Positions 1-46,168 of a DNA stretch of 46,168 bases are shown one piece after another (the stretch's first letter is position 1; each line of letters begins with the position of its first letter). The DNA is from an uncultured Muribaculaceae bacterium. Lineage in GTDB: Bacteria; Bacillota_I; Bacilli_A; RF39; UBA660. A program made the translations under genes and the position numbers. The stretch is taken from contig CAYJHI010000001.1 of the NCBI GenBank assembly GCA_964370085.1, positions 1 to 46,168 of the forward strand. The letters run 5' to 3'. The notes beneath the pieces were generated by a model. The model worked only from the letters and a program-made list of their open reading frames with translations, was not told where the DNA came from and did not search any database.

Positions 1-88
1 TATACTTTTTTTGTCAATTTATCTATTTTAGTAGAAATGTTTGTTTATTTTGTGTTATTATTAGTATGTATATAGTAGAGGTGAGGCT

Positions 89-1786
89 ATGACAGAACAA
101 TCTATATTAATTACTATTGGTGTTGTTTCTATAATATTTGTTATAGTTATTTTTGTCTTGATTAAAAGACATAAGTCTAAGACGATACGTACTACTTTAG
201 ATAACTTAGAAAGAGAGAAGAATATAGTAGCTAGTACTCCTGTTATGACTGAACTTTCTAAGATAGAGGCTCTTATTAAGAATGATTTAATGGAAGAGAA
301 GTATAATGTTTGGAAGCAACGTTTTTATATTATTAAAGATGAGAGAATTGCTAAGGTAACAGATATGCTTATTGAGTTAGAGTTATATGCTGATAAGAAG
401 GATTATAAGGGTTATAAATATAGTTTAGCTAAAACAGAAATGGAACTTTATAAAGTTAAGACTTCTGCAGATAAGTTATTAGATGAAATTAAAGAGATTA
501 CTCTTAGTGAAGAGAAGTATCGTAATATTGTTACTAAACTTAAGAGTAAGTATCGTGAGTTAATTGGGCGTTTTCAAGATAAGAAGAGTGAATATGATTC
601 TTTACAAGAGACGATTGAATTACAATTTGAAAATATAGAGAAACGTTTTTTAGACTTTGAGACTACAATGGAGAAGAGTGAGTATAGTGAAATAGTTCAT
701 ATTGTTAAAGCGATTGATGCGATGATTGAACATATGCATGTTGTTATAGAAGAGACACCTGATTTATTCTTACTTGCTAATAAGATGATTCCTAAGAGAA
801 TAGAACAAGTTAGAGAAGCTAGTGTTGAGCTTATAGAACATGGGTATTCAATTGATTACTTAAATATTGATTATAATATAGAAGAGACTAATAAGAATAT
901 TAATGGGATACTTGATCGTATTAAGGTGCTTAATTTAGAGAATTGTATGTTTGAGCTTAAGACTATTTTAGATTATTTAGATTCTTTATTTAATGACTTT
1001 GAGAAAGAGAGACTTAGTCGTAAGGTATATGAAGAGATAGTTAGTGATTTTGAGAAGAAGTTTAAAAAAATTAGTAAGTTAATTAAGGGTATTTATAATC
1101 AGATGGATGATATTAAAGATATGTATAAGCTTACTGATAAGGATCTTGTTTCTTTAGATGATCTTAATAAGAAACTTACTGTTATAAATGATGAATATAA
1201 AATAGTAGTTAAGCAAGTTGTGGATAAAGCTGCTCCTTATTCTAATTCTCATAAAGAGATAGAACTTCTTAGTGTTAAACTTAGGGAGTTGGAAGAAGAG
1301 TTAGATGTTGCTTTAAAATCTCTTGGTAGTATGTATGATGATGAGTTGAGAGCTAGGGAACAGTTAGATGAAATACAAGACTTTTTGAAACAATGTAAGT
1401 CTAAGATTAGAACTTATAAGTTACCTATAATAACAGATAATTATTTTGTTGAACTTAGGGAAGCTAATGAAGCTATCTTAGAAATTATTAGGGAATTAGA
1501 AAAGAAACCTATTGTTATTAAGGTTCTTAATGTTAGAGTAGATACTGCTAGAGATTTAGTTCTTAAACTTTTTAATACTACTAATGAGATGATTAGGTGT
1601 GCTCAGAATGTAGAGGATGTTATTGTCTATGGCAATAGGTATAGAATGATGTCTAGTAGAGTAGAATCTGGTCTTAATGAAGCTAAAAACATGTTTTTTA
1701 AGGGTAATTATAAAGAAGCTTTAGATTTAGCAATTACTATTATTGGGGAAGTTGAACCTGGATTTGATGGAAAGGTAAGAGTATAA
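89..1786 (+). CDS. ezrA: Septation ring formation regulator EzrA
   Basis: 565 aa. One N-terminal TM helix (ILITIGVVSIIFVIVIFVLI) followed by a long K/E-rich coiled coil, matching B. subtilis EzrA in size and architecture. GAGGTGAGG RBS just upstream. Followed by nifS-like, thiI and ssp, as in the Bacillus ezrA region. Confidence 0.85.
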   Translation: MTEQSILITIGVVSIIFVIVIFVLIKRHKSKTIRTTLDNLEREKNIVASTPVMTELSKIEALIKNDLMEEKYNVWKQRFYIIKDERIAKVTDMLIELELYADKKDYKGYKYSLAKTEMELYKVKTSADKLLDEIKEITLSEEKYRNIVTKLKSKYRELIGRFQDKKSEYDSLQETIELQFENIEKRFLDFETTMEKSEYSEIVHIVKAIDAMIEHMHVVIEETPDLFLLANKMIPKRIEQVREASVELIEHGYSIDYLNIDYNIEETNKNINGILDRIKVLNLENCMFELKTILDYLDSLFNDFEKERLSRKVYEEIVSDFEKKFKKISKLIKGIYNQMDDIKDMYKLTDKDLVSLDDLNKKLTVINDEYKIVVKQVVDKAAPYSNSHKEIELLSVKLRELEEELDVALKSLGSMYDDELRAREQLDEIQDFLKQCKSKIRTYKLPIITDNYFVELREANEAILEIIRELEKKPIVIKVLNVRVDTARDLVLKLFNTTNEMIRCAQNVEDVIVYGNRYRMMSSRVESGLNEAKNMFFKGNYKEALDLAITIIGEVEPGFDGKVRV

Positions 1787-1787
1787 T

Positions 1788-2435
1788 ATGAAGAGATTGA
1801 ATAATAAGGGGTTTTCAGTCAAAGAACTTATTTTAATTGCGGCGGTTGTTTCTGCTGTGGTATATGGAGTTATGCTTTTAACAACAGATATTAGAGATAG
1901 AGAAAAGTTTAATACTTTTAGAACTAGTGCTCATAATTTAGGTCGTATATATTTATTTAGTGATAATATTATATACGATGAGAGGTTTTATTTAGGAGAA
2001 CTTATTGAAATGGAAGTAATTGAACCTATTTTAAATCCATTTTATTTGCCAGAAGAGAATGATCAATACTGTGATAATTTTGAATCTTACGTCGAAGTTA
2101 AGGATATGTTATATGTCACTTTGCAATGTGGTAACTATATAATCAGAAATGAAATAGAAAACCAGAATATTAGTGAATACGATATTTATAGTGTTAGTGA
2201 TTGGTCTATTGAGTTTCCTGCTTTAACTGATGGAGATGAATTAGTTGAAAAGGTTATGTATAACTATATCGAAAATAATAATGAAGTTTTATATCGTTAT
2301 TATCCAGATCATACTTTTGTTAGACTTTATAATATTGCGAAGGGTAGTTTTTATAAAACCTCTGATGATATTAAATCTTTATCAACTGTTGTAGAGAATA
2401 CATTCTATAGAACTTATAAGAAATTAGATATTTAA
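1788..2435 (+). CDS. Prepilin-type N-terminal cleavage/methylation domain protein (orphan pseudopilin-like)
   Basis: The N-terminus MKRLNNKGFSVKELILIAAVVSAVVYGVMLL fits a class III signal: K-G|F-S-V-K-E with Glu at +5, then a hydrophobic helix. The ATG lies 1 nt after the ezrA TAA. I did not recognise the rest of the protein. Confidence 0.6.
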   Translation: MKRLNNKGFSVKELILIAAVVSAVVYGVMLLTTDIRDREKFNTFRTSAHNLGRIYLFSDNIIYDERFYLGELIEMEVIEPILNPFYLPEENDQYCDNFESYVEVKDMLYVTLQCGNYIIRNEIENQNISEYDIYSVSDWSIEFPALTDGDELVEKVMYNYIENNNEVLYRYYPDHTFVRLYNIAKGSFYKTSDDIKSLSTVVENTFYRTYKKLDI

Positions 2436-2458
2436 AAAGACGTTATTCGTCTTTTTTA
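2434..2458 (+). terminator. Rho-independent terminator after the pilin-like gene
   Basis: AAAAGACG-ttatt-CGTCTTTT hairpin followed by a T-run. Confidence 0.75.
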
Positions 2459-2459
2459 T

Positions 2460-2488
2460 TTGTCTTTTCTTTGTTAAAAGATTATAAT
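2460..2488 (+). promoter_or_regulatory. Sigma-A-type promoter for nifS-like/thiI
   Basis: TTGTCT, a 17-nt spacer, then TATAAT, about 20 nt upstream of the GAGGTGAAG RBS. Confidence 0.55.
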
Positions 2489-2509
2489 AGATAGATGAAG
2501 AGGTGAAGT

Positions 2510-3643
2510 ATGGTTTATTTAGATTATAGTGCGACTACTCCTGTTAATGATGAAGTGTTATCAGTATTTACTAAGGTATCTAAAGAATATATTGGTAATC
2601 CTAATTCTATACATAGATTAGGTCTTGATAGTAAGAAGTTAATGGAAGAGGCTAGTTTACAAATTAAAAAACTTTTAAATGTTAATCATGAAGTTGTTTT
2701 TACTTCTAGTGGTACTGAGTCTAATAACTTGGCTTTATTTGGTGTGTCTAATTTTTATAAAAATCGTAATAAAATTATTATTACTACTAAGTTAGAACAT
2801 TCTAGTACTAAGTCGTCTTTGGAGCAATTAGAAAGAAAAGGTTATTCTATTTCATATGTTAATTTATTAGATAATGGTCTTGTTGATTTAGAACATTTAG
2901 AAACTTTATTAAAGTTAGAGCCTGTGTTAGTTAGTATTTCTTTAGTAGATAGTGAATTAGGTATTGTACAGAATTTAGATTCTATTAAGAAACTTGTTAA
3001 TAATTATTCTCTTACTTTATTACATGTTGATGCGACTCAATCAGTTGGTAAAATAGATTGTGATTTTAATGATGTTGATCTTGTTACTTTTAGTGCACAT
3101 AAGTTTTATGGTTTAAAAGGAATAGGATGTTTACTTAAGAATCCTAAGGTTTGTTTGGAACCTATTATATATGGAGGTAAGAGTCAAAGTGATTATCGTA
3201 GTGGAACTCCTGCTTTAGCATTAATAGTAAGTACTGTTAGAGCTTTGAGGTTGTCTTTAGATAATAGTTTGTCTAAATATAATTATGTTTTAGAACTTAG
3301 TAGTTTTTTAAAGAATGAATTATTAAAATTTTCTAATGTTGTAGTTAATTCTACTTCTAAATCATTACCACATATTATTAATATTAGTTTAGTAGGTATT
3401 AAACCAGAAACAATGATACATGCTTTAGAAGAAGATAATATTTTTATTTCTACTAAGTCAGCTTGTTCTAAAAGTATTAATATATCTGATAGTGTACTTG
3501 AAATTACTAAAGATAAGTTACTTGCTTCCTCATCTTTAAGAATAAGTTTATCTTATTTAACTACTAAACAAGAAATAATTAAGTTTTTAAATATTTTTGA
3601 AAAAAAATTAATTGAATTAAACTTTTTGAAAGGAGAATACTAA
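2510..3643 (+). CDS. iscS: Cysteine desulfurase, NifS/IscS class V aminotransferase (ThiI-associated, NifZ-like)
   Basis: Starts MVYLDYSATTP. PLP-lysine motif FSAHKFYGLKG and catalytic Cys loop STKSACS. Sits directly upstream of thiI, as B. subtilis nifZ does. Confidence 0.9.
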   Translation: MVYLDYSATTPVNDEVLSVFTKVSKEYIGNPNSIHRLGLDSKKLMEEASLQIKKLLNVNHEVVFTSSGTESNNLALFGVSNFYKNRNKIIITTKLEHSSTKSSLEQLERKGYSISYVNLLDNGLVDLEHLETLLKLEPVLVSISLVDSELGIVQNLDSIKKLVNNYSLTLLHVDATQSVGKIDCDFNDVDLVTFSAHKFYGLKGIGCLLKNPKVCLEPIIYGGKSQSDYRSGTPALALIVSTVRALRLSLDNSLSKYNYVLELSSFLKNELLKFSNVVVNSTSKSLPHIINISLVGIKPETMIHALEEDNIFISTKSACSKSINISDSVLEITKDKLLASSSLRISLSYLTTKQEIIKFLNIFEKKLIELNFLKGEY

Positions 3644-3645
3644 TT

Positions 3646-4833
3646 ATGAATAGAGTTATATTAATTAAATATGGAGAATTAACTACTAAGAAGGGAAATC
3701 GTAATTTTTTTGTTAAAACTTTATATAATAATGTTGTTAATAAGTTAGAGGGTTTTAATATAAATATTTTTAAAGATAGTTCTCGTATGTATATAGAGTT
3801 TAATGATGATGAATTAGAAGATGTTTTAAATAATATTAAAGATATATTTGGAATTCATTTATTTCATGTAGCATATAAGATTGATTTGGATTTAGATAAT
3901 ATTAAGAATACGCTTAAAGAAATTGCGTTGTTAGAGAACTTTAAAACTTTTAAAATTCAAACTAAACGTAGTAATAAGAATTATCCTTTAGATAGTATGG
4001 AACTTAATAGGGAATTTGGTGGCACTATTTTAAAAAATATTAGTGATATAAGTGTAGATGTTCATAATCCTGATGTTTTATTTACTGTAGAAATAAGGGA
4101 TAAGGATTGTTATATTTATACTAATGCTTATAAAGGGTGCGGTGGATATCCTGTTGGGACTCAACCAAAATCTATGCTTATGCTAAGTGGGGGAATTGAT
4201 TCTCCTGTTGCAGGTTATCTGGCAATGAAAAGAGGTATTAAGTTAGAAGCAGTTTATTTTGAAGCGATTCCTCATACTAGTTTAGAAGCTAGAGATAAGG
4301 TTATTACTTTATGTCAAAAACTTAATAAGTATGCGGATGATATTACTTTACATGTTGTTCCTTTTACAAAAATACAAGAAGCTATTTATAAAAATAGTGA
4401 TCCTAGTTACTGTATTACTATTATGCGTAGAATGATGTATCGTATTATGGAGATACTTGCTAAAAGAAGAAAAGCTTTAGCAATTGTAAATGGTGAGTCA
4501 ATTGGACAAGTTGCTTCACAGACTTTGACAAGTATGTCTGTTATTAATGCTGTTACTAATATGCCTGTTATTAGACCTGTTGCGTGTCTTGATAAATTAG
4601 AGATAATAGATATTGCTAAAAAAATAGATACTTATGAGACTAGTATTTTGCCTTTTGAAGACTGTTGTACTGTCTTTGTACCAAAACATCCTGTTATTAA
4701 TCCTGTTCTTGATACAGTGTTGGAAATAGAGAGTAAGTTTGATTATAAACAGATGATTTATGAAACTGTTAATGATACTTTTAGACTTAAAACAAAAAAA
4801 CAAACTGATACGCAGTTTGAAGATTTATTTTAG
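3646..4833 (+). CDS. thiI: tRNA uracil 4-sulfurtransferase ThiI
   Basis: 395 aa. THUMP-type N-terminal region and PP-loop SGGIDSPVA. Starts 2 nt after the desulfurase stop. Confidence 0.92.
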   Translation: MNRVILIKYGELTTKKGNRNFFVKTLYNNVVNKLEGFNINIFKDSSRMYIEFNDDELEDVLNNIKDIFGIHLFHVAYKIDLDLDNIKNTLKEIALLENFKTFKIQTKRSNKNYPLDSMELNREFGGTILKNISDISVDVHNPDVLFTVEIRDKDCYIYTNAYKGCGGYPVGTQPKSMLMLSGGIDSPVAGYLAMKRGIKLEAVYFEAIPHTSLEARDKVITLCQKLNKYADDITLHVVPFTKIQEAIYKNSDPSYCITIMRRMMYRIMEILAKRRKALAIVNGESIGQVASQTLTSMSVINAVTNMPVIRPVACLDKLEIIDIAKKIDTYETSILPFEDCCTVFVPKHPVINPVLDTVLEIESKFDYKQMIYETVNDTFRLKTKKQTDTQFEDLF

Positions 4834-4857
4834 GAATATTTTACCAATAAATTTTAT

Positions 4858-4886
4858 GTATGAAATTATTTATTTTTCACAATCTA
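4858..4886 (+). promoter_or_regulatory. Candidate forespore (sigma-G/F-type) promoter of the SASP gene
   Basis: GTATG, a 17-nt spacer, then CAATCTA resembles the gHATR-17/18-CAtnnTA consensus. It lies about 10 nt upstream of the AGGAGGTG RBS of ssp. By-eye match only. Confidence 0.4.
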
Positions 4887-4908
4887 TAAATGTATAGGAG
4901 GTGAAACA

Positions 4909-5124
4909 ATGAATAACACAAATAACTATTCAATGAAAATGAGAGTTCCTGGTGCTAAACAAGCTATCGATAAAATGAAATATGAAATCGCTAATGAATT
5001 CGGTGTTAATTTAGGACCAGATGCTACTTCACGTGCTAACGGTTCAGTTGGTGGTGAAATAACTAGACGTTTAGTTCAAAATGGATTAAACCAAGTTAGT
5101 GGAAGTTACGCTAGTAAACAATAA
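4909..5124 (+). CDS. ssp: Small acid-soluble spore protein, alpha/beta type
   Basis: [44 protein letters not shown] is almost the canonical SspA/SspB core. Strong AGGAGGTG RBS. Confidence 0.95.
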
Positions 5125-5128
5125 TAAC

Positions 5129-5608
5129 TTAGAAGATAGGTGATCCTATCTTTTTTTGATGATTTGGTAATTGGAATTTACTAGTAATGGTGTCACTGTA
5201 AAGGGCTAGTTCCCTGATTTTTCTTGCTAGTTCTAAACTCATTAAACTAAAAGTATTAGAATCAGTGTGTTTGTGATAGTTCCACATAAAAGCTGTTATT
5301 TCTTTTTGATTGTTTTCTCCGTCAAGTATAGGCATTTTAAAACATGCTAATAGTGGGAAGTCTTCATCAACAGAAATTAACTCAACAATTCTTTTGCTTT
5401 CAGAAGAATTAGTTGTAAAAAGATAATTAAAATGTTTGGTACTAATGGTAATATTACCTACACTTTCATTATCTTTAGTTATTAATATATTATAATCATT
5501 AGTTGATGTTATATCTAACTCTATATCATATTCTTTTTTTAAGTTTGCTGTTATGTCATGCAGTAACTGTTGTGATTTGTTACTGAATATTGGTTTGTTG
5601 CTTTTCAT
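5129..5608 (-). CDS. Hypothetical protein (159 aa)
   Basis: Open frame with a weak AAGAAG-type RBS. No motif recognised. The last codons lie inside the ssp terminator hairpin. Confidence 0.5.
   Translation of the reverse strand: MKSNKPIFSNKSQQLLHDITANLKKEYDIELDITSTNDYNILITKDNESVGNITISTKHFNYLFTTNSSESKRIVELISVDEDFPLLACFKMPILDGENNQKEITAFMWNYHKHTDSNTFSLMSLELARKIRELALYSDTITSKFQLPNHQKKIGSPIF
5134..5157 (+). terminator. Rho-independent terminator of ssp
   Basis: AGATAGG-tgat-CCTATCT hairpin plus a T7 run. It overlaps the 3' end of the convergent ORF 5129..5608. Confidence 0.75.
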
Positions 5609-5704
5609 TTAATCGCTTCTTTCTATTTATATTATATAATACTTTTAAAAAAAATAGTATACTTTTTTGATATTTGTATATATAATTAGTTAAAGGAGAA
5701 CATT

Positions 5705-6109
5705 ATGGAAAAAACTTATGTTATGTTAAAACCAGATGCAGTTAAAAGAAATTTGATGGGAGAGATTATTTCTCGTATTGAAAAGAAAGGTTATAAAATA
5801 GTTGATATGAAGATGTTTACTATTACGAAAGAGTTGGTGGCAAAGCATTATCCTCACAAATTAGATAAACCTTTTTATCCTATAATTGAAGCGTTTATGA
5901 CTTCAGGACCAGTTGTTGGAATGATTGTTGAAGGTGAAGAAGTTATTAAGGGAATGCGTATGTTGGCAGGACCTACTAAATGGTTTGATGCTATGCCTGG
6001 AACTATTAGAGGAGATTATGCTAATGCAGAAGATTTAAGTGCTAACTTAATACATGCATCTGATAGTGAAGAAGCTGTTAAAGAAGAAATTGCAAGATTT
6101 TTTAATTAG
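5705..6109 (+). CDS. ndk: Nucleoside diphosphate kinase
   Basis: Starts MEKTYVMLKPDAV, contains GDYA and the active-site His context NLIHASDS. AAAGGAG RBS. Confidence 0.92.
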   Translation: MEKTYVMLKPDAVKRNLMGEIISRIEKKGYKIVDMKMFTITKELVAKHYPHKLDKPFYPIIEAFMTSGPVVGMIVEGEEVIKGMRMLAGPTKWFDAMPGTIRGDYANAEDLSANLIHASDSEEAVKEEIARFFN

Positions 6110-6138
6110 AAAAGTTAAATTAATTTTTAACTTTTTTT
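6110..6138 (+). terminator. Rho-independent terminator of ndk
   Basis: AAAGTTAAA-ttaatt-TTTAACTTT hairpin plus a T-run. Confidence 0.7.
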
Positions 6139-6286
6139 GATGTATGTTTTAAATACTTGGAAGTAAAAATAATTAAAAACATTAATTTTTATAATTGATA
6201 AAAAATATTCTCTTAATTTAATTGTTTTGTTATAACATTATCTTCTTTTTAATAAAAAAATCATATAAATTTAAAAAAATGGTTAT

Positions 6287-6315
6287 TTGATATATCTTTG
6301 TATATATATTACAAT
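6287..6315 (+). promoter_or_regulatory. Sigma-A-type promoter of the Bro-N/DinD-like gene
   Basis: TTGATA, a 17-nt spacer, then TACAAT. Confidence 0.5.
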
Positions 6316-6336
6316 ATTTGCAGAACAAGTCAATCT

Positions 6337-6351
6337 GTTACAAATTGTAAC
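6337..6351. promoter_or_regulatory. 15-nt palindrome GTTACAAATTGTAAC (candidate operator), copy 1
   Basis: Perfect 7+1+7 inverted repeat between the putative -10 element and the RBS. The same motif, GTGACAAATTGTCAC, recurs inside the gene at 6575-6589. Confidence 0.4.
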
Positions 6352-6382
6352 CGTTTTATTAATTATCAGAAAGGAATTAGAT

Positions 6383-7237
6383 ATGAAATCAGAAAAATTA
6401 CAAATAATAAATAAAATATTCAATAACACTGAAATAAGAAGTGTATGGAATAAGGAAGAAGAAAAATACTATATATGTGTAGTAGATATTGTTGGTATAG
6501 TATCAGAAAGTAAAGAAGGCAGAAAATATTGGAACAAATTAAAACAAAGACTTAAAGAGGAAGGTAATCAAACGGTGACAAATTGTCACCAGTTGAAATT
6601 AAAATCTAAAGATGGAAAATATCGTTTAACTGATGTATGTGATATAGAAGGAATGTTCAGAATAATACAATCAGTTCCAAGTAAAAATGCTGAACCTATA
6701 AAACAATGGTTAGCTAAATTAGGAAGTGAAAGAATAGATGAAACATTTGATCCTTCCCTAGCCTTACAACGAGCAATAGATACTTATAGAGCTAAAGGTT
6801 ATGATGAAAATTGGATAGCAAAAAGAATTAAATCTTTACAAGATAGAAAACAACTAACTGATGTTTGGAAAGACGGAGGAATTAAAGAAGGTATTGAGTT
6901 TGCTATTCTTACAAATGAAATTTATAAAGAATGGTCTGGAATGAAAGCAAGTGAATATAAAGAACTTAAAGGTCTTAGAAAAGAATCTTTAAGAGATAAT
7001 ATGACTGATATAGAAGTTGCTTTAACAGACTTAGGAGAAATAGCAACAAGAGAACTTGCTAAAAAGCATAACCCACAAGGTTTAGAACAAAATAAAAAAA
7101 TCGCTAAAATGGGAGGTAATACTGCTAAGGTAGCTCGTGAAGATTTAGAGGCGAAACTTGAAACTTCTGTAATTAGCAAAAGTAATGCTTTAAATTATCA
7201 ATATATTGATAATAAAGAAAAGATTGAAAATAAGTAA
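6383..7237 (+). CDS. Bro-N domain / DinD-like (phage antirepressor-family) protein
   Basis: Start taken at ATG 6383 (MKSEKLQ..., AAAGGA RBS). The track start at 6287 is an AT-rich read-through extension. The N-terminus FNNTEIRSVWNKEEEKYYICVVDIVGIV follows a Bro-N pattern. The C-terminal half (NAEPIKQWLAKLGSERI...YRAKGY...WIAKRI...LTDVWK...LRDNMTDIE) resembles the DinD/BRO family seen in phages and islands. Confidence 0.65.
   Translation: MKSEKLQIINKIFNNTEIRSVWNKEEEKYYICVVDIVGIVSESKEGRKYWNKLKQRLKEEGNQTVTNCHQLKLKSKDGKYRLTDVCDIEGMFRIIQSVPSKNAEPIKQWLAKLGSERIDETFDPSLALQRAIDTYRAKGYDENWIAKRIKSLQDRKQLTDVWKDGGIKEGIEFAILTNEIYKEWSGMKASEYKELKGLRKESLRDNMTDIEVALTDLGEIATRELAKKHNPQGLEQNKKIAKMGGNTAKVAREDLEAKLETSVISKSNALNYQYIDNKEKIENK
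6574..6590. repeat. Palindrome GGTGACAAATTGTCACC, copy 2 of the GTNACAAATTGTNAC motif
   Basis: Perfect 8+1+8 inverted repeat within the Bro-N/DinD-like CDS (encodes TVTNCHQ), 238 bp centre-to-centre from copy 1. Confidence 0.4.
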
Positions 7238-7264
7238 TTTTACTTGAGCGAAAAAATCATGCAA

Positions 7265-7391
7265 CTGAACTGTTCGGAAATTCCGAATAGTTGAACTATA
7301 AAGATTTTCTTTACAGTTCAAATTTAAGTTATTTGAATTTTTCGAATAACGGATATTCAAATATTAAGTATACAAGAAAACCTTGTATACT
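7265..7391. repeat. Cluster of nested and consecutive inverted repeats
   Basis: Five elements: TGAACTGT (7265-72) with ACAGTTCA (7313-20); central palindrome AACTGTTCGGAA-A-TTCCGAATAGTT (7268-7292); TTCAAAT (7318-24) with ATTTGAA (7331-37), followed by TTTTT; ATTTGAAT (7331-38) with ATTCAAAT (7355-62); AGTATACAAG-aaaac-CTTGTATACT (7367-7391). Confidence 0.6.
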
Positions 7392-7448
7392 AGAAAATAT
7401 TGTGTGTTTACTCTATTCGTACAGTTCTTTGTCTCATTTCTCCTGATA

Positions 7449-7847
7449 ATGTATTTGGATAAAGAAATTAAAACTTGTAATATAACGAATGTCTCTATAC
7501 CAAATACAGTTATTAGAATTGAAAATTTAGCGTTTTATAATAACAAAATCTCTAATCTTAATTTAGGAGGTGGTATTCAATTTATTGGAATGAGTGCATT
7601 TCATACTAATAATCTCATTTCAGTAATTCTTCCTTCTAGTTTAAAAGATATTTGGTCTTTTGCATTTAGAGATAATGACTTGCATGAAATTGTTATACCT
7701 GAGAGTGTTTCTACTATTGGTAATAGGGTATTTTGGGAGAATCCTAATATGGAATATTTGTATATAGATGGTAAAGCTAGTTATAGTGATTTTGCCTCTA
7801 TTGAAAGTGATTGGTATTATAGTGGTACAGTTGTTTTTAGACCTTAA
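7449..7847 (+). CDS. Leucine-rich repeat (BspA/LRR_5-type) protein, probably a truncated remnant
   Basis: Repeats such as IPNTVIRIENLAFYNN, IQFIGMSAFHTNNLISVILPSSLKDIWSFAFRDNDLHEIVIPESVSTIGNRVFW. No signal peptide and no convincing RBS. About 130 aa, whereas BspA-like proteins are usually several hundred aa. The track start at TTG 7383 lies inside a hairpin. Confidence 0.5.
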   Translation: MYLDKEIKTCNITNVSIPNTVIRIENLAFYNNKISNLNLGGGIQFIGMSAFHTNNLISVILPSSLKDIWSFAFRDNDLHEIVIPESVSTIGNRVFWENPNMEYLYIDGKASYSDFASIESDWYYSGTVVFRP

Positions 7848-7920
7848 TTAAAATAAAGAACTTTAAGTTTTTATTTTTTTCTTTTTGTAGTATAATTATA
7901 TTATTAGAAAAGAGGAAATT

Positions 7921-9096
7921 ATGAAAATTATATGTATTAATGCAGGTAGTAGTTCTTTAAAGTTTACTTTATTTGATATGGATACAGAGAGTGATATTGC
8001 ATCTGGGTTATTTGAACGTATAGGGATTGATGGTAGTAACTATAAGATTACTTATGGTGAATCTGTTGATAAATGTGATATTGTTCTTAGTGACCATAGG
8101 GAAGCTGTTAATATTTTATTAGATAAATTGGTTTCTTTAGGTATTATTGCTAGTTTATCTGAAATAGAAGGTATTGGTCATCGTGTTGTTAGTGGTGGTG
8201 AGAAGTATAGTGCTTCTATTATAATAAATGATGTGGTTGTTGAGGATTTAGTTTCTTTAACTGATTTTGCACCTTTACATAATCCAGCTCATGTACTTGG
8301 TATTAATGCTTGTAGAGAAGCTTTACCTAATGTACCAATGGTTGCAGTTTTTGATACGGCTTTTCATCAAACAATGGATGAGGTTAGTTATTTATATCCA
8401 GTACCATATTCATGGTATACGGATTTTGGTGTTCGTAAATATGGAGCACATGGAACATCTCACAGATATATCGCGAAGAAGATTAGTGAATATTTAGGTC
8501 GTGAGGATTTGAAAATTATTAATTGTCACTTGGGTAATGGTTCTAGTATATGTGCCATAAAGGATGGTAAGTGTGTTGATACATCAATGGGTCTTACTCC
8601 ATTAGCAGGTGTTATGATGGGAACTCGTTCTGGGGATATTGATCCTTCTATTATACCTTTTGTGATGGATAAAACTGGTATGAGTGCTGCTGAAGTTATA
8701 TCAGACTTAAATCGTAAATCTGGTTTACTTGGACTTGGTTTAATTAGTAGTGATGCTAGAGATAATGTTAATGCTACTAATGATGGTAATAAACAAGCAC
8801 TTATTGCGACAGAGAAATTAGTTAGAACTGTGGTTAACTATATATCTAGTTATTATGTTTTATTAGGTGGAGCTGATGTTATTACTTTTACAGCGGGTAT
8901 TGGAGAAAAAAGTATTTATTTGCGTACGCGTATTATTGAATCTTTAAGTGCTTTAGGTTATGAACTAGATGATTCTACTAAAGATGCTTTTGGTGAGTTT
9001 GCTAAACTTAGTAAAGATGGTACACCTTTAATGTATGTAGTACCAACAAATGAAGAATTAATGATTGCAAGAGATACATTAGAGTTAATTAGATAG
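7921..9096 (+). CDS. ackA: Acetate kinase
   Basis: Starts MKIICINAGSSSLKF, contains AFHQTM and GAHGTSH, 391 aa. AAGAGGAAA RBS. Confidence 0.95.
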   Translation: MKIICINAGSSSLKFTLFDMDTESDIASGLFERIGIDGSNYKITYGESVDKCDIVLSDHREAVNILLDKLVSLGIIASLSEIEGIGHRVVSGGEKYSASIIINDVVVEDLVSLTDFAPLHNPAHVLGINACREALPNVPMVAVFDTAFHQTMDEVSYLYPVPYSWYTDFGVRKYGAHGTSHRYIAKKISEYLGREDLKIINCHLGNGSSICAIKDGKCVDTSMGLTPLAGVMMGTRSGDIDPSIIPFVMDKTGMSAAEVISDLNRKSGLLGLGLISSDARDNVNATNDGNKQALIATEKLVRTVVNYISSYYVLLGGADVITFTAGIGEKSIYLRTRIIESLSALGYELDDSTKDAFGEFAKLSKDGTPLMYVVPTNEELMIARDTLELIR

Positions 9097-9105
9097 GAAG
9101 TTAGA

Positions 9106-10074
9106 ATGATAAAAAGAATATACAAAACAATTAAAAATTACGATAAAATAGTGGTTGCTAGACATATAGGTGTTGATCCAGATGCAATGGCTAGTCAAAT
9201 AGCTCTTAAAGAAGCTATTTTATCTACTTTTCCTGATAAGCAAGTATTTGCTTTAGGAAATGGGAGTGCTAAGTTTAATTACTTAGGTAGATTAGATAAA
9301 ATACCAGATAATTTAGATGATGCTTTATTAATAGTGGTAGATACACCTGATATGAAAAGGATTGATTTACCTACTTTGAAAGGTTATAAAGAAATTATTA
9401 AAATAGATCATCATCCTTTTGTAGAGAAGTTTTCTGATCTTGAATATATAGATACCAATGCTTCTAGTGCATGTGAAATTATTATGCATATACTTGAAGA
9501 AACAAAGTTAGAATGTAACAGAAGTATTGCTGAAAAATTATTTTTAGGGTTAGTATCTGATTCTAATCGTTTCTTGTTTAATAATACGTCTTCTAAAACT
9601 TTTGAAATAGTAGGACGTTATATGGAGAAATATAAGTTTGATATTGCAGATTTATACTCTAACTTATATATGCGTAGTATTGTGGAAGTTAAATTCCAAG
9701 GCTTTTGTCAACAAATTATGGAAGTAACTGATAACGGTTTGGGTTCTATTATATTAAAGGATGCAGATTTAGTTAAATATGGTGTTGATACTGCTGCTTC
9801 TGGTAATATGATTAATAATTTTAATTATATTAGTGAAGTATTGGTATGGGTGTCAGTGACAGAAGATTTGAAAAATGATATAATACGTATTAATATTCGT
9901 TCTAGAGGGCCTGAGGTTAATATGATTGCTGAAAAATATAATGGTGGTGGTCATAAACTTGCTAGTGGTGCTAGAGTTAAAACTTTTAAAGAAGTGGATG
10001 AATTATTAGAAGATTTAGATTTTGTTTGTAAAAAATATAAGGAAAGGTTAAATGGTGAAATAGTTGAAAATTAA
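9106..10074 (+). CDS. nrnA: DHH/DHHA1 phosphoesterase, NrnA-like (oligoribonuclease/pAp phosphatase)
   Basis: Motifs HIGVDPDAM, VDTPD, DHHPF and GGGHKLASG. 322 aa. Confidence 0.85.
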   Translation: MIKRIYKTIKNYDKIVVARHIGVDPDAMASQIALKEAILSTFPDKQVFALGNGSAKFNYLGRLDKIPDNLDDALLIVVDTPDMKRIDLPTLKGYKEIIKIDHHPFVEKFSDLEYIDTNASSACEIIMHILEETKLECNRSIAEKLFLGLVSDSNRFLFNNTSSKTFEIVGRYMEKYKFDIADLYSNLYMRSIVEVKFQGFCQQIMEVTDNGLGSIILKDADLVKYGVDTAASGNMINNFNYISEVLVWVSVTEDLKNDIIRINIRSRGPEVNMIAEKYNGGGHKLASGARVKTFKEVDELLEDLDFVCKKYKERLNGEIVEN

Positions 10075-10657
10075 TAAAGTAGAACTTGATGTATTAGCAG
10101 TTAGAAGAAGTCAATATCCAACTAAAATTCGACCTGAATTTTTATTAGTGGGACGTAGTAATGTAGGTAAAAGTAGTTTTATAAATACAATTATGGGAAG
10201 AAAAGCATTGGCAAAGATATCTTCTCGTCCTGGTAAAACACAAACACTTAATTTTTATTTAGCAAATGATGAGTTTTATTTCGTAGATGTTCCTGGTTAT
10301 GGATATGCTGCTGTTAATAAGAAGACACAACAAAAGTTTGGAATGATGATAGAAGAGTATTTAGAAAAAAGAGAACAATTAAAAAGAGTATTCATGTTAG
10401 TTGATTTTAGGCATAAACCTAGTGAAGATGATGTGATTATGTATAATTTTTTAAAGTATTATAATATTCCTGTTACTATAGTTGCAACTAAAGTAGATAA
10501 AATAGGTACAACAAAAAGAGAAAAACAAACTAAGATTATCAATGATACACTAGATTTAGTAATGGGAGATGATTTAATATTATTCTCTAGTGTTACTAAA
10601 ATGGGTGCAGATAAAGTACTTAATAAATTAGATGATTTAGTTATAGAGACTATTTAG
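10064..10657 (+). CDS. engB: Ribosome biogenesis GTP-binding protein EngB/YsxC
   Basis: TTG start. MKINKVELDVLAV...GRSNVGKSSFIN...KTQTLNFY...DVPGYGYA...TKVDK is collinear with B. subtilis YsxC. Overlaps nrnA by 11 nt. Confidence 0.92.
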   Translation: MKINKVELDVLAVRRSQYPTKIRPEFLLVGRSNVGKSSFINTIMGRKALAKISSRPGKTQTLNFYLANDEFYFVDVPGYGYAAVNKKTQQKFGMMIEEYLEKREQLKRVFMLVDFRHKPSEDDVIMYNFLKYYNIPVTIVATKVDKIGTTKREKQTKIINDTLDLVMGDDLILFSSVTKMGADKVLNKLDDLVIETI

Positions 10658-10668
10658 TCTTTTTTTTA
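10646..10668 (+). terminator. Rho-independent terminator of engB
   Basis: AGACT-attt-AGTCT hairpin plus a T8 run, overlapping the stop codon. Confidence 0.6.
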
Positions 10669-10712
10669 TTTCTTTTTTTAAACTTTAACATATTATATCT
10701 TAGGTGATTAAA

Positions 10713-11195
10713 GTGCGTTTAGAATTAGTTAGCGATAATGAGTTTGTTGTTTTTATTAATAGTTTGTATTTTCCTATTGATGAAGGTTTAGATAAGCAAA
10801 ATTTATCTAGAACTATTAAGTCATTACTTTCTAAGTTAGATAAAAATTATAATTTATCTTTAAAAGGTTATTATAAAGTAAGTATATATCATAATAAGAA
10901 AATAGGAAGTTATTTGGTATTAGAAAAGTTAGAAGATTTTATTATAGATGTTACTACTATTGATTTGAGAGTAATAGCTTATTTAAATGAAGAGTTTTTA
11001 TTAGAGTTTGATGATTATGAAAAGATACCTTTAGGTAAAAGTATCTTCTATCTTAATAATATGTATTATTTAAGTGTTAATGATGTTAGTGATGAAGAGA
11101 TATTATCACTTTGTGATTGGAGTAGGATTGTATATGGGGATGTTGTTTCTAATATTAAAAGAGTTGGGAAGAAATTAAAAACAATTGCTCTATAG
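10713..11195 (+). CDS. MecA/YpbH-like adaptor protein candidate (short)
   Basis: Preferred start is GTG 10713, 5 nt after AGGTGA (the track start is 10704). The N-terminus MRLELVSDNEFVVFI resembles the MecA start (MEIERINEHTVKFY). The C-terminal part EEFLLEFDDYEKI...IFYLNNMYYLSV...WSRIVYG resembles the MecA C-terminal domain pattern (FeDFEdvI...LY..g.YYL...EYG). By-eye match only. Confidence 0.45.
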   Translation: MRLELVSDNEFVVFINSLYFPIDEGLDKQNLSRTIKSLLSKLDKNYNLSLKGYYKVSIYHNKKIGSYLVLEKLEDFIIDVTTIDLRVIAYLNEEFLLEFDDYEKIPLGKSIFYLNNMYYLSVNDVSDEEILSLCDWSRIVYGDVVSNIKRVGKKLKTIAL

Positions 11196-12665
11196 AACAA
11201 TTGCTAGCATATTATTGGCACCTCTATTAACTACTTTAGATAATGTTTGTTGTAATTTATATCTAATGTTGTCTGGCATTAGAGATATTTTAGATTGGAT
11301 TCCTTCTTGGACAATTACATCTAAGCTTCTTCCAAATATTTCACTTTTCCAAATATTAGATGGTTCTGTTTCGTAATCTTTCATTAAATAATTTATTAAC
11401 TCTTTACTTTGAACTTCACTTCCTATAATAGGCTCAAATGTTGAATTGACATCTACTCTTATCATATGAATAGATGGAGCGACTGCTTTTAGTTTTACAC
11501 CATATCTTGATCCTTGTTTTATTATTTCAGGAGTTTCTAATTTCATGTCTTGTAGTGAAGGTGTTGCTACTCCGTATCCTGTTTGTTTAACCATTTTTAG
11601 GGCATATTTTATTTGATCATATTCTTTTTTAGCTTCGTTATATTCTTGGAATAAAGATAATAATTCAGCTTTATTTTTAACATCTATTTTGATAATGTCA
11701 GTTAATACTTGATTATATAAATGGGATGGTGCTGTTAAATTAATAGTAACAGTTCCAGTAGATGGATCTACTTCAGATAAATAAGCTTTTTCTATTAATT
11801 CATTATTAGTAAAATGTTTTATAATATATTCTACGTCTTTTAATTTATCTATTTCAATAACACTTTCTTTGATTGAATCGATATAACTTTTTTTAATAGG
11901 GTGGTCATGATTTAAAATAGCAATCCATTCGGGCATGTTTATTTGTACTTCTAAAATAGGAAATTCATATAGTGCTTCTTTTAGGATTGTATAGATGTCT
12001 TTTTCGTTCATTCCTTCTATGTTGATAGGAAGTACTGGTACTTGATGTTCTTCTTTTAAAGAGTTTGCTAATCTTTCTGTTTCTGGTAGCATAGGGTGTG
12101 TTGTATTTAATACTACAATAAATGGTTTGTTAATATCTTTTAATTCATTTATTACTCTTGTTTCAGCTTCGATATAATCATTTCGTTTAAACTCTCCAAT
12201 AGATCCATCTGTTGTTACTACTATACCTATAGTTGAATGATCTTTAATTACTTTTTCAGTGCCTAGTTCTGCTGCTTCTACAAATGGTATTACATCATCA
12301 TACCATGGTGTTTTGACCATTCTTGGTCCGTTATCATCTTCGGCCCCTTTAGCATCATCTATTAGATATCCTACACAGTCAATCATTCTTATTTGGCAAT
12401 CAAAATCATCTATTTTTATTTTTGCAGCATTGTTAGGTACAAACTTCGGTTCAGTAGTCATAATAGTTTTTCCGCCTGCACTTTGTGGTATTTCATCTAA
12501 TGCTCTTTTTCTTTCATATTCATCTTCAATGTTAGGAACAATTAATGTTTCAACCACTTTTTTTATGAATGTACTTTTACCAGTTCTCACTGCTCCAACG
12601 ACACCTAGATAGATATCACCGCCAGTTCTCTTAGCGATGTTTTGTATAATTTCATATTTTTCCAT
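11190..12665 (-). CDS. spoIVA: Stage IV sporulation protein A (spore coat morphogenetic ATPase)
   Basis: 491 aa. Starts MEKYEIIQNIAKRTGGDIYLGVVGAVRTGKSTFIKK (Walker A) and is collinear with B. subtilis SpoIVA in length. AAAGGTGA RBS. Its 3' end overlaps the convergent gene by 6 nt. Confidence 0.95.
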   Translation of the reverse strand: MEKYEIIQNIAKRTGGDIYLGVVGAVRTGKSTFIKKVVETLIVPNIEDEYERKRALDEIPQSAGGKTIMTTEPKFVPNNAAKIKIDDFDCQIRMIDCVGYLIDDAKGAEDDNGPRMVKTPWYDDVIPFVEAAELGTEKVIKDHSTIGIVVTTDGSIGEFKRNDYIEAETRVINELKDINKPFIVVLNTTHPMLPETERLANSLKEEHQVPVLPINIEGMNEKDIYTILKEALYEFPILEVQINMPEWIAILNHDHPIKKSYIDSIKESVIEIDKLKDVEYIIKHFTNNELIEKAYLSEVDPSTGTVTINLTAPSHLYNQVLTDIIKIDVKNKAELLSLFQEYNEAKKEYDQIKYALKMVKQTGYGVATPSLQDMKLETPEIIKQGSRYGVKLKAVAPSIHMIRVDVNSTFEPIIGSEVQSKELINYLMKDYETEPSNIWKSEIFGRSLDVIVQEGIQSKISLMPDNIRYKLQQTLSKVVNRGANNMLAIVL

Positions 12666-12731
12666 CTTATCACCTTTTCTTTTTATTCATTTAACTCTAT
12701 GTCTTTATGATATAAAAAGAACAAAATATTA

Positions 12732-12759
12732 CAAAAAAAATCTAATATAAATTAGATTT
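12732..12759 (-). terminator. Rho-independent terminator of the spoVIF-like gene
   Basis: On the minus strand, AAATCTAAT-ttat-ATTAGATTT followed by a T8 run. Overlaps the stop codon. Confidence 0.7.
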
Positions 12760-12997
12760 AAAGCATTTTATCTATATCTTTAGGAATATCGTCATTAACA
12801 ATAGTATTGATAATTTTATTGGTTTTTTCTTCACTTATTTCTTTTCCTGTTAAAGTACCTATTTCTTTAATAACATCTTTTAGTGTGTCTTTATCTTTTA
12901 AGTTATTAGCTTGAAGTTTACTAGCAAGTGACATAATTGTGTCTTTGTTTATGTTAGTTTTAGCTTCAATTTTTTTGAATAGAGCATTTTTAAACAT
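12758..12997 (-). CDS. spoVIF: Stage VI sporulation protein F-like (SpoVIF/YjcC family)
   Basis: 79 aa. FKKIEAKTNINKDTIMSLASKLQANNLKDKDTLKDVIKEI matches my recollection of the SpoVIF pattern (FFK.IEKKTGV....LA.S.Q.ANF.DE.T). GGAGGAG RBS. Confidence 0.6.
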   Translation of the reverse strand: MFKNALFKKIEAKTNINKDTIMSLASKLQANNLKDKDTLKDVIKEIGTLTGKEISEEKTNKIINTIVNDDIPKDIDKML

Positions 12998-13043
12998 AAT
13001 ATCTCCTCCAATACTAATATATGATTGGAGGAGATATTTGTTA

Positions 13044-13262
13044 CTAATATAAATGTTCTTGGTACTTATCTCTTTCTTTAATAAGTTCTTTTACTTTTTG
13101 TTGATATTCTTCTGAAGAAATCATTTTCTTTTGATATCTTTCTTCTAATATATCTAATGATTTTTGAATTGATTCTAAATGGGCATTTGGTTGAGATTTA
13201 ACTGATGTGTTTTTAAATAAATCTTTTCCAAAGTTTTTATTAGCATGAAAGCCATTTAACAT
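13044..13262 (-). CDS. Small protein with a SHOCT-like C-terminal helix (72 aa)
   Basis: The start ATG overlaps the der stop (TAATG). The C-terminus LEERYQKKMISSEEYQQKVKELI resembles the SHOCT motif. Confidence 0.5.
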   Translation of the reverse strand: MLNGFHANKNFGKDLFKNTSVKSQPNAHLESIQKSLDILEERYQKKMISSEEYQQKVKELIKERDKYQEHLY

Positions 13263-14569
13263 TAATCATCACTCCTGTTTTTAAATTGTATTACAATAGG
13301 TGTTCCTTCTAATTCAAAGTTTTCTCTTAATTTATTTTCTAAGTATCTTTCATATGAGAAGTGAACCAGTTTCTTATTATTAACTCTTAAAGTGAATTTA
13401 GGTGGTTTAGTACCTGATTGACTTGAGAAAAATATTTTTAAACGATTTGTTTTATAACTAGGTGGTAAATTTAATTGATAAGCATCCATAATTACATCGT
13501 TTAAAATACTTGTTTTTATTTCTCTAGAGATATTTTCTTTTACTTTTACTATTTCTGGCATTAATGTATGAATTCTTTTTTTTGTTAATGCTGATAGGAA
13601 AACAACTGGGGCATATGTTAAGAATTGAAACTCACTTCTAACTAATTTTGTATAATCCTTTATTGTTTCTTCATCTACGGTGTCCCATTTATTAACTACT
13701 AGTATAATACCTTTACCTTTTTCAATAGCATATCCTGCGATATGTTTGTCATGTTCTTTAATACCTTCTTCTGCATTGATTACTACTAAACAAATATCAC
13801 TTTTATCAATTGATTGCATTGATCTTAATAAACTGTACTTTTCGATAGATTCAAAGATTCTTCCTCTTTTACGCATACCTGCAGTATCAATTACAACATA
13901 TTCTTCTCCATCATATTTAAAAACTGAATCAATAGAATCTCTAGTTGTACCTGCAACATCACTTACAACAACACGTTCTTCTTGAAGTAGGGCATTAGTA
14001 AGACTACTTTTACCAACGTTAGGTCTTCCTATAATACAAAATTTTGTTCTGTCATCGGTAATTTCTTGTTCATTTTCATTGAAACCTTCACATATTTCAT
14101 CTAATAAAGTGACAAACCCAGTATTATGGATACCACTGACAGGAATGTAGTGTTCAAATCCTAATTCATAGAAATCGTATAAATTATCTTTACTAGCATT
14201 GTTATCTACTTTGTTAATTGCCACGATTATTTTCTTCTTAGATCTTCTTAATATATCTCTAACAGCATAATCATTGATAGTTAATCCTTCTTTTGCATCA
14301 ACGATGAAAACAATGACATCTGCTTCATTAATAGCGATTTCAGCTTGTATTTTTATTTCATCATTAAATAGTTCTTCTCCTACATCAATACCTCCTGTAT
14401 CGATAAGATTAAAACGATAGTTGCTATAGGTTACTTCTTGATATAAACGGTCTCTTGTTACGCCTGGTGTATCTTCAATAATAGCAAGTCGTCTTCCACA
14501 TATTTTATTGAATAGTGTACTTTTACCAACATTGGGACGACCAACTAGTGCGACTGTAGGTAGTTTCAT
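13262..14569 (-). CDS. der: Ribosome-associated GTPase Der/EngA
   Basis: Two G domains (GRPNVGKSTLFN and GRPNVGKSSLTN) plus a KH-like C-terminus. True start taken as MKLPTVALVG at 14569 behind AAAGGCGGG. The track start at 14620 is an extension. Confidence 0.93.
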   Translation of the reverse strand: MKLPTVALVGRPNVGKSTLFNKICGRRLAIIEDTPGVTRDRLYQEVTYSNYRFNLIDTGGIDVGEELFNDEIKIQAEIAINEADVIVFIVDAKEGLTINDYAVRDILRRSKKKIIVAINKVDNNASKDNLYDFYELGFEHYIPVSGIHNTGFVTLLDEICEGFNENEQEITDDRTKFCIIGRPNVGKSSLTNALLQEERVVVSDVAGTTRDSIDSVFKYDGEEYVVIDTAGMRKRGRIFESIEKYSLLRSMQSIDKSDICLVVINAEEGIKEHDKHIAGYAIEKGKGIILVVNKWDTVDEETIKDYTKLVRSEFQFLTYAPVVFLSALTKKRIHTLMPEIVKVKENISREIKTSILNDVIMDAYQLNLPPSYKTNRLKIFFSSQSGTKPPKFTLRVNNKKLVHFSYERYLENKLRENFELEGTPIVIQFKNRSDD

Positions 14570-14682
14570 AATATCCCGCCTTTCTTGGCTAATTATAACA
14601 TATTTTGTAAGATTTAACAACTAAGATATTATTTTGTCTTTATTCATGTTATACTTTTAATATAGTGAAAGGAGATTTTATT

Positions 14683-15363
14683 ATGAAGAAAACAGTAGAA
14701 TGGTTTAATAATCCTAACTTAATTGTTAATATGATGATAGGTTTATTAGCTATTGGTATATTAATATCACAGACAGTTGCAATTAGATCAGGTTTAGATT
14801 TTCAACAGGCAGTTAATCAATTATTTAATGATAATAGTGTTTATACTATATATCTGGTGTATTTTGTTTCATTAAACTTTAAGTTTGGAAAAAGACATTT
14901 TGATGCTTTAAGTGTTGTTATGTTTGTATTTCAGTCAATTATTTTGTTAACTTCGCTTTTAAATATTATTCAAGCGGTGGGGTTGATATCGATATTTGAT
15001 TTTATTATGCATGTAGCATTATGGTTATATATTAGTAATTCATTAATTAAGAGAACTAGTTTTTGGAAGAATTTGAATTTAGAACAAGTATCTTTTACTT
15101 TTATTAAAAATATAGATTATTTTTATATTGTAGTGGCATCTAGTTTAATAATTTTAATATTAGGTTTAATAGGGTCGTTAGACTTTAATTATGTTTTAAT
15201 TATTTTACTTGATTGTTTAGTTTATATTGGAGTAGCTAGATACTTATATTTATTTAGTAAATATTTTGAAGATAAAAATAAACAGGAAGAAGTTGAAGAA
15301 GAAATAATAGTAGCTTCTACTGTTAAAACTAAAAAGAAGAAAAAGGGTGATGTAAATGGCTAA
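14683..15363 (+). CDS. Polytopic membrane protein, unknown function
   Basis: Start at ATG 14683 behind AAAGGAG (track GTG 14665). About 6 hydrophobic segments and a Lys-rich C-terminal tail. Confidence 0.65.
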   Translation: MKKTVEWFNNPNLIVNMMIGLLAIGILISQTVAIRSGLDFQQAVNQLFNDNSVYTIYLVYFVSLNFKFGKRHFDALSVVMFVFQSIILLTSLLNIIQAVGLISIFDFIMHVALWLYISNSLIKRTSFWKNLNLEQVSFTFIKNIDYFYIVVASSLIILILGLIGSLDFNYVLIILLDCLVYIGVARYLYLFSKYFEDKNKQEEVEEEIIVASTVKTKKKKKGDVNG

Positions 15364-15694
15364 TATTTTTGAAGATATAGATAAAGAAAAGGAACAGTTA
15401 CCAGAACTTAAAACTATTACAGATTCAGTAGTAGGTAAGTATCCATTAAATATCTTTCAAAAGATTGCAATATTTATATTTTTACTTGGTTTGGCTTTAG
15501 GTTTTTTAATTGGTAATTTAATGCCTTCTTGTAGTGAGTTAAATATTTTAACTGGTGCTTGTTTGCGCAGTGAATTTAATCTTTCTATAACTTTAGTTAT
15601 ATGGGGTGTTAGTTTTATTATTACTTTATTTATATATATGATAGGGCATATAATTGCGATTTTATCTTCAATTGATGAAAAACTTAACAAATAA
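15356..15694 (+). CDS. Small membrane protein, unknown function
   Basis: Overlaps the upstream gene by 8 nt. Acidic N-terminus followed by 2-3 TM segments. Confidence 0.55.
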   Translation: MANIFEDIDKEKEQLPELKTITDSVVGKYPLNIFQKIAIFIFLLGLALGFLIGNLMPSCSELNILTGACLRSEFNLSITLVIWGVSFIITLFIYMIGHIIAILSSIDEKLNK

Positions 15695-15814
15695 GAGTAT
15701 TTATTTAGTAAAAGTATTGTCAAGTAGTTGCTTTTATTAAGAAATCATGATAATTTATATATGTAAGCATATAATCTTGTGCTTAAGAAATAATTTAGGA
15801 GGTATTTATATACT

Positions 15815-16087
15815 ATGAAAAAAGTTGAATTAATTGAAGCAGTAGCTACTAAAGCTGACTTAACAAAAGCTGATGCAACTAAAGCAGTAGATGCTTTATT
15901 TGATACTATCACTGGAGCTTTAAAGAAAGGTGATAAAGTACCATTCGTTGGTTTTGGAACTTTCAGTGTTTCTAAAAGAGCTGCTAGAGAAGGACGTAAC
16001 CCACAAACTGGAGCTACTGTTAAAATCGCTGCTAGAAACGCAGTATCATTTAAAGCTGGTTCAGCATTAAAAGATGCTATTAACTAG
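15815..16087 (+). CDS. hup: DNA-binding protein HU
   Basis: 90 aa. Starts MKKVELIEAVA, contains GFGTF and RNPQTG. AGGAGG RBS. Confidence 0.96.
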   Translation: MKKVELIEAVATKADLTKADATKAVDALFDTITGALKKGDKVPFVGFGTFSVSKRAAREGRNPQTGATVKIAARNAVSFKAGSALKDAIN

Positions 16088-16103
16088 GATATAAGTAGTT
16101 TAT

Positions 16104-16130
16104 AAACAACTAGAAATAGTTGTTTTTTTT
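16104..16130 (+). terminator. Rho-independent terminator of hup
   Basis: AAACAACTA-gaaa-TAGTTGTTT hairpin plus a T-run. Confidence 0.8.
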
Positions 16131-16210
16131 ATGGGTAAATATTTATGTAAACTGTGTTGGTATTTATAGATATGAATATGATTTTTTGTTATAATGTAAG
16201 TGGTGATAAT

Positions 16211-17329
16211 ATGTTAGAAAAAGCGTTAACTTTACTTTCTTTAATAGAACAAAATGGATATAGATCTTATTTAGTAGGTGGTTTTGTTAGAGACTACTTA
16301 ATGGGTAATGAGTCTAATGATATAGATATAGCTACTAATGCTACTCCTAGACAGTTAAAAGAGATGTTTCCTGAGGCTAATCTTAGTTATGAAGAATATG
16401 GGTCTGTTACTTTGTTATATAAAGCTGTTAGGTTTGAAATAACTACTTTTAGAAAAGAGATTCAATATGCTAATAATAGAAAACCTATGGAGATAGAATA
16501 TATTGATAATTTATATGAGGATTTATTAAGAAGAGATTTTACTGTTAATACGATATGTATGGATAAAAATGGAAAGATAATAGATTTATTAGATGGACAA
16601 AAAGATATTGAAGATAAAATGATTAGAGTGGTAGGCGATAGTAATTATAAACTTAGTGAAGATGCTTTGAGAATACTTAGGGCTGTTAGGTTTGCTACTA
16701 CTTTAGGTTTTACTATATCAGATAGAGCTAAAGAAGCTATTAATAATAATAAAGATAATTTAAAATTATTATCTTTTGATCGTAAGAAACAAGAGTTAGA
16801 TAAGATTTTTAGTAGTTTAAATGTTAAAGAAGGTATTAACCTATTATGTGAGTTGGGTTTAGACAAGGCACTTGATTTAAATAAATTAAGTGAAGTAGTA
16901 GTTACTGATGATATTTTGGGAATATGGGCTTTTTTAGATGTAACTGACTTATATTCTTTCAATGGTAATGAAAAAGATTTAATTATTCAAATTAATGAAG
17001 CTAAAAATTTAGATAATTTAAATAATGAGGTATTATATTTATATGGCCTTTATATAAATACTGTTGCAGGTAGTTATAAAGGAATAAATAAGAAAGATAT
17101 AATTGAAAAATATAATATGTTACCTATAAAGAGTAGAAAAGACTTAGATATTACAGTAGATGATATTACTGATGTTTTTAATATGGGACCAGGTAGTTAT
17201 TTGAAAAATGTTTTTAAAGAGTTAGAAAAAGCTGTTTTGTGTGGTAAAATAGGTAATAATAATTATGATTTATTAAAGTATTGTGATTTATTGAAAAAAG
17301 AAAAAGTGTCAAATTTAGAAATTTCTTGA
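16211..17329 (+). CDS. cca: CCA-adding tRNA nucleotidyltransferase
   Basis: True start MLEKALTLL at 16211 (GGTGA RBS). Motifs GGFVRDYLMG..SNDIDIAT and RRDFTVN. Confidence 0.88.
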   Translation: MLEKALTLLSLIEQNGYRSYLVGGFVRDYLMGNESNDIDIATNATPRQLKEMFPEANLSYEEYGSVTLLYKAVRFEITTFRKEIQYANNRKPMEIEYIDNLYEDLLRRDFTVNTICMDKNGKIIDLLDGQKDIEDKMIRVVGDSNYKLSEDALRILRAVRFATTLGFTISDRAKEAINNNKDNLKLLSFDRKKQELDKIFSSLNVKEGINLLCELGLDKALDLNKLSEVVVTDDILGIWAFLDVTDLYSFNGNEKDLIIQINEAKNLDNLNNEVLYLYGLYINTVAGSYKGINKKDIIEKYNMLPIKSRKDLDITVDDITDVFNMGPGSYLKNVFKELEKAVLCGKIGNNNYDLLKYCDLLKKEKVSNLEIS

Positions 17330-17380
17330 TTTGACCTTTTCTTATTTTGTGTTATTATATTTTATTAAGGAGGTGTAGTT

Positions 17381-18037
17381 ATGAAAAGTAGTAAATTAAA
17401 TGAGATATTACAACAAGGGAATGTTGTTGTACCTATTTATTTAATTCAAAATATTAAGAATCTTAATATTAGTATGGATGAATTAGTATTTATAATGTAT
17501 TTAGCTAATTTTGGTACTAAGAGTATTTTTGATCCGAAAAAAGCTCATGAGTCTTTAAATATTGAATTGATGAGTGTTATGGAATTAGTAAGTAATTTAA
17601 CCGAGAAGAAAATGTTAACAGTTAATGTGGAAAAAAATGATAAAAATGTTAGAGAAGAATATATTGATATATCTAGTTTTTATAGTAAAGTTTCTTCGTT
17701 AGTAGTGGAGAATATTAATAATACACCTAAAGATATGACTAGTATTTTTGAAATGATTGAAAAAGAATTTGGTAGAACGCTTAGTCCAATTGAATATGAA
17801 ATTATTAAAGCATGGATTGAAAGTGATGTGGAAGAAAGTTTGATTTTAGAAGCATTAAAAGAAGCAACTTTAAGTGGAGTTTCTAATTTGAGATATATTG
17901 ATAAGATTTTATATGAGTGGGGTAAAAAAGGTATTAAAAATAAAGTTGATGTTTTGAAGTATCGTGATAATTTTAAAAAAGAGAAAAGTAATAAAGTTGA
18001 TGTTGTTGAATATGATTGGTTTGAAGATGACGAATAA
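17381..18037 (+). CDS. dnaD: Replication initiation/membrane attachment protein DnaD
   Basis: C-terminal DnaD/DnaB_2 domain: SPIEYEIIKAWIE...ILEALKEATLSGVSNLRYIDKILYEWGKKGI. Followed by nth, as in B. subtilis. Confidence 0.85.
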   Translation: MKSSKLNEILQQGNVVVPIYLIQNIKNLNISMDELVFIMYLANFGTKSIFDPKKAHESLNIELMSVMELVSNLTEKKMLTVNVEKNDKNVREEYIDISSFYSKVSSLVVENINNTPKDMTSIFEMIEKEFGRTLSPIEYEIIKAWIESDVEESLILEALKEATLSGVSNLRYIDKILYEWGKKGIKNKVDVLKYRDNFKKEKSNKVDVVEYDWFEDDE

Positions 18038-18650
18038 AGTAATTTTAATAGAAGAATACTTAGAAGAAATGTTTCCTGATCCAAAATGTGAACTTAATTA
18101 TAGTAAAGATTATGAGTTGTTGATTGCAACGATGTTAAGTGCTCAGACAACTGATAAGAGGGTTAACTTAGTTACGGAAGTACTGTTTGGTAAATATCCT
18201 ACTCCCCAAGATTTTCGTAATGCAGAAATTAGTGATTTGGAAGAGATTATTAGATCATTAGGTTCTTTTAGAAAAAAGAGTGTTTATATAAAAGAGATTG
18301 CAGAAAGATTAAAAAACTATGATGATGTGTTACCGGATAATGGTGAGTTGTTAAAGTCTTTTCCTGGTGTCGGTAGAAAGACTATTAATGTTGTTTATAG
18401 TGTTTTATATAATGTACCTGCTATTGCAGTTGATACTCATGTAGAGAGAGTTAGTAAGAGACTTGGTTTGGCCAAGGATAGTGCATCTGTTTTAGAGGTG
18501 GAAAAATCGTTGATGAAGTGTTTTAGAAAAGATACTTGGTGTAAACGTCATCATCAGTTAGTTTTATTTGGTCGATATCATTGCAAAGCTGTTTGTCCTT
18601 GTTGTGATAGTTGTAAAATTAGTAATATTTGTAAGAAAAAAAAGAACTGA
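18027..18650 (+). CDS. nth: Endonuclease III
   Basis: True start MTNKVILIEEYL at 18027, overlapping dnaD by 11 nt. HhH-GPD region (LSAQTTD, PGVGRKTINVV, DTHVERV) and a C-terminal Cys cluster (CKAVCPCCDSC...C). Confidence 0.9.
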   Translation: MTNKVILIEEYLEEMFPDPKCELNYSKDYELLIATMLSAQTTDKRVNLVTEVLFGKYPTPQDFRNAEISDLEEIIRSLGSFRKKSVYIKEIAERLKNYDDVLPDNGELLKSFPGVGRKTINVVYSVLYNVPAIAVDTHVERVSKRLGLAKDSASVLEVEKSLMKCFRKDTWCKRHHQLVLFGRYHCKAVCPCCDSCKISNICKKKKN

Positions 18651-18664
18651 AAATTCAGTTCTTT
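18641..18664. terminator. Bidirectional terminator between nth and ponA
   Basis: AAAGAACTGA-aaat-TCAGTTCTTT, flanked by an A-run and a T-run. Overlaps both stop codons. Confidence 0.8.
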
Positions 18665-21483
18665 TAAACTATATTAACAGTAATAGTGAATTCTTTGGTG
18701 TAATCTTCATATGTTACTGTATATATTATTTTGTAGGTTGCTCCGGTTTTACTTGTATCTAATGTTGTAACTTTTGTTCCTGTACCATCTGTAATAATAT
18801 ATTCTATTTTAGTACTACTTGTAATATCAGTTCCATCGTCTGTTACTTTAATAGCATTTTTTCCTTCTTGTATTATATAATTTCCATTAGTGGCAATATT
18901 GACTGCACTTGGAATAATTAAGGAACTTGTAACTTTACTTGTATCCGGTTCTGTGCTTGGTTCTGCTAAGACATAAGAAGCACTTGCACTTTCTTTTCCT
19001 GATGGTGTTTCGTATGTTGCGTATACTTTATAAGTTCCGTATGGATCACTTATATTACTTATTACATACGATGTATTGGTTGTAAAGTCATATGTTTTTC
19101 CATCATAAACAACTTTATATCCTAATGCTCCATAAGCATCACTACTAGCTCCTGGAACAGCATTCCAAGATAGTGTTACTTTGTTGTTTTCATAAACAAC
19201 TTTAAAGTTAGTAGGAGTTGTTAATACTGTTGCATCGTATTTATCTGATGTTTCAGTTGGTTCAGTTCCTTTTTTAAATAATTCATATGCTATATCTTCT
19301 TCTGGTGTGTTAGGGCCTGCTAATTTAGGAGGGTCTGTCCATTTTTCAACGGCAACTTCAACAACGCTTGATGGCATTGAGAATGGTTGGTTATTTGTTC
19401 CTAATACATTAGTGACAGTTGTTCTAAATAATCTTTCACGAGCATTAGCTGCTTCAATCATTCTAGTGTAATGTTCACTTGTTGTTTCATCATATCCATA
19501 CCATAGTGCAATTGTTGTTTCGCTTGAATATCCAACAGCCCATGTATCATTAACACTGTCTGATGGAATTCCTCTGGCAGCGGCAACTTCTGCAGTGAAG
19601 TTAGTTGTTCCTGTTTTAGCTGCTATATTAGTTATAGGACTTCCTTGAATTGTAACATCTTGTATGACATCTGTTATCATATAAGCAGTTGAATCACTCA
19701 TAACTTGTGTTGGATCTACTGTATGTTCAATTGTTTCGTTAGTGTCTCTGTAAACAAATTTACTGACTGTGTAGGGTTCGTTATAATATCCACCGTTACC
19801 AAATGATGCATATGCTGCGGCCATTTCTACAGGATTTGTACCTGTAAATGATCCGATGGAATGCGCTTCATGTATTCGTCCGTTTTCTACTTCTGGACTT
19901 AATCCTAAGCTTTCGACAAAACTAACTATCTTAGTATTATCTACTTGTTGGAAGGCTTTTAAAGCTGGTATATTACGCGAAGTTGCTAGGGCAGTTCTTA
20001 GAGTAATAGTTCCTAGATAAGATCCATCCCAGTTATTCATGGCTTGACCACTACTATAAGAGTATGGTTCATCTTCAAATGGTGTGTAAGTTGAAAAATT
20101 GTTGTATTCCATTCCTGGTGCGTAGTCAAATAATGCTTTAGCTGTTGAACCTGGTTGACGATTAATATCGGTTGCGAAACTGAAGTTATTAACACCTTCT
20201 GCTCTGTTTCTTCCTGCTCCTACTGCGATTAAGGCTCCTGTGTCGTTATCAACAACAGCTATTCCGGTTTGAATAACATCATCTTTCCAAGTGAATGTTT
20301 CTCCGTTTTGAATTTTTTCTACTTCTGTTTGTTTTGTTTGATCTAAATTTGTATAAACTAGAAGTGGAGTAGTATATGGATTAACTTGATACTTTTCAGT
20401 TAATTCTTTTGCTACAGCATCAATGTAATCTTGATATTGATTACTTGTAGAAGTGTTTGTATCTTTTAATAGACTTTCTACGGGGATAGCTGCTGCTATT
20501 TCTCTTTCTTCTGCTGTTATATATCCATGTCTTTCCATTAAGTAAAGTACTGTATCTTGTCTTTCTTCAGCATTTTCTGGATATGAAGCTGGGCTATAAT
20601 AGTTAGGTGATTTAAATAATCCTGCTATTATAGAAGCTTCTGCTAAATTAAGTTCTGTTGCACTTTTACCAAAATATTCTTGACTAGCTTGTTCTACTCC
20701 CCAAGCTGTTCCTCCTAAATAGTGATTGTTAACATAATATTCGAAAATTTCTTCTTTTGTATAATTTTGTTCTAGTTTGAAAATAGCTAGGTATATATCT
20801 TGAGCCTTTCTAATAATACCGTCTATACCATCATCTTCACTAGAAGTAAAACTGTTTTTAATAACCTGCATTGTAATAGTAGAAGCTCCTCCAGCATCAG
20901 AGTTACCAACTGCTTGACCTGCAGTTGCTACTAAGAAACGTGGTGCGTCAAATCCATTATGTTGGAAATAACGAGAATCTTCAGTAGCGACAATTGCATC
21001 AATTAAAACTTGAGGCATTTCATCATAAGTAACTTTTTCACGCATCTGTGCACCAATTTTAGCGAATTCTACTCCATTTTGATCGTAAAGAATAGTTGCT
21101 TCTTTTACGTAAAGTTTTGATACGTCAAATAATGGGTTTGCTGTAATAACAATGTAAACAATAAATCCACTGGCTGCAACAGCGCCGATTATTCCTATGG
21201 ATAAGAACGTAATTATTATGACATTAAATATAGTTCTTTGCTTTTTATTTTTTCTGGTTTTAGCAAGTAGTTTTGAGAATCCTAATATTAAGGCTATTCC
21301 TGCTGCTAATATTAATGTAACAGGTATTCCAAATAAAATTGCAAATAATAATAGGAAAACTGCTATTATACCAAGGAACAATAATTGTCTTCTTTTGGCT
21401 TGAACACTTTTCTTTTTTACTACTTTTTTCTTTGTACCTGTATTTTTTTTTGTAGTTGTATTACTTTTTTTCTTTGTGGCCAT
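18664..21483 (-). CDS. ponA: Class A penicillin-binding protein (PBP1A/1B type) with a C-terminal FN3 plus Ig-like extension
   Basis: Start MATKKKS at 21483 behind GGAGGT. Glycosyltransferase motif EDSRYFQHNG. Transpeptidase motifs STAK, SRN and KTG. The last ~185 aa look like an FN3 domain (NFKVVYENNKVTLSWNAV...) plus a beta-rich domain. Confidence 0.92.
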   Translation of the reverse strand: MATKKKSNTTTKKNTGTKKKVVKKKSVQAKRRQLLFLGIIAVFLLLFAILFGIPVTLILAAGIALILGFSKLLAKTRKNKKQRTIFNVIIITFLSIGIIGAVAASGFIVYIVITANPLFDVSKLYVKEATILYDQNGVEFAKIGAQMREKVTYDEMPQVLIDAIVATEDSRYFQHNGFDAPRFLVATAGQAVGNSDAGGASTITMQVIKNSFTSSEDDGIDGIIRKAQDIYLAIFKLEQNYTKEEIFEYYVNNHYLGGTAWGVEQASQEYFGKSATELNLAEASIIAGLFKSPNYYSPASYPENAEERQDTVLYLMERHGYITAEEREIAAAIPVESLLKDTNTSTSNQYQDYIDAVAKELTEKYQVNPYTTPLLVYTNLDQTKQTEVEKIQNGETFTWKDDVIQTGIAVVDNDTGALIAVGAGRNRAEGVNNFSFATDINRQPGSTAKALFDYAPGMEYNNFSTYTPFEDEPYSYSSGQAMNNWDGSYLGTITLRTALATSRNIPALKAFQQVDNTKIVSFVESLGLSPEVENGRIHEAHSIGSFTGTNPVEMAAAYASFGNGGYYNEPYTVSKFVYRDTNETIEHTVDPTQVMSDSTAYMITDVIQDVTIQGSPITNIAAKTGTTNFTAEVAAARGIPSDSVNDTWAVGYSSETTIALWYGYDETTSEHYTRMIEAANARERLFRTTVTNVLGTNNQPFSMPSSVVEVAVEKWTDPPKLAGPNTPEEDIAYELFKKGTEPTETSDKYDATVLTTPTNFKVVYENNKVTLSWNAVPGASSDAYGALGYKVVYDGKTYDFTTNTSYVISNISDPYGTYKVYATYETPSGKESASASYVLAEPSTEPDTSKVTSSLIIPSAVNIATNGNYIIQEGKNAIKVTDDGTDITSSTKIEYIITDGTGTKVTTLDTSKTGATYKIIYTVTYEDYTKEFTITVNIV

Positions 21484-22039
21484 TTTGTACCTCCATTTTA
21501 TCAATGATTTCTATATAATCTATTCTTGGCTCATATTTTTCTTTTATTATATATCCATACTCTTTAAAAAAAGATATAGGAATAGAAACTCTTGTCTCTT
21601 TACTTACAAATTCAATTAGTTTTTTTCCTGGTAAGAGATAAGTTTCATTTAAAACGGTGAATCTAACGATTAGAAAACCTATTCCTTTTTCATCAACAAT
21701 GTTTTTTATGTGTTCAATTTGATGTTTGTGAATATTACTTAAAGGAAATGATGTTTTACTTTTGGTTTCTTTAGCTTCGAAATCGATATATTGTCCTTTG
21801 TATATTCCATTATAATCAGTAGTAGATGGCATTTCAAAAAACGCTTCTTTGATAGTGGCTTTTTTGTAATCTACTTTGGTTATTTTAATCGGAGTTGGTT
21901 TCTTATAAATATATGCTTTTTTATTTCTTTTATAATAATCATTAGTAAGATTTAATTCGCTTTCAAGAGTCATTCCTCTGTTAGCGTAATTTGTAATTTT
22001 GCTAGTGTTTATTGGTTTTGTGCCTGTGGGGTATTTCAT
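21461..22039 (-). CDS. recU: Holliday junction resolvase RecU
   Basis: 192 aa. NYANRGMTLESELNLTNDYY... In the recU-ponA operon arrangement. Its 3' end overlaps the ponA start by 23 nt. Confidence 0.9.
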   Translation of the reverse strand: MKYPTGTKPINTSKITNYANRGMTLESELNLTNDYYKRNKKAYIYKKPTPIKITKVDYKKATIKEAFFEMPSTTDYNGIYKGQYIDFEAKETKSKTSFPLSNIHKHQIEHIKNIVDEKGIGFLIVRFTVLNETYLLPGKKLIEFVSKETRVSIPISFFKEYGYIIKEKYEPRIDYIEIIDKMEVQNGHKEKK

Positions 22040-22162
22040 TAAATCACCTACCTATAATTGTAGCATATTCACTTATTTTTTACTAGTCTTAAATTAATTG
22101 TCTTTGTTTGTCGAATTGGATGTAATTTGTTAGAAAATAGGTTATATTATTTGTGAGGTGAA

Positions 22163-22285
22163 ATGATGAATGTGATTGAAATTATCGAGGTGTTGAACCG
22201 TATGATAGAGAAGACTAAAGAAATTAAAAGAGAAGAGAAGGTTATTCGTTTAAATAATAGTGTAAAAAAAGATTTTGTGGTATAA
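22163..22285 (+). CDS. Possible 40-aa micro-ORF (MMNVIEIIEVLNRMIEKTKEIKREEKVIRLNNSVKKDFVV)
   Basis: GAGGTG RBS directly upstream. Not in the ORF track because it is under 60 aa. No homology recognised. Confidence 0.3.
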   Translation: MMNVIEIIEVLNRMIEKTKEIKREEKVIRLNNSVKKDFVV

Positions 22286-22307
22286 TATCTAGCACAGAGG
22301 TGATATA

Positions 22308-22823
22308 GTGATTGATGAAATATTAGATAAAATAGAAAATAATGAAGAAATAACAGATGAAGAAGCACATGAATTTGTTGATTCTTTGCTTCTTAGTATT
22401 AAAAATATGCTTAGTGACATTAGAGTTAGTCAGGCGATGTATAAGATAGTTGCTGTTGGTTCTAAATTTAAGTTATGTAGAGATTTGGAAGAGGATTTTT
22501 CTAAAACAGTATGTAGAGAACTTGCGTTTGAAAAGAAAGTTTATAAGAAAGCTAAGCAGTTACTTTTAGAATATAAGAGTGAACCATTAGTAGAAGATAG
22601 TGAAAATGATAAGTTGACGATGTCTCTTTATATGTTAGATACAATGTCTTCTTTGCAGATAGAGAGAAATGTATATAAAGATAGAATGGTTGATATAAGT
22701 GAGTTAAAAAGAGAAAATATAAGTGTTAATACTATTCCTAAACGTGTTTCTTATTTAGATAATAATATTATTGATGTATCTCTAATAAAGAAGATGATTG
22801 ATTCTAAAGAGAAATCTAATTGA
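22308..22823 (+). CDS. Hypothetical protein (171 aa)
   Basis: GTG start 5 nt after GAGGTGA. Helical, charged sequence. Lies between recU and gpsB. Confidence 0.6.
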   Translation: MIDEILDKIENNEEITDEEAHEFVDSLLLSIKNMLSDIRVSQAMYKIVAVGSKFKLCRDLEEDFSKTVCRELAFEKKVYKKAKQLLLEYKSEPLVEDSENDKLTMSLYMLDTMSSLQIERNVYKDRMVDISELKRENISVNTIPKRVSYLDNNIIDVSLIKKMIDSKEKSN

Positions 22824-22875
22824 CAAAAGACTGTTTTTTTGAGAAAATATATCATATAAAGGATTGGTGATTATT

Positions 22876-23202
22876 GTGTACGAGAATAAAGTTAATCTTG
22901 CTCCACAGGATATATTAGAAAAAGAATTTAAGATTGATACTAGAGGATATAGATTAAAAGAAGTAGATCACTTTTTAGATGTAATAATTGGTGATTATGA
23001 ACAATTTTTTCAAATAATTAAATCCTTAGAAAAAGAAAAAGATCAGTTGTTAGAAGAGATATTACGTTTGAAACAAGAAATACGTAATGTTAAAGTAAAT
23101 ATGGAAATTGCAAGAGAAGAGGATAAAGGTGAAATGACTAATGTTGATGTACTTAGACGTCTTGCTCAACTTGAAAAAATAATTTATGGAAATGATGAAT
23201 AA
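22876..23202 (+). CDS. gpsB: Cell cycle protein GpsB (DivIVA-domain)
   Basis: Preferred start is GTG 22876, 5 nt after GGTGA (the track start is 22864). YENKVNLAPQDILEKEFKIDTRGYRLKEVDHFLDVII aligns with the B. subtilis GpsB N-terminus. Coiled-coil C-terminus. Confidence 0.85.
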   Translation: MYENKVNLAPQDILEKEFKIDTRGYRLKEVDHFLDVIIGDYEQFFQIIKSLEKEKDQLLEEILRLKQEIRNVKVNMEIAREEDKGEMTNVDVLRRLAQLEKIIYGNDE

Positions 23203-23556
23203 TTTCAGGACAAACGCTGTATTTTTTAGAATATAGAGGAAAGTCCATGCTCACAAAAGCTGAGATGTTTTTAGTGTTCGTGCATAGGGAAAAAATAACC
23301 TATGGTAGAGTAATCTAACGGCGAAGAAGGTAGCTAAGTCTTAGGATATGTTATTAGTATTTGTAAAGTGCCACAGTGACGATAGTTTATAGAAATTTAA
23401 ACGTGAAACGATGGTAAACCCCGCGAGTGAGAAACCCAAAATTGGTAGGGGAGCTTCAATGAAGGAATTTGAACGGATTTGAGGACTAAAGTAATTTAGT
23501 AGATAGATGTTTGTCGCCTAGTAATAGGAACAGAACATGGCTTATATTGAAATTAT
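23201..23556 (+). ncRNA. rnpB: RNase P RNA, type B
   Basis: Conserved blocks GAGGAAAGTCCATGCTCAC, GCTGAGATG..TAGTGTTCGTGC, AAAGTGCCACAGTGACGA, GGTAAACCCCGCGAGTGAGAAACCCAAA..TTGGTAGGGGA, TAGATAGATG and ACAGAACATGGCTTA. P1 pairs AATTTCA (23201-07) with TGAAATT (23548-54). Ends are approximate. Confidence 0.93.
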
Positions 23557-23576
23557 TTATGATAGAGGTGTTTAAT

Positions 23577-24050
23577 TTGAAAGATTTAGGTGAATATTTA
23601 AGGGAAAGTCGTATTAACAATGCTGTTAGTATAGAAGAGGCTTGTGCTGACTTAAATATGGATCAATTACATTTGGAAAATATTGAATTAGGTAATATTC
23701 GTGCTTTCAAAGATGTATATATATTAAAAGATTATATTAAGATTTATGCTAAGTATTTAGGATTAGATGCAAATAAAATTTTAGATGAGTTTAATGACTT
23801 TTTGTTTGAACATACTTCGAAAATATCATTAGATGATATTAAAAGTGCTAGAGCTAAGGAAAAAGAAGAGAAGAAGATTATTTCACCTTATACGATGGAA
23901 GTAAAAGTACAAAGGAATTTTTTACCAATGATTTTGATTATTGCGGGTGTTTCTTTATTACTTTTTGTAGTTGTTTTACTTTTTCAGGCATCTGGAGATG
24001 AAGTTGTTAATAGAGAATTGATGGAGGTAGTATATGACTTTACCAAATAA
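23577..24050 (+). CDS. rodZ: RodZ-like protein (N-terminal HTH, single TM)
   Basis: Preferred start is TTG 23577, 6 nt after AGAGGTG. The track start at 23511 lies inside rnpB. XRE-type HTH (LGEYLRESRINNAVSIEEACADLNM) and a TM helix (LPMILIIAGVSLLLFVVVLLF). Sits upstream of pgsA, like B. subtilis ymfM. Confidence 0.7.
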   Translation: MKDLGEYLRESRINNAVSIEEACADLNMDQLHLENIELGNIRAFKDVYILKDYIKIYAKYLGLDANKILDEFNDFLFEHTSKISLDDIKSARAKEKEEKKIISPYTMEVKVQRNFLPMILIIAGVSLLLFVVVLLFQASGDEVVNRELMEVVYDFTK

Positions 24051-24630
24051 GTTGACTGTTTTAAGATTAATTTTGTCAGTAGTTATCATTGTTATTTTGG
24101 TTTTTCCTTTTTATGAAGTTGGACTAGAATTTCCTAAGTTATTAGTTAATGGTATTTTTGTTAGAAGTGAGTATTTAATTGCAGGTGGATTATTTATTAT
24201 TGCAAGTATTACAGATTTTTTAGATGGGTATATTGCTAGAAAATATAATTTAATTACAGATACTGGTAAGATGTTAGATGCTATTGCTGATAAAGTTTTA
24301 GTTAATAGTTGTTTAATTATATTAGCAGCTCATAATTTTGTTCCTGTAATTATTCCTGTTGTATTAGTACTTAGAGATATTGTTGTTAATGCAATTAAAA
24401 TGGAAGCATCAGCTAAAGGGAAAGTAGTTGCTGCAATTGGGTCTGGTAAAATTAAAACAGCTTGTTTAATGATAGGTATTACATTAATGTTTTTCTATAA
24501 CATGCCGTTTGAATTTTATGATTTAAGAATTGCTGATTTTATGCTATATTTTGCAACTATAATGTCTATTTTATCTGCTTGGGAATATTATAGAATTAAT
24601 AAAAAACTACTTTTCAGTAAAGAAAAGTAA
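24034..24630 (+). CDS. pgsA: CDP-diacylglycerol--glycerol-3-phosphate 3-phosphatidyltransferase
   Basis: CDP-alcohol phosphatidyltransferase motif DFLDGYIARKYNLITDTGKMLDAIADKV. Multi-TM. Confidence 0.92.
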   Translation: MTLPNKLTVLRLILSVVIIVILVFPFYEVGLEFPKLLVNGIFVRSEYLIAGGLFIIASITDFLDGYIARKYNLITDTGKMLDAIADKVLVNSCLIILAAHNFVPVIIPVVLVLRDIVVNAIKMEASAKGKVVAAIGSGKIKTACLMIGITLMFFYNMPFEFYDLRIADFMLYFATIMSILSAWEYYRINKKLLFSKEK

Positions 24631-24633
24631 TGT

Positions 24634-24664
24634 AAAACACTCTTTTGTTTAGAGTGTTTTTTTA
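24634..24664 (+). terminator. Rho-independent terminator of pgsA
   Basis: AAAACACTCT-tttgttt-AGAGTGTTTT hairpin plus a T-run. Confidence 0.8.
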
Positions 24665-24695
24665 TTTTGTCTTTATTTATAAGGGGAAAACACAA

Positions 24696-24709
24696 CATAC
24701 ATTTGTTCG
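24696..24709. promoter_or_regulatory. Degenerate LexA (Cheo) box candidate upstream of recA
   Basis: Reverse strand reads CGAACAAATGTATG against the consensus CGAAC-N4-GTTCG. One half-site is perfect and the other is GTAT. Located just upstream of the -35 element. Confidence 0.35.
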
Positions 24710-24719
24710 TAAAAAATGC

Positions 24720-24748
24720 TTGCTTTTTTGAAAATAGTAGGGTACAAT
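24720..24748 (+). promoter_or_regulatory. Sigma-A-type promoter of recA
   Basis: TTGCTT, a 17-nt spacer, then TACAAT, about 27 nt before the AGGAGG RBS. Confidence 0.6.
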
Positions 24749-24775
24749 TGATTTAGTTAGTAGGAGGAATATTAA

Positions 24776-25795
24776 ATGACTAATAAACAAGTAGATAAAA
24801 ATAAGGCTTTAGAGCAAGTGTTGAATGATATTGAAAAGCAATTTGGTAAGGGTTCAATTATGAAATTAGGCGATAGTAAACATATGGAAGTAGAAGTTGT
24901 TTCTAGTGGTTCGTTATCTGTTGATATTGCTTTGGGAGTAGGTGGACATACTAAAGGAAGAATAACAGAGATTTATGGTCCTGAATCTTCTGGTAAAACA
25001 ACTATTGCTTTGCATGCAGTAGCAGAAGTGCAAAAAGCAGGAGGTAGAGCAGCGTTTATTGATGCAGAACATGCGTTAGATCCTGTGTATGCTAAAAACT
25101 TAGGTGTTAATATCAATGAATTATTGTTATCTCAACCTGATACTGGTGAACAAGCTTTAGAAATTTGTGAAGCATTAGTTCGTAGTGAAGCGGTTAATAT
25201 TATTGTTATTGATTCAGTTGCAGCTTTGGTGCCGCAGGCGGAAATTGATGGTGAAATGGGAGATTCTCATGTTGGTTTACAAGCAAGACTTATGAGTCAA
25301 GCCCTTAGAAAATTATCAGGTACTATTAATAAGACAAAAACCATTGTTATTTTTATTAATCAATTGAGAGAAAAAGTTGGTGTTATGTTTGGTAATCCTG
25401 AAACAACACCTGGTGGTAGAGCTTTAAAATTTTATTCTACTGTAAGACTTGAAATTAGAAGAAGTGAAGCTTTAAAAATTGGTGATGGTATTATTGGTAA
25501 TAAAACAAATATTAAAGTTGTTAAAAATAAAGTGGCTCCACCTTTTAAGGTTGCTTCTGTTGATATTATGTATGGTGAAGGTATTTCTAAAGAAGGTGAA
25601 TTAGTTGATTTAGGTGCTGAATCTGGAGTTGTTGAAAAAAGCGGAGCTTGGTATGCATACAATGGAGAAAAGTTAGGTCAAGGTAAAGAAAATGTTAAGC
25701 TTCTATTAAAAGAAAACAAGAAATTAGCGAATGAAATTGAAAAGAAAATTAGAGATTTTTATGGAATTGGTCTTTCTACTGAGGGTTCTAAATAG
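24776..25795 (+). CDS. recA: Recombinase RecA
   Basis: 339 aa. Contains [22 protein letters not shown], Walker [10 protein letters not shown] and IVIDSVAAL. Confidence 0.98.
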
Positions 25796-25821
25796 AATTC
25801 TTTTCTTTTAGTTTGTTTATC

Positions 25822-25850
25822 TTGACATTATAGGCGAACGACTTTACAAT
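25822..25850 (+). promoter_or_regulatory. Consensus sigma-A promoter of rny
   Basis: TTGACA, a 17-nt spacer, then TACAAT. Confidence 0.7.
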
Positions 25851-25902
25851 AGAAGTAGATTTCTATTTAATATAATTAAATAAATCTAGAATGGAGGTAC
25901 TT

Positions 25903-27456
25903 ATGGAAAACGTACTATTCTCCATTTCACTTGTTATAATTGGATTATTATCTGGTGTTGCTATTATGGTTTTTGTAAATAATCGTAAAGAAAATAATGC
26001 TAAAAAAGAAGCAGAAATGATTATTGAAAAGGCTAAAAAAGAAGCAGATAGAAATAAAAGAGATTCTCTACTTGAATCTAAAGAGGAGATTCATAAAGCA
26101 AAGTTAGAATTTGATAAAGAGATGAAAGAAAAGAAACTTGAATTTAAAACGGCAGAAGATCGTCTTTTACAAAGAGAAACTAATATTGATAAGAGAGATG
26201 AATTATATCAAAAAAGAGAAAATTCTTTGAATGAGAGAGAAAATGGTTTGTCTTTAAAACAAAAAGAAATTCAAGAAGAACAAGGAAGAATAGAGAGTAT
26301 TAAGGAAGAACAACTATTGTTATTACAAGATATTGCTAAATTTAATAAGGATAAGGCAAAAGAATTGATAATGCAACGAGTTGAAGAAACAATGAATAGG
26401 GAAATATCAGAATATATTTATGAGAAAGAGGCAGAAGCTAAATTAGAAGTAGATAAGCGTTCTAAAGATATGTTAGTTATGTCAATGCAAAAATATGCTG
26501 CTGATGTTGCTAATGAACAAACAGTTACAGTTATTAATTTACCTAGTGATGAAATGAAAGGTAGATTAATTGGTAGAGAGGGTAGAAATATTCGAACTAT
26601 AGAAGCTATTACAGGTGTTGATTTAATTATAGATGATACTCCTGAAGCAGTGGTTATTTCTAGTTTTGATCCTTATCGTAGAGAAATTGCAAGATTAACC
26701 ATTGAGACTTTAATTAAAGATGGGAGAATTCATCCTACTAGAATTGAAGAATTGTATGATAAGATTTGTAAAGATATGAAAGCTAAAGTTATTGAATATG
26801 GTACTGAGTCATTATTTGAGTTAGGTATTACAAAGGTTGATCCAGCTTTAGTAGAAATTATTGGGCGTTTATATTTTAGAACTAGTTTTGGACAAAATGC
26901 TTTACAACATTCTAAAGAGGTTGCTGAACTTAGTGGAGTTTTAGCGGGGGAACTTGGAGAAAATGTTGCATTAGCTAAGAGAGCTGGTTTACTTCATGAT
27001 ATTGGTAAAGCTATTGATCATGAAATAGAAGGTAGTCATGTTGAAATTGGATCTGATTTAGCTAAAAAGTATCATGAAAATAATATCGTTATTAATGCGA
27101 TCGAATCTCATCATGGTGATGTTGCTTCTAACAGTGTTATTTCAGTTATAGTTGCTATAGCAGATGCTTTATCTGCATCGCGTCCTGGAGCTAGAAATGA
27201 TTCTTTAGAAAACTATATAAAGAGACTTGCTCAATTAGAAGAAGTTGGTAATAATATTAATGGTGTGGAAAAAACATTTGCTGTTCAAGCTGGTAGAGAA
27301 TTAAGAGTTATTGTTAAACCAGAAGAAGTTGATGATTTAGCAAGTTATAAAATTGCTAGAGATGTTAAAGAAAAAATTGAAAGTACAATGCAATATCCTG
27401 GTACTATTAAAATTACTGTTATTAGAGAAACAAGAGCACAAGAAGAAGCTAAGTAA
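25903..27456 (+). CDS. rny: Ribonuclease Y
   Basis: Start at ATG 25903 behind GGAGGT (track 25891). N-terminal TM, coiled coil, KH motif ([15 protein letters not shown]) and HD domain (LLHDIGKA). Confidence 0.96.
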
Positions 27457-27468
27457 GCTTCTTTTTTA
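27441..27468 (+). terminator. Rho-independent terminator of rny
   Basis: AAGAAGCT-aagta-AGCTTCTT hairpin plus a T-run, overlapping the stop codon. Confidence 0.7.
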
Positions 27469-27497
27469 TTGCTATTCCTATGTTAAGGTGGTACTAT
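27469..27497 (+). promoter_or_regulatory. Sigma-A-type promoter of the paralog pair
   Basis: TTGCTA, a 17-nt spacer, then TACTAT, followed by a GTGAGGG RBS. Confidence 0.5.
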
Positions 27498-27516
27498 TAG
27501 GTTAAGTGAGGGTTTT

Positions 27517-28551
27517 ATGGTTATTAAATTTAGAAGTAATACTTTAGAAATGATTAAAGAAATAAAACGAATGCAGGCCAAAGTTTATAGTGGTGATGAA
27601 GATTTTGATTATGATAAAGAAATTAAAGAGGCACTTAGAGAAATAGAATGCTTGGAAAAACTAATTGATAATAAAGAAGATACTTATATTGAAGAAGTTG
27701 ATCCTGATTTTTTGAATTTTGTTGCTGCGATGCCAGATATACCTGTTATGTCTGTTGAGAATATGGATAGCGATGAGTTGATTGAGAGTTCTGAATATGA
27801 GGATTATGCTAACTTTGGTATGGAGTTATTAAATAATGTTGATGAAAATAAAGCGAGGGAACTTATTAATTTTTTGATGCTTTGTTATTATGAAGAATTT
27901 TATAATGAAGAAAATTTTTTGGTAGATTGTATTAAGTCGTATGATGGTGAAGATAATATTTCTTTCATTAGAGAATATCCAAATACTATTTATCATTTGT
28001 TAACTAATTTTGAAATGATTTCGGCTCTTTCAATTAGTGATTTAGTTGTAATGAAAAAACAAGTTGTTAAAGATAGTAAACAGAGTAGTTCTTTTTTTAG
28101 AAGTTTGATGCCTTTATATTTTACTGATTTAGTAGTTTTAGAAATGCAACTTTTATATGAAACTAGTGAGGATTTTTCTTTAGAAGAGGAGGAATTTTTA
28201 AACTCTTTAAATATTGGTAGTGATAATTTAATTAATGATTCGTTATTGTTATTTAATTCTTATGGTAATGAGATGAAGAAATTTTTATTACCTTCATTAT
28301 TGAATGGATTTTATGATTATACTAAAGGTAAAAGAAATTTTATTTCTATTTCCAAATTGGAACGTAAATTAATTAGAGACTGTGAGAAAAATGAAAATAT
28401 AGTAGAAGAAATTATGAATAACGAAGAGGATATGCAGGTTGTTCTTCGTGGTTATTTTAATAACAATAAATCTTATTATTCTAAAGAATTACCTAATCAT
28501 GAGTTTGAAACGGATCATTTAGCAATTACTAAAACAATAATAAAAAAATAG
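27517..28551 (+). CDS. Acidic protein of unknown family, paralog A (344 aa)
   Basis: Good RBS. Shares collinear blocks with the next gene: M.IKF..N, L.YYE(E/D)FYN..(E/D)NF, EYPN..(Y/F)HL, YFT(D/E)L and the C-terminal PNH..ETDH.AI.KT. Confidence 0.8.
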   Translation: MVIKFRSNTLEMIKEIKRMQAKVYSGDEDFDYDKEIKEALREIECLEKLIDNKEDTYIEEVDPDFLNFVAAMPDIPVMSVENMDSDELIESSEYEDYANFGMELLNNVDENKARELINFLMLCYYEEFYNEENFLVDCIKSYDGEDNISFIREYPNTIYHLLTNFEMISALSISDLVVMKKQVVKDSKQSSSFFRSLMPLYFTDLVVLEMQLLYETSEDFSLEEEEFLNSLNIGSDNLINDSLLLFNSYGNEMKKFLLPSLLNGFYDYTKGKRNFISISKLERKLIRDCEKNENIVEEIMNNEEDMQVVLRGYFNNNKSYYSKELPNHEFETDHLAITKTIIKK

Positions 28552-28561
28552 GAGTACATTT

Positions 28562-29542
28562 ATGATATTGAAATTTAAAATTAATTGTTATGAAATTGCA
28601 AATGAAATAGATGCTTTATGTAGTTCTATTGATGATGATATTGAAGAAAGAATTTCTGATTCTAATGACGATGATGATTGTGATGAGTATGATGAAGAAC
28701 TACGAGAATTATCTAAAAGTGATATGAGTGCTGATGATACTTTGGAAGATGTTAGTTATGATGATGTTTTTGTTACTTTTTCAGAATATCTAATCAAAGA
28801 GTATGATACTAATAAATTGGCAGTTATAGATACTATTTGTTTTTTAACTCTTTTGTACTATGAAGATTTTTATAATGATGTTGATAATTTTTTTATAGAT
28901 TCTTTGGATGATTTAGATAGTAGTTCTATTGCTCCTTTTGTGTTAGAAGAATATCCTAATATCTTTTTTCATTTAATGAATCATTATGATAATTTGAATT
29001 TGTTATCTCTTTCTAATATGATTGTTAGGCGAGAAACAGTAATAGAAAAAAGTGGTAAGGATAAAGAATTTTTTACTAAATATAGACCTGAGTATTTTAC
29101 AGAGCTTTCTTTATTGAAAATGCGTTTTGTATATGAAAATGGTCCTTACTATTCATTAATAGAAGATTTATATGTTGATGAGATTGATCAATTTGATAAT
29201 CTTTCTATTGAGGATTGTGTTCGTACATATAAAAATATTTCTAAGGATGATAAACCGGTTATGTTTGGCAGAATGTGGAAAGATTTTTTAGAGTATACAG
29301 AAGGTAAACAATATTTTACTAAACTTAGTATAGAAGAAATAACTTTACTTAATATGATTAAAGAGAATGAAACTGTTAATTTAGAATCTTTTGAGAATTC
29401 TTCTATGATGAATACTTTGATACAGGGGTATTTAGATAATAGTGCATCTTATTTTGAGAAAAAGTTTCCTAATCATAATTATGAAACTGATCATATTGCT
29501 ATTGAAAAAACATTTTCTAAAAAGAAAAAAGATACTATATAA
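28562..29542 (+). CDS. Acidic protein of unknown family, paralog B (326 aa)
   Basis: Starts 10 nt after paralog A with a GGAG RBS. Shares the same conserved blocks (LLYYEDFYNDVDNF, EEYPNIFFHL, PNHNYETDHIAIEKT). D/E-rich N-terminal third. Confidence 0.8.
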   Translation: MILKFKINCYEIANEIDALCSSIDDDIEERISDSNDDDDCDEYDEELRELSKSDMSADDTLEDVSYDDVFVTFSEYLIKEYDTNKLAVIDTICFLTLLYYEDFYNDVDNFFIDSLDDLDSSSIAPFVLEEYPNIFFHLMNHYDNLNLLSLSNMIVRRETVIEKSGKDKEFFTKYRPEYFTELSLLKMRFVYENGPYYSLIEDLYVDEIDQFDNLSIEDCVRTYKNISKDDKPVMFGRMWKDFLEYTEGKQYFTKLSIEEITLLNMIKENETVNLESFENSSMMNTLIQGYLDNSASYFEKKFPNHNYETDHIAIEKTFSKKKKDTI

Positions 29543-29560
29543 TATAGTATCTATTTTTTT
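29531..29560. terminator. Bidirectional terminator between paralog B and rnj
   Basis: GATACTATAT-a-ATATAGTATC (10-bp arms) flanked by A6 and T7 runs. Contains both stop codons. Confidence 0.75.
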
Positions 29561-31224
29561 ATGTCTAATATTACTGGTAGAATAATTGGTCTTCTTCCGG
29601 TTAATTGTTGAACGTATGTATTTAGTTCTGTGATTAATTGATATTTTATATCGTTAAAATTAATTGATGTTTTACTTAGTTCTGTACGGATGACATTACT
29701 AGCTTGCATTTCAATTTTACGTATTAATTCTTCATTTTGATTAATAAGAACGAATCCTCGTGTTGTTATGTTAGGTTTGATTAATAATTGTTTCTTTTCG
29801 GCATCGATATTGGCAATTACTACTAATATTCCATCATTGGACATTAGTTTACGGTCTCTTAAGACTGTTCCTCCAACTTCACCAATACGGCTACCGTCAA
29901 CATATACATCTTGTGCTGGGATACTTTCACCTTTAGTGACAGTACCTTTGTCTAAAATTAAGCTGTCTCCATTTTGTAAAACATATGTGTTTTCTTTTGG
30001 TATACCACAATCTATTCCTAGTTCTGCATGATGTCTAAGCATACGATAGTCACCATGGAATGGCATAAGATATTTTGGCATTAGTAGACGTAACATTAAT
30101 TTTAATTCTTCTTCATTAGCATGTCCAGATGTATGTAAATCACTCATAAAAGTATTAGTGAAAACTTTTACACCTTTTAAGTATAACTTATTGATTGTTT
30201 TAGAAATACTTAATGCGTTACCTGGAATAGCAGAAGATGAGAAGACAACAATGTCATCTGGTCTTAATTTTATTTGTCTATGAGTTCCTTCGGCAATACG
30301 AGATAGGGCTGCAAGTGGTTCTCCTTGAGATCCAGTACATAATATCGCAACATCTTTTGGTTTTAATTGATTTGCTTCTTCAGCAGTTATCAGTAGTTCT
30401 TTATGATTGATATATCCACCATTCATGGAAATGTTGATGTTGTTTTCCATACTTCGTCCGAAGATACATATTTTTCTGTTTTGTTTGTAACATGTTTCTA
30501 CGATATGTTTTAAGCGATAGATGTTAGAAGCGAATGTCGCAAGAATAATTCTCTTTGTTTTATTTTTTTCAAAAATATTATATAGAGCGTCATCTACTCG
30601 TGATTCACTTAAACTAATTCCAGTATTTAAGGCATTAGTACTATCACTTAGTAATAGGGTTACTCCTTTTTTACCAATATCAGCCATTTTGTGTATATCG
30701 GCCATTGGTCCAATTGGAGTTAAATCGAATTTAAAATCTCCTGTAGTAACTATTCTTCCATCTGGGGTATTAACAGAAATACCATGTGCATCTGGAATAG
30801 AGTGAGTTACACGGAAGAATTCAACTTCCATCTTTTTAAATTTTAGTATTGTTTCATCGGTATAGGCGAATAATGTATCATAACGTATGTTACGATCTGC
30901 TAATTTAATTGTAATCAATTCTTTAGCTTGGTTAGGAGCATAGATCATTGGAATTTTTACAGATTGTAATAAAAACGGAATACCACCAATATGGTCTTCG
31001 TGTCCATGCGTAATAATCAATGCTTTAATTTTATCTTCGTTTTGTTTTAAAAAAGTATAATCTGGTATAACATAGTCAATACCTAGTAGGTCTCCTTCTG
31101 GGAAACTTACTCCCGCGTCAATAATTATAATTTCGTCTTCATGCATTACACAATACATGTTTTTTCCGACTTCGCCTAAACCACCTAAAACAACAAGTTT
31201 TGTTTTATTGTTTTTTTGGTTCAT
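29551..31224 (-). CDS. rnj: Ribonuclease J
   Basis: 557 aa. Metallo-beta-lactamase/beta-CASP fold, with HGHEDHIGG, GDFK and HTSGHA. Confidence 0.95.
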   Translation of the reverse strand: MNQKNNKTKLVVLGGLGEVGKNMYCVMHEDEIIIIDAGVSFPEGDLLGIDYVIPDYTFLKQNEDKIKALIITHGHEDHIGGIPFLLQSVKIPMIYAPNQAKELITIKLADRNIRYDTLFAYTDETILKFKKMEVEFFRVTHSIPDAHGISVNTPDGRIVTTGDFKFDLTPIGPMADIHKMADIGKKGVTLLLSDSTNALNTGISLSESRVDDALYNIFEKNKTKRIILATFASNIYRLKHIVETCYKQNRKICIFGRSMENNINISMNGGYINHKELLITAEEANQLKPKDVAILCTGSQGEPLAALSRIAEGTHRQIKLRPDDIVVFSSSAIPGNALSISKTINKLYLKGVKVFTNTFMSDLHTSGHANEEELKLMLRLLMPKYLMPFHGDYRMLRHHAELGIDCGIPKENTYVLQNGDSLILDKGTVTKGESIPAQDVYVDGSRIGEVGGTVLRDRKLMSNDGILVVIANIDAEKKQLLIKPNITTRGFVLINQNEELIRKIEMQASNVIRTELSKTSINFNDIKYQLITELNTYVQQLTGRRPIILPVILDIKK

Positions 31225-31393
31225 ATTTTTTCCTTTCCTTTAAGTTAATTTTATAATATAAAGAACTAACCTATAAGATTATACTATTTTTTTCAAGTTT
31301 TGTCTATTAGTTTGCTTATATTAGTAAAAAAGAGTGTAAATTATAATAGGAAATGATATACTAGATATATCTATAAATCAGGGAGGATCATGT

Positions 31394-32572
31394 ATGGGAT
31401 TATTTAATAAAATTAAAAATATGTTTGCTAAAAAGGATGTTAGTGTAGAAGAAGAACATATTGAAATAGATAAAAATGAAGATGTTGAAGAGGAATCTGT
31501 CGAGATAGCAGAAGAGTCTGTTAATGTAGTAGAAGATGTTTCGTCTAAAAATAGCGAAGAAGAAATAGTAGATGCTGTTTATGAAGAAATTGAAGAAGAA
31601 GATTACGAAGATAATGAGATTGAAGAAGTTAGTGGTGAAACTTTTGAAGAAGTGGAAATTTATGAAAAAGGTTTAACTAAATCACGTGAGAGTTTTGTTT
31701 CTAAATTAGTTAATTTGACAAATCGTTATAAAAAAATTACTGATGATTATTTTGATGAATTAGAAGAAGTTTTAATTATGGCTGATATTGGTGTTAATAC
31801 AGTTATGGATTTTATAGATCGTTTGAAAAAACGTGTATATGAAGAAAAAATTACTGATACAGAACTTCTTAATGAATTGATTGTTGATGAGTTATTTATT
31901 ATATATGTTGATGATAGTGTTCTTTCAACTAAAATTAATTATCAGGAAGAAGGACCTACTGTTATTTTGATGGTTGGTGTTAATGGAGTAGGAAAGACAA
32001 CTACAATTGGTAAATTAGCTGCTAAAGAAAAAGATATGGGTAAAAAAGTTTTATTAGTAGGTGCGGATACGTTTAGAGCAGGTGCAACTGAACAATTAAA
32101 TGAATGGGCTAAGAGAATTGGAGTTGACTACTATGGTGGTAGTGAAAATGCTGATCCTGCTTCTGTTACTTTTGATGGTGTAAAAAAAGCTAATGAGGAA
32201 AATTATGATGTTGTCTTTGTTGATACGGCAGGTAGATTACAAAATAAAGTTAATTTAATGAAAGAATTAGAAAAAATCAACAGTGTAATGAGTAGAATTG
32301 TTGATAACGCTCCACATGAGACATTGTTAGTAATTGATGCTACTACTGGTCAAAATGGAATATCTCAAGCAAAGAGTTTTAAAGATATAACTGGTGTTAC
32401 CGGAATAGTGCTTACTAAATTAGATGGAACTGCCAAAGGTGGGATTGTTTTAGCTATTAAAGAAGAAGTTGATATACCGGTTAAGTTTATTGGATTTGGT
32501 GAATCTAAGAATGATTTACAAGTATTCGATGTTGAAAAATATATATATGGTTTATTTAAGGAAATGATGTAA
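31394..32572 (+). CDS. ftsY: Signal recognition particle receptor FtsY
   Basis: Acidic N-terminal region followed by an NG domain: [41 protein letters not shown]. Confidence 0.96.
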
Positions 32573-32805
32573 TGAAAAAGAAGATAGGTTTATATTTACA
32601 GGGGATTTTTACTTTATTAGCAATTGTATTTGCAATTGTGTCTATTTTTAATAATGATTTTATTATTGTTATTCAAATGCTTTTAGGTCTTGATTTATTA
32701 GCTATGGCGTATAATAATCAGGTCTTATATAAAAGAAGGCTATTTACTATTTTGTATGTTGTGGCAGCTTTAGTAGTTATTGTTATGTCACTAATTGGAG
32801 TGTGA
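32572..32805 (+). CDS. Small two-TM membrane protein (77 aa)
   Basis: Start overlaps the ftsY stop (TAATG). Two hydrophobic helices. Confidence 0.55.
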   Translation: MKKKIGLYLQGIFTLLAIVFAIVSIFNNDFIIVIQMLLGLDLLAMAYNNQVLYKRRLFTILYVVAALVVIVMSLIGV

Positions 32806-32811
32806 TTGTAA

Positions 32812-33099
32812 ATGGATAAGACAATTTATTTAAATCAGTTGTATGATTTTTATCAAGATTTGCTTACAGATAAACAACGTAATTATTTTGAAAGATATTA
32901 TTTTGATAATTTATCGCTTAGTGAAATAGCAGAAGAATATGGGGTTAGTCGTAATGCTGTTTCTAAACAGTTGGATATTATAGAAAAGAAGTTATCTGAT
33001 TATGAAGGTAAATTAAATTTATCTTTAAAAAAGAGTAAAGTATTAGAATTAGTTTCTAATGATGAATTGCTTTATAATAAGATTAATGATATATTGTAA
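32812..33099 (+). CDS. ylxM: YlxM/p13-like putative DNA-binding protein (UPF0122)
   Basis: LYDFYQDLLTDKQRNYFERYYFDNLSLSEIAEEYGVSRNAVSKQL is collinear with B. subtilis YlxM. Confidence 0.9.
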   Translation: MDKTIYLNQLYDFYQDLLTDKQRNYFERYYFDNLSLSEIAEEYGVSRNAVSKQLDIIEKKLSDYEGKLNLSLKKSKVLELVSNDELLYNKINDIL

Positions 33100-33119
33100 A
33101 AGAATAAGAGGGTGTAATT

Positions 33120-35105
33120 ATGTTTGATAGAATAGTGTATCTTAGTGATAAAATTGCTCATGTTAAATTGAAAGAAAATGTTTCTTTAGCAGTTAATTTA
33201 ATGAATCTTCATATTGTATTTGAGGATCAGGATAAGAAAATATTAGGGGAAATTGATGATCTTAATGAGGGTGTTGCTAAAGTTAGAATGCTAGGGGAAT
33301 ATGTTAATGGTTCTTTATATAGTGGTGTTATTAGAAAACCTACTATGAATGCTACTATTAGAGTTATTTCTAAAGAAGAGATTCCTTCTATTTTAGGGGA
33401 AGATACTGAAGGTAATATGTTGTTGGGAGTTAGTCCGTTTTATAATGATTATCCGGTATATTTTGATGTTAATAATTTCTTTAGTAATCACTTTGCAATA
33501 TTAGGTAGTACTGGTAGTGGGAAGTCTTGTGGTATTGCAAGGGTTATTCAGAATATTTTTACTAGTAAGAATATTGAACCATATAAGGCTAATTTGATAA
33601 TGATTGATTCTTCTGGGGAATATTATAATGCTTTTAATGCTATTAATCAGATTAATCCTAAATATAATTATCGTTTTTTAACTACTAATGTTAGTGAAGA
33701 AAAAGGGGAAAGATTAGTTTTACCTATTTGGTTATTAGATTCTACTGATATATCACAGTTATTGTCTGTTACTAATCATGCTCAATTACCAATTATAGAA
33801 AGAATGCTTAAGTTAGCACTTATTTTTGGTGAAGATGATAGTAAAGCTTTAAATTATAAGAATCATTTAATTGCGAAAGCTATTATGTCAATTTTATATT
33901 CTAATGAGACTTCTTCTAATAAGAGAAATGAAGTATTTACTATATTAGCTAATTGTTCAACGGGACAGTTTAATTTAGAATCACCTGTACAAGGTATAGG
34001 ATATGTTAGAAAACTTAGAGAGTGTTTCTTAATTGACTCTAGTGGTAATTTTAGTGAGAGTGTATTATTAACTGAATATGTTTCATCTTTTATAAAACAA
34101 GAATACGATAATTATGAGCCTAGTGAGGATGTTTATTATACATTAGAAGATTTAGAAAAAGCACTTAACTTTACATTAATTAGTGAAGGTTGGTTAAGAA
34201 ATTCTAATACTTATGGTGATGCGATTACTTTGAGAGTTAGATTACACTCATTAGTTATTAGTGGGTATTCTAAGTTCTTTAAATGTGATAAATATATTAC
34301 TAAAGAAGAATATGTACAAAGTTTATTAGAGAAAGATGGTAGAAAGTATCAGTTTGTTAATATAAACTTAGATGATGTAGATGATGACTTTGCTAAAGCT
34401 TTAACTAAGATTTATTCTAATATTTTATTTAAGTTTACTAAAGATTTAACTCAAAGAGCGACTATTCCTATACATATATTAGTAGAGGAAGCTCATCGTT
34501 ATATTCAAAATGATGATGATAGATATTTATATGGATATAATATCTTTAATAGAATTGCTAAAGAAGGTAGAAAGTATGGATTGTTATTAGGGCTTATTTC
34601 ACAGAGACCTGTTGAATTATCTGATACTGTTATATCTCAGTGTTCTAACTTTATGATATTTAAGATGAATCATCCTGTAGATGTAGAATATATAAGAAAA
34701 ATGATTCCTAATATTAGTGATGAAATAGTAGAGAAGCAGAAGACGTTGCAGTCTGGTACTTGTTTAGGATTTGGTAGAGCATTTAGAATTCCTTTGATAG
34801 TTAAAATGAAAATGCCTGATCCAGAACCTAGTAGTGGTAACTGTGATGTTGTTAAAACATGGAAGCAAGCTGTTGTTCAACCTGGTATTATTAATCCGGT
34901 TATTAATGCTCAACCAGTAAACTCAGTTATTAATAATGTAAATAGTGTTTCGGCAGGTACTGGGGCAGTAGATAGTAGTATTAATACGGTTATAGATGAA
35001 GTTGCTGCTTCTGAAGATATTACTAATATATTACAAAGGTATAATGATAGTGGTCAAACTATTAATTTAGTAGATATTCCTGTTGTTAATGAAGAAAACA
35101 ATTAA
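33120..35105 (+). CDS. HerA/FtsK-clade (DUF87-like) P-loop ATPase, partnerless
   Basis: 661 aa. Beta-rich N-terminal ~120 aa (HAS-barrel-like). Walker A GSTGSGKS (aa 129-136), long helical insert, Walker B HILVEEAH (aa 452-459), and GLISQRP plus SQCSNFMIFKM downstream. ~90-aa N/V/I-rich tail. AGAGGGTG RBS 5 nt upstream. Starts 20 nt after ylxM with no terminator in between. Confidence 0.8.
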   Translation: MFDRIVYLSDKIAHVKLKENVSLAVNLMNLHIVFEDQDKKILGEIDDLNEGVAKVRMLGEYVNGSLYSGVIRKPTMNATIRVISKEEIPSILGEDTEGNMLLGVSPFYNDYPVYFDVNNFFSNHFAILGSTGSGKSCGIARVIQNIFTSKNIEPYKANLIMIDSSGEYYNAFNAINQINPKYNYRFLTTNVSEEKGERLVLPIWLLDSTDISQLLSVTNHAQLPIIERMLKLALIFGEDDSKALNYKNHLIAKAIMSILYSNETSSNKRNEVFTILANCSTGQFNLESPVQGIGYVRKLRECFLIDSSGNFSESVLLTEYVSSFIKQEYDNYEPSEDVYYTLEDLEKALNFTLISEGWLRNSNTYGDAITLRVRLHSLVISGYSKFFKCDKYITKEEYVQSLLEKDGRKYQFVNINLDDVDDDFAKALTKIYSNILFKFTKDLTQRATIPIHILVEEAHRYIQNDDDRYLYGYNIFNRIAKEGRKYGLLLGLISQRPVELSDTVISQCSNFMIFKMNHPVDVEYIRKMIPNISDEIVEKQKTLQSGTCLGFGRAFRIPLIVKMKMPDPEPSSGNCDVVKTWKQAVVQPGIINPVINAQPVNSVINNVNSVSAGTGAVDSSINTVIDEVAASEDITNILQRYNDSGQTINLVDIPVVNEENN

Positions 35106-35116
35106 ATATTATAGTT

Positions 35117-35151
35117 AAAAACCTTATTTGCTTGATAGATAAGGTTTTTTC
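35117..35151 (+). terminator. Rho-independent terminator after the HerA-like gene
   Basis: AAAACCTTAT-ttgcttgatag-ATAAGGTTTT hairpin plus a T-run. Confidence 0.8.
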
Positions 35152-35160
35152 TTATATAAT
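35132..35160 (+). promoter_or_regulatory. Sigma-A promoter of ffh, embedded in the preceding terminator
   Basis: TTGATA (in the hairpin loop), a 17-nt spacer, then TATAAT. The ATG at 35178 follows a GGTGA RBS, which implies a very short leader. Confidence 0.55.
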
Positions 35161-35177
35161 AGATTATGGTGATATAA

Positions 35178-36476
35178 ATGTTTGAAAGTTTAGGAGATCG
35201 CTTACAGAATGCGATTCATAAGATAAAAGGTTATGGTAAAATAACAGAAGATAATATTGGAGAAATGCTTAGAGAAATTAGATTGGCATTATTAGAAGCG
35301 GATGTTAACTATAAAGTAGTTAAAGAGTTTACTAATAAGGTTAAAGAAAAATCTTTAGGTGAGGATGTACAAAAGAGTATTAAACCTGGTGATTTGTTTG
35401 TTAAGATTGTTAAAGATGAACTTACTGAATTATTAGGAGGAGAGAGTTCTCCTTTAAATACTAAGGGTAATCCTGCGATATTGATGTTAGTTGGTTTACA
35501 GGGTAGTGGTAAAACTACAGCGATTGGGAAGTTATCTAATTTACTTCGTAAGAAACATGCTAAGAAGCCTTTGATGGTTGCGTGTGATATTTATCGTCCT
35601 GCAGCAATTGATCAGTTAAAACAACTGGGTAAGCAGCTTAATATTGAAGTATATGATGAGGGTACTAATAATCCAGTAGAAACTTCTAAGAATGCTATTA
35701 AGTATGCTAAGGATAATGGATATGATTATGTTTTAATTGATACAGCGGGTAGATTACATGTTGATGATACTTTAATGGATGAAATTAAAAATATAGAAGA
35801 GGAAGTTAAACCTCAAGAAGTATTATTAGTTATTGATTCAATGATGGGTCAAGATGCTATTAATGTTATTAATGGGTTTAATGATGTAATGGATTTAACG
35901 GGAGTTATTCTTACTAAGTTAGATGGTGATACTAGAGGTGGTGTAGCACTTTCTGTTCGTCATTTAACTAATGTTCCAATTAAATTTATTGGGGTTAGTG
36001 AGAAATTAGATGGTATTGAATCATTTGATCCTGAGAGAATGTCTGGTCGTATATTAGGAATGGGTGATATTGTTTCTTTAGTAGAAAAAGCTCAAGAATC
36101 AATTGATCAAAAAGAAGCAGAGAAAACGGCTAAGCGTTTACAAAAAGGGAAATTCGATTTGGAAGATTTCTTATCTGCAATGAGACAGGTTCGTAAACTT
36201 GGACCACTGGAAAATATTATTAAGATGTTACCTGGAGCTGCTAAGATGGGTCTTAACAAAGTACAAATTGATCCTAAACAAATGGCTCATATAGAAGCCA
36301 TTGTCTTATCAATGACTGTTGAAGAAAGACGTAGTCCTGATATTATTAAAGCAACTCGTAAACAAAGAATTGCTAAAGGTGCTGGTTTACAAGTGCAAGA
36401 TGTTAATCAATTACTAACTCGTTTTGAAGAAATGAAAAAGATGATGAAGCAATTTGGTGGGAAGATGCCTTTTTAG
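35178..36476 (+). CDS. ffh: Signal recognition particle protein Ffh
   Basis: GLQGSGKTTAIGKL, DTAGRLH, TKLDGDTRGG, and a Met-rich M domain (KMLPGAAKMG...MKKMMKQFG). Confidence 0.97.
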   Translation: MFESLGDRLQNAIHKIKGYGKITEDNIGEMLREIRLALLEADVNYKVVKEFTNKVKEKSLGEDVQKSIKPGDLFVKIVKDELTELLGGESSPLNTKGNPAILMLVGLQGSGKTTAIGKLSNLLRKKHAKKPLMVACDIYRPAAIDQLKQLGKQLNIEVYDEGTNNPVETSKNAIKYAKDNGYDYVLIDTAGRLHVDDTLMDEIKNIEEEVKPQEVLLVIDSMMGQDAINVINGFNDVMDLTGVILTKLDGDTRGGVALSVRHLTNVPIKFIGVSEKLDGIESFDPERMSGRILGMGDIVSLVEKAQESIDQKEAEKTAKRLQKGKFDLEDFLSAMRQVRKLGPLENIIKMLPGAAKMGLNKVQIDPKQMAHIEAIVLSMTVEERRSPDIIKATRKQRIAKGAGLQVQDVNQLLTRFEEMKKMMKQFGGKMPF

Positions 36477-36525
36477 GTATCTTTCTTTTTTATGGGCGAA
36501 TACATATTCCTCTTTTAGAGATATT

Positions 36526-36534
36526 CATACTATA
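36526..36534 (+). promoter_or_regulatory. Mother-cell-type -10 element candidate upstream of the cotD-like gene
   Basis: CATACTATA fits the sigma-E/K -10 patterns (CATAcanT and CATAnnnTA). I found no convincing -35 element at the right spacing. Confidence 0.3.
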
Positions 36535-36552
36535 GATTAGAGGAGGTAGTTT

Positions 36553-36897
36553 ATGTTTTATAATAATGCTCGTCAAAACGAGATGAGTGCGACTTTTAGT
36601 GGTGATAATAATATTATTGACAACGATATGAATATCGATGTTAATATGATGATGCAAGCAGATATGCCTGCTATGCCAATGCCTATGCCAGGTACTATGC
36701 AACAACCTGTTTATGAACCTATGCAAGAAAAACTTGTTCATAAGACTATCATGCACGAAGTTCCGCATGTATGTCCTATCAAAACGCGTATAGTTAATCA
36801 TCATGTTTATAAACATACTTATAGACCTGAGTATAGTTGTTGTGAAGAAAACATGGTTGAAAATATTCAATGCGGTTCTTGTTGTCAATACAAATAA
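36553..36897 (+). CDS. cotD: CotD-like spore coat protein
   Basis: Strong GAGGAGG RBS and its own terminator. The His/Pro/Cys-rich C-terminal half (VHKTIMHEVPHVCPIKTRIVNHHVYKHTYRP..CC...CGSCC) resembles B. subtilis CotD (IVPHIHPQHTTNVNHQHFQHVHYFPH...CC). Met/Pro-rich N-terminal part. Confidence 0.6.
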   Translation: MFYNNARQNEMSATFSGDNNIIDNDMNIDVNMMMQADMPAMPMPMPGTMQQPVYEPMQEKLVHKTIMHEVPHVCPIKTRIVNHHVYKHTYRPEYSCCEENMVENIQCGSCCQYK

Positions 36898-36901
36898 TGT
36901 C

Positions 36902-36925
36902 AACTAACCTTTTTGGTTAGTTTTT
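36902..36925 (+). terminator. Rho-independent terminator of the cotD-like gene
   Basis: AACTAACC-ttttt-GGTTAGTT hairpin plus a T-run. Confidence 0.8.
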
Positions 36926-37011
36926 CTTTTTGTCAATTTTTGTCTAATTTTACACTATCGCTTGCGTTAATGTAAAATATCTTTTATTCTTAATATAGGG
37001 AGTGTGATACA

Positions 37012-37215
37012 ATGATTTATCCGTCTATTGATAAATTACTTAACATAGTAGATTCTAAATATGAATTAGTTCATATTGCTGCTAGAAGAAGTAAAGATAT
37101 GACGAAAACAGATTTTTATCAAATGCCTATTAACAAATACCAAAGTGATAAAAACATTGGTAAGGCGCTAGAAGAAGTAGTTGAAGGATGTATAACTGTT
37201 AAAGAAAAAGAATAA
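37012..37215 (+). CDS. rpoZ: DNA-directed RNA polymerase subunit omega
   Basis: MIYPSIDKLLNIVDSKYELVHIAARRSKDM matches B. subtilis RpoZ ([30 protein letters not shown]). Confidence 0.9.
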   Translation: MIYPSIDKLLNIVDSKYELVHIAARRSKDMTKTDFYQMPINKYQSDKNIGKALEEVVEGCITVKEKE

Positions 37216-37256
37216 AATTCTTTTTTTTTAGTGCTATAATATATATAGGAGGCTGT

Positions 37257-38012
37257 ATGATTAGAATATTAAAATTTAAAAAAATGAAAAATAACCAATA
37301 TAAATTGTCATTAGATAATAATATGGATTTATTATTATATGAAGAAGTTATTTTAAAAGAAGAATTGTTATTATCTAAAGTAATAAAAGATTTAGATAAA
37401 TTATTAGAAATTAATCAAAAGTATGATGTTTATTATACAGCATTAAAATATCTTGCTAAGCGTAATAAAACAAGTAAAGAATTATCTGATTATTTAAAGA
37501 AGTTAGAGTATCCAACTGATTTAATTGATTCTACTATTAAATTATTAGTTGAGCAGTCATACTTAAATGATTCTTTATATGTAGAAGCTTATATTAATCA
37601 AAAGATTGCAATTAGCTCTAGTGGTCCTTCTAAAATAAGAGATGAACTTTTAAAGAAGGGTGTTAGTGAAGATGTTATAAGCGATAAACTTTCTGTTTTT
37701 ACTTATGTATTACAATTAGAAAAGGTTAATCATATTATAGAGAAACTTATTAAAACAAATAGAAGTAAAAGTTCTTTTCAACTTAAGAATAAAATAATTA
37801 ATTATTTAGTTCAACAAGGTTATAGTGTTGATCTAATTAAAAGTGAGATTTCTAATTATTCTTTTAGTGATGAGAAAGATTTGGTTTTAAAGGAATATAA
37901 TAAAATTAAAAAACGTTTATCTCGTAAGTATAGTGATAAAGAATTAGAGTTTAAAATTAAACAGCAGTTATATAAAAAAGGTTTTAAATTAAATGATTAT
38001 GATGAAATATAA
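37257..38012 (+). CDS. recX: Regulatory protein RecX
   Basis: 251 aa of repeated three-helix units. Contains YYTALKYLAKRNKTSKELSDYLKK and SGPSKIRDELLKKGV. Confidence 0.7.
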   Translation: MIRILKFKKMKNNQYKLSLDNNMDLLLYEEVILKEELLLSKVIKDLDKLLEINQKYDVYYTALKYLAKRNKTSKELSDYLKKLEYPTDLIDSTIKLLVEQSYLNDSLYVEAYINQKIAISSSGPSKIRDELLKKGVSEDVISDKLSVFTYVLQLEKVNHIIEKLIKTNRSKSSFQLKNKIINYLVQQGYSVDLIKSEISNYSFSDEKDLVLKEYNKIKKRLSRKYSDKELEFKIKQQLYKKGFKLNDYDEI

Positions 38013-38022
38013 ATTTCCAAAT

Positions 38023-38051
38023 AAAAAAGACTACATTGTTGTAGTCTTTTT
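38023..38051. terminator. Bidirectional terminator between recX and prsA
   Basis: AAAAGACTACA-ttgt-TGTAGTCTTTT. Confidence 0.8.
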
Positions 38052-38053
38052 AC

Positions 38054-39055
38054 TTAAGCATTTTCTCTAACTGTGTCTAATAATTCTTCCATGTATTCAT
38101 CATATTGTTCTTTTAAGTTAGAATCTTCAAAACTCATACCGAATTCAGTTCTGATAGTCATTAAAGTAGTATATTGTAATTCTACATCGTTCATGATTTT
38201 TTCATCCATAATTGTTGTAATAATATCTTCTTTAATTTCATCTAATTCTACTTTTTCTTTTTCATCTGTTTTTAAGATAATATGATAACCATATGTAGTT
38301 TTAACAGGTTCAGTTGAATACTTATCTGTTTCTAATTTAGTTGCTTCTTCAACGAATAAATCATCAAAGTCACCATTTTTGTTAATGAATCCTACATATC
38401 CACCATTTTCTTTAGTTCCTTCATCTTCTGAAAGTTCTTTGGCGATATCTTCAAAGCTTTCACCATTGTTTAATCTTTCGATAATAGCTTTAGCTTCATT
38501 TAATGCGTCTTCTTCTGCAGTAGTGATTTCATCTTCAGTCATTCCATCTACTGTATTTGGTTTGATTAAGATATGACTTACTTCGATATCTCCAATTACT
38601 TCATTATTATAGTAATCGTTTATTTCTCCATCAGTAATAGCACTTTTAATATGATCTTCAATTGCAATTCCACGTCTGTGGTCAAGCATTAAGATTTCTC
38701 TTAACTCTTCTTCATTTGATACCCCATAGTATTGTTGTATCATTGAATTAAATTGTAATACATCATTTCCAACTTGTGCTTTTAGTTCGATAATTTGACT
38801 ATCGATTGTTTCTTCTTGTTCTTCAGTAACAGGATAGTGTTCATCTAATATATTTTTATCAATCATATCGATTAAAACACCAATAGCATTTGTTTTAGTT
38901 AATTCTGTATATAACTCATCTGCTGATATTCCGCTTTCTTCTCCGAATGTTACAACGGCTTCTTGTCCGTTTTCTAATTTTGCTATTTCTCCACATCCAG
39001 TAACAGTTAATAACATTACTGACATTGCAGAAAGTACTAGTATTTTCTTTTTCAT
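38054..39055 (-). CDS. prsA: Foldase lipoprotein PrsA (parvulin-type PPIase)
   Basis: Lipobox in MKKKILVLSAMSVMLLTVTGC. Parvulin domain (EVSHILIK...NGGYVGF...YGYHII). Confidence 0.9.
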   Translation of the reverse strand: MKKKILVLSAMSVMLLTVTGCGEIAKLENGQEAVVTFGEESGISADELYTELTKTNAIGVLIDMIDKNILDEHYPVTEEQEETIDSQIIELKAQVGNDVLQFNSMIQQYYGVSNEEELREILMLDHRRGIAIEDHIKSAITDGEINDYYNNEVIGDIEVSHILIKPNTVDGMTEDEITTAEEDALNEAKAIIERLNNGESFEDIAKELSEDEGTKENGGYVGFINKNGDFDDLFVEEATKLETDKYSTEPVKTTYGYHIILKTDEKEKVELDEIKEDIITTIMDEKIMNDVELQYTTLMTIRTEFGMSFEDSNLKEQYDEYMEELLDTVRENA

Positions 39056-39118
39056 TTATATCCTCCTTTAAATACGTACTTATATCATAACAATAAAGGC
39101 TGAAGATTGCAATATTTA

Positions 39119-39147
39119 TAGACAATAAACCACAAAAAGTATATAAT
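39119..39147 (+). promoter_or_regulatory. Sigma-A-type promoter of the ABC-F leader
   Basis: TAGACA, a 17-nt spacer, then TATAAT. The predicted transcription start falls at about the leader RBS. Confidence 0.45.
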
Positions 39148-39166
39148 ATTTTTAGGAGGTAAGACT

Positions 39167-39223
39167 ATGTTTTATTTTAATGTTGTAATTATGTATAAAA
39201 ATAATAGTCATACCTGTTCTTAA
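39167..39223 (+). CDS. 18-codon leader peptide ORF (MFYFNVVIMYKNNSHTCS)
   Basis: AGGAGG RBS 7 nt upstream. Lies in the 5' leader of the ABC-F gene and is followed by hairpins and an intrinsic terminator. Not in the ORF track. Confidence 0.5.
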   Translation: MFYFNVVIMYKNNSHTCS

Positions 39224-39274
39224 GTTATCTATAACTTTAATAGCAGGTGTGATGTTTTAATTGTGCCTGCATCC

Positions 39275-39305
39275 AACCATATGGATGTTTTCCATATGGT
39301 TTTTA
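39275..39305 (+). terminator. Leader (attenuator) terminator upstream of the ABC-F gene
   Basis: Perfect 11-bp stem AACCATATGGA-tgttt-TCCATATGGTT followed by a T-run, ending about 6 nt before the GAGGAGG RBS of the ABC-F CDS. A competing CATCCA-accata-TGGATG hairpin overlaps its 5' arm. Confidence 0.75.
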
Positions 39306-39321
39306 TATTAGAGGAGGAAAT

Positions 39322-40935
39322 ATGATAGATATTAGTATAAACAAAGGTGTTAAGTCATTTGGTTTTGGAAATATATTAAATAATGTCTCTTTAGATATTA
39401 TGAATAAAGAAAGAATAGCTATTATAGGAGATAATGGAAGTGGAAAAAGCACTTTATTAAAACTTATAGTGGGATTAGAACAATTCACTTCAGGTACCTT
39501 ATCTTTGCGTAGTAAAATTACATTAGGTTATTTAGAGCAATTAGAAGATAAAAAATATAGTAGTATTACAGTTAGAGATATTTTATATGAAAGTGTTAGT
39601 GATATTACGAAGATGGAATCTAAATTAAGAAGTTTGGAAGAAAAGATGGCTAATTGTAGTGGTAATGACTTAGATGATTTACTTAGACGATATGGTAATT
39701 TACAAGAAGCTTTTATTACTGTAGGTGGCTATGAAGTTTCTGAAAAGGTTGGTCGTATTATAACTGGTTTTAAATTAGAAGGGTTACTTAGTTCTTTATT
39801 TGGTACTTTGAGTGGTGGTGAGAAAAGAATAGTTAGTCTTGCTAAAATTATGGTTAATAATCCTGATGTTTTATTGTTAGATGAACCTACTAATCACTTA
39901 GATATTGAAACATTAGATTGGTTAGAAAAATATTTAAGAAACTATGATGGAACTGTTATTATTGTTTCACATGACCGTTTCTTTTTAGATCAGGTTGTTA
40001 ATAAAACAATTTTAATCGAAAGAGGCGAGTTAGAAATATTTCATGGTAATTATAGTTATTATGTAGAAGAAAAAGAAAAGAAAGTCTTAATAGAATTTGA
40101 AAAATATAAAAATCAACAGAAACAAATAGAGGCAATGAGGGCATCTATTAAGAAATTGCGTGAATATGGTAGGTTAGCTTCTCCTATGGGAGGTGAACAG
40201 TTTTTTAGACGTGCTGCTAGTATTGAAAAGCGTTTAGAGAAAATAGAAATGTTGAATAAACCTTTAACTAAAAAAGATTTGCCATTATCTTTTGAAATGG
40301 AAAATAGGTCTAGTAGGGATGTTGTTATGATTGATAAATTAGATATGTTTATTGGAGATAGAAATTTGTTAAGAAAAGCATCGATGCAAATTAAATATAA
40401 AGACTGTATTTGTTTATTTGGTAATAATGGTTGTGGAAAGAGTACTTTAATTAAGGAAATACTAAATAATAATAATTCTAATATTACAGTGGGTAATAGA
40501 GTTAAAATAGGTTATATACCTCAAGAAGTAGAATTTATTGATTCTGAAATGAGTGTTTTTAGTTATGCTAGATCTTTCTTTATAGGAGAAGATTCTCATT
40601 TACGTGCTGCTTTAGTTAAGTTTTTATTTTATAATGAGGATATTTTTAAGAAGTTAAAAGTACTTTCTGGTGGAGAAAAGATTCGTTTAAAACTATTTGA
40701 ATTAATATGTAAGAAGGCTAATTTTTTAATCTTTGATGAACCTACTAATCATATAGATATTAATACTAAGGAAATGTTAGAAGATGCTTTAAAAGATTTT
40801 GAGGGAACTGTTTTATTTGTGTCTCATGATAGATATTTTATTAATAAGATTGCTAATAAAATATATTTAATAGAGAATAATCAACTTAATCTTTTTTTAG
40901 GTAATTATGACGAGTACAAAGAAAAGTTTAAATAA
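39322..40935 (+). CDS. ABC-F family ATPase (two ABC domains, no TMD); candidate ribosome-protection/ARE type
   Basis: Walker A GDNGSGKST and GNNGCGKST. Signatures LSGGEKR and LSGGEKI. Walker B LLLDEPTNHLD and LIFDEPTNHID. K/R/E-rich inter-domain linker. Confidence 0.9.
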   Translation: MIDISINKGVKSFGFGNILNNVSLDIMNKERIAIIGDNGSGKSTLLKLIVGLEQFTSGTLSLRSKITLGYLEQLEDKKYSSITVRDILYESVSDITKMESKLRSLEEKMANCSGNDLDDLLRRYGNLQEAFITVGGYEVSEKVGRIITGFKLEGLLSSLFGTLSGGEKRIVSLAKIMVNNPDVLLLDEPTNHLDIETLDWLEKYLRNYDGTVIIVSHDRFFLDQVVNKTILIERGELEIFHGNYSYYVEEKEKKVLIEFEKYKNQQKQIEAMRASIKKLREYGRLASPMGGEQFFRRAASIEKRLEKIEMLNKPLTKKDLPLSFEMENRSSRDVVMIDKLDMFIGDRNLLRKASMQIKYKDCICLFGNNGCGKSTLIKEILNNNNSNITVGNRVKIGYIPQEVEFIDSEMSVFSYARSFFIGEDSHLRAALVKFLFYNEDIFKKLKVLSGGEKIRLKLFELICKKANFLIFDEPTNHIDINTKEMLEDALKDFEGTVLFVSHDRYFINKIANKIYLIENNQLNLFLGNYDEYKEKFK

Positions 40936-40941
40936 CATATC

Positions 40942-40969
40942 ACCAAAATGATAGTTAAGCCATACAATA
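40942..40969 (+). promoter_or_regulatory. Mother-cell (sigma-K/E-type) promoter candidate for the yjcZ-like genes
   Basis: AC, a 17-nt spacer, then CATACAATA. It matches the sigma-K AC-16/17-CATAnnnTA pattern and the sigma-E -10 CATACAaT pattern. Lies about 25 nt before the AAGGAGGT RBS. Confidence 0.45.
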
Positions 40970-41001
40970 AGATGAATACCAGAAAAAAGGAGGTAATCAC
41001 T

Positions 41002-41082
41002 ATGTGTAACAATGTTTCACCTGCTGCAGTAGTTTTAGTTTTATTCATTTTATTAGTTATCATAATCGGTGCTTACGTATAA
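41002..41082 (+). CDS. yjcZ: YjcZ-like sporulation micro-protein (26 aa: MCNNVSPAAVVLVLFILLVIIIGAYV)
   Basis: AAGGAGGT RBS. The hydrophobic core VLVLFILLVIIIGA matches the YjcZ family pattern (ALIVVLFILLIIVGA). Below the ORF-track size cut-off. Confidence 0.6.
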   Translation: MCNNVSPAAVVLVLFILLVIIIGAYV

Positions 41083-41101
41083 TCATTAAGGGGGTGTAAA
41101 T

Positions 41102-41209
41102 ATGTCTTGTCCTAACACAACTTCTTCTAATGGTAATTGTGGGTTTGTTGTAATCGTTGTATTATATATTTTAATCGCAATTATCTTAGGAGCTAAAAAT
41201 TCTTGCTAA
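41102..41209 (+). CDS. YjcZ-like sporulation micro-protein, second copy (35 aa: MSCPNTTSSNGNCGFVVIVVLYILIAIILGAKNSC)
   Basis: AGGGGGTG RBS. GFVVIVVLYILIAIILGA core, with Cys residues near both ends. Confidence 0.55.
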   Translation: MSCPNTTSSNGNCGFVVIVVLYILIAIILGAKNSC

Positions 41210-41230
41210 GAGTGTAATGCTCTTTTTTAA

Positions 41231-41262
41231 CAAAAAACAACTACTCGGTTAGTTGTTTTTGT
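41231..41262. terminator. Bidirectional terminator between the yjcZ-like genes and hit
   Basis: AACAACTA-ctcggt-TAGTTGTT flanked by an A-run and a T-run. Includes the hit stop codon. Coordinates are accurate to about 2 nt. Confidence 0.65.
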
Positions 41263-41630
41263 ATGTCTTTTAAATTTTTAATTATTTCTTTATTAAAAGT
41301 ATGTTCATGTTTATCGTTAAAATATCTTGGTGTTAGGTGAATATGAAAATGTTTTATCTCTTGTCCATATTCATTGTTTTGAGCAATTGTTAATCCTTCA
41401 AAATTAAGTTTGTTTTTCCATGTTTCATATTTATCTTTTATTATTTTATAAATATAAGTTATTTCTTCTAATGGCATATCAGTAATATTTTCATAATGAT
41501 CTTTTGGTATTATTAACATGTCTCCATTAGTAGAAGGTTTAATATCTAAGAATATAATTACCTTACTATCTTCATATATTATTTCACTTGGTATTTCTTT
41601 ATTAATTATTTTACAAAATAGACAATCCAT
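41241..41630 (-). CDS. hit: HIT family (histidine triad) protein
   Basis: True start MDCLFCKII at 41630 behind AAAGGAG (the track TTG at 41651 is an extension). Histidine triad HFHIHLTPR. Confidence 0.9.
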   Translation of the reverse strand: MDCLFCKIINKEIPSEIIYEDSKVIIFLDIKPSTNGDMLIIPKDHYENITDMPLEEITYIYKIIKDKYETWKNKLNFEGLTIAQNNEYGQEIKHFHIHLTPRYFNDKHEHTFNKEIIKNLKDIQKQLTE

Positions 41631-41631
41631 T

Positions 41632-42360
41632 TTAAACTCCTTTTTCAACAATTATATTATAATCATTTAATGCTATTTTATGATCTGAGATAATGATAGG
41701 AAGAATAGTAATTAAGTCTTCTCTTGTAATAAACTCTTTTGTTATATTTGATAATTTATATGTTTCTTCAACAGTAGTTATTTTTAAAGAGTATTCAGTT
41801 ATATTATAAAGATTATTATGGTTTAAAAGTTCTAATAAATCTTTCGCAATTATTTCTGCTTCAAATGTTTGATGAACTATTTCTTTATTTAAAGTATATA
41901 TTGGTAGAAGATTAATCTCTTTATCGTTAATTAAATCTTCTTTAGTGTTATCACTCATTTGATCTAACTCTAGATTAATAGTAATATATTCTTCTTTGTT
42001 ATATTTATTAATATCTTTTTCAATACTCTCTATTAAACTTAATCCTTTGTAGTATTCTTCTTCATAGTTTTCAGATATTGTTCCATCTTCATTATAAGTT
42101 ATTATAAATGTTAAATTTTCATTTATATTATTAGTAATAGTTCTAGAGTAACTCTTATCTTCAATATTGAAATTTGTTTCTTCGATCATTGCTTCTTTTT
42201 CAATATTATTAAAATTTTCTTCTATATAAGTATCTAGTTTTTTATTAATGTTGTTAAGTGCAAAGATGTTTCCTTTTTCAGAAAAGATTAATAATCCTAA
42301 AGATACTATTGCTATTAAGAATACTAAAGACATACCAATCATTAAATTATTTTTTTTCAT
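41632..42360 (-). CDS. Membrane-anchored protein of unknown function (242 aa)
   Basis: N-terminal TM (MIGMSLVFLIAIVSLGLLIF) and an N/E/I-rich extracytoplasmic part. The stop lies 1 nt before the hit start. Confidence 0.6.
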   Translation of the reverse strand: MKKNNLMIGMSLVFLIAIVSLGLLIFSEKGNIFALNNINKKLDTYIEENFNNIEKEAMIEETNFNIEDKSYSRTITNNINENLTFIITYNEDGTISENYEEEYYKGLSLIESIEKDINKYNKEEYITINLELDQMSDNTKEDLINDKEINLLPIYTLNKEIVHQTFEAEIIAKDLLELLNHNNLYNITEYSLKITTVEETYKLSNITKEFITREDLITILPIIISDHKIALNDYNIIVEKGV

Positions 42361-42391
42361 TTTATCACCATTTATATTGTACCTATTATTA

Positions 42392-42421
42392 ACAAAAAAA
42401 ACAACCTTATTAGGTTGTTTA
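42392..42421 (-). terminator. Rho-independent terminator of the 247-aa gene
   Basis: On the minus strand, AAACAACCT-aata-AGGTTGTTT followed by a T8 run. Confidence 0.75.
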
Positions 42422-42456
42422 GTGAATACAGCGAATATTCATTTTAATTATGTAAC

Positions 42457-43200
42457 TTAAATTCTTTTTTTATTCACTTTAGTTGGAAGATAAGGTTTAT
42501 TATATTCTTCTAGTTTATCTAAAGTGTTATTTCTGTTTAAAGTTGTATTTGCCATATAACTTTCTGTTAATGTTGCTTCTGATAGAGTAGTGATAAATAA
42601 ATTAGATTCGTCTAATATTTTATATTCTAGTGTAATAATGTCTTTTCCTAGTACTTCACCTTTGTTGTTGACAGTTAGTTGGTACTGCTCAATTGATTCT
42701 AGAGATGTGTCACTTGTAATTTTTTCTTCAGTTAAGCTTTTAATACTTTCTAAAGTCTTTTGTAATTTTCTTTTCATAATTGGGATAGCCATTTTATAGT
42801 TACTTTGAGTATTAGCAATATGCTTGCTATCAACTTTGTATAATAATGAACCCATTTCTTTATCAATATCTTTATTATTATGGTCATAGTATAAAGCGGT
42901 AGCACTCATTAAGGCTTCTTTATAGGGAGTACCATTACTTTGAATTCTTCTTGCTAGTATTTCAATCATTGATGGAGCATATAAATAATTGTCTTTGGCA
43001 AAACGATCAAATTTAGTTGCTCTTTCTTTAGAGGAAGATGTTATTTCTTCTTCAGTTGCAATGACTTTTATAATACTATCTCTTTCAAAATCGTCTTCTA
43101 GATGTTCTAAGTAAGTAGAGATACTTATTTTAAATTCTCCTTCTAGTTGGTCTTTTAATGTTGTGATTGGATAATAATTGTTTTCTTTAATTTTACTCAT
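42457..43200 (-). CDS. Hypothetical protein (247 aa)
   Basis: GGAGAA RBS. Soluble, charged, no motif recognised. Confidence 0.6.
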   Translation of the reverse strand: MSKIKENNYYPITTLKDQLEGEFKISISTYLEHLEDDFERDSIIKVIATEEEITSSSKERATKFDRFAKDNYLYAPSMIEILARRIQSNGTPYKEALMSATALYYDHNNKDIDKEMGSLLYKVDSKHIANTQSNYKMAIPIMKRKLQKTLESIKSLTEEKITSDTSLESIEQYQLTVNNKGEVLGKDIITLEYKILDESNLFITTLSEATLTESYMANTTLNRNNTLDKLEEYNKPYLPTKVNKKRI

Positions 43201-43395
43201 AAATTCTCCTAATGTTTTTTAGTATAACTCTGTTAGTTTTGTTTGTCAACTTTACTTTTATCTAAAAATATGTTAAAATAGGCGGCAATATGAAGAGATT
43301 GTATTTAATTTGTGATAAAATAGATTTATTAGTTAAAATATAATGTTTTGATTTTTAAAAGAAGAATAAAATAATAAGAATGATGGGGTGATAAA

Positions 43396-44592
43396 ATGAA
43401 TAGAGAAGATTTTCCTATAATAGATGATAAATTAATTTATTTAGATAATGGAGCGACTACTTTAAAACCTAAAGTTGTTGTGGAAGAAATTAATGATTAT
43501 TATTTGAAACATAGTGTTAATATTCATCGTGGTGATTATGATCTTGCTAAGAAGGTTGATGATTTATATGATGATGCTAGGAAGACTGTTAAAGAATTTA
43601 TTGGTGCTCATCGTAGTGAAGAGATTATATTTACTAAGGGTACTACCAATAGTTTAAATATGGTTGTTTTTGGTTATATGAAGAAACATTTAAAAAGTGG
43701 TGATGAGGTTTTAATTACTAAAGCAGAACATGCTTCTAATATACTTCCTTGGTTAGAACTAGTTAAATCTAATAATATTGTTCTTAAATATATGGATCTT
43801 GATGAAGAATATTGTTTATTAACAGAGAGTGTGGAAAAAAGTATTTCTTCTAGAACTAAGGTTATTTCAATTGCGGCTTTGACTAATGTAATTGGGGATG
43901 TTAGAGATATAGAAGCGATTGGAAAAATATGTAGAGATAATAATATTTTATTTGTAGTAGATGGGGCACAGAGTGTTCCACATATGAAGACTGATGTAGT
44001 CAGAGATAATATTGATTTCTTAGCTTTTTCTTCACATAAGATGTTAGGACCTACTGGTGTTGGTGTTTTATATGGAAGATATGAGCTTTTATATGAAATG
44101 GATCCAATTGAATTTGGAGGAGGAATGAGTGCGTTTTTTGAAGCTGATGGGAGTAATGAATTTAGAGATATTCCTAATTGTTTTGAAGCGGGAACACCTC
44201 CGATTGCACAAGTACTAGGGTTAAAAAAAGCAATTGATTATTTAAATGATATTGGTATGGATAAAGTATATGAACATGAATTAGAACTTAAGAGATATTT
44301 TATTGACCAGACTAAGGATATAGACAATTTAGTTATATATAATAAAAATACTAAGTCTGGTATAATTACATTTAACATTAAGGATGTTTTTAGTCAGGAT
44401 AGTGCGATATTCTTAAATCATTTTGGGATATGTGTAAGAGCAGGTAATCATTGTGCGAAAATATTAAAAGATGAAATTAATACGCGTAATACTTGTAGAT
44501 TGAGTTTTTATTTATATAATACAAAAGAAGAAGTAGATAAAGTAGTAGGAGTATTAAAAAGAAGTAGAGATATATTTAATATTATCTTGTAG
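43396..44592 (+). CDS. sufS: Cysteine desulfurase SufS
   Basis: FPIIDDKLIYLDNGATT, PLP-lysine motif SSHKMLGPTG, catalytic RAGNHCA. GGGGTGA RBS. Confidence 0.93.
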   Translation: MNREDFPIIDDKLIYLDNGATTLKPKVVVEEINDYYLKHSVNIHRGDYDLAKKVDDLYDDARKTVKEFIGAHRSEEIIFTKGTTNSLNMVVFGYMKKHLKSGDEVLITKAEHASNILPWLELVKSNNIVLKYMDLDEEYCLLTESVEKSISSRTKVISIAALTNVIGDVRDIEAIGKICRDNNILFVVDGAQSVPHMKTDVVRDNIDFLAFSSHKMLGPTGVGVLYGRYELLYEMDPIEFGGGMSAFFEADGSNEFRDIPNCFEAGTPPIAQVLGLKKAIDYLNDIGMDKVYEHELELKRYFIDQTKDIDNLVIYNKNTKSGIITFNIKDVFSQDSAIFLNHFGICVRAGNHCAKILKDEINTRNTCRLSFYLYNTKEEVDKVVGVLKRSRDIFNIIL

Positions 44593-44599
44593 GAGTTTT

Positions 44600-45010
44600 A
44601 TGAATAAAGAAGAGAAGAGAAATATAATAATTGATAACTATAATAATCCTTATAATAGAGGACTTAGTGGTGATAGTAAGTACAAGAAGTCTAATACTTT
44701 TATTTCTTCTTGTATTGATAATATTGATTTAGAAATTCTTATTGAAGAAGATATTATTTTAGATATTAGATTTGATGGTGAAGCTTGTGCGATTGCTACT
44801 TCTGCTACTTCTATTATGATTAAGACATTAATTGGTAAGAGTGTATTAGAAGTTAGAAATATTATTGATAATTATGAGAAGATGATTAATAATTTAGAGT
44901 GTGATAAGAGTTTATTAGGAGAATTAGTAGTGTATGATGATATATATTTACAACCTAATAGAAAGAAATGTGCTTTATTAGCAATGGAAGCATTAAAAAA
45001 AGTTTTATAA
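44600..45010 (+). CDS. sufU: SUF sulfur-transfer/scaffold protein SufU (IscU-like)
   Basis: NPYNRG motif and three conserved Cys contexts (SSCID, GEACAIATSA, KKCALLA). 136 aa. Confidence 0.88.
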   Translation: MNKEEKRNIIIDNYNNPYNRGLSGDSKYKKSNTFISSCIDNIDLEILIEEDIILDIRFDGEACAIATSATSIMIKTLIGKSVLEVRNIIDNYEKMINNLECDKSLLGELVVYDDIYLQPNRKKCALLAMEALKKVL

Positions 45011-45044
45011 CTTATAAAGTTGTATTTAGATAAGTGTAATATTA

Positions 45045-45082
45045 AAGAAAAGTTTATTTTGTATGAGACTTTTCTTTTTTTT
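45045..45082 (+). terminator. Rho-independent terminator of sufSU
   Basis: AAGAAAAGT, a 14-nt loop, then ACTTTTCTT, plus a T-run. Confidence 0.65.
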
Positions 45083-45168
45083 AGTTACTATCTTGTTCTT
45101 ATTTTAATATTATAGTCATTTGTGTTATTACTTTTATCCCTGTATGATGTCTTCGAAAGGAGGGTTTT

Positions 45169-45501
45169 ATGCTTAATCAGGTTGTTTTAGTAGGACGTTT
45201 AGTAAAAGATCCAGAAATTAAAGAGTTTGAAAGTGGTAAGAAAGGTTCTAGTATTAGAATTGCTATTCCTAGAAGTTTTAAAAATATGGAAGGGAAATAT
45301 GATACTGATTTTATTGACTGTGTTTTGTGGGAACAGATAGCGACTAATACAAAAGAATATTGTAAGAAAGGAGATATACTTGGTATTAAAGGAAGATTGC
45401 AATCAAGAGTTATAGAAAAAGATAAAGATAAGAAGTATATAATGGAAGTGATTGTAGAGAAAGTTACTTTTTTATCTAATAAGAAAGAAGTGGAAGAGTA
45501 A
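45169..45501 (+). CDS. ssb: Short single-stranded DNA-binding protein lacking the acidic C-terminal tip (SsbB/phage-like)
   Basis: OB-fold start MLNQVVLVGRLVKDPE, then DFIDCVLW and GRLQSR. 110 aa, ending NKKEVEE with no Gly-rich linker or DDDLPF-type tail. AAAGGAGGG RBS. Confidence 0.85.
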   Translation: MLNQVVLVGRLVKDPEIKEFESGKKGSSIRIAIPRSFKNMEGKYDTDFIDCVLWEQIATNTKEYCKKGDILGIKGRLQSRVIEKDKDKKYIMEVIVEKVTFLSNKKEVEE

Positions 45502-45510
45502 TATTTATTA

Positions 45511-45541
45511 ACTTATGCTCAGGATGAGTATAAGTTTTTTT
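45511..45541 (+). terminator. Rho-independent terminator of ssb
   Basis: ACTTATGCTC-aggat-GAGTATAAGT (one G-U pair) plus a T7 run. Confidence 0.7.
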
Positions 45542-45627
45542 GGAAAAAATTGGTTGTTATATTAATATATAATTATTTAAACTATTGGTTTAATATGTTA
45601 TAATGTAGAAGAAATGGAGATGATTAT

Positions 45628-46116
45628 ATGGAATGTGTTGAAGACATTGCTAAATATATTTTATCTTTAGATACTACTAATGAGGTGTTTTTAAATAATT
45701 TAATTGTATTAAATAATAGAAAATGCTATGAAGGTAATGTTAGGCTGAATAAATATTTGCATATTATGCAAATGACTTATATGGCAATGTATGAAGAAAA
45801 ATTATTTGATGAAGTTATGTATGCTTTTGATAATGGTGTTGTTGTGGAAACTATTATGGACAATTATATGTTATTAAAGCGAACTAAAGATTCTTATGAA
45901 GTAGAGTCTGGTAGTATAAAAGATTTTGTTACTAAATTATATAATGTTTTAGAAAATGCACCTTTGAATGATTTGATAGAAATTTCTCATCAAGACAGTG
46001 AATGGAAAAAGAAACATGGATATTTTAGTAAAGATAAACAAATTATCAATGTAGATAAGCAACTGAATGAATATAAGAATTTGTGTGGAGATTTTATTTA
46101 CTTATTGAACAAATAA
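45628..46116 (+). CDS. Panacea (DUF4065, SocA/GepA-like) domain protein candidate
   Basis: VEDIAKYILS...RLNKYLHIMQMTYMAMYEEKLFDEVMYAFDNGVVVETI parallels the DUF4065 core (..DIANYFI...KLQKLLYFAQG..LAL.G.PLFDE.FEAW.YGPVVP.VY). GGAGATGA RBS. An extended -10 element TGTTATAAT lies about 18 nt upstream of the start. Confidence 0.55.
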   Translation: MECVEDIAKYILSLDTTNEVFLNNLIVLNNRKCYEGNVRLNKYLHIMQMTYMAMYEEKLFDEVMYAFDNGVVVETIMDNYMLLKRTKDSYEVESGSIKDFVTKLYNVLENAPLNDLIEISHQDSEWKKKHGYFSKDKQIINVDKQLNEYKNLCGDFIYLLNK

Positions 46117-46168
46117 TTGAAGTAGCACAGATAGATTCTACTTATGGTAAACCAATATGGAAAGCGTT

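What the first reader, a model, noticed from the sequence alone, without database searches (positions are those of the whole stretch)
33120..35105. Partnerless HerA/FtsK-clade ATPase inserted between ylxM and ffh in the SRP operon
Seen in the sequence:
- A 661-aa ORF with a beta-rich N-terminal ~120 aa, Walker A GSTGSGKS (aa 129-136), a ~300-aa helical insert and Walker B HILVEEAH (aa 452-459).
- A GLISQRP (aa 491-497) block typical of HerA/DUF87 ATPases, followed by an ~90-aa Asn/Val/Ile-rich low-complexity tail.
- It starts 20 nt after ylxM with its own RBS and no intervening terminator, so it looks co-transcribed with ftsY, the 77-aa membrane ORF and ylxM.

Established knowledge:
- In Bacillus-type genomes ylxM directly precedes ffh.
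- HerA-family ATPases normally work with an adjacent partner: NurA in end resection, or Sir2 or DUF4297 nucleases in anti-phage systems.
- No such partner gene is present on either side here.

Inference: this is either a lineage-specific recruitment of a hexameric translocase-type ATPase to the membrane-targeting operon, or a minimal single-gene module such as a defence, DNA-pumping or sporulation function. I do not know of a described function for this arrangement.
Basis: partly seen in the sequence, partly recalled or inferred. Interest (0 to 1): 0.72.

Follow-up and report, generated by a model that had tools for sequence, protein, structure and literature searches.

The report
Partnerless core-genome HerA ring ATPase
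A ring-forming, DNA-pump-type ATPase whose closest relatives work in pairs as anti-phage weapons is kept here without a partner as a strongly conserved housekeeping gene at the end of the ftsY-ylxM operon of an uncultured gut bacterial lineage, and its job is still unknown.

Summary
ORF 33120..35105 encodes a 661-aa HerA/DUF87 ATPase with intact Walker A, Walker B and QRP arginine-finger motifs and a disordered 75-aa tail, 20 nt after ylxM.

It is not an incidental insertion:
- ylxM lies directly upstream in 36 of 40 informative species-level loci whose orthologues are 50-81% identical to the window protein.
- dN/dS of the core is 0.09, like ffh (0.07) and ftsY (0.11).
- Identity co-varies with Ffh and RNase J.

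The functional tie to SRP is not supported. Deeper orthologues (30-45% identical) sit in other conserved housekeeping sites: PP2C-herA-sepF-divIVA, yqeG-yqeH-herA, rpmH|herA-dnaA and rmuC-herA. ffh follows at variable distance and appears to have its own promoter.

No SIR2 homologue was found in the window plus 123 loci (1.16 Mb). In every locus annotated, the flanking genes are housekeeping, transposase or unannotated ORFs, none matching a nuclease or NADase family. The four nearest relatives examined outside the clade (32-35% identical) are all canonical SIR2-HerA pairs in defence islands or on plasmids.

Best reading: a vertically inherited, partnerless offshoot of the defence-type HerA branch, most likely a hexameric DNA translocase or ring scaffold in chromosome or division biology. 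That function is inferred. New variant of a known kind; moderate interest.

The parts
31394..32572 (+). ftsY (SRP receptor), first gene of the inferred operon
   Evidence: Pfam SRP54 E 7e-78 and SRP54_N. Found upstream of the herA-like gene in 34 related loci.
32572..32805 (+). 77-aa small membrane-protein ORF that overlaps the ftsY stop by one base
   Evidence: ORF and hydrophobic sequence. tblastn finds relatives at the same position in 13 related loci at 30-67% identity. No Pfam or NCBIfam family.
32812..33099 (+). ylxM (UPF0122 helix-turn-helix protein)
   Evidence: Pfam UPF0122 E 2e-26. NCBIfam YlxM 95.8 bits against a cut-off of 80. Directly upstream of herA in 36 of 40 informative loci.
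33120..35105 (+). herA-like gene, 661 aa, whole ORF including the stop codon
33120..33434 (+). N-terminal beta-barrel (HAS-barrel-like), aa 1-105
   Evidence: AlphaFold strands E2-E105 at pLDDT about 85. Full-length Foldseek alignments to HerA structures.
33435..33764 (+). RecA-like core, first part (aa 106-215), with Walker A GSTGSGKS at 33504..33527
   Evidence: G129, G132, G134 and K135 are invariant in alignment A1.
33765..34334 (+). alpha-helical bundle domain inserted in the RecA core (aa 216-405)
   Evidence: Helices H222-H403 in the model. Same domain plan as the SIR2-partnered HerA described in PMC11472057. Conserved at 0.73-0.81 mean column identity across 39 species.
34335..34874 (+). 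RecA-like core, second part (aa 406-585). Walker B HILVEEAH at 34473..34496, GLISQRP (QRP arginine-finger motif) at 34590..34610, and the closing C(D/N)Vxx(T/R)W helix.
   Evidence: This is the most conserved stretch, 0.83-0.91.
34875..35102 (+). disordered V/N/I/S-rich tail (aa 586-661) ending in ...QTINLVDIPVVNEENN
   Evidence: pLDDT 27-35. dN/dS 0.65 against 0.09 for the core. Absent from most orthologues. A short hydrophobic motif is enriched near the C-terminus of related tails.
35117..35150 (+). AT-rich hairpin (AAAACCTTAT...ATAAGGTTTT) followed by a T-run; terminator-like end of the ftsY-ylxM-herA unit
   Evidence: Sequence. RNAfold gives -15.8 kcal/mol for 35101-35165. It escaped the consensus scan because the stem has only 2 G-C pairs. 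Function is inferred.
35132..35160 (+). promoter-like site TTGATA-17-TATAAT (11 of 12) ahead of ffh
   Evidence: This is a consensus match only, and the total number of promoter-like matches in the region equals chance.
35178..36476 (+). ffh (SRP54), probably a separate transcription unit
   Evidence: Pfam SRP54, SRP_SPB and SRP54_N. Variable distance from herA in related loci.

Best explanation
The gene encodes a catalytically intact HerA-family ring ATPase. It has an N-terminal beta-barrel, a RecA-like core split by an alpha-helical bundle, and a C-terminal disordered tail. It belongs to a clade of HerA proteins that have no adjacent effector and are inherited vertically as single-copy core-genome genes in uncultured, low-GC gut Bacilli/Mycoplasmatota-related lineages. 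In the window's lineage it is the last gene of a tightly packed ftsY-(small membrane ORF)-ylxM-herA operon, and ffh downstream is probably transcribed on its own.

Shown: family membership, fold, intact ATPase motifs, strong purifying selection, conserved synteny, no adjacent SIR2 homologue or recognisable effector gene, and sister position (on a rough tree) to bona fide SIR2-HerA defence ATPases.

Inferred: it assembles into a hexamer that uses ATP to move along or hold double-stranded DNA, and it serves a housekeeping role in chromosome handling, either clearance or segregation at division, or recombination and repair. It does not serve SRP targeting or phage defence. Also inferred: in the window's subclade the hypervariable tail, with its conserved terminal peptide, tethers the ring to another cellular protein.
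For: Family and fold:
- Pfam DUF87 at 73.6 bits and PADLOC HerA at E 5e-107.
- PDB sequence hits to DUF4297-HerA, SIR2-HerA and Sulfolobus HerA.
- AlphaFold model with pLDDT 80.5 and pTM 0.77. Foldseek gives full-length matches at probability 1.0 to 9c1m, 8xau, 8yhx (TM 0.76), 8wld, 8sub and 4d2i.

Active enzyme under selection:
- The Walker A glycines and lysine are invariant in A1, which includes relatives down to 28% identity.
- Among the 39 species orthologues, the Walker B EEAH, RKYG and SQRP positions are invariant or nearly so.
- dN/dS of the core against L001 is 0.09, compared with 0.07 for ffh and 0.11 for ftsY.

Vertical inheritance:
- 43 species-level loci were recovered.
- HerA identity correlates with Ffh (r 0.91), RNase J (0.89) and YlxM (0.81) identity.
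- GC content equals the flanks.
- The window is dense in core genes: EzrA, RecA, RNase Y and J, DnaD, RecU, PBP1, SpoIVA.

Partnerless:
- ylxM is directly upstream in 36 of 40 loci.
- Genes downstream are variable.
- Four SIR2 reference proteins find nothing in the window plus 123 loci, 1.16 Mb.
- In deeper lineages the neighbours annotated are housekeeping genes.

Relation to defence HerAs:
- In a neighbour-joining tree of 75 representatives the partnerless clade is monophyletic and sister to a clade containing P0136 and P0137.
- Both of those have an overlapping SIR2_2 gene upstream in defence or mobile islands.
- The best plasmid relatives (32% identical) are also SIR2 plus ATPase pairs.

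Chromosome or division flavour:
- herA-sepF-divIVA is conserved in 25 loci.
- rpmH|herA-dnaA-dnaN and rmuC-herA in 3 contigs.

Tail as tether:
- It is disordered, nearly neutral, and present in only some subclades.
- The motif [PAT][LI][VIL][DSNT][ILFV] occurs 95 times against 7.2 +/- 2.8 in shuffles, and within the last 20 aa in 72 of 102 tails.
Against: - No experiment or direct computation shows DNA binding, hexamer formation or any cellular role.
- The neighbourhoods do not share one theme. Besides sepF-divIVA, dnaA and rmuC there are yqeG-yqeH, a BY-kinase, an LtaS-like sulfatase, cysS, hisS and M16 peptidases. The DNA and division flavour is therefore suggestive only, and each arrangement may be a single ancestral event.
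- Some deep members have degenerate catalytic motifs. P0125 has Walker B DN and lacks the QRP arginine. P0133 has EK and VQKV. In those lineages the conserved role cannot be an ATP-driven motor.
- An unlinked partner elsewhere in the genome cannot be excluded from 14-kb loci.
- NurA and DUF4297 were not searched with reference sequences. Their absence rests on the identity of the flanking genes that were annotated, and ORFs with no family match could hide a novel partner.
- The tree is a rough neighbour-joining tree without support values. Only 4 relatives outside the clade had their context read, and a fifth member of the sister clade, P0134, showed no adjacent SIR2 on its 3.9-kb contig.
- The tail-motif enrichment is inflated because the tails are related by descent.
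- SpoIVA in the window suggests a sporulating-type lineage. From my own knowledge such lineages normally keep SpoIIIE, which would weaken the idea that this protein replaces FtsK/SpoIIIE.
Confidence: 0.55

Rival explanations
1. SRP-pathway accessory. The ATPase was recruited to work with FtsY, YlxM and Ffh, for example as a membrane-proximal translocase or a regulator of co-translational targeting. The HerA/FtsK superfamily also contains protein-secretion ATPases such as EssC and VirB4.
For: Tight operon packing with ftsY, the membrane ORF and ylxM. ylxM is directly upstream in 36 of 40 loci across 50-81% identity. A 42%-identical orthologue, P0125, also directly precedes ffh. In L018 herA stays next to ffh after ftsY-ylxM were lost from upstream. 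Weak NCBIfam hits to VirB4-like and EccC models.
Against: Equally conserved non-SRP positions exist in sister lineages: sepF-divIVA in 25 loci, yqeH in 13-18, plus dnaA and rmuC. Within the clade, L033 (after cysS), L025 and L029 have herA away from SRP genes. The herA-ffh distance is variable, with unrelated genes inserted. RNase J and other flanking genes are conserved in order too, so the linkage may be general synteny. All solved close structural relatives act on DNA.
Confidence: 0.12
2. Residual or minimal anti-phage module. This would be a defence HerA that lost its adjacent SIR2, works with an unlinked effector, or acts alone, for example by ATP depletion or DNA unwinding.
For: The closest characterised relatives are defence HerAs. 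The sister clade is SIR2-HerA. The PADLOC profile match is strong at 357 bits.
Against: It is below the NCBIfam anti-phage HerA equivalog cut-offs (168 against 850 bits, 153 against 800). It is embedded in core genes, not in a defence island. Synteny is stable, and its divergence parallels that of Ffh and RNase J. dN/dS is as low as for ffh. The clade has no plasmid relative above 32% identity and essentially no phage relatives. No SIR2 homologue was found in 1.16 Mb of related loci.
Confidence: 0.1
3. Sporulation-linked DNA or protein pump, expressed with ftsY during spore formation.
For: The window encodes SpoIVA and a CotD-like ORF just after ffh, a sub-threshold Pfam hit conserved in 7 loci. 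A distant orthologue lies near cotE. From my own knowledge, B. subtilis ftsY has a sporulation-specific promoter.
Against: No sporulation promoter or regulator was identified here. Most contexts are vegetative housekeeping genes. The link rests on co-occurrence in the same genomes only.
Confidence: 0.08
4. Incidental insertion of a decaying or selfish gene between ylxM and ffh.
For: In Bacillus-type genomes ylxM directly precedes ffh (established knowledge). Other material has been inserted between herA and ffh in several species.
Against: Full-length intact ORFs were recovered in 38 of the 39 loci tested, and the other one runs off its contig end. Two further loci hold only part of the gene at a contig end. 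L031 shows a frame change in both herA and ffh, most likely an assembly error. The catalytic motifs are invariant or nearly so across the species orthologues. dN/dS is 0.09. No repeats, integrase or compositional shift mark the locus.
Confidence: 0.02

Closest known systems
SIR2-HerA (Nezha) anti-phage system, HerA subunit (PDB 8wld, 8sub, 8j4u; PMC11472057, PMC11514289)
   Same: Same domain plan: beta-barrel, RecA-like core, inserted alpha-bundle. Same catalytic motifs. This is the nearest sequence clade outside the family, at 32-35% identity.
   Different: No SIR2 gene adjacent or anywhere in 124 related sequences. The beta-barrel is about 28-50 aa shorter. There is no C-terminal arm domain; the protein has a disordered tail or ends at about aa 585. 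It has a core-genome context and vertical inheritance instead of a defence-island or plasmid location. It falls below the NCBIfam anti-phage HerA cut-offs.
DUF4297-HerA anti-phage system, HerA subunit (PDB 9c1m, 8xau, 8ziq)
   Same: Best PDB matches by sequence (E 5e-42) and by fold (E 7e-31). Similar length, about 570-585 aa for the core.
   Different: None of the flanking genes annotated matches a nuclease family. Only 17-22% identity in structural alignments. Housekeeping context.
Archaeal and bacterial HerA-NurA DNA end-resection motor (PDB 4d2i; PMC3326311, PMC9960219)
   Same: HerA fold and the predicted hexameric double-stranded-DNA translocase mechanism. A chromosomal housekeeping role is plausible. 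In Thermus thermophilus, mutants of the chromosomal HerA-like genes TTC0147 and TTC1430 are UV- or heat-sensitive (PMC5365140).
   Different: None of the flanking genes annotated is nurA, mre11 or rad50. NCBIfam HerA equivalog scores are far below cut-off (121 against 800, 107 against 970). The alpha-bundle is much larger than in Sulfolobus HerA.
FtsK / SpoIIIE / SftA chromosome translocases
   Same: Same superfamily, with P-loop, Walker B and an ATQRP-like arginine-finger motif. A soluble ring ATPase tethered through a disordered linker would resemble SftA in architecture (SftA comparison from my own knowledge). One sister lineage places the gene directly before sepF-divIVA.
   Different: The Pfam FtsK_SpoIIIE match covers only about 70 aa around the P-loop at 30 bits. 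No transmembrane N-domain and no folded C-terminal DNA-recognition (gamma) domain are seen in the model. It has a HerA-type beta-barrel and alpha-bundle instead.
E. coli YjgR / DUF853 (HerA-like C-terminal domain family); comparison from my own knowledge, not tested here
   Same: A chromosomal, partnerless HerA-like P-loop ATPase of unknown function. It is a precedent that members of this superfamily exist without an adjacent effector.
   Different: A different Pfam family. No DUF853 hit was reported for this protein. Unrelated taxa and context.

Membership tests
HerA / DUF87 ATPase family (Pfam PF01935) | Profile match above the curated gathering score | tested here: met
   73.6 bits against a cut-off of 23.2, aa 110-259.
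HerA / DUF87 ATPase family (Pfam PF01935) | N-terminal beta-barrel plus a RecA-like core with an inserted helical bundle | tested here: met
   AlphaFold model. Full-length Foldseek matches to HerA structures at probability 1.0 and TM up to 0.76. Domain plan taken from PMC11472057.
HerA / DUF87 ATPase family (Pfam PF01935) | Walker A, Walker B with catalytic Glu, and the QRP arginine finger | tested here: met
   GSTGSGKS 129-136, HILVEEAH 452-459, GLISQRP 491-497. These positions are invariant or nearly so across the 39 species orthologues.
HerA / DUF87 ATPase family (Pfam PF01935) | Hexameric ring with a DNA-sized pore; DNA-stimulated ATPase | not testable with these tools
   Only a monomer could be modelled. 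No biochemistry.
SIR2-HerA (Nezha) defence system | SIR2-family NADase gene immediately upstream, usually overlapping herA | tested here: not met
   The upstream gene is ylxM. tblastn with 4 SIR2 proteins finds nothing in the window plus 123 loci. True pairs were seen in L057, L061, L062 and L063.
SIR2-HerA (Nezha) defence system | NCBIfam anti-phage HerA equivalog score | tested here: not met
   168 against 850 bits and 153 against 800 bits.
SIR2-HerA (Nezha) defence system | Sporadic distribution in defence islands or mobile elements | tested here: not met
   Core-gene neighbourhood, conserved synteny and co-divergence with Ffh and RNase J.
DUF4297-HerA defence system | Adjacent DUF4297 (Cap4-like) nuclease gene | tested here: not met
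   No such Pfam hit among the ORFs scanned in the window or among the neighbours listed for related loci. No DUF4297 reference sequence was searched.
HerA-NurA end-resection machine | Adjacent nurA, often with mre11 and rad50 | tested here: not met
   Neighbours are ylxM and ffh. No NurA family appears among the Pfam results for neighbours. HerA equivalog scores are far below cut-off. No NurA reference sequence was searched.
FtsK/SpoIIIE translocases | Full FtsK_SpoIIIE motor-domain match, N-terminal membrane anchor and C-terminal gamma domain | tested here: not met
   The Pfam match is limited to aa 109-178. The model shows a beta-barrel N-terminus and a disordered C-terminus.
Firmicute SRP locus (ftsY ... 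ylxM-ffh) | ftsY, ylxM and ffh present and co-oriented | tested here: met
Firmicute SRP locus (ftsY ... ylxM-ffh) | herA-like gene functionally part of the SRP pathway | not testable with these tools
   Only linkage could be examined. Linkage to ylxM is conserved in this clade (36 of 40 loci) but not in sister lineages.

The most novel reading that the evidence does not exclude
A defence-type HerA motor, sister to SIR2-HerA, was domesticated (or is the housekeeping ancestor of the defence branch). It now works as a soluble, divisome- or membrane-tethered chromosome translocase, an SftA/FtsK-like function built on a HerA chassis. Lineage-specific disordered tails with terminal peptides dock it to division or membrane-targeting proteins. 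That would explain why the gene sits next to sepF-divIVA, dnaA or ftsY in different lineages.
Probability: 0.2. Interest if true: 0.75.

Novelty: new variant of a known kind. Interest (0 to 1): 0.5.

Why it matters
All HerA ATPases with a worked-out role act with an adjacent partner: NurA, SIR2 or DUF4297. This clade keeps the motor alone and intact, under purifying selection as strong as on ffh. It occurs in a lineage that is abundant in human and animal gut metagenomes; one 90%-identity cluster of this family alone was seen on 316 contigs. If its role is in chromosome handling, it would be a new housekeeping use of the HerA chassis in bacteria. It would also be a clear case of traffic between immune and core cellular machinery. 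It marks an unannotated core gene ('DUF87 domain-containing protein') in organisms that are still uncultured.

Tried and rejected
- A conserved downstream partner: rejected. Genes between herA and ffh differ between species. L009 has a beta-lactamase-like gene and a LytTR two-component pair; L040 has an acyltransferase and a hybrid kinase.
- A ParA/MinD neighbour in L049: rejected. NCBIfam identifies it as a polysaccharide tyrosine autokinase.
- The two unannotated paralogous ORFs at 27517-29542 as hidden partners: rejected. They lie beyond the oppositely oriented RNase J gene and are found only in the two closest species.
- A roughly 190-aa protein upstream of herA in the sepF lineage: it is a lipoprotein with no Pfam family, present in only 8-11 loci.
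- A structured RNA in the operon: no Rfam match in 29000-38000.
- Thermus TdtA as a partnerless precedent: rejected, because it has NurA upstream.
- Literature searches for HerA+ylxM, HerA+RF39, RF39+FtsK and DUF87+SepF returned nothing relevant.
- A nine-member alignment was too divergent for the metagenome scan. A four-member alignment worked.
- I could not test whether genomes of this clade lack FtsK, SpoIIIE or SftA, because no whole genomes are accessible with these tools.
Full report
**1. Observation**

The ORF at 33120..35105 (+) is real and reads exactly as described. It is 661 aa with Walker A GSTGSGKS at aa 129-136, Walker B HILVEEAH at 452-459 and GLISQRP at 491-497. It starts 20 nt after ylxM behind a GAGGGTG ribosome-binding site.

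ftsY (31394..32572) overlaps a 77-aa membrane ORF (32572..32805) by one base. That ORF ends 6 nt before ylxM (32812..33099). No terminator-like site lies between the ftsY stop and herA. FtsY, YlxM and Ffh are confirmed by Pfam and NCBIfam.

After the herA stop there is an AT-rich hairpin with a T-run (35117-35150; -15.8 kcal/mol for the surrounding 65 nt). It overlaps a TTGATA-17-TATAAT promoter-like site at 35132-35160 ahead of ffh. I therefore infer that herA closes the ftsY unit and that ffh is transcribed separately. This is inference; the number of promoter-like matches in the region is no higher than chance.

**2. What the protein is**

- It passes the Pfam DUF87/HerA gathering score and matches a PADLOC HerA profile at E 5e-107. 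It stays far below every NCBIfam HerA equivalog cut-off, whether anti-phage, archaeal repair or CedD.
- The best PDB sequence relatives are the HerA subunits of DUF4297-HerA and SIR2-HerA and Sulfolobus HerA.
- An AlphaFold model built on 19 sequences (pLDDT 80.5, pTM 0.77) has five parts:
  - a beta-barrel at aa 1-105;
  - a RecA-like core at about aa 106-215 and 406-570;
  - an inserted alpha-bundle at about aa 216-405;
  - a short closing helix at 577-582;
  - a disordered tail at 587-661.
- Foldseek aligns the whole chain to HerA structures at probability 1.0.
- The plan is the one described for SIR2-partnered HerA, minus its C-terminal arm domain (PMC11472057).

**3. It is conserved, not incidental**

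- The protein database holds thousands of relatives, and the top 120 are 66-81% identical.
- A scan of GTDB species genomes gave 43 loci from uncultured Bacilli, Mycoplasmatota incertae sedis and 'Firmicutes CAG:884'-type MAGs, with the match 50-90% identical (81% at most over the full length). From memory I would place these in the RF39-like orders; I did not verify that.
- ylxM is directly upstream in 36 of 40 loci with usable flank, usually preceded by ftsY, and in 13 loci by a relative of the small membrane ORF.
- Across 39 orthologues the whole 580-aa core is conserved, alpha-bundle included, and the catalytic motifs are invariant or nearly so.
- Against the closest species, dN/dS is 0.09 for the core, 0.07 for ffh and 0.11 for ftsY.
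- HerA identity tracks Ffh, RNase J and YlxM identity (r 0.8-0.9), as expected for vertical descent.
- GC content matches the flanks.
- The window is a dense core-genome region: EzrA, ThiI, AckA, SpoIVA, Der, DnaD, Nth, PBP1, RecU, RecA, RNase Y, RNase J, RpoZ and RecX.

**4. The SRP link is positional, not demonstrably functional**

- ffh follows herA at anything from 70 nt to about 5 kb, with unrelated genes in between, or is not within 6 kb at all.
- Inside the clade, herA is found after cysS (L033), after a peptidase-like gene (L025), next to a transposase (L029), and after a pilin-like gene while still preceding ffh (L018).
- An exhaustive HMMER search of 1.84 billion representatives found only about a dozen full-length 50%-identity clusters of this type, at 30-45% identity. 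Their contexts differ from the window's:
  - herA-sepF-divIVA (P0123, P0127);
  - herA-ffh-...-rpoZ (P0125);
  - rpmH|herA-dnaA-dnaN (P0130);
  - rmuC-herA (P0128);
  - yqeH-herA (P0124);
  - a BY-kinase followed by herA (P0133);
  - an LtaS-like sulfatase (P0129).
- A metagenome scan added 80 loci. SepF is the next gene in 25 of them and DivIVA the one after in 20, within asnS-PP2C-herA-sepF-divIVA-ileS. yqeG-yqeH precede herA in 13-18.
- Each lineage therefore has its own frozen housekeeping position. The only common denominator is 'single gene among core genes'.

**5. Partnerless, but sister to a partnered defence clade**

- Four SIR2 proteins used as tblastn queries find nothing in the window plus 123 loci, 1.16 Mb.
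- No nuclease-like family appears among the neighbours I annotated. I had no NurA or DUF4297 reference sequences to search with, so their absence rests on the flanking genes that could be identified.
- In a neighbour-joining tree of 75 representatives the partnerless proteins form one clade on a long stem. Its sister is a clade that includes P0136 and P0137. This tree is rough and has no support values.
- Both P0136 and P0137 have an overlapping SIR2_2 gene upstream, inside islands with restriction-modification, PLD-helicase, kinase or recombinase genes.
- A third member of that sister clade, P0134, sits on a 3.9-kb contig with no SIR2 next to it, so not every member is shown to be partnered.
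- The best plasmid relatives (32% identical; Enterococcus, Lactobacillus) are also SIR2 plus ATPase pairs. Phage genomes hold essentially no relatives.

**6. The tail**

- Most orthologues end at aa 579-590. Long tails, giving proteins up to about 940 aa, occur in the subclade around the window, and independently (Q/P/N-rich) in the sepF-linked lineage.
- The window's tail is predicted disordered and evolves almost neutrally, with dN/dS 0.65.
- In 102 distinct tails of the window's subclade, a short motif such as ...TPLVSITPDDMLE (in the window ...INLVDIPVV...) is about 13-fold enriched over shuffles. It lies in the last 20 residues in 72 of them. Shared descent inflates this figure.
- A disordered linker ending in a conserved peptide is the usual design of a tether. 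That reading is inference.

**7. Mechanism and rivals**

My best account is a hexameric, ATP-driven DNA translocase or ring scaffold with a housekeeping role in chromosome handling. It is inherited vertically, expressed from the ftsY-ylxM operon, and in some subclades tethered by its tail.

- Shown: family, fold, intact motifs, selection, synteny, lack of an adjacent SIR2 homologue or recognisable effector gene, and the relation to SIR2-HerA.
- Inferred: the ring, the DNA substrate and the cellular role.
- Against a simple motor model, two deep members (P0125 and P0133) have lost the catalytic Glu and the QRP arginine.
- Rivals, with my confidence in each: SRP accessory (0.12), residual defence module (0.10), sporulation-linked pump (0.08) and incidental insertion (0.02).
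SpoIVA in the window suggests a sporulating-type lineage, which from my own knowledge would be expected to keep SpoIIIE.

**8. Novelty**

The only database name is 'DUF87 domain-containing protein', and full-text searches found no description of this clade or arrangement. It is a member of the HerA family but fails the defining partner-adjacency feature of all three characterised HerA systems. I class it as a new variant of a known kind.

Interest is moderate at 0.5. It is a real, well-conserved unknown in abundant gut bacteria, with an interesting evolutionary link between defence and housekeeping. There is no mechanism-level surprise yet, and no cultured host.

Noticed in passing
window 32572..32805 (+): A 77-aa ORF for a small membrane protein lies between ftsY and ylxM and overlaps the ftsY stop by one base. 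Relatives (30-67% identical) sit at the same position in 13 related species, and L040 has a 102-aa membrane ORF there. It has no Pfam or NCBIfam family. In three sepF-lineage loci (L071, L078, L079) an unrelated-looking 85-89-aa two-helix membrane ORF lies directly upstream of herA.
   Followed up: partly
window 27517..28551 and 28562..29542 (+): Two tandem paralogous ORFs (344 and 326 aa) encode acidic proteins with no Pfam family. L001 and L035 each match both at one place, so the window's lineage may carry a recent tandem duplication.
   Followed up: partly
window 36553..36897 (+): A 114-aa His/Cys/Met-rich ORF just after ffh has a sub-threshold Pfam hit to spore coat protein CotD (E 0.006). 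It is conserved after ffh in 7 related loci. A 137-aa ORF on the opposite strand (36490..36903) overlaps it and is probably spurious.
   Followed up: partly
window 11190..12665 (-): A full SpoIVA (all three Pfam domains; E 6e-109 for the ATPase domain) is present in a genome of about 28% GC related to lineages filed under Mycoplasmatota. This lineage therefore carries at least this sporulation gene.
   Followed up: no
window 6287..7847 (+): A BRO-N domain protein and a BspA-type leucine-rich-repeat protein sit among core genes, between ndk and ackA. This may be a small accessory insertion.
   Followed up: no
window 36902..36922 (both strands): A symmetric hairpin (AACTAACC-loop-GGTTAGTT) with T-runs on both sides lies after the CotD-like ORF. 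It looks like a bidirectional terminator.
   Followed up: no
P0125 (locus L059 406..3237) and P0133 (locus L049 805..2553): These are natural variants of the partnerless HerA with degenerate catalytic motifs. P0125 has Walker B LLIDNAH and VGEVSS in place of ISQRP. P0133 has ILEKAD and VVQKV. P0125 also carries a roughly 360-aa acidic disordered tail and still directly precedes ffh.
   Followed up: partly
P0003 (752 aa), aa ~221-300: A 39-aa block (HSQLPIIERMLKLALVFSQEDMDANAYKNHLIAKAIMTI) occurs twice in a row inside the alpha-bundle. This is likely an assembly artefact or a recent internal duplication.
   Followed up: no
L031 6001..7781 and 10518..11817: Both herA and ffh are split into two reading frames in this MAG contig. 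Frameshifts in two essential-looking genes point to assembly or sequencing errors, not pseudogenes.
   Followed up: no
L064-L091, C-terminal tails of the sepF-linked HerA proteins: The tails are Gln/Pro/Asn/Met-rich and share a short motif (D/N)V(N/S)xIMxQQ 10-20 residues after the core. This differs from the window lineage's terminal PL(V/I)S(I/L)TP motif, so disordered extensions seem to have arisen more than once.
   Followed up: partly
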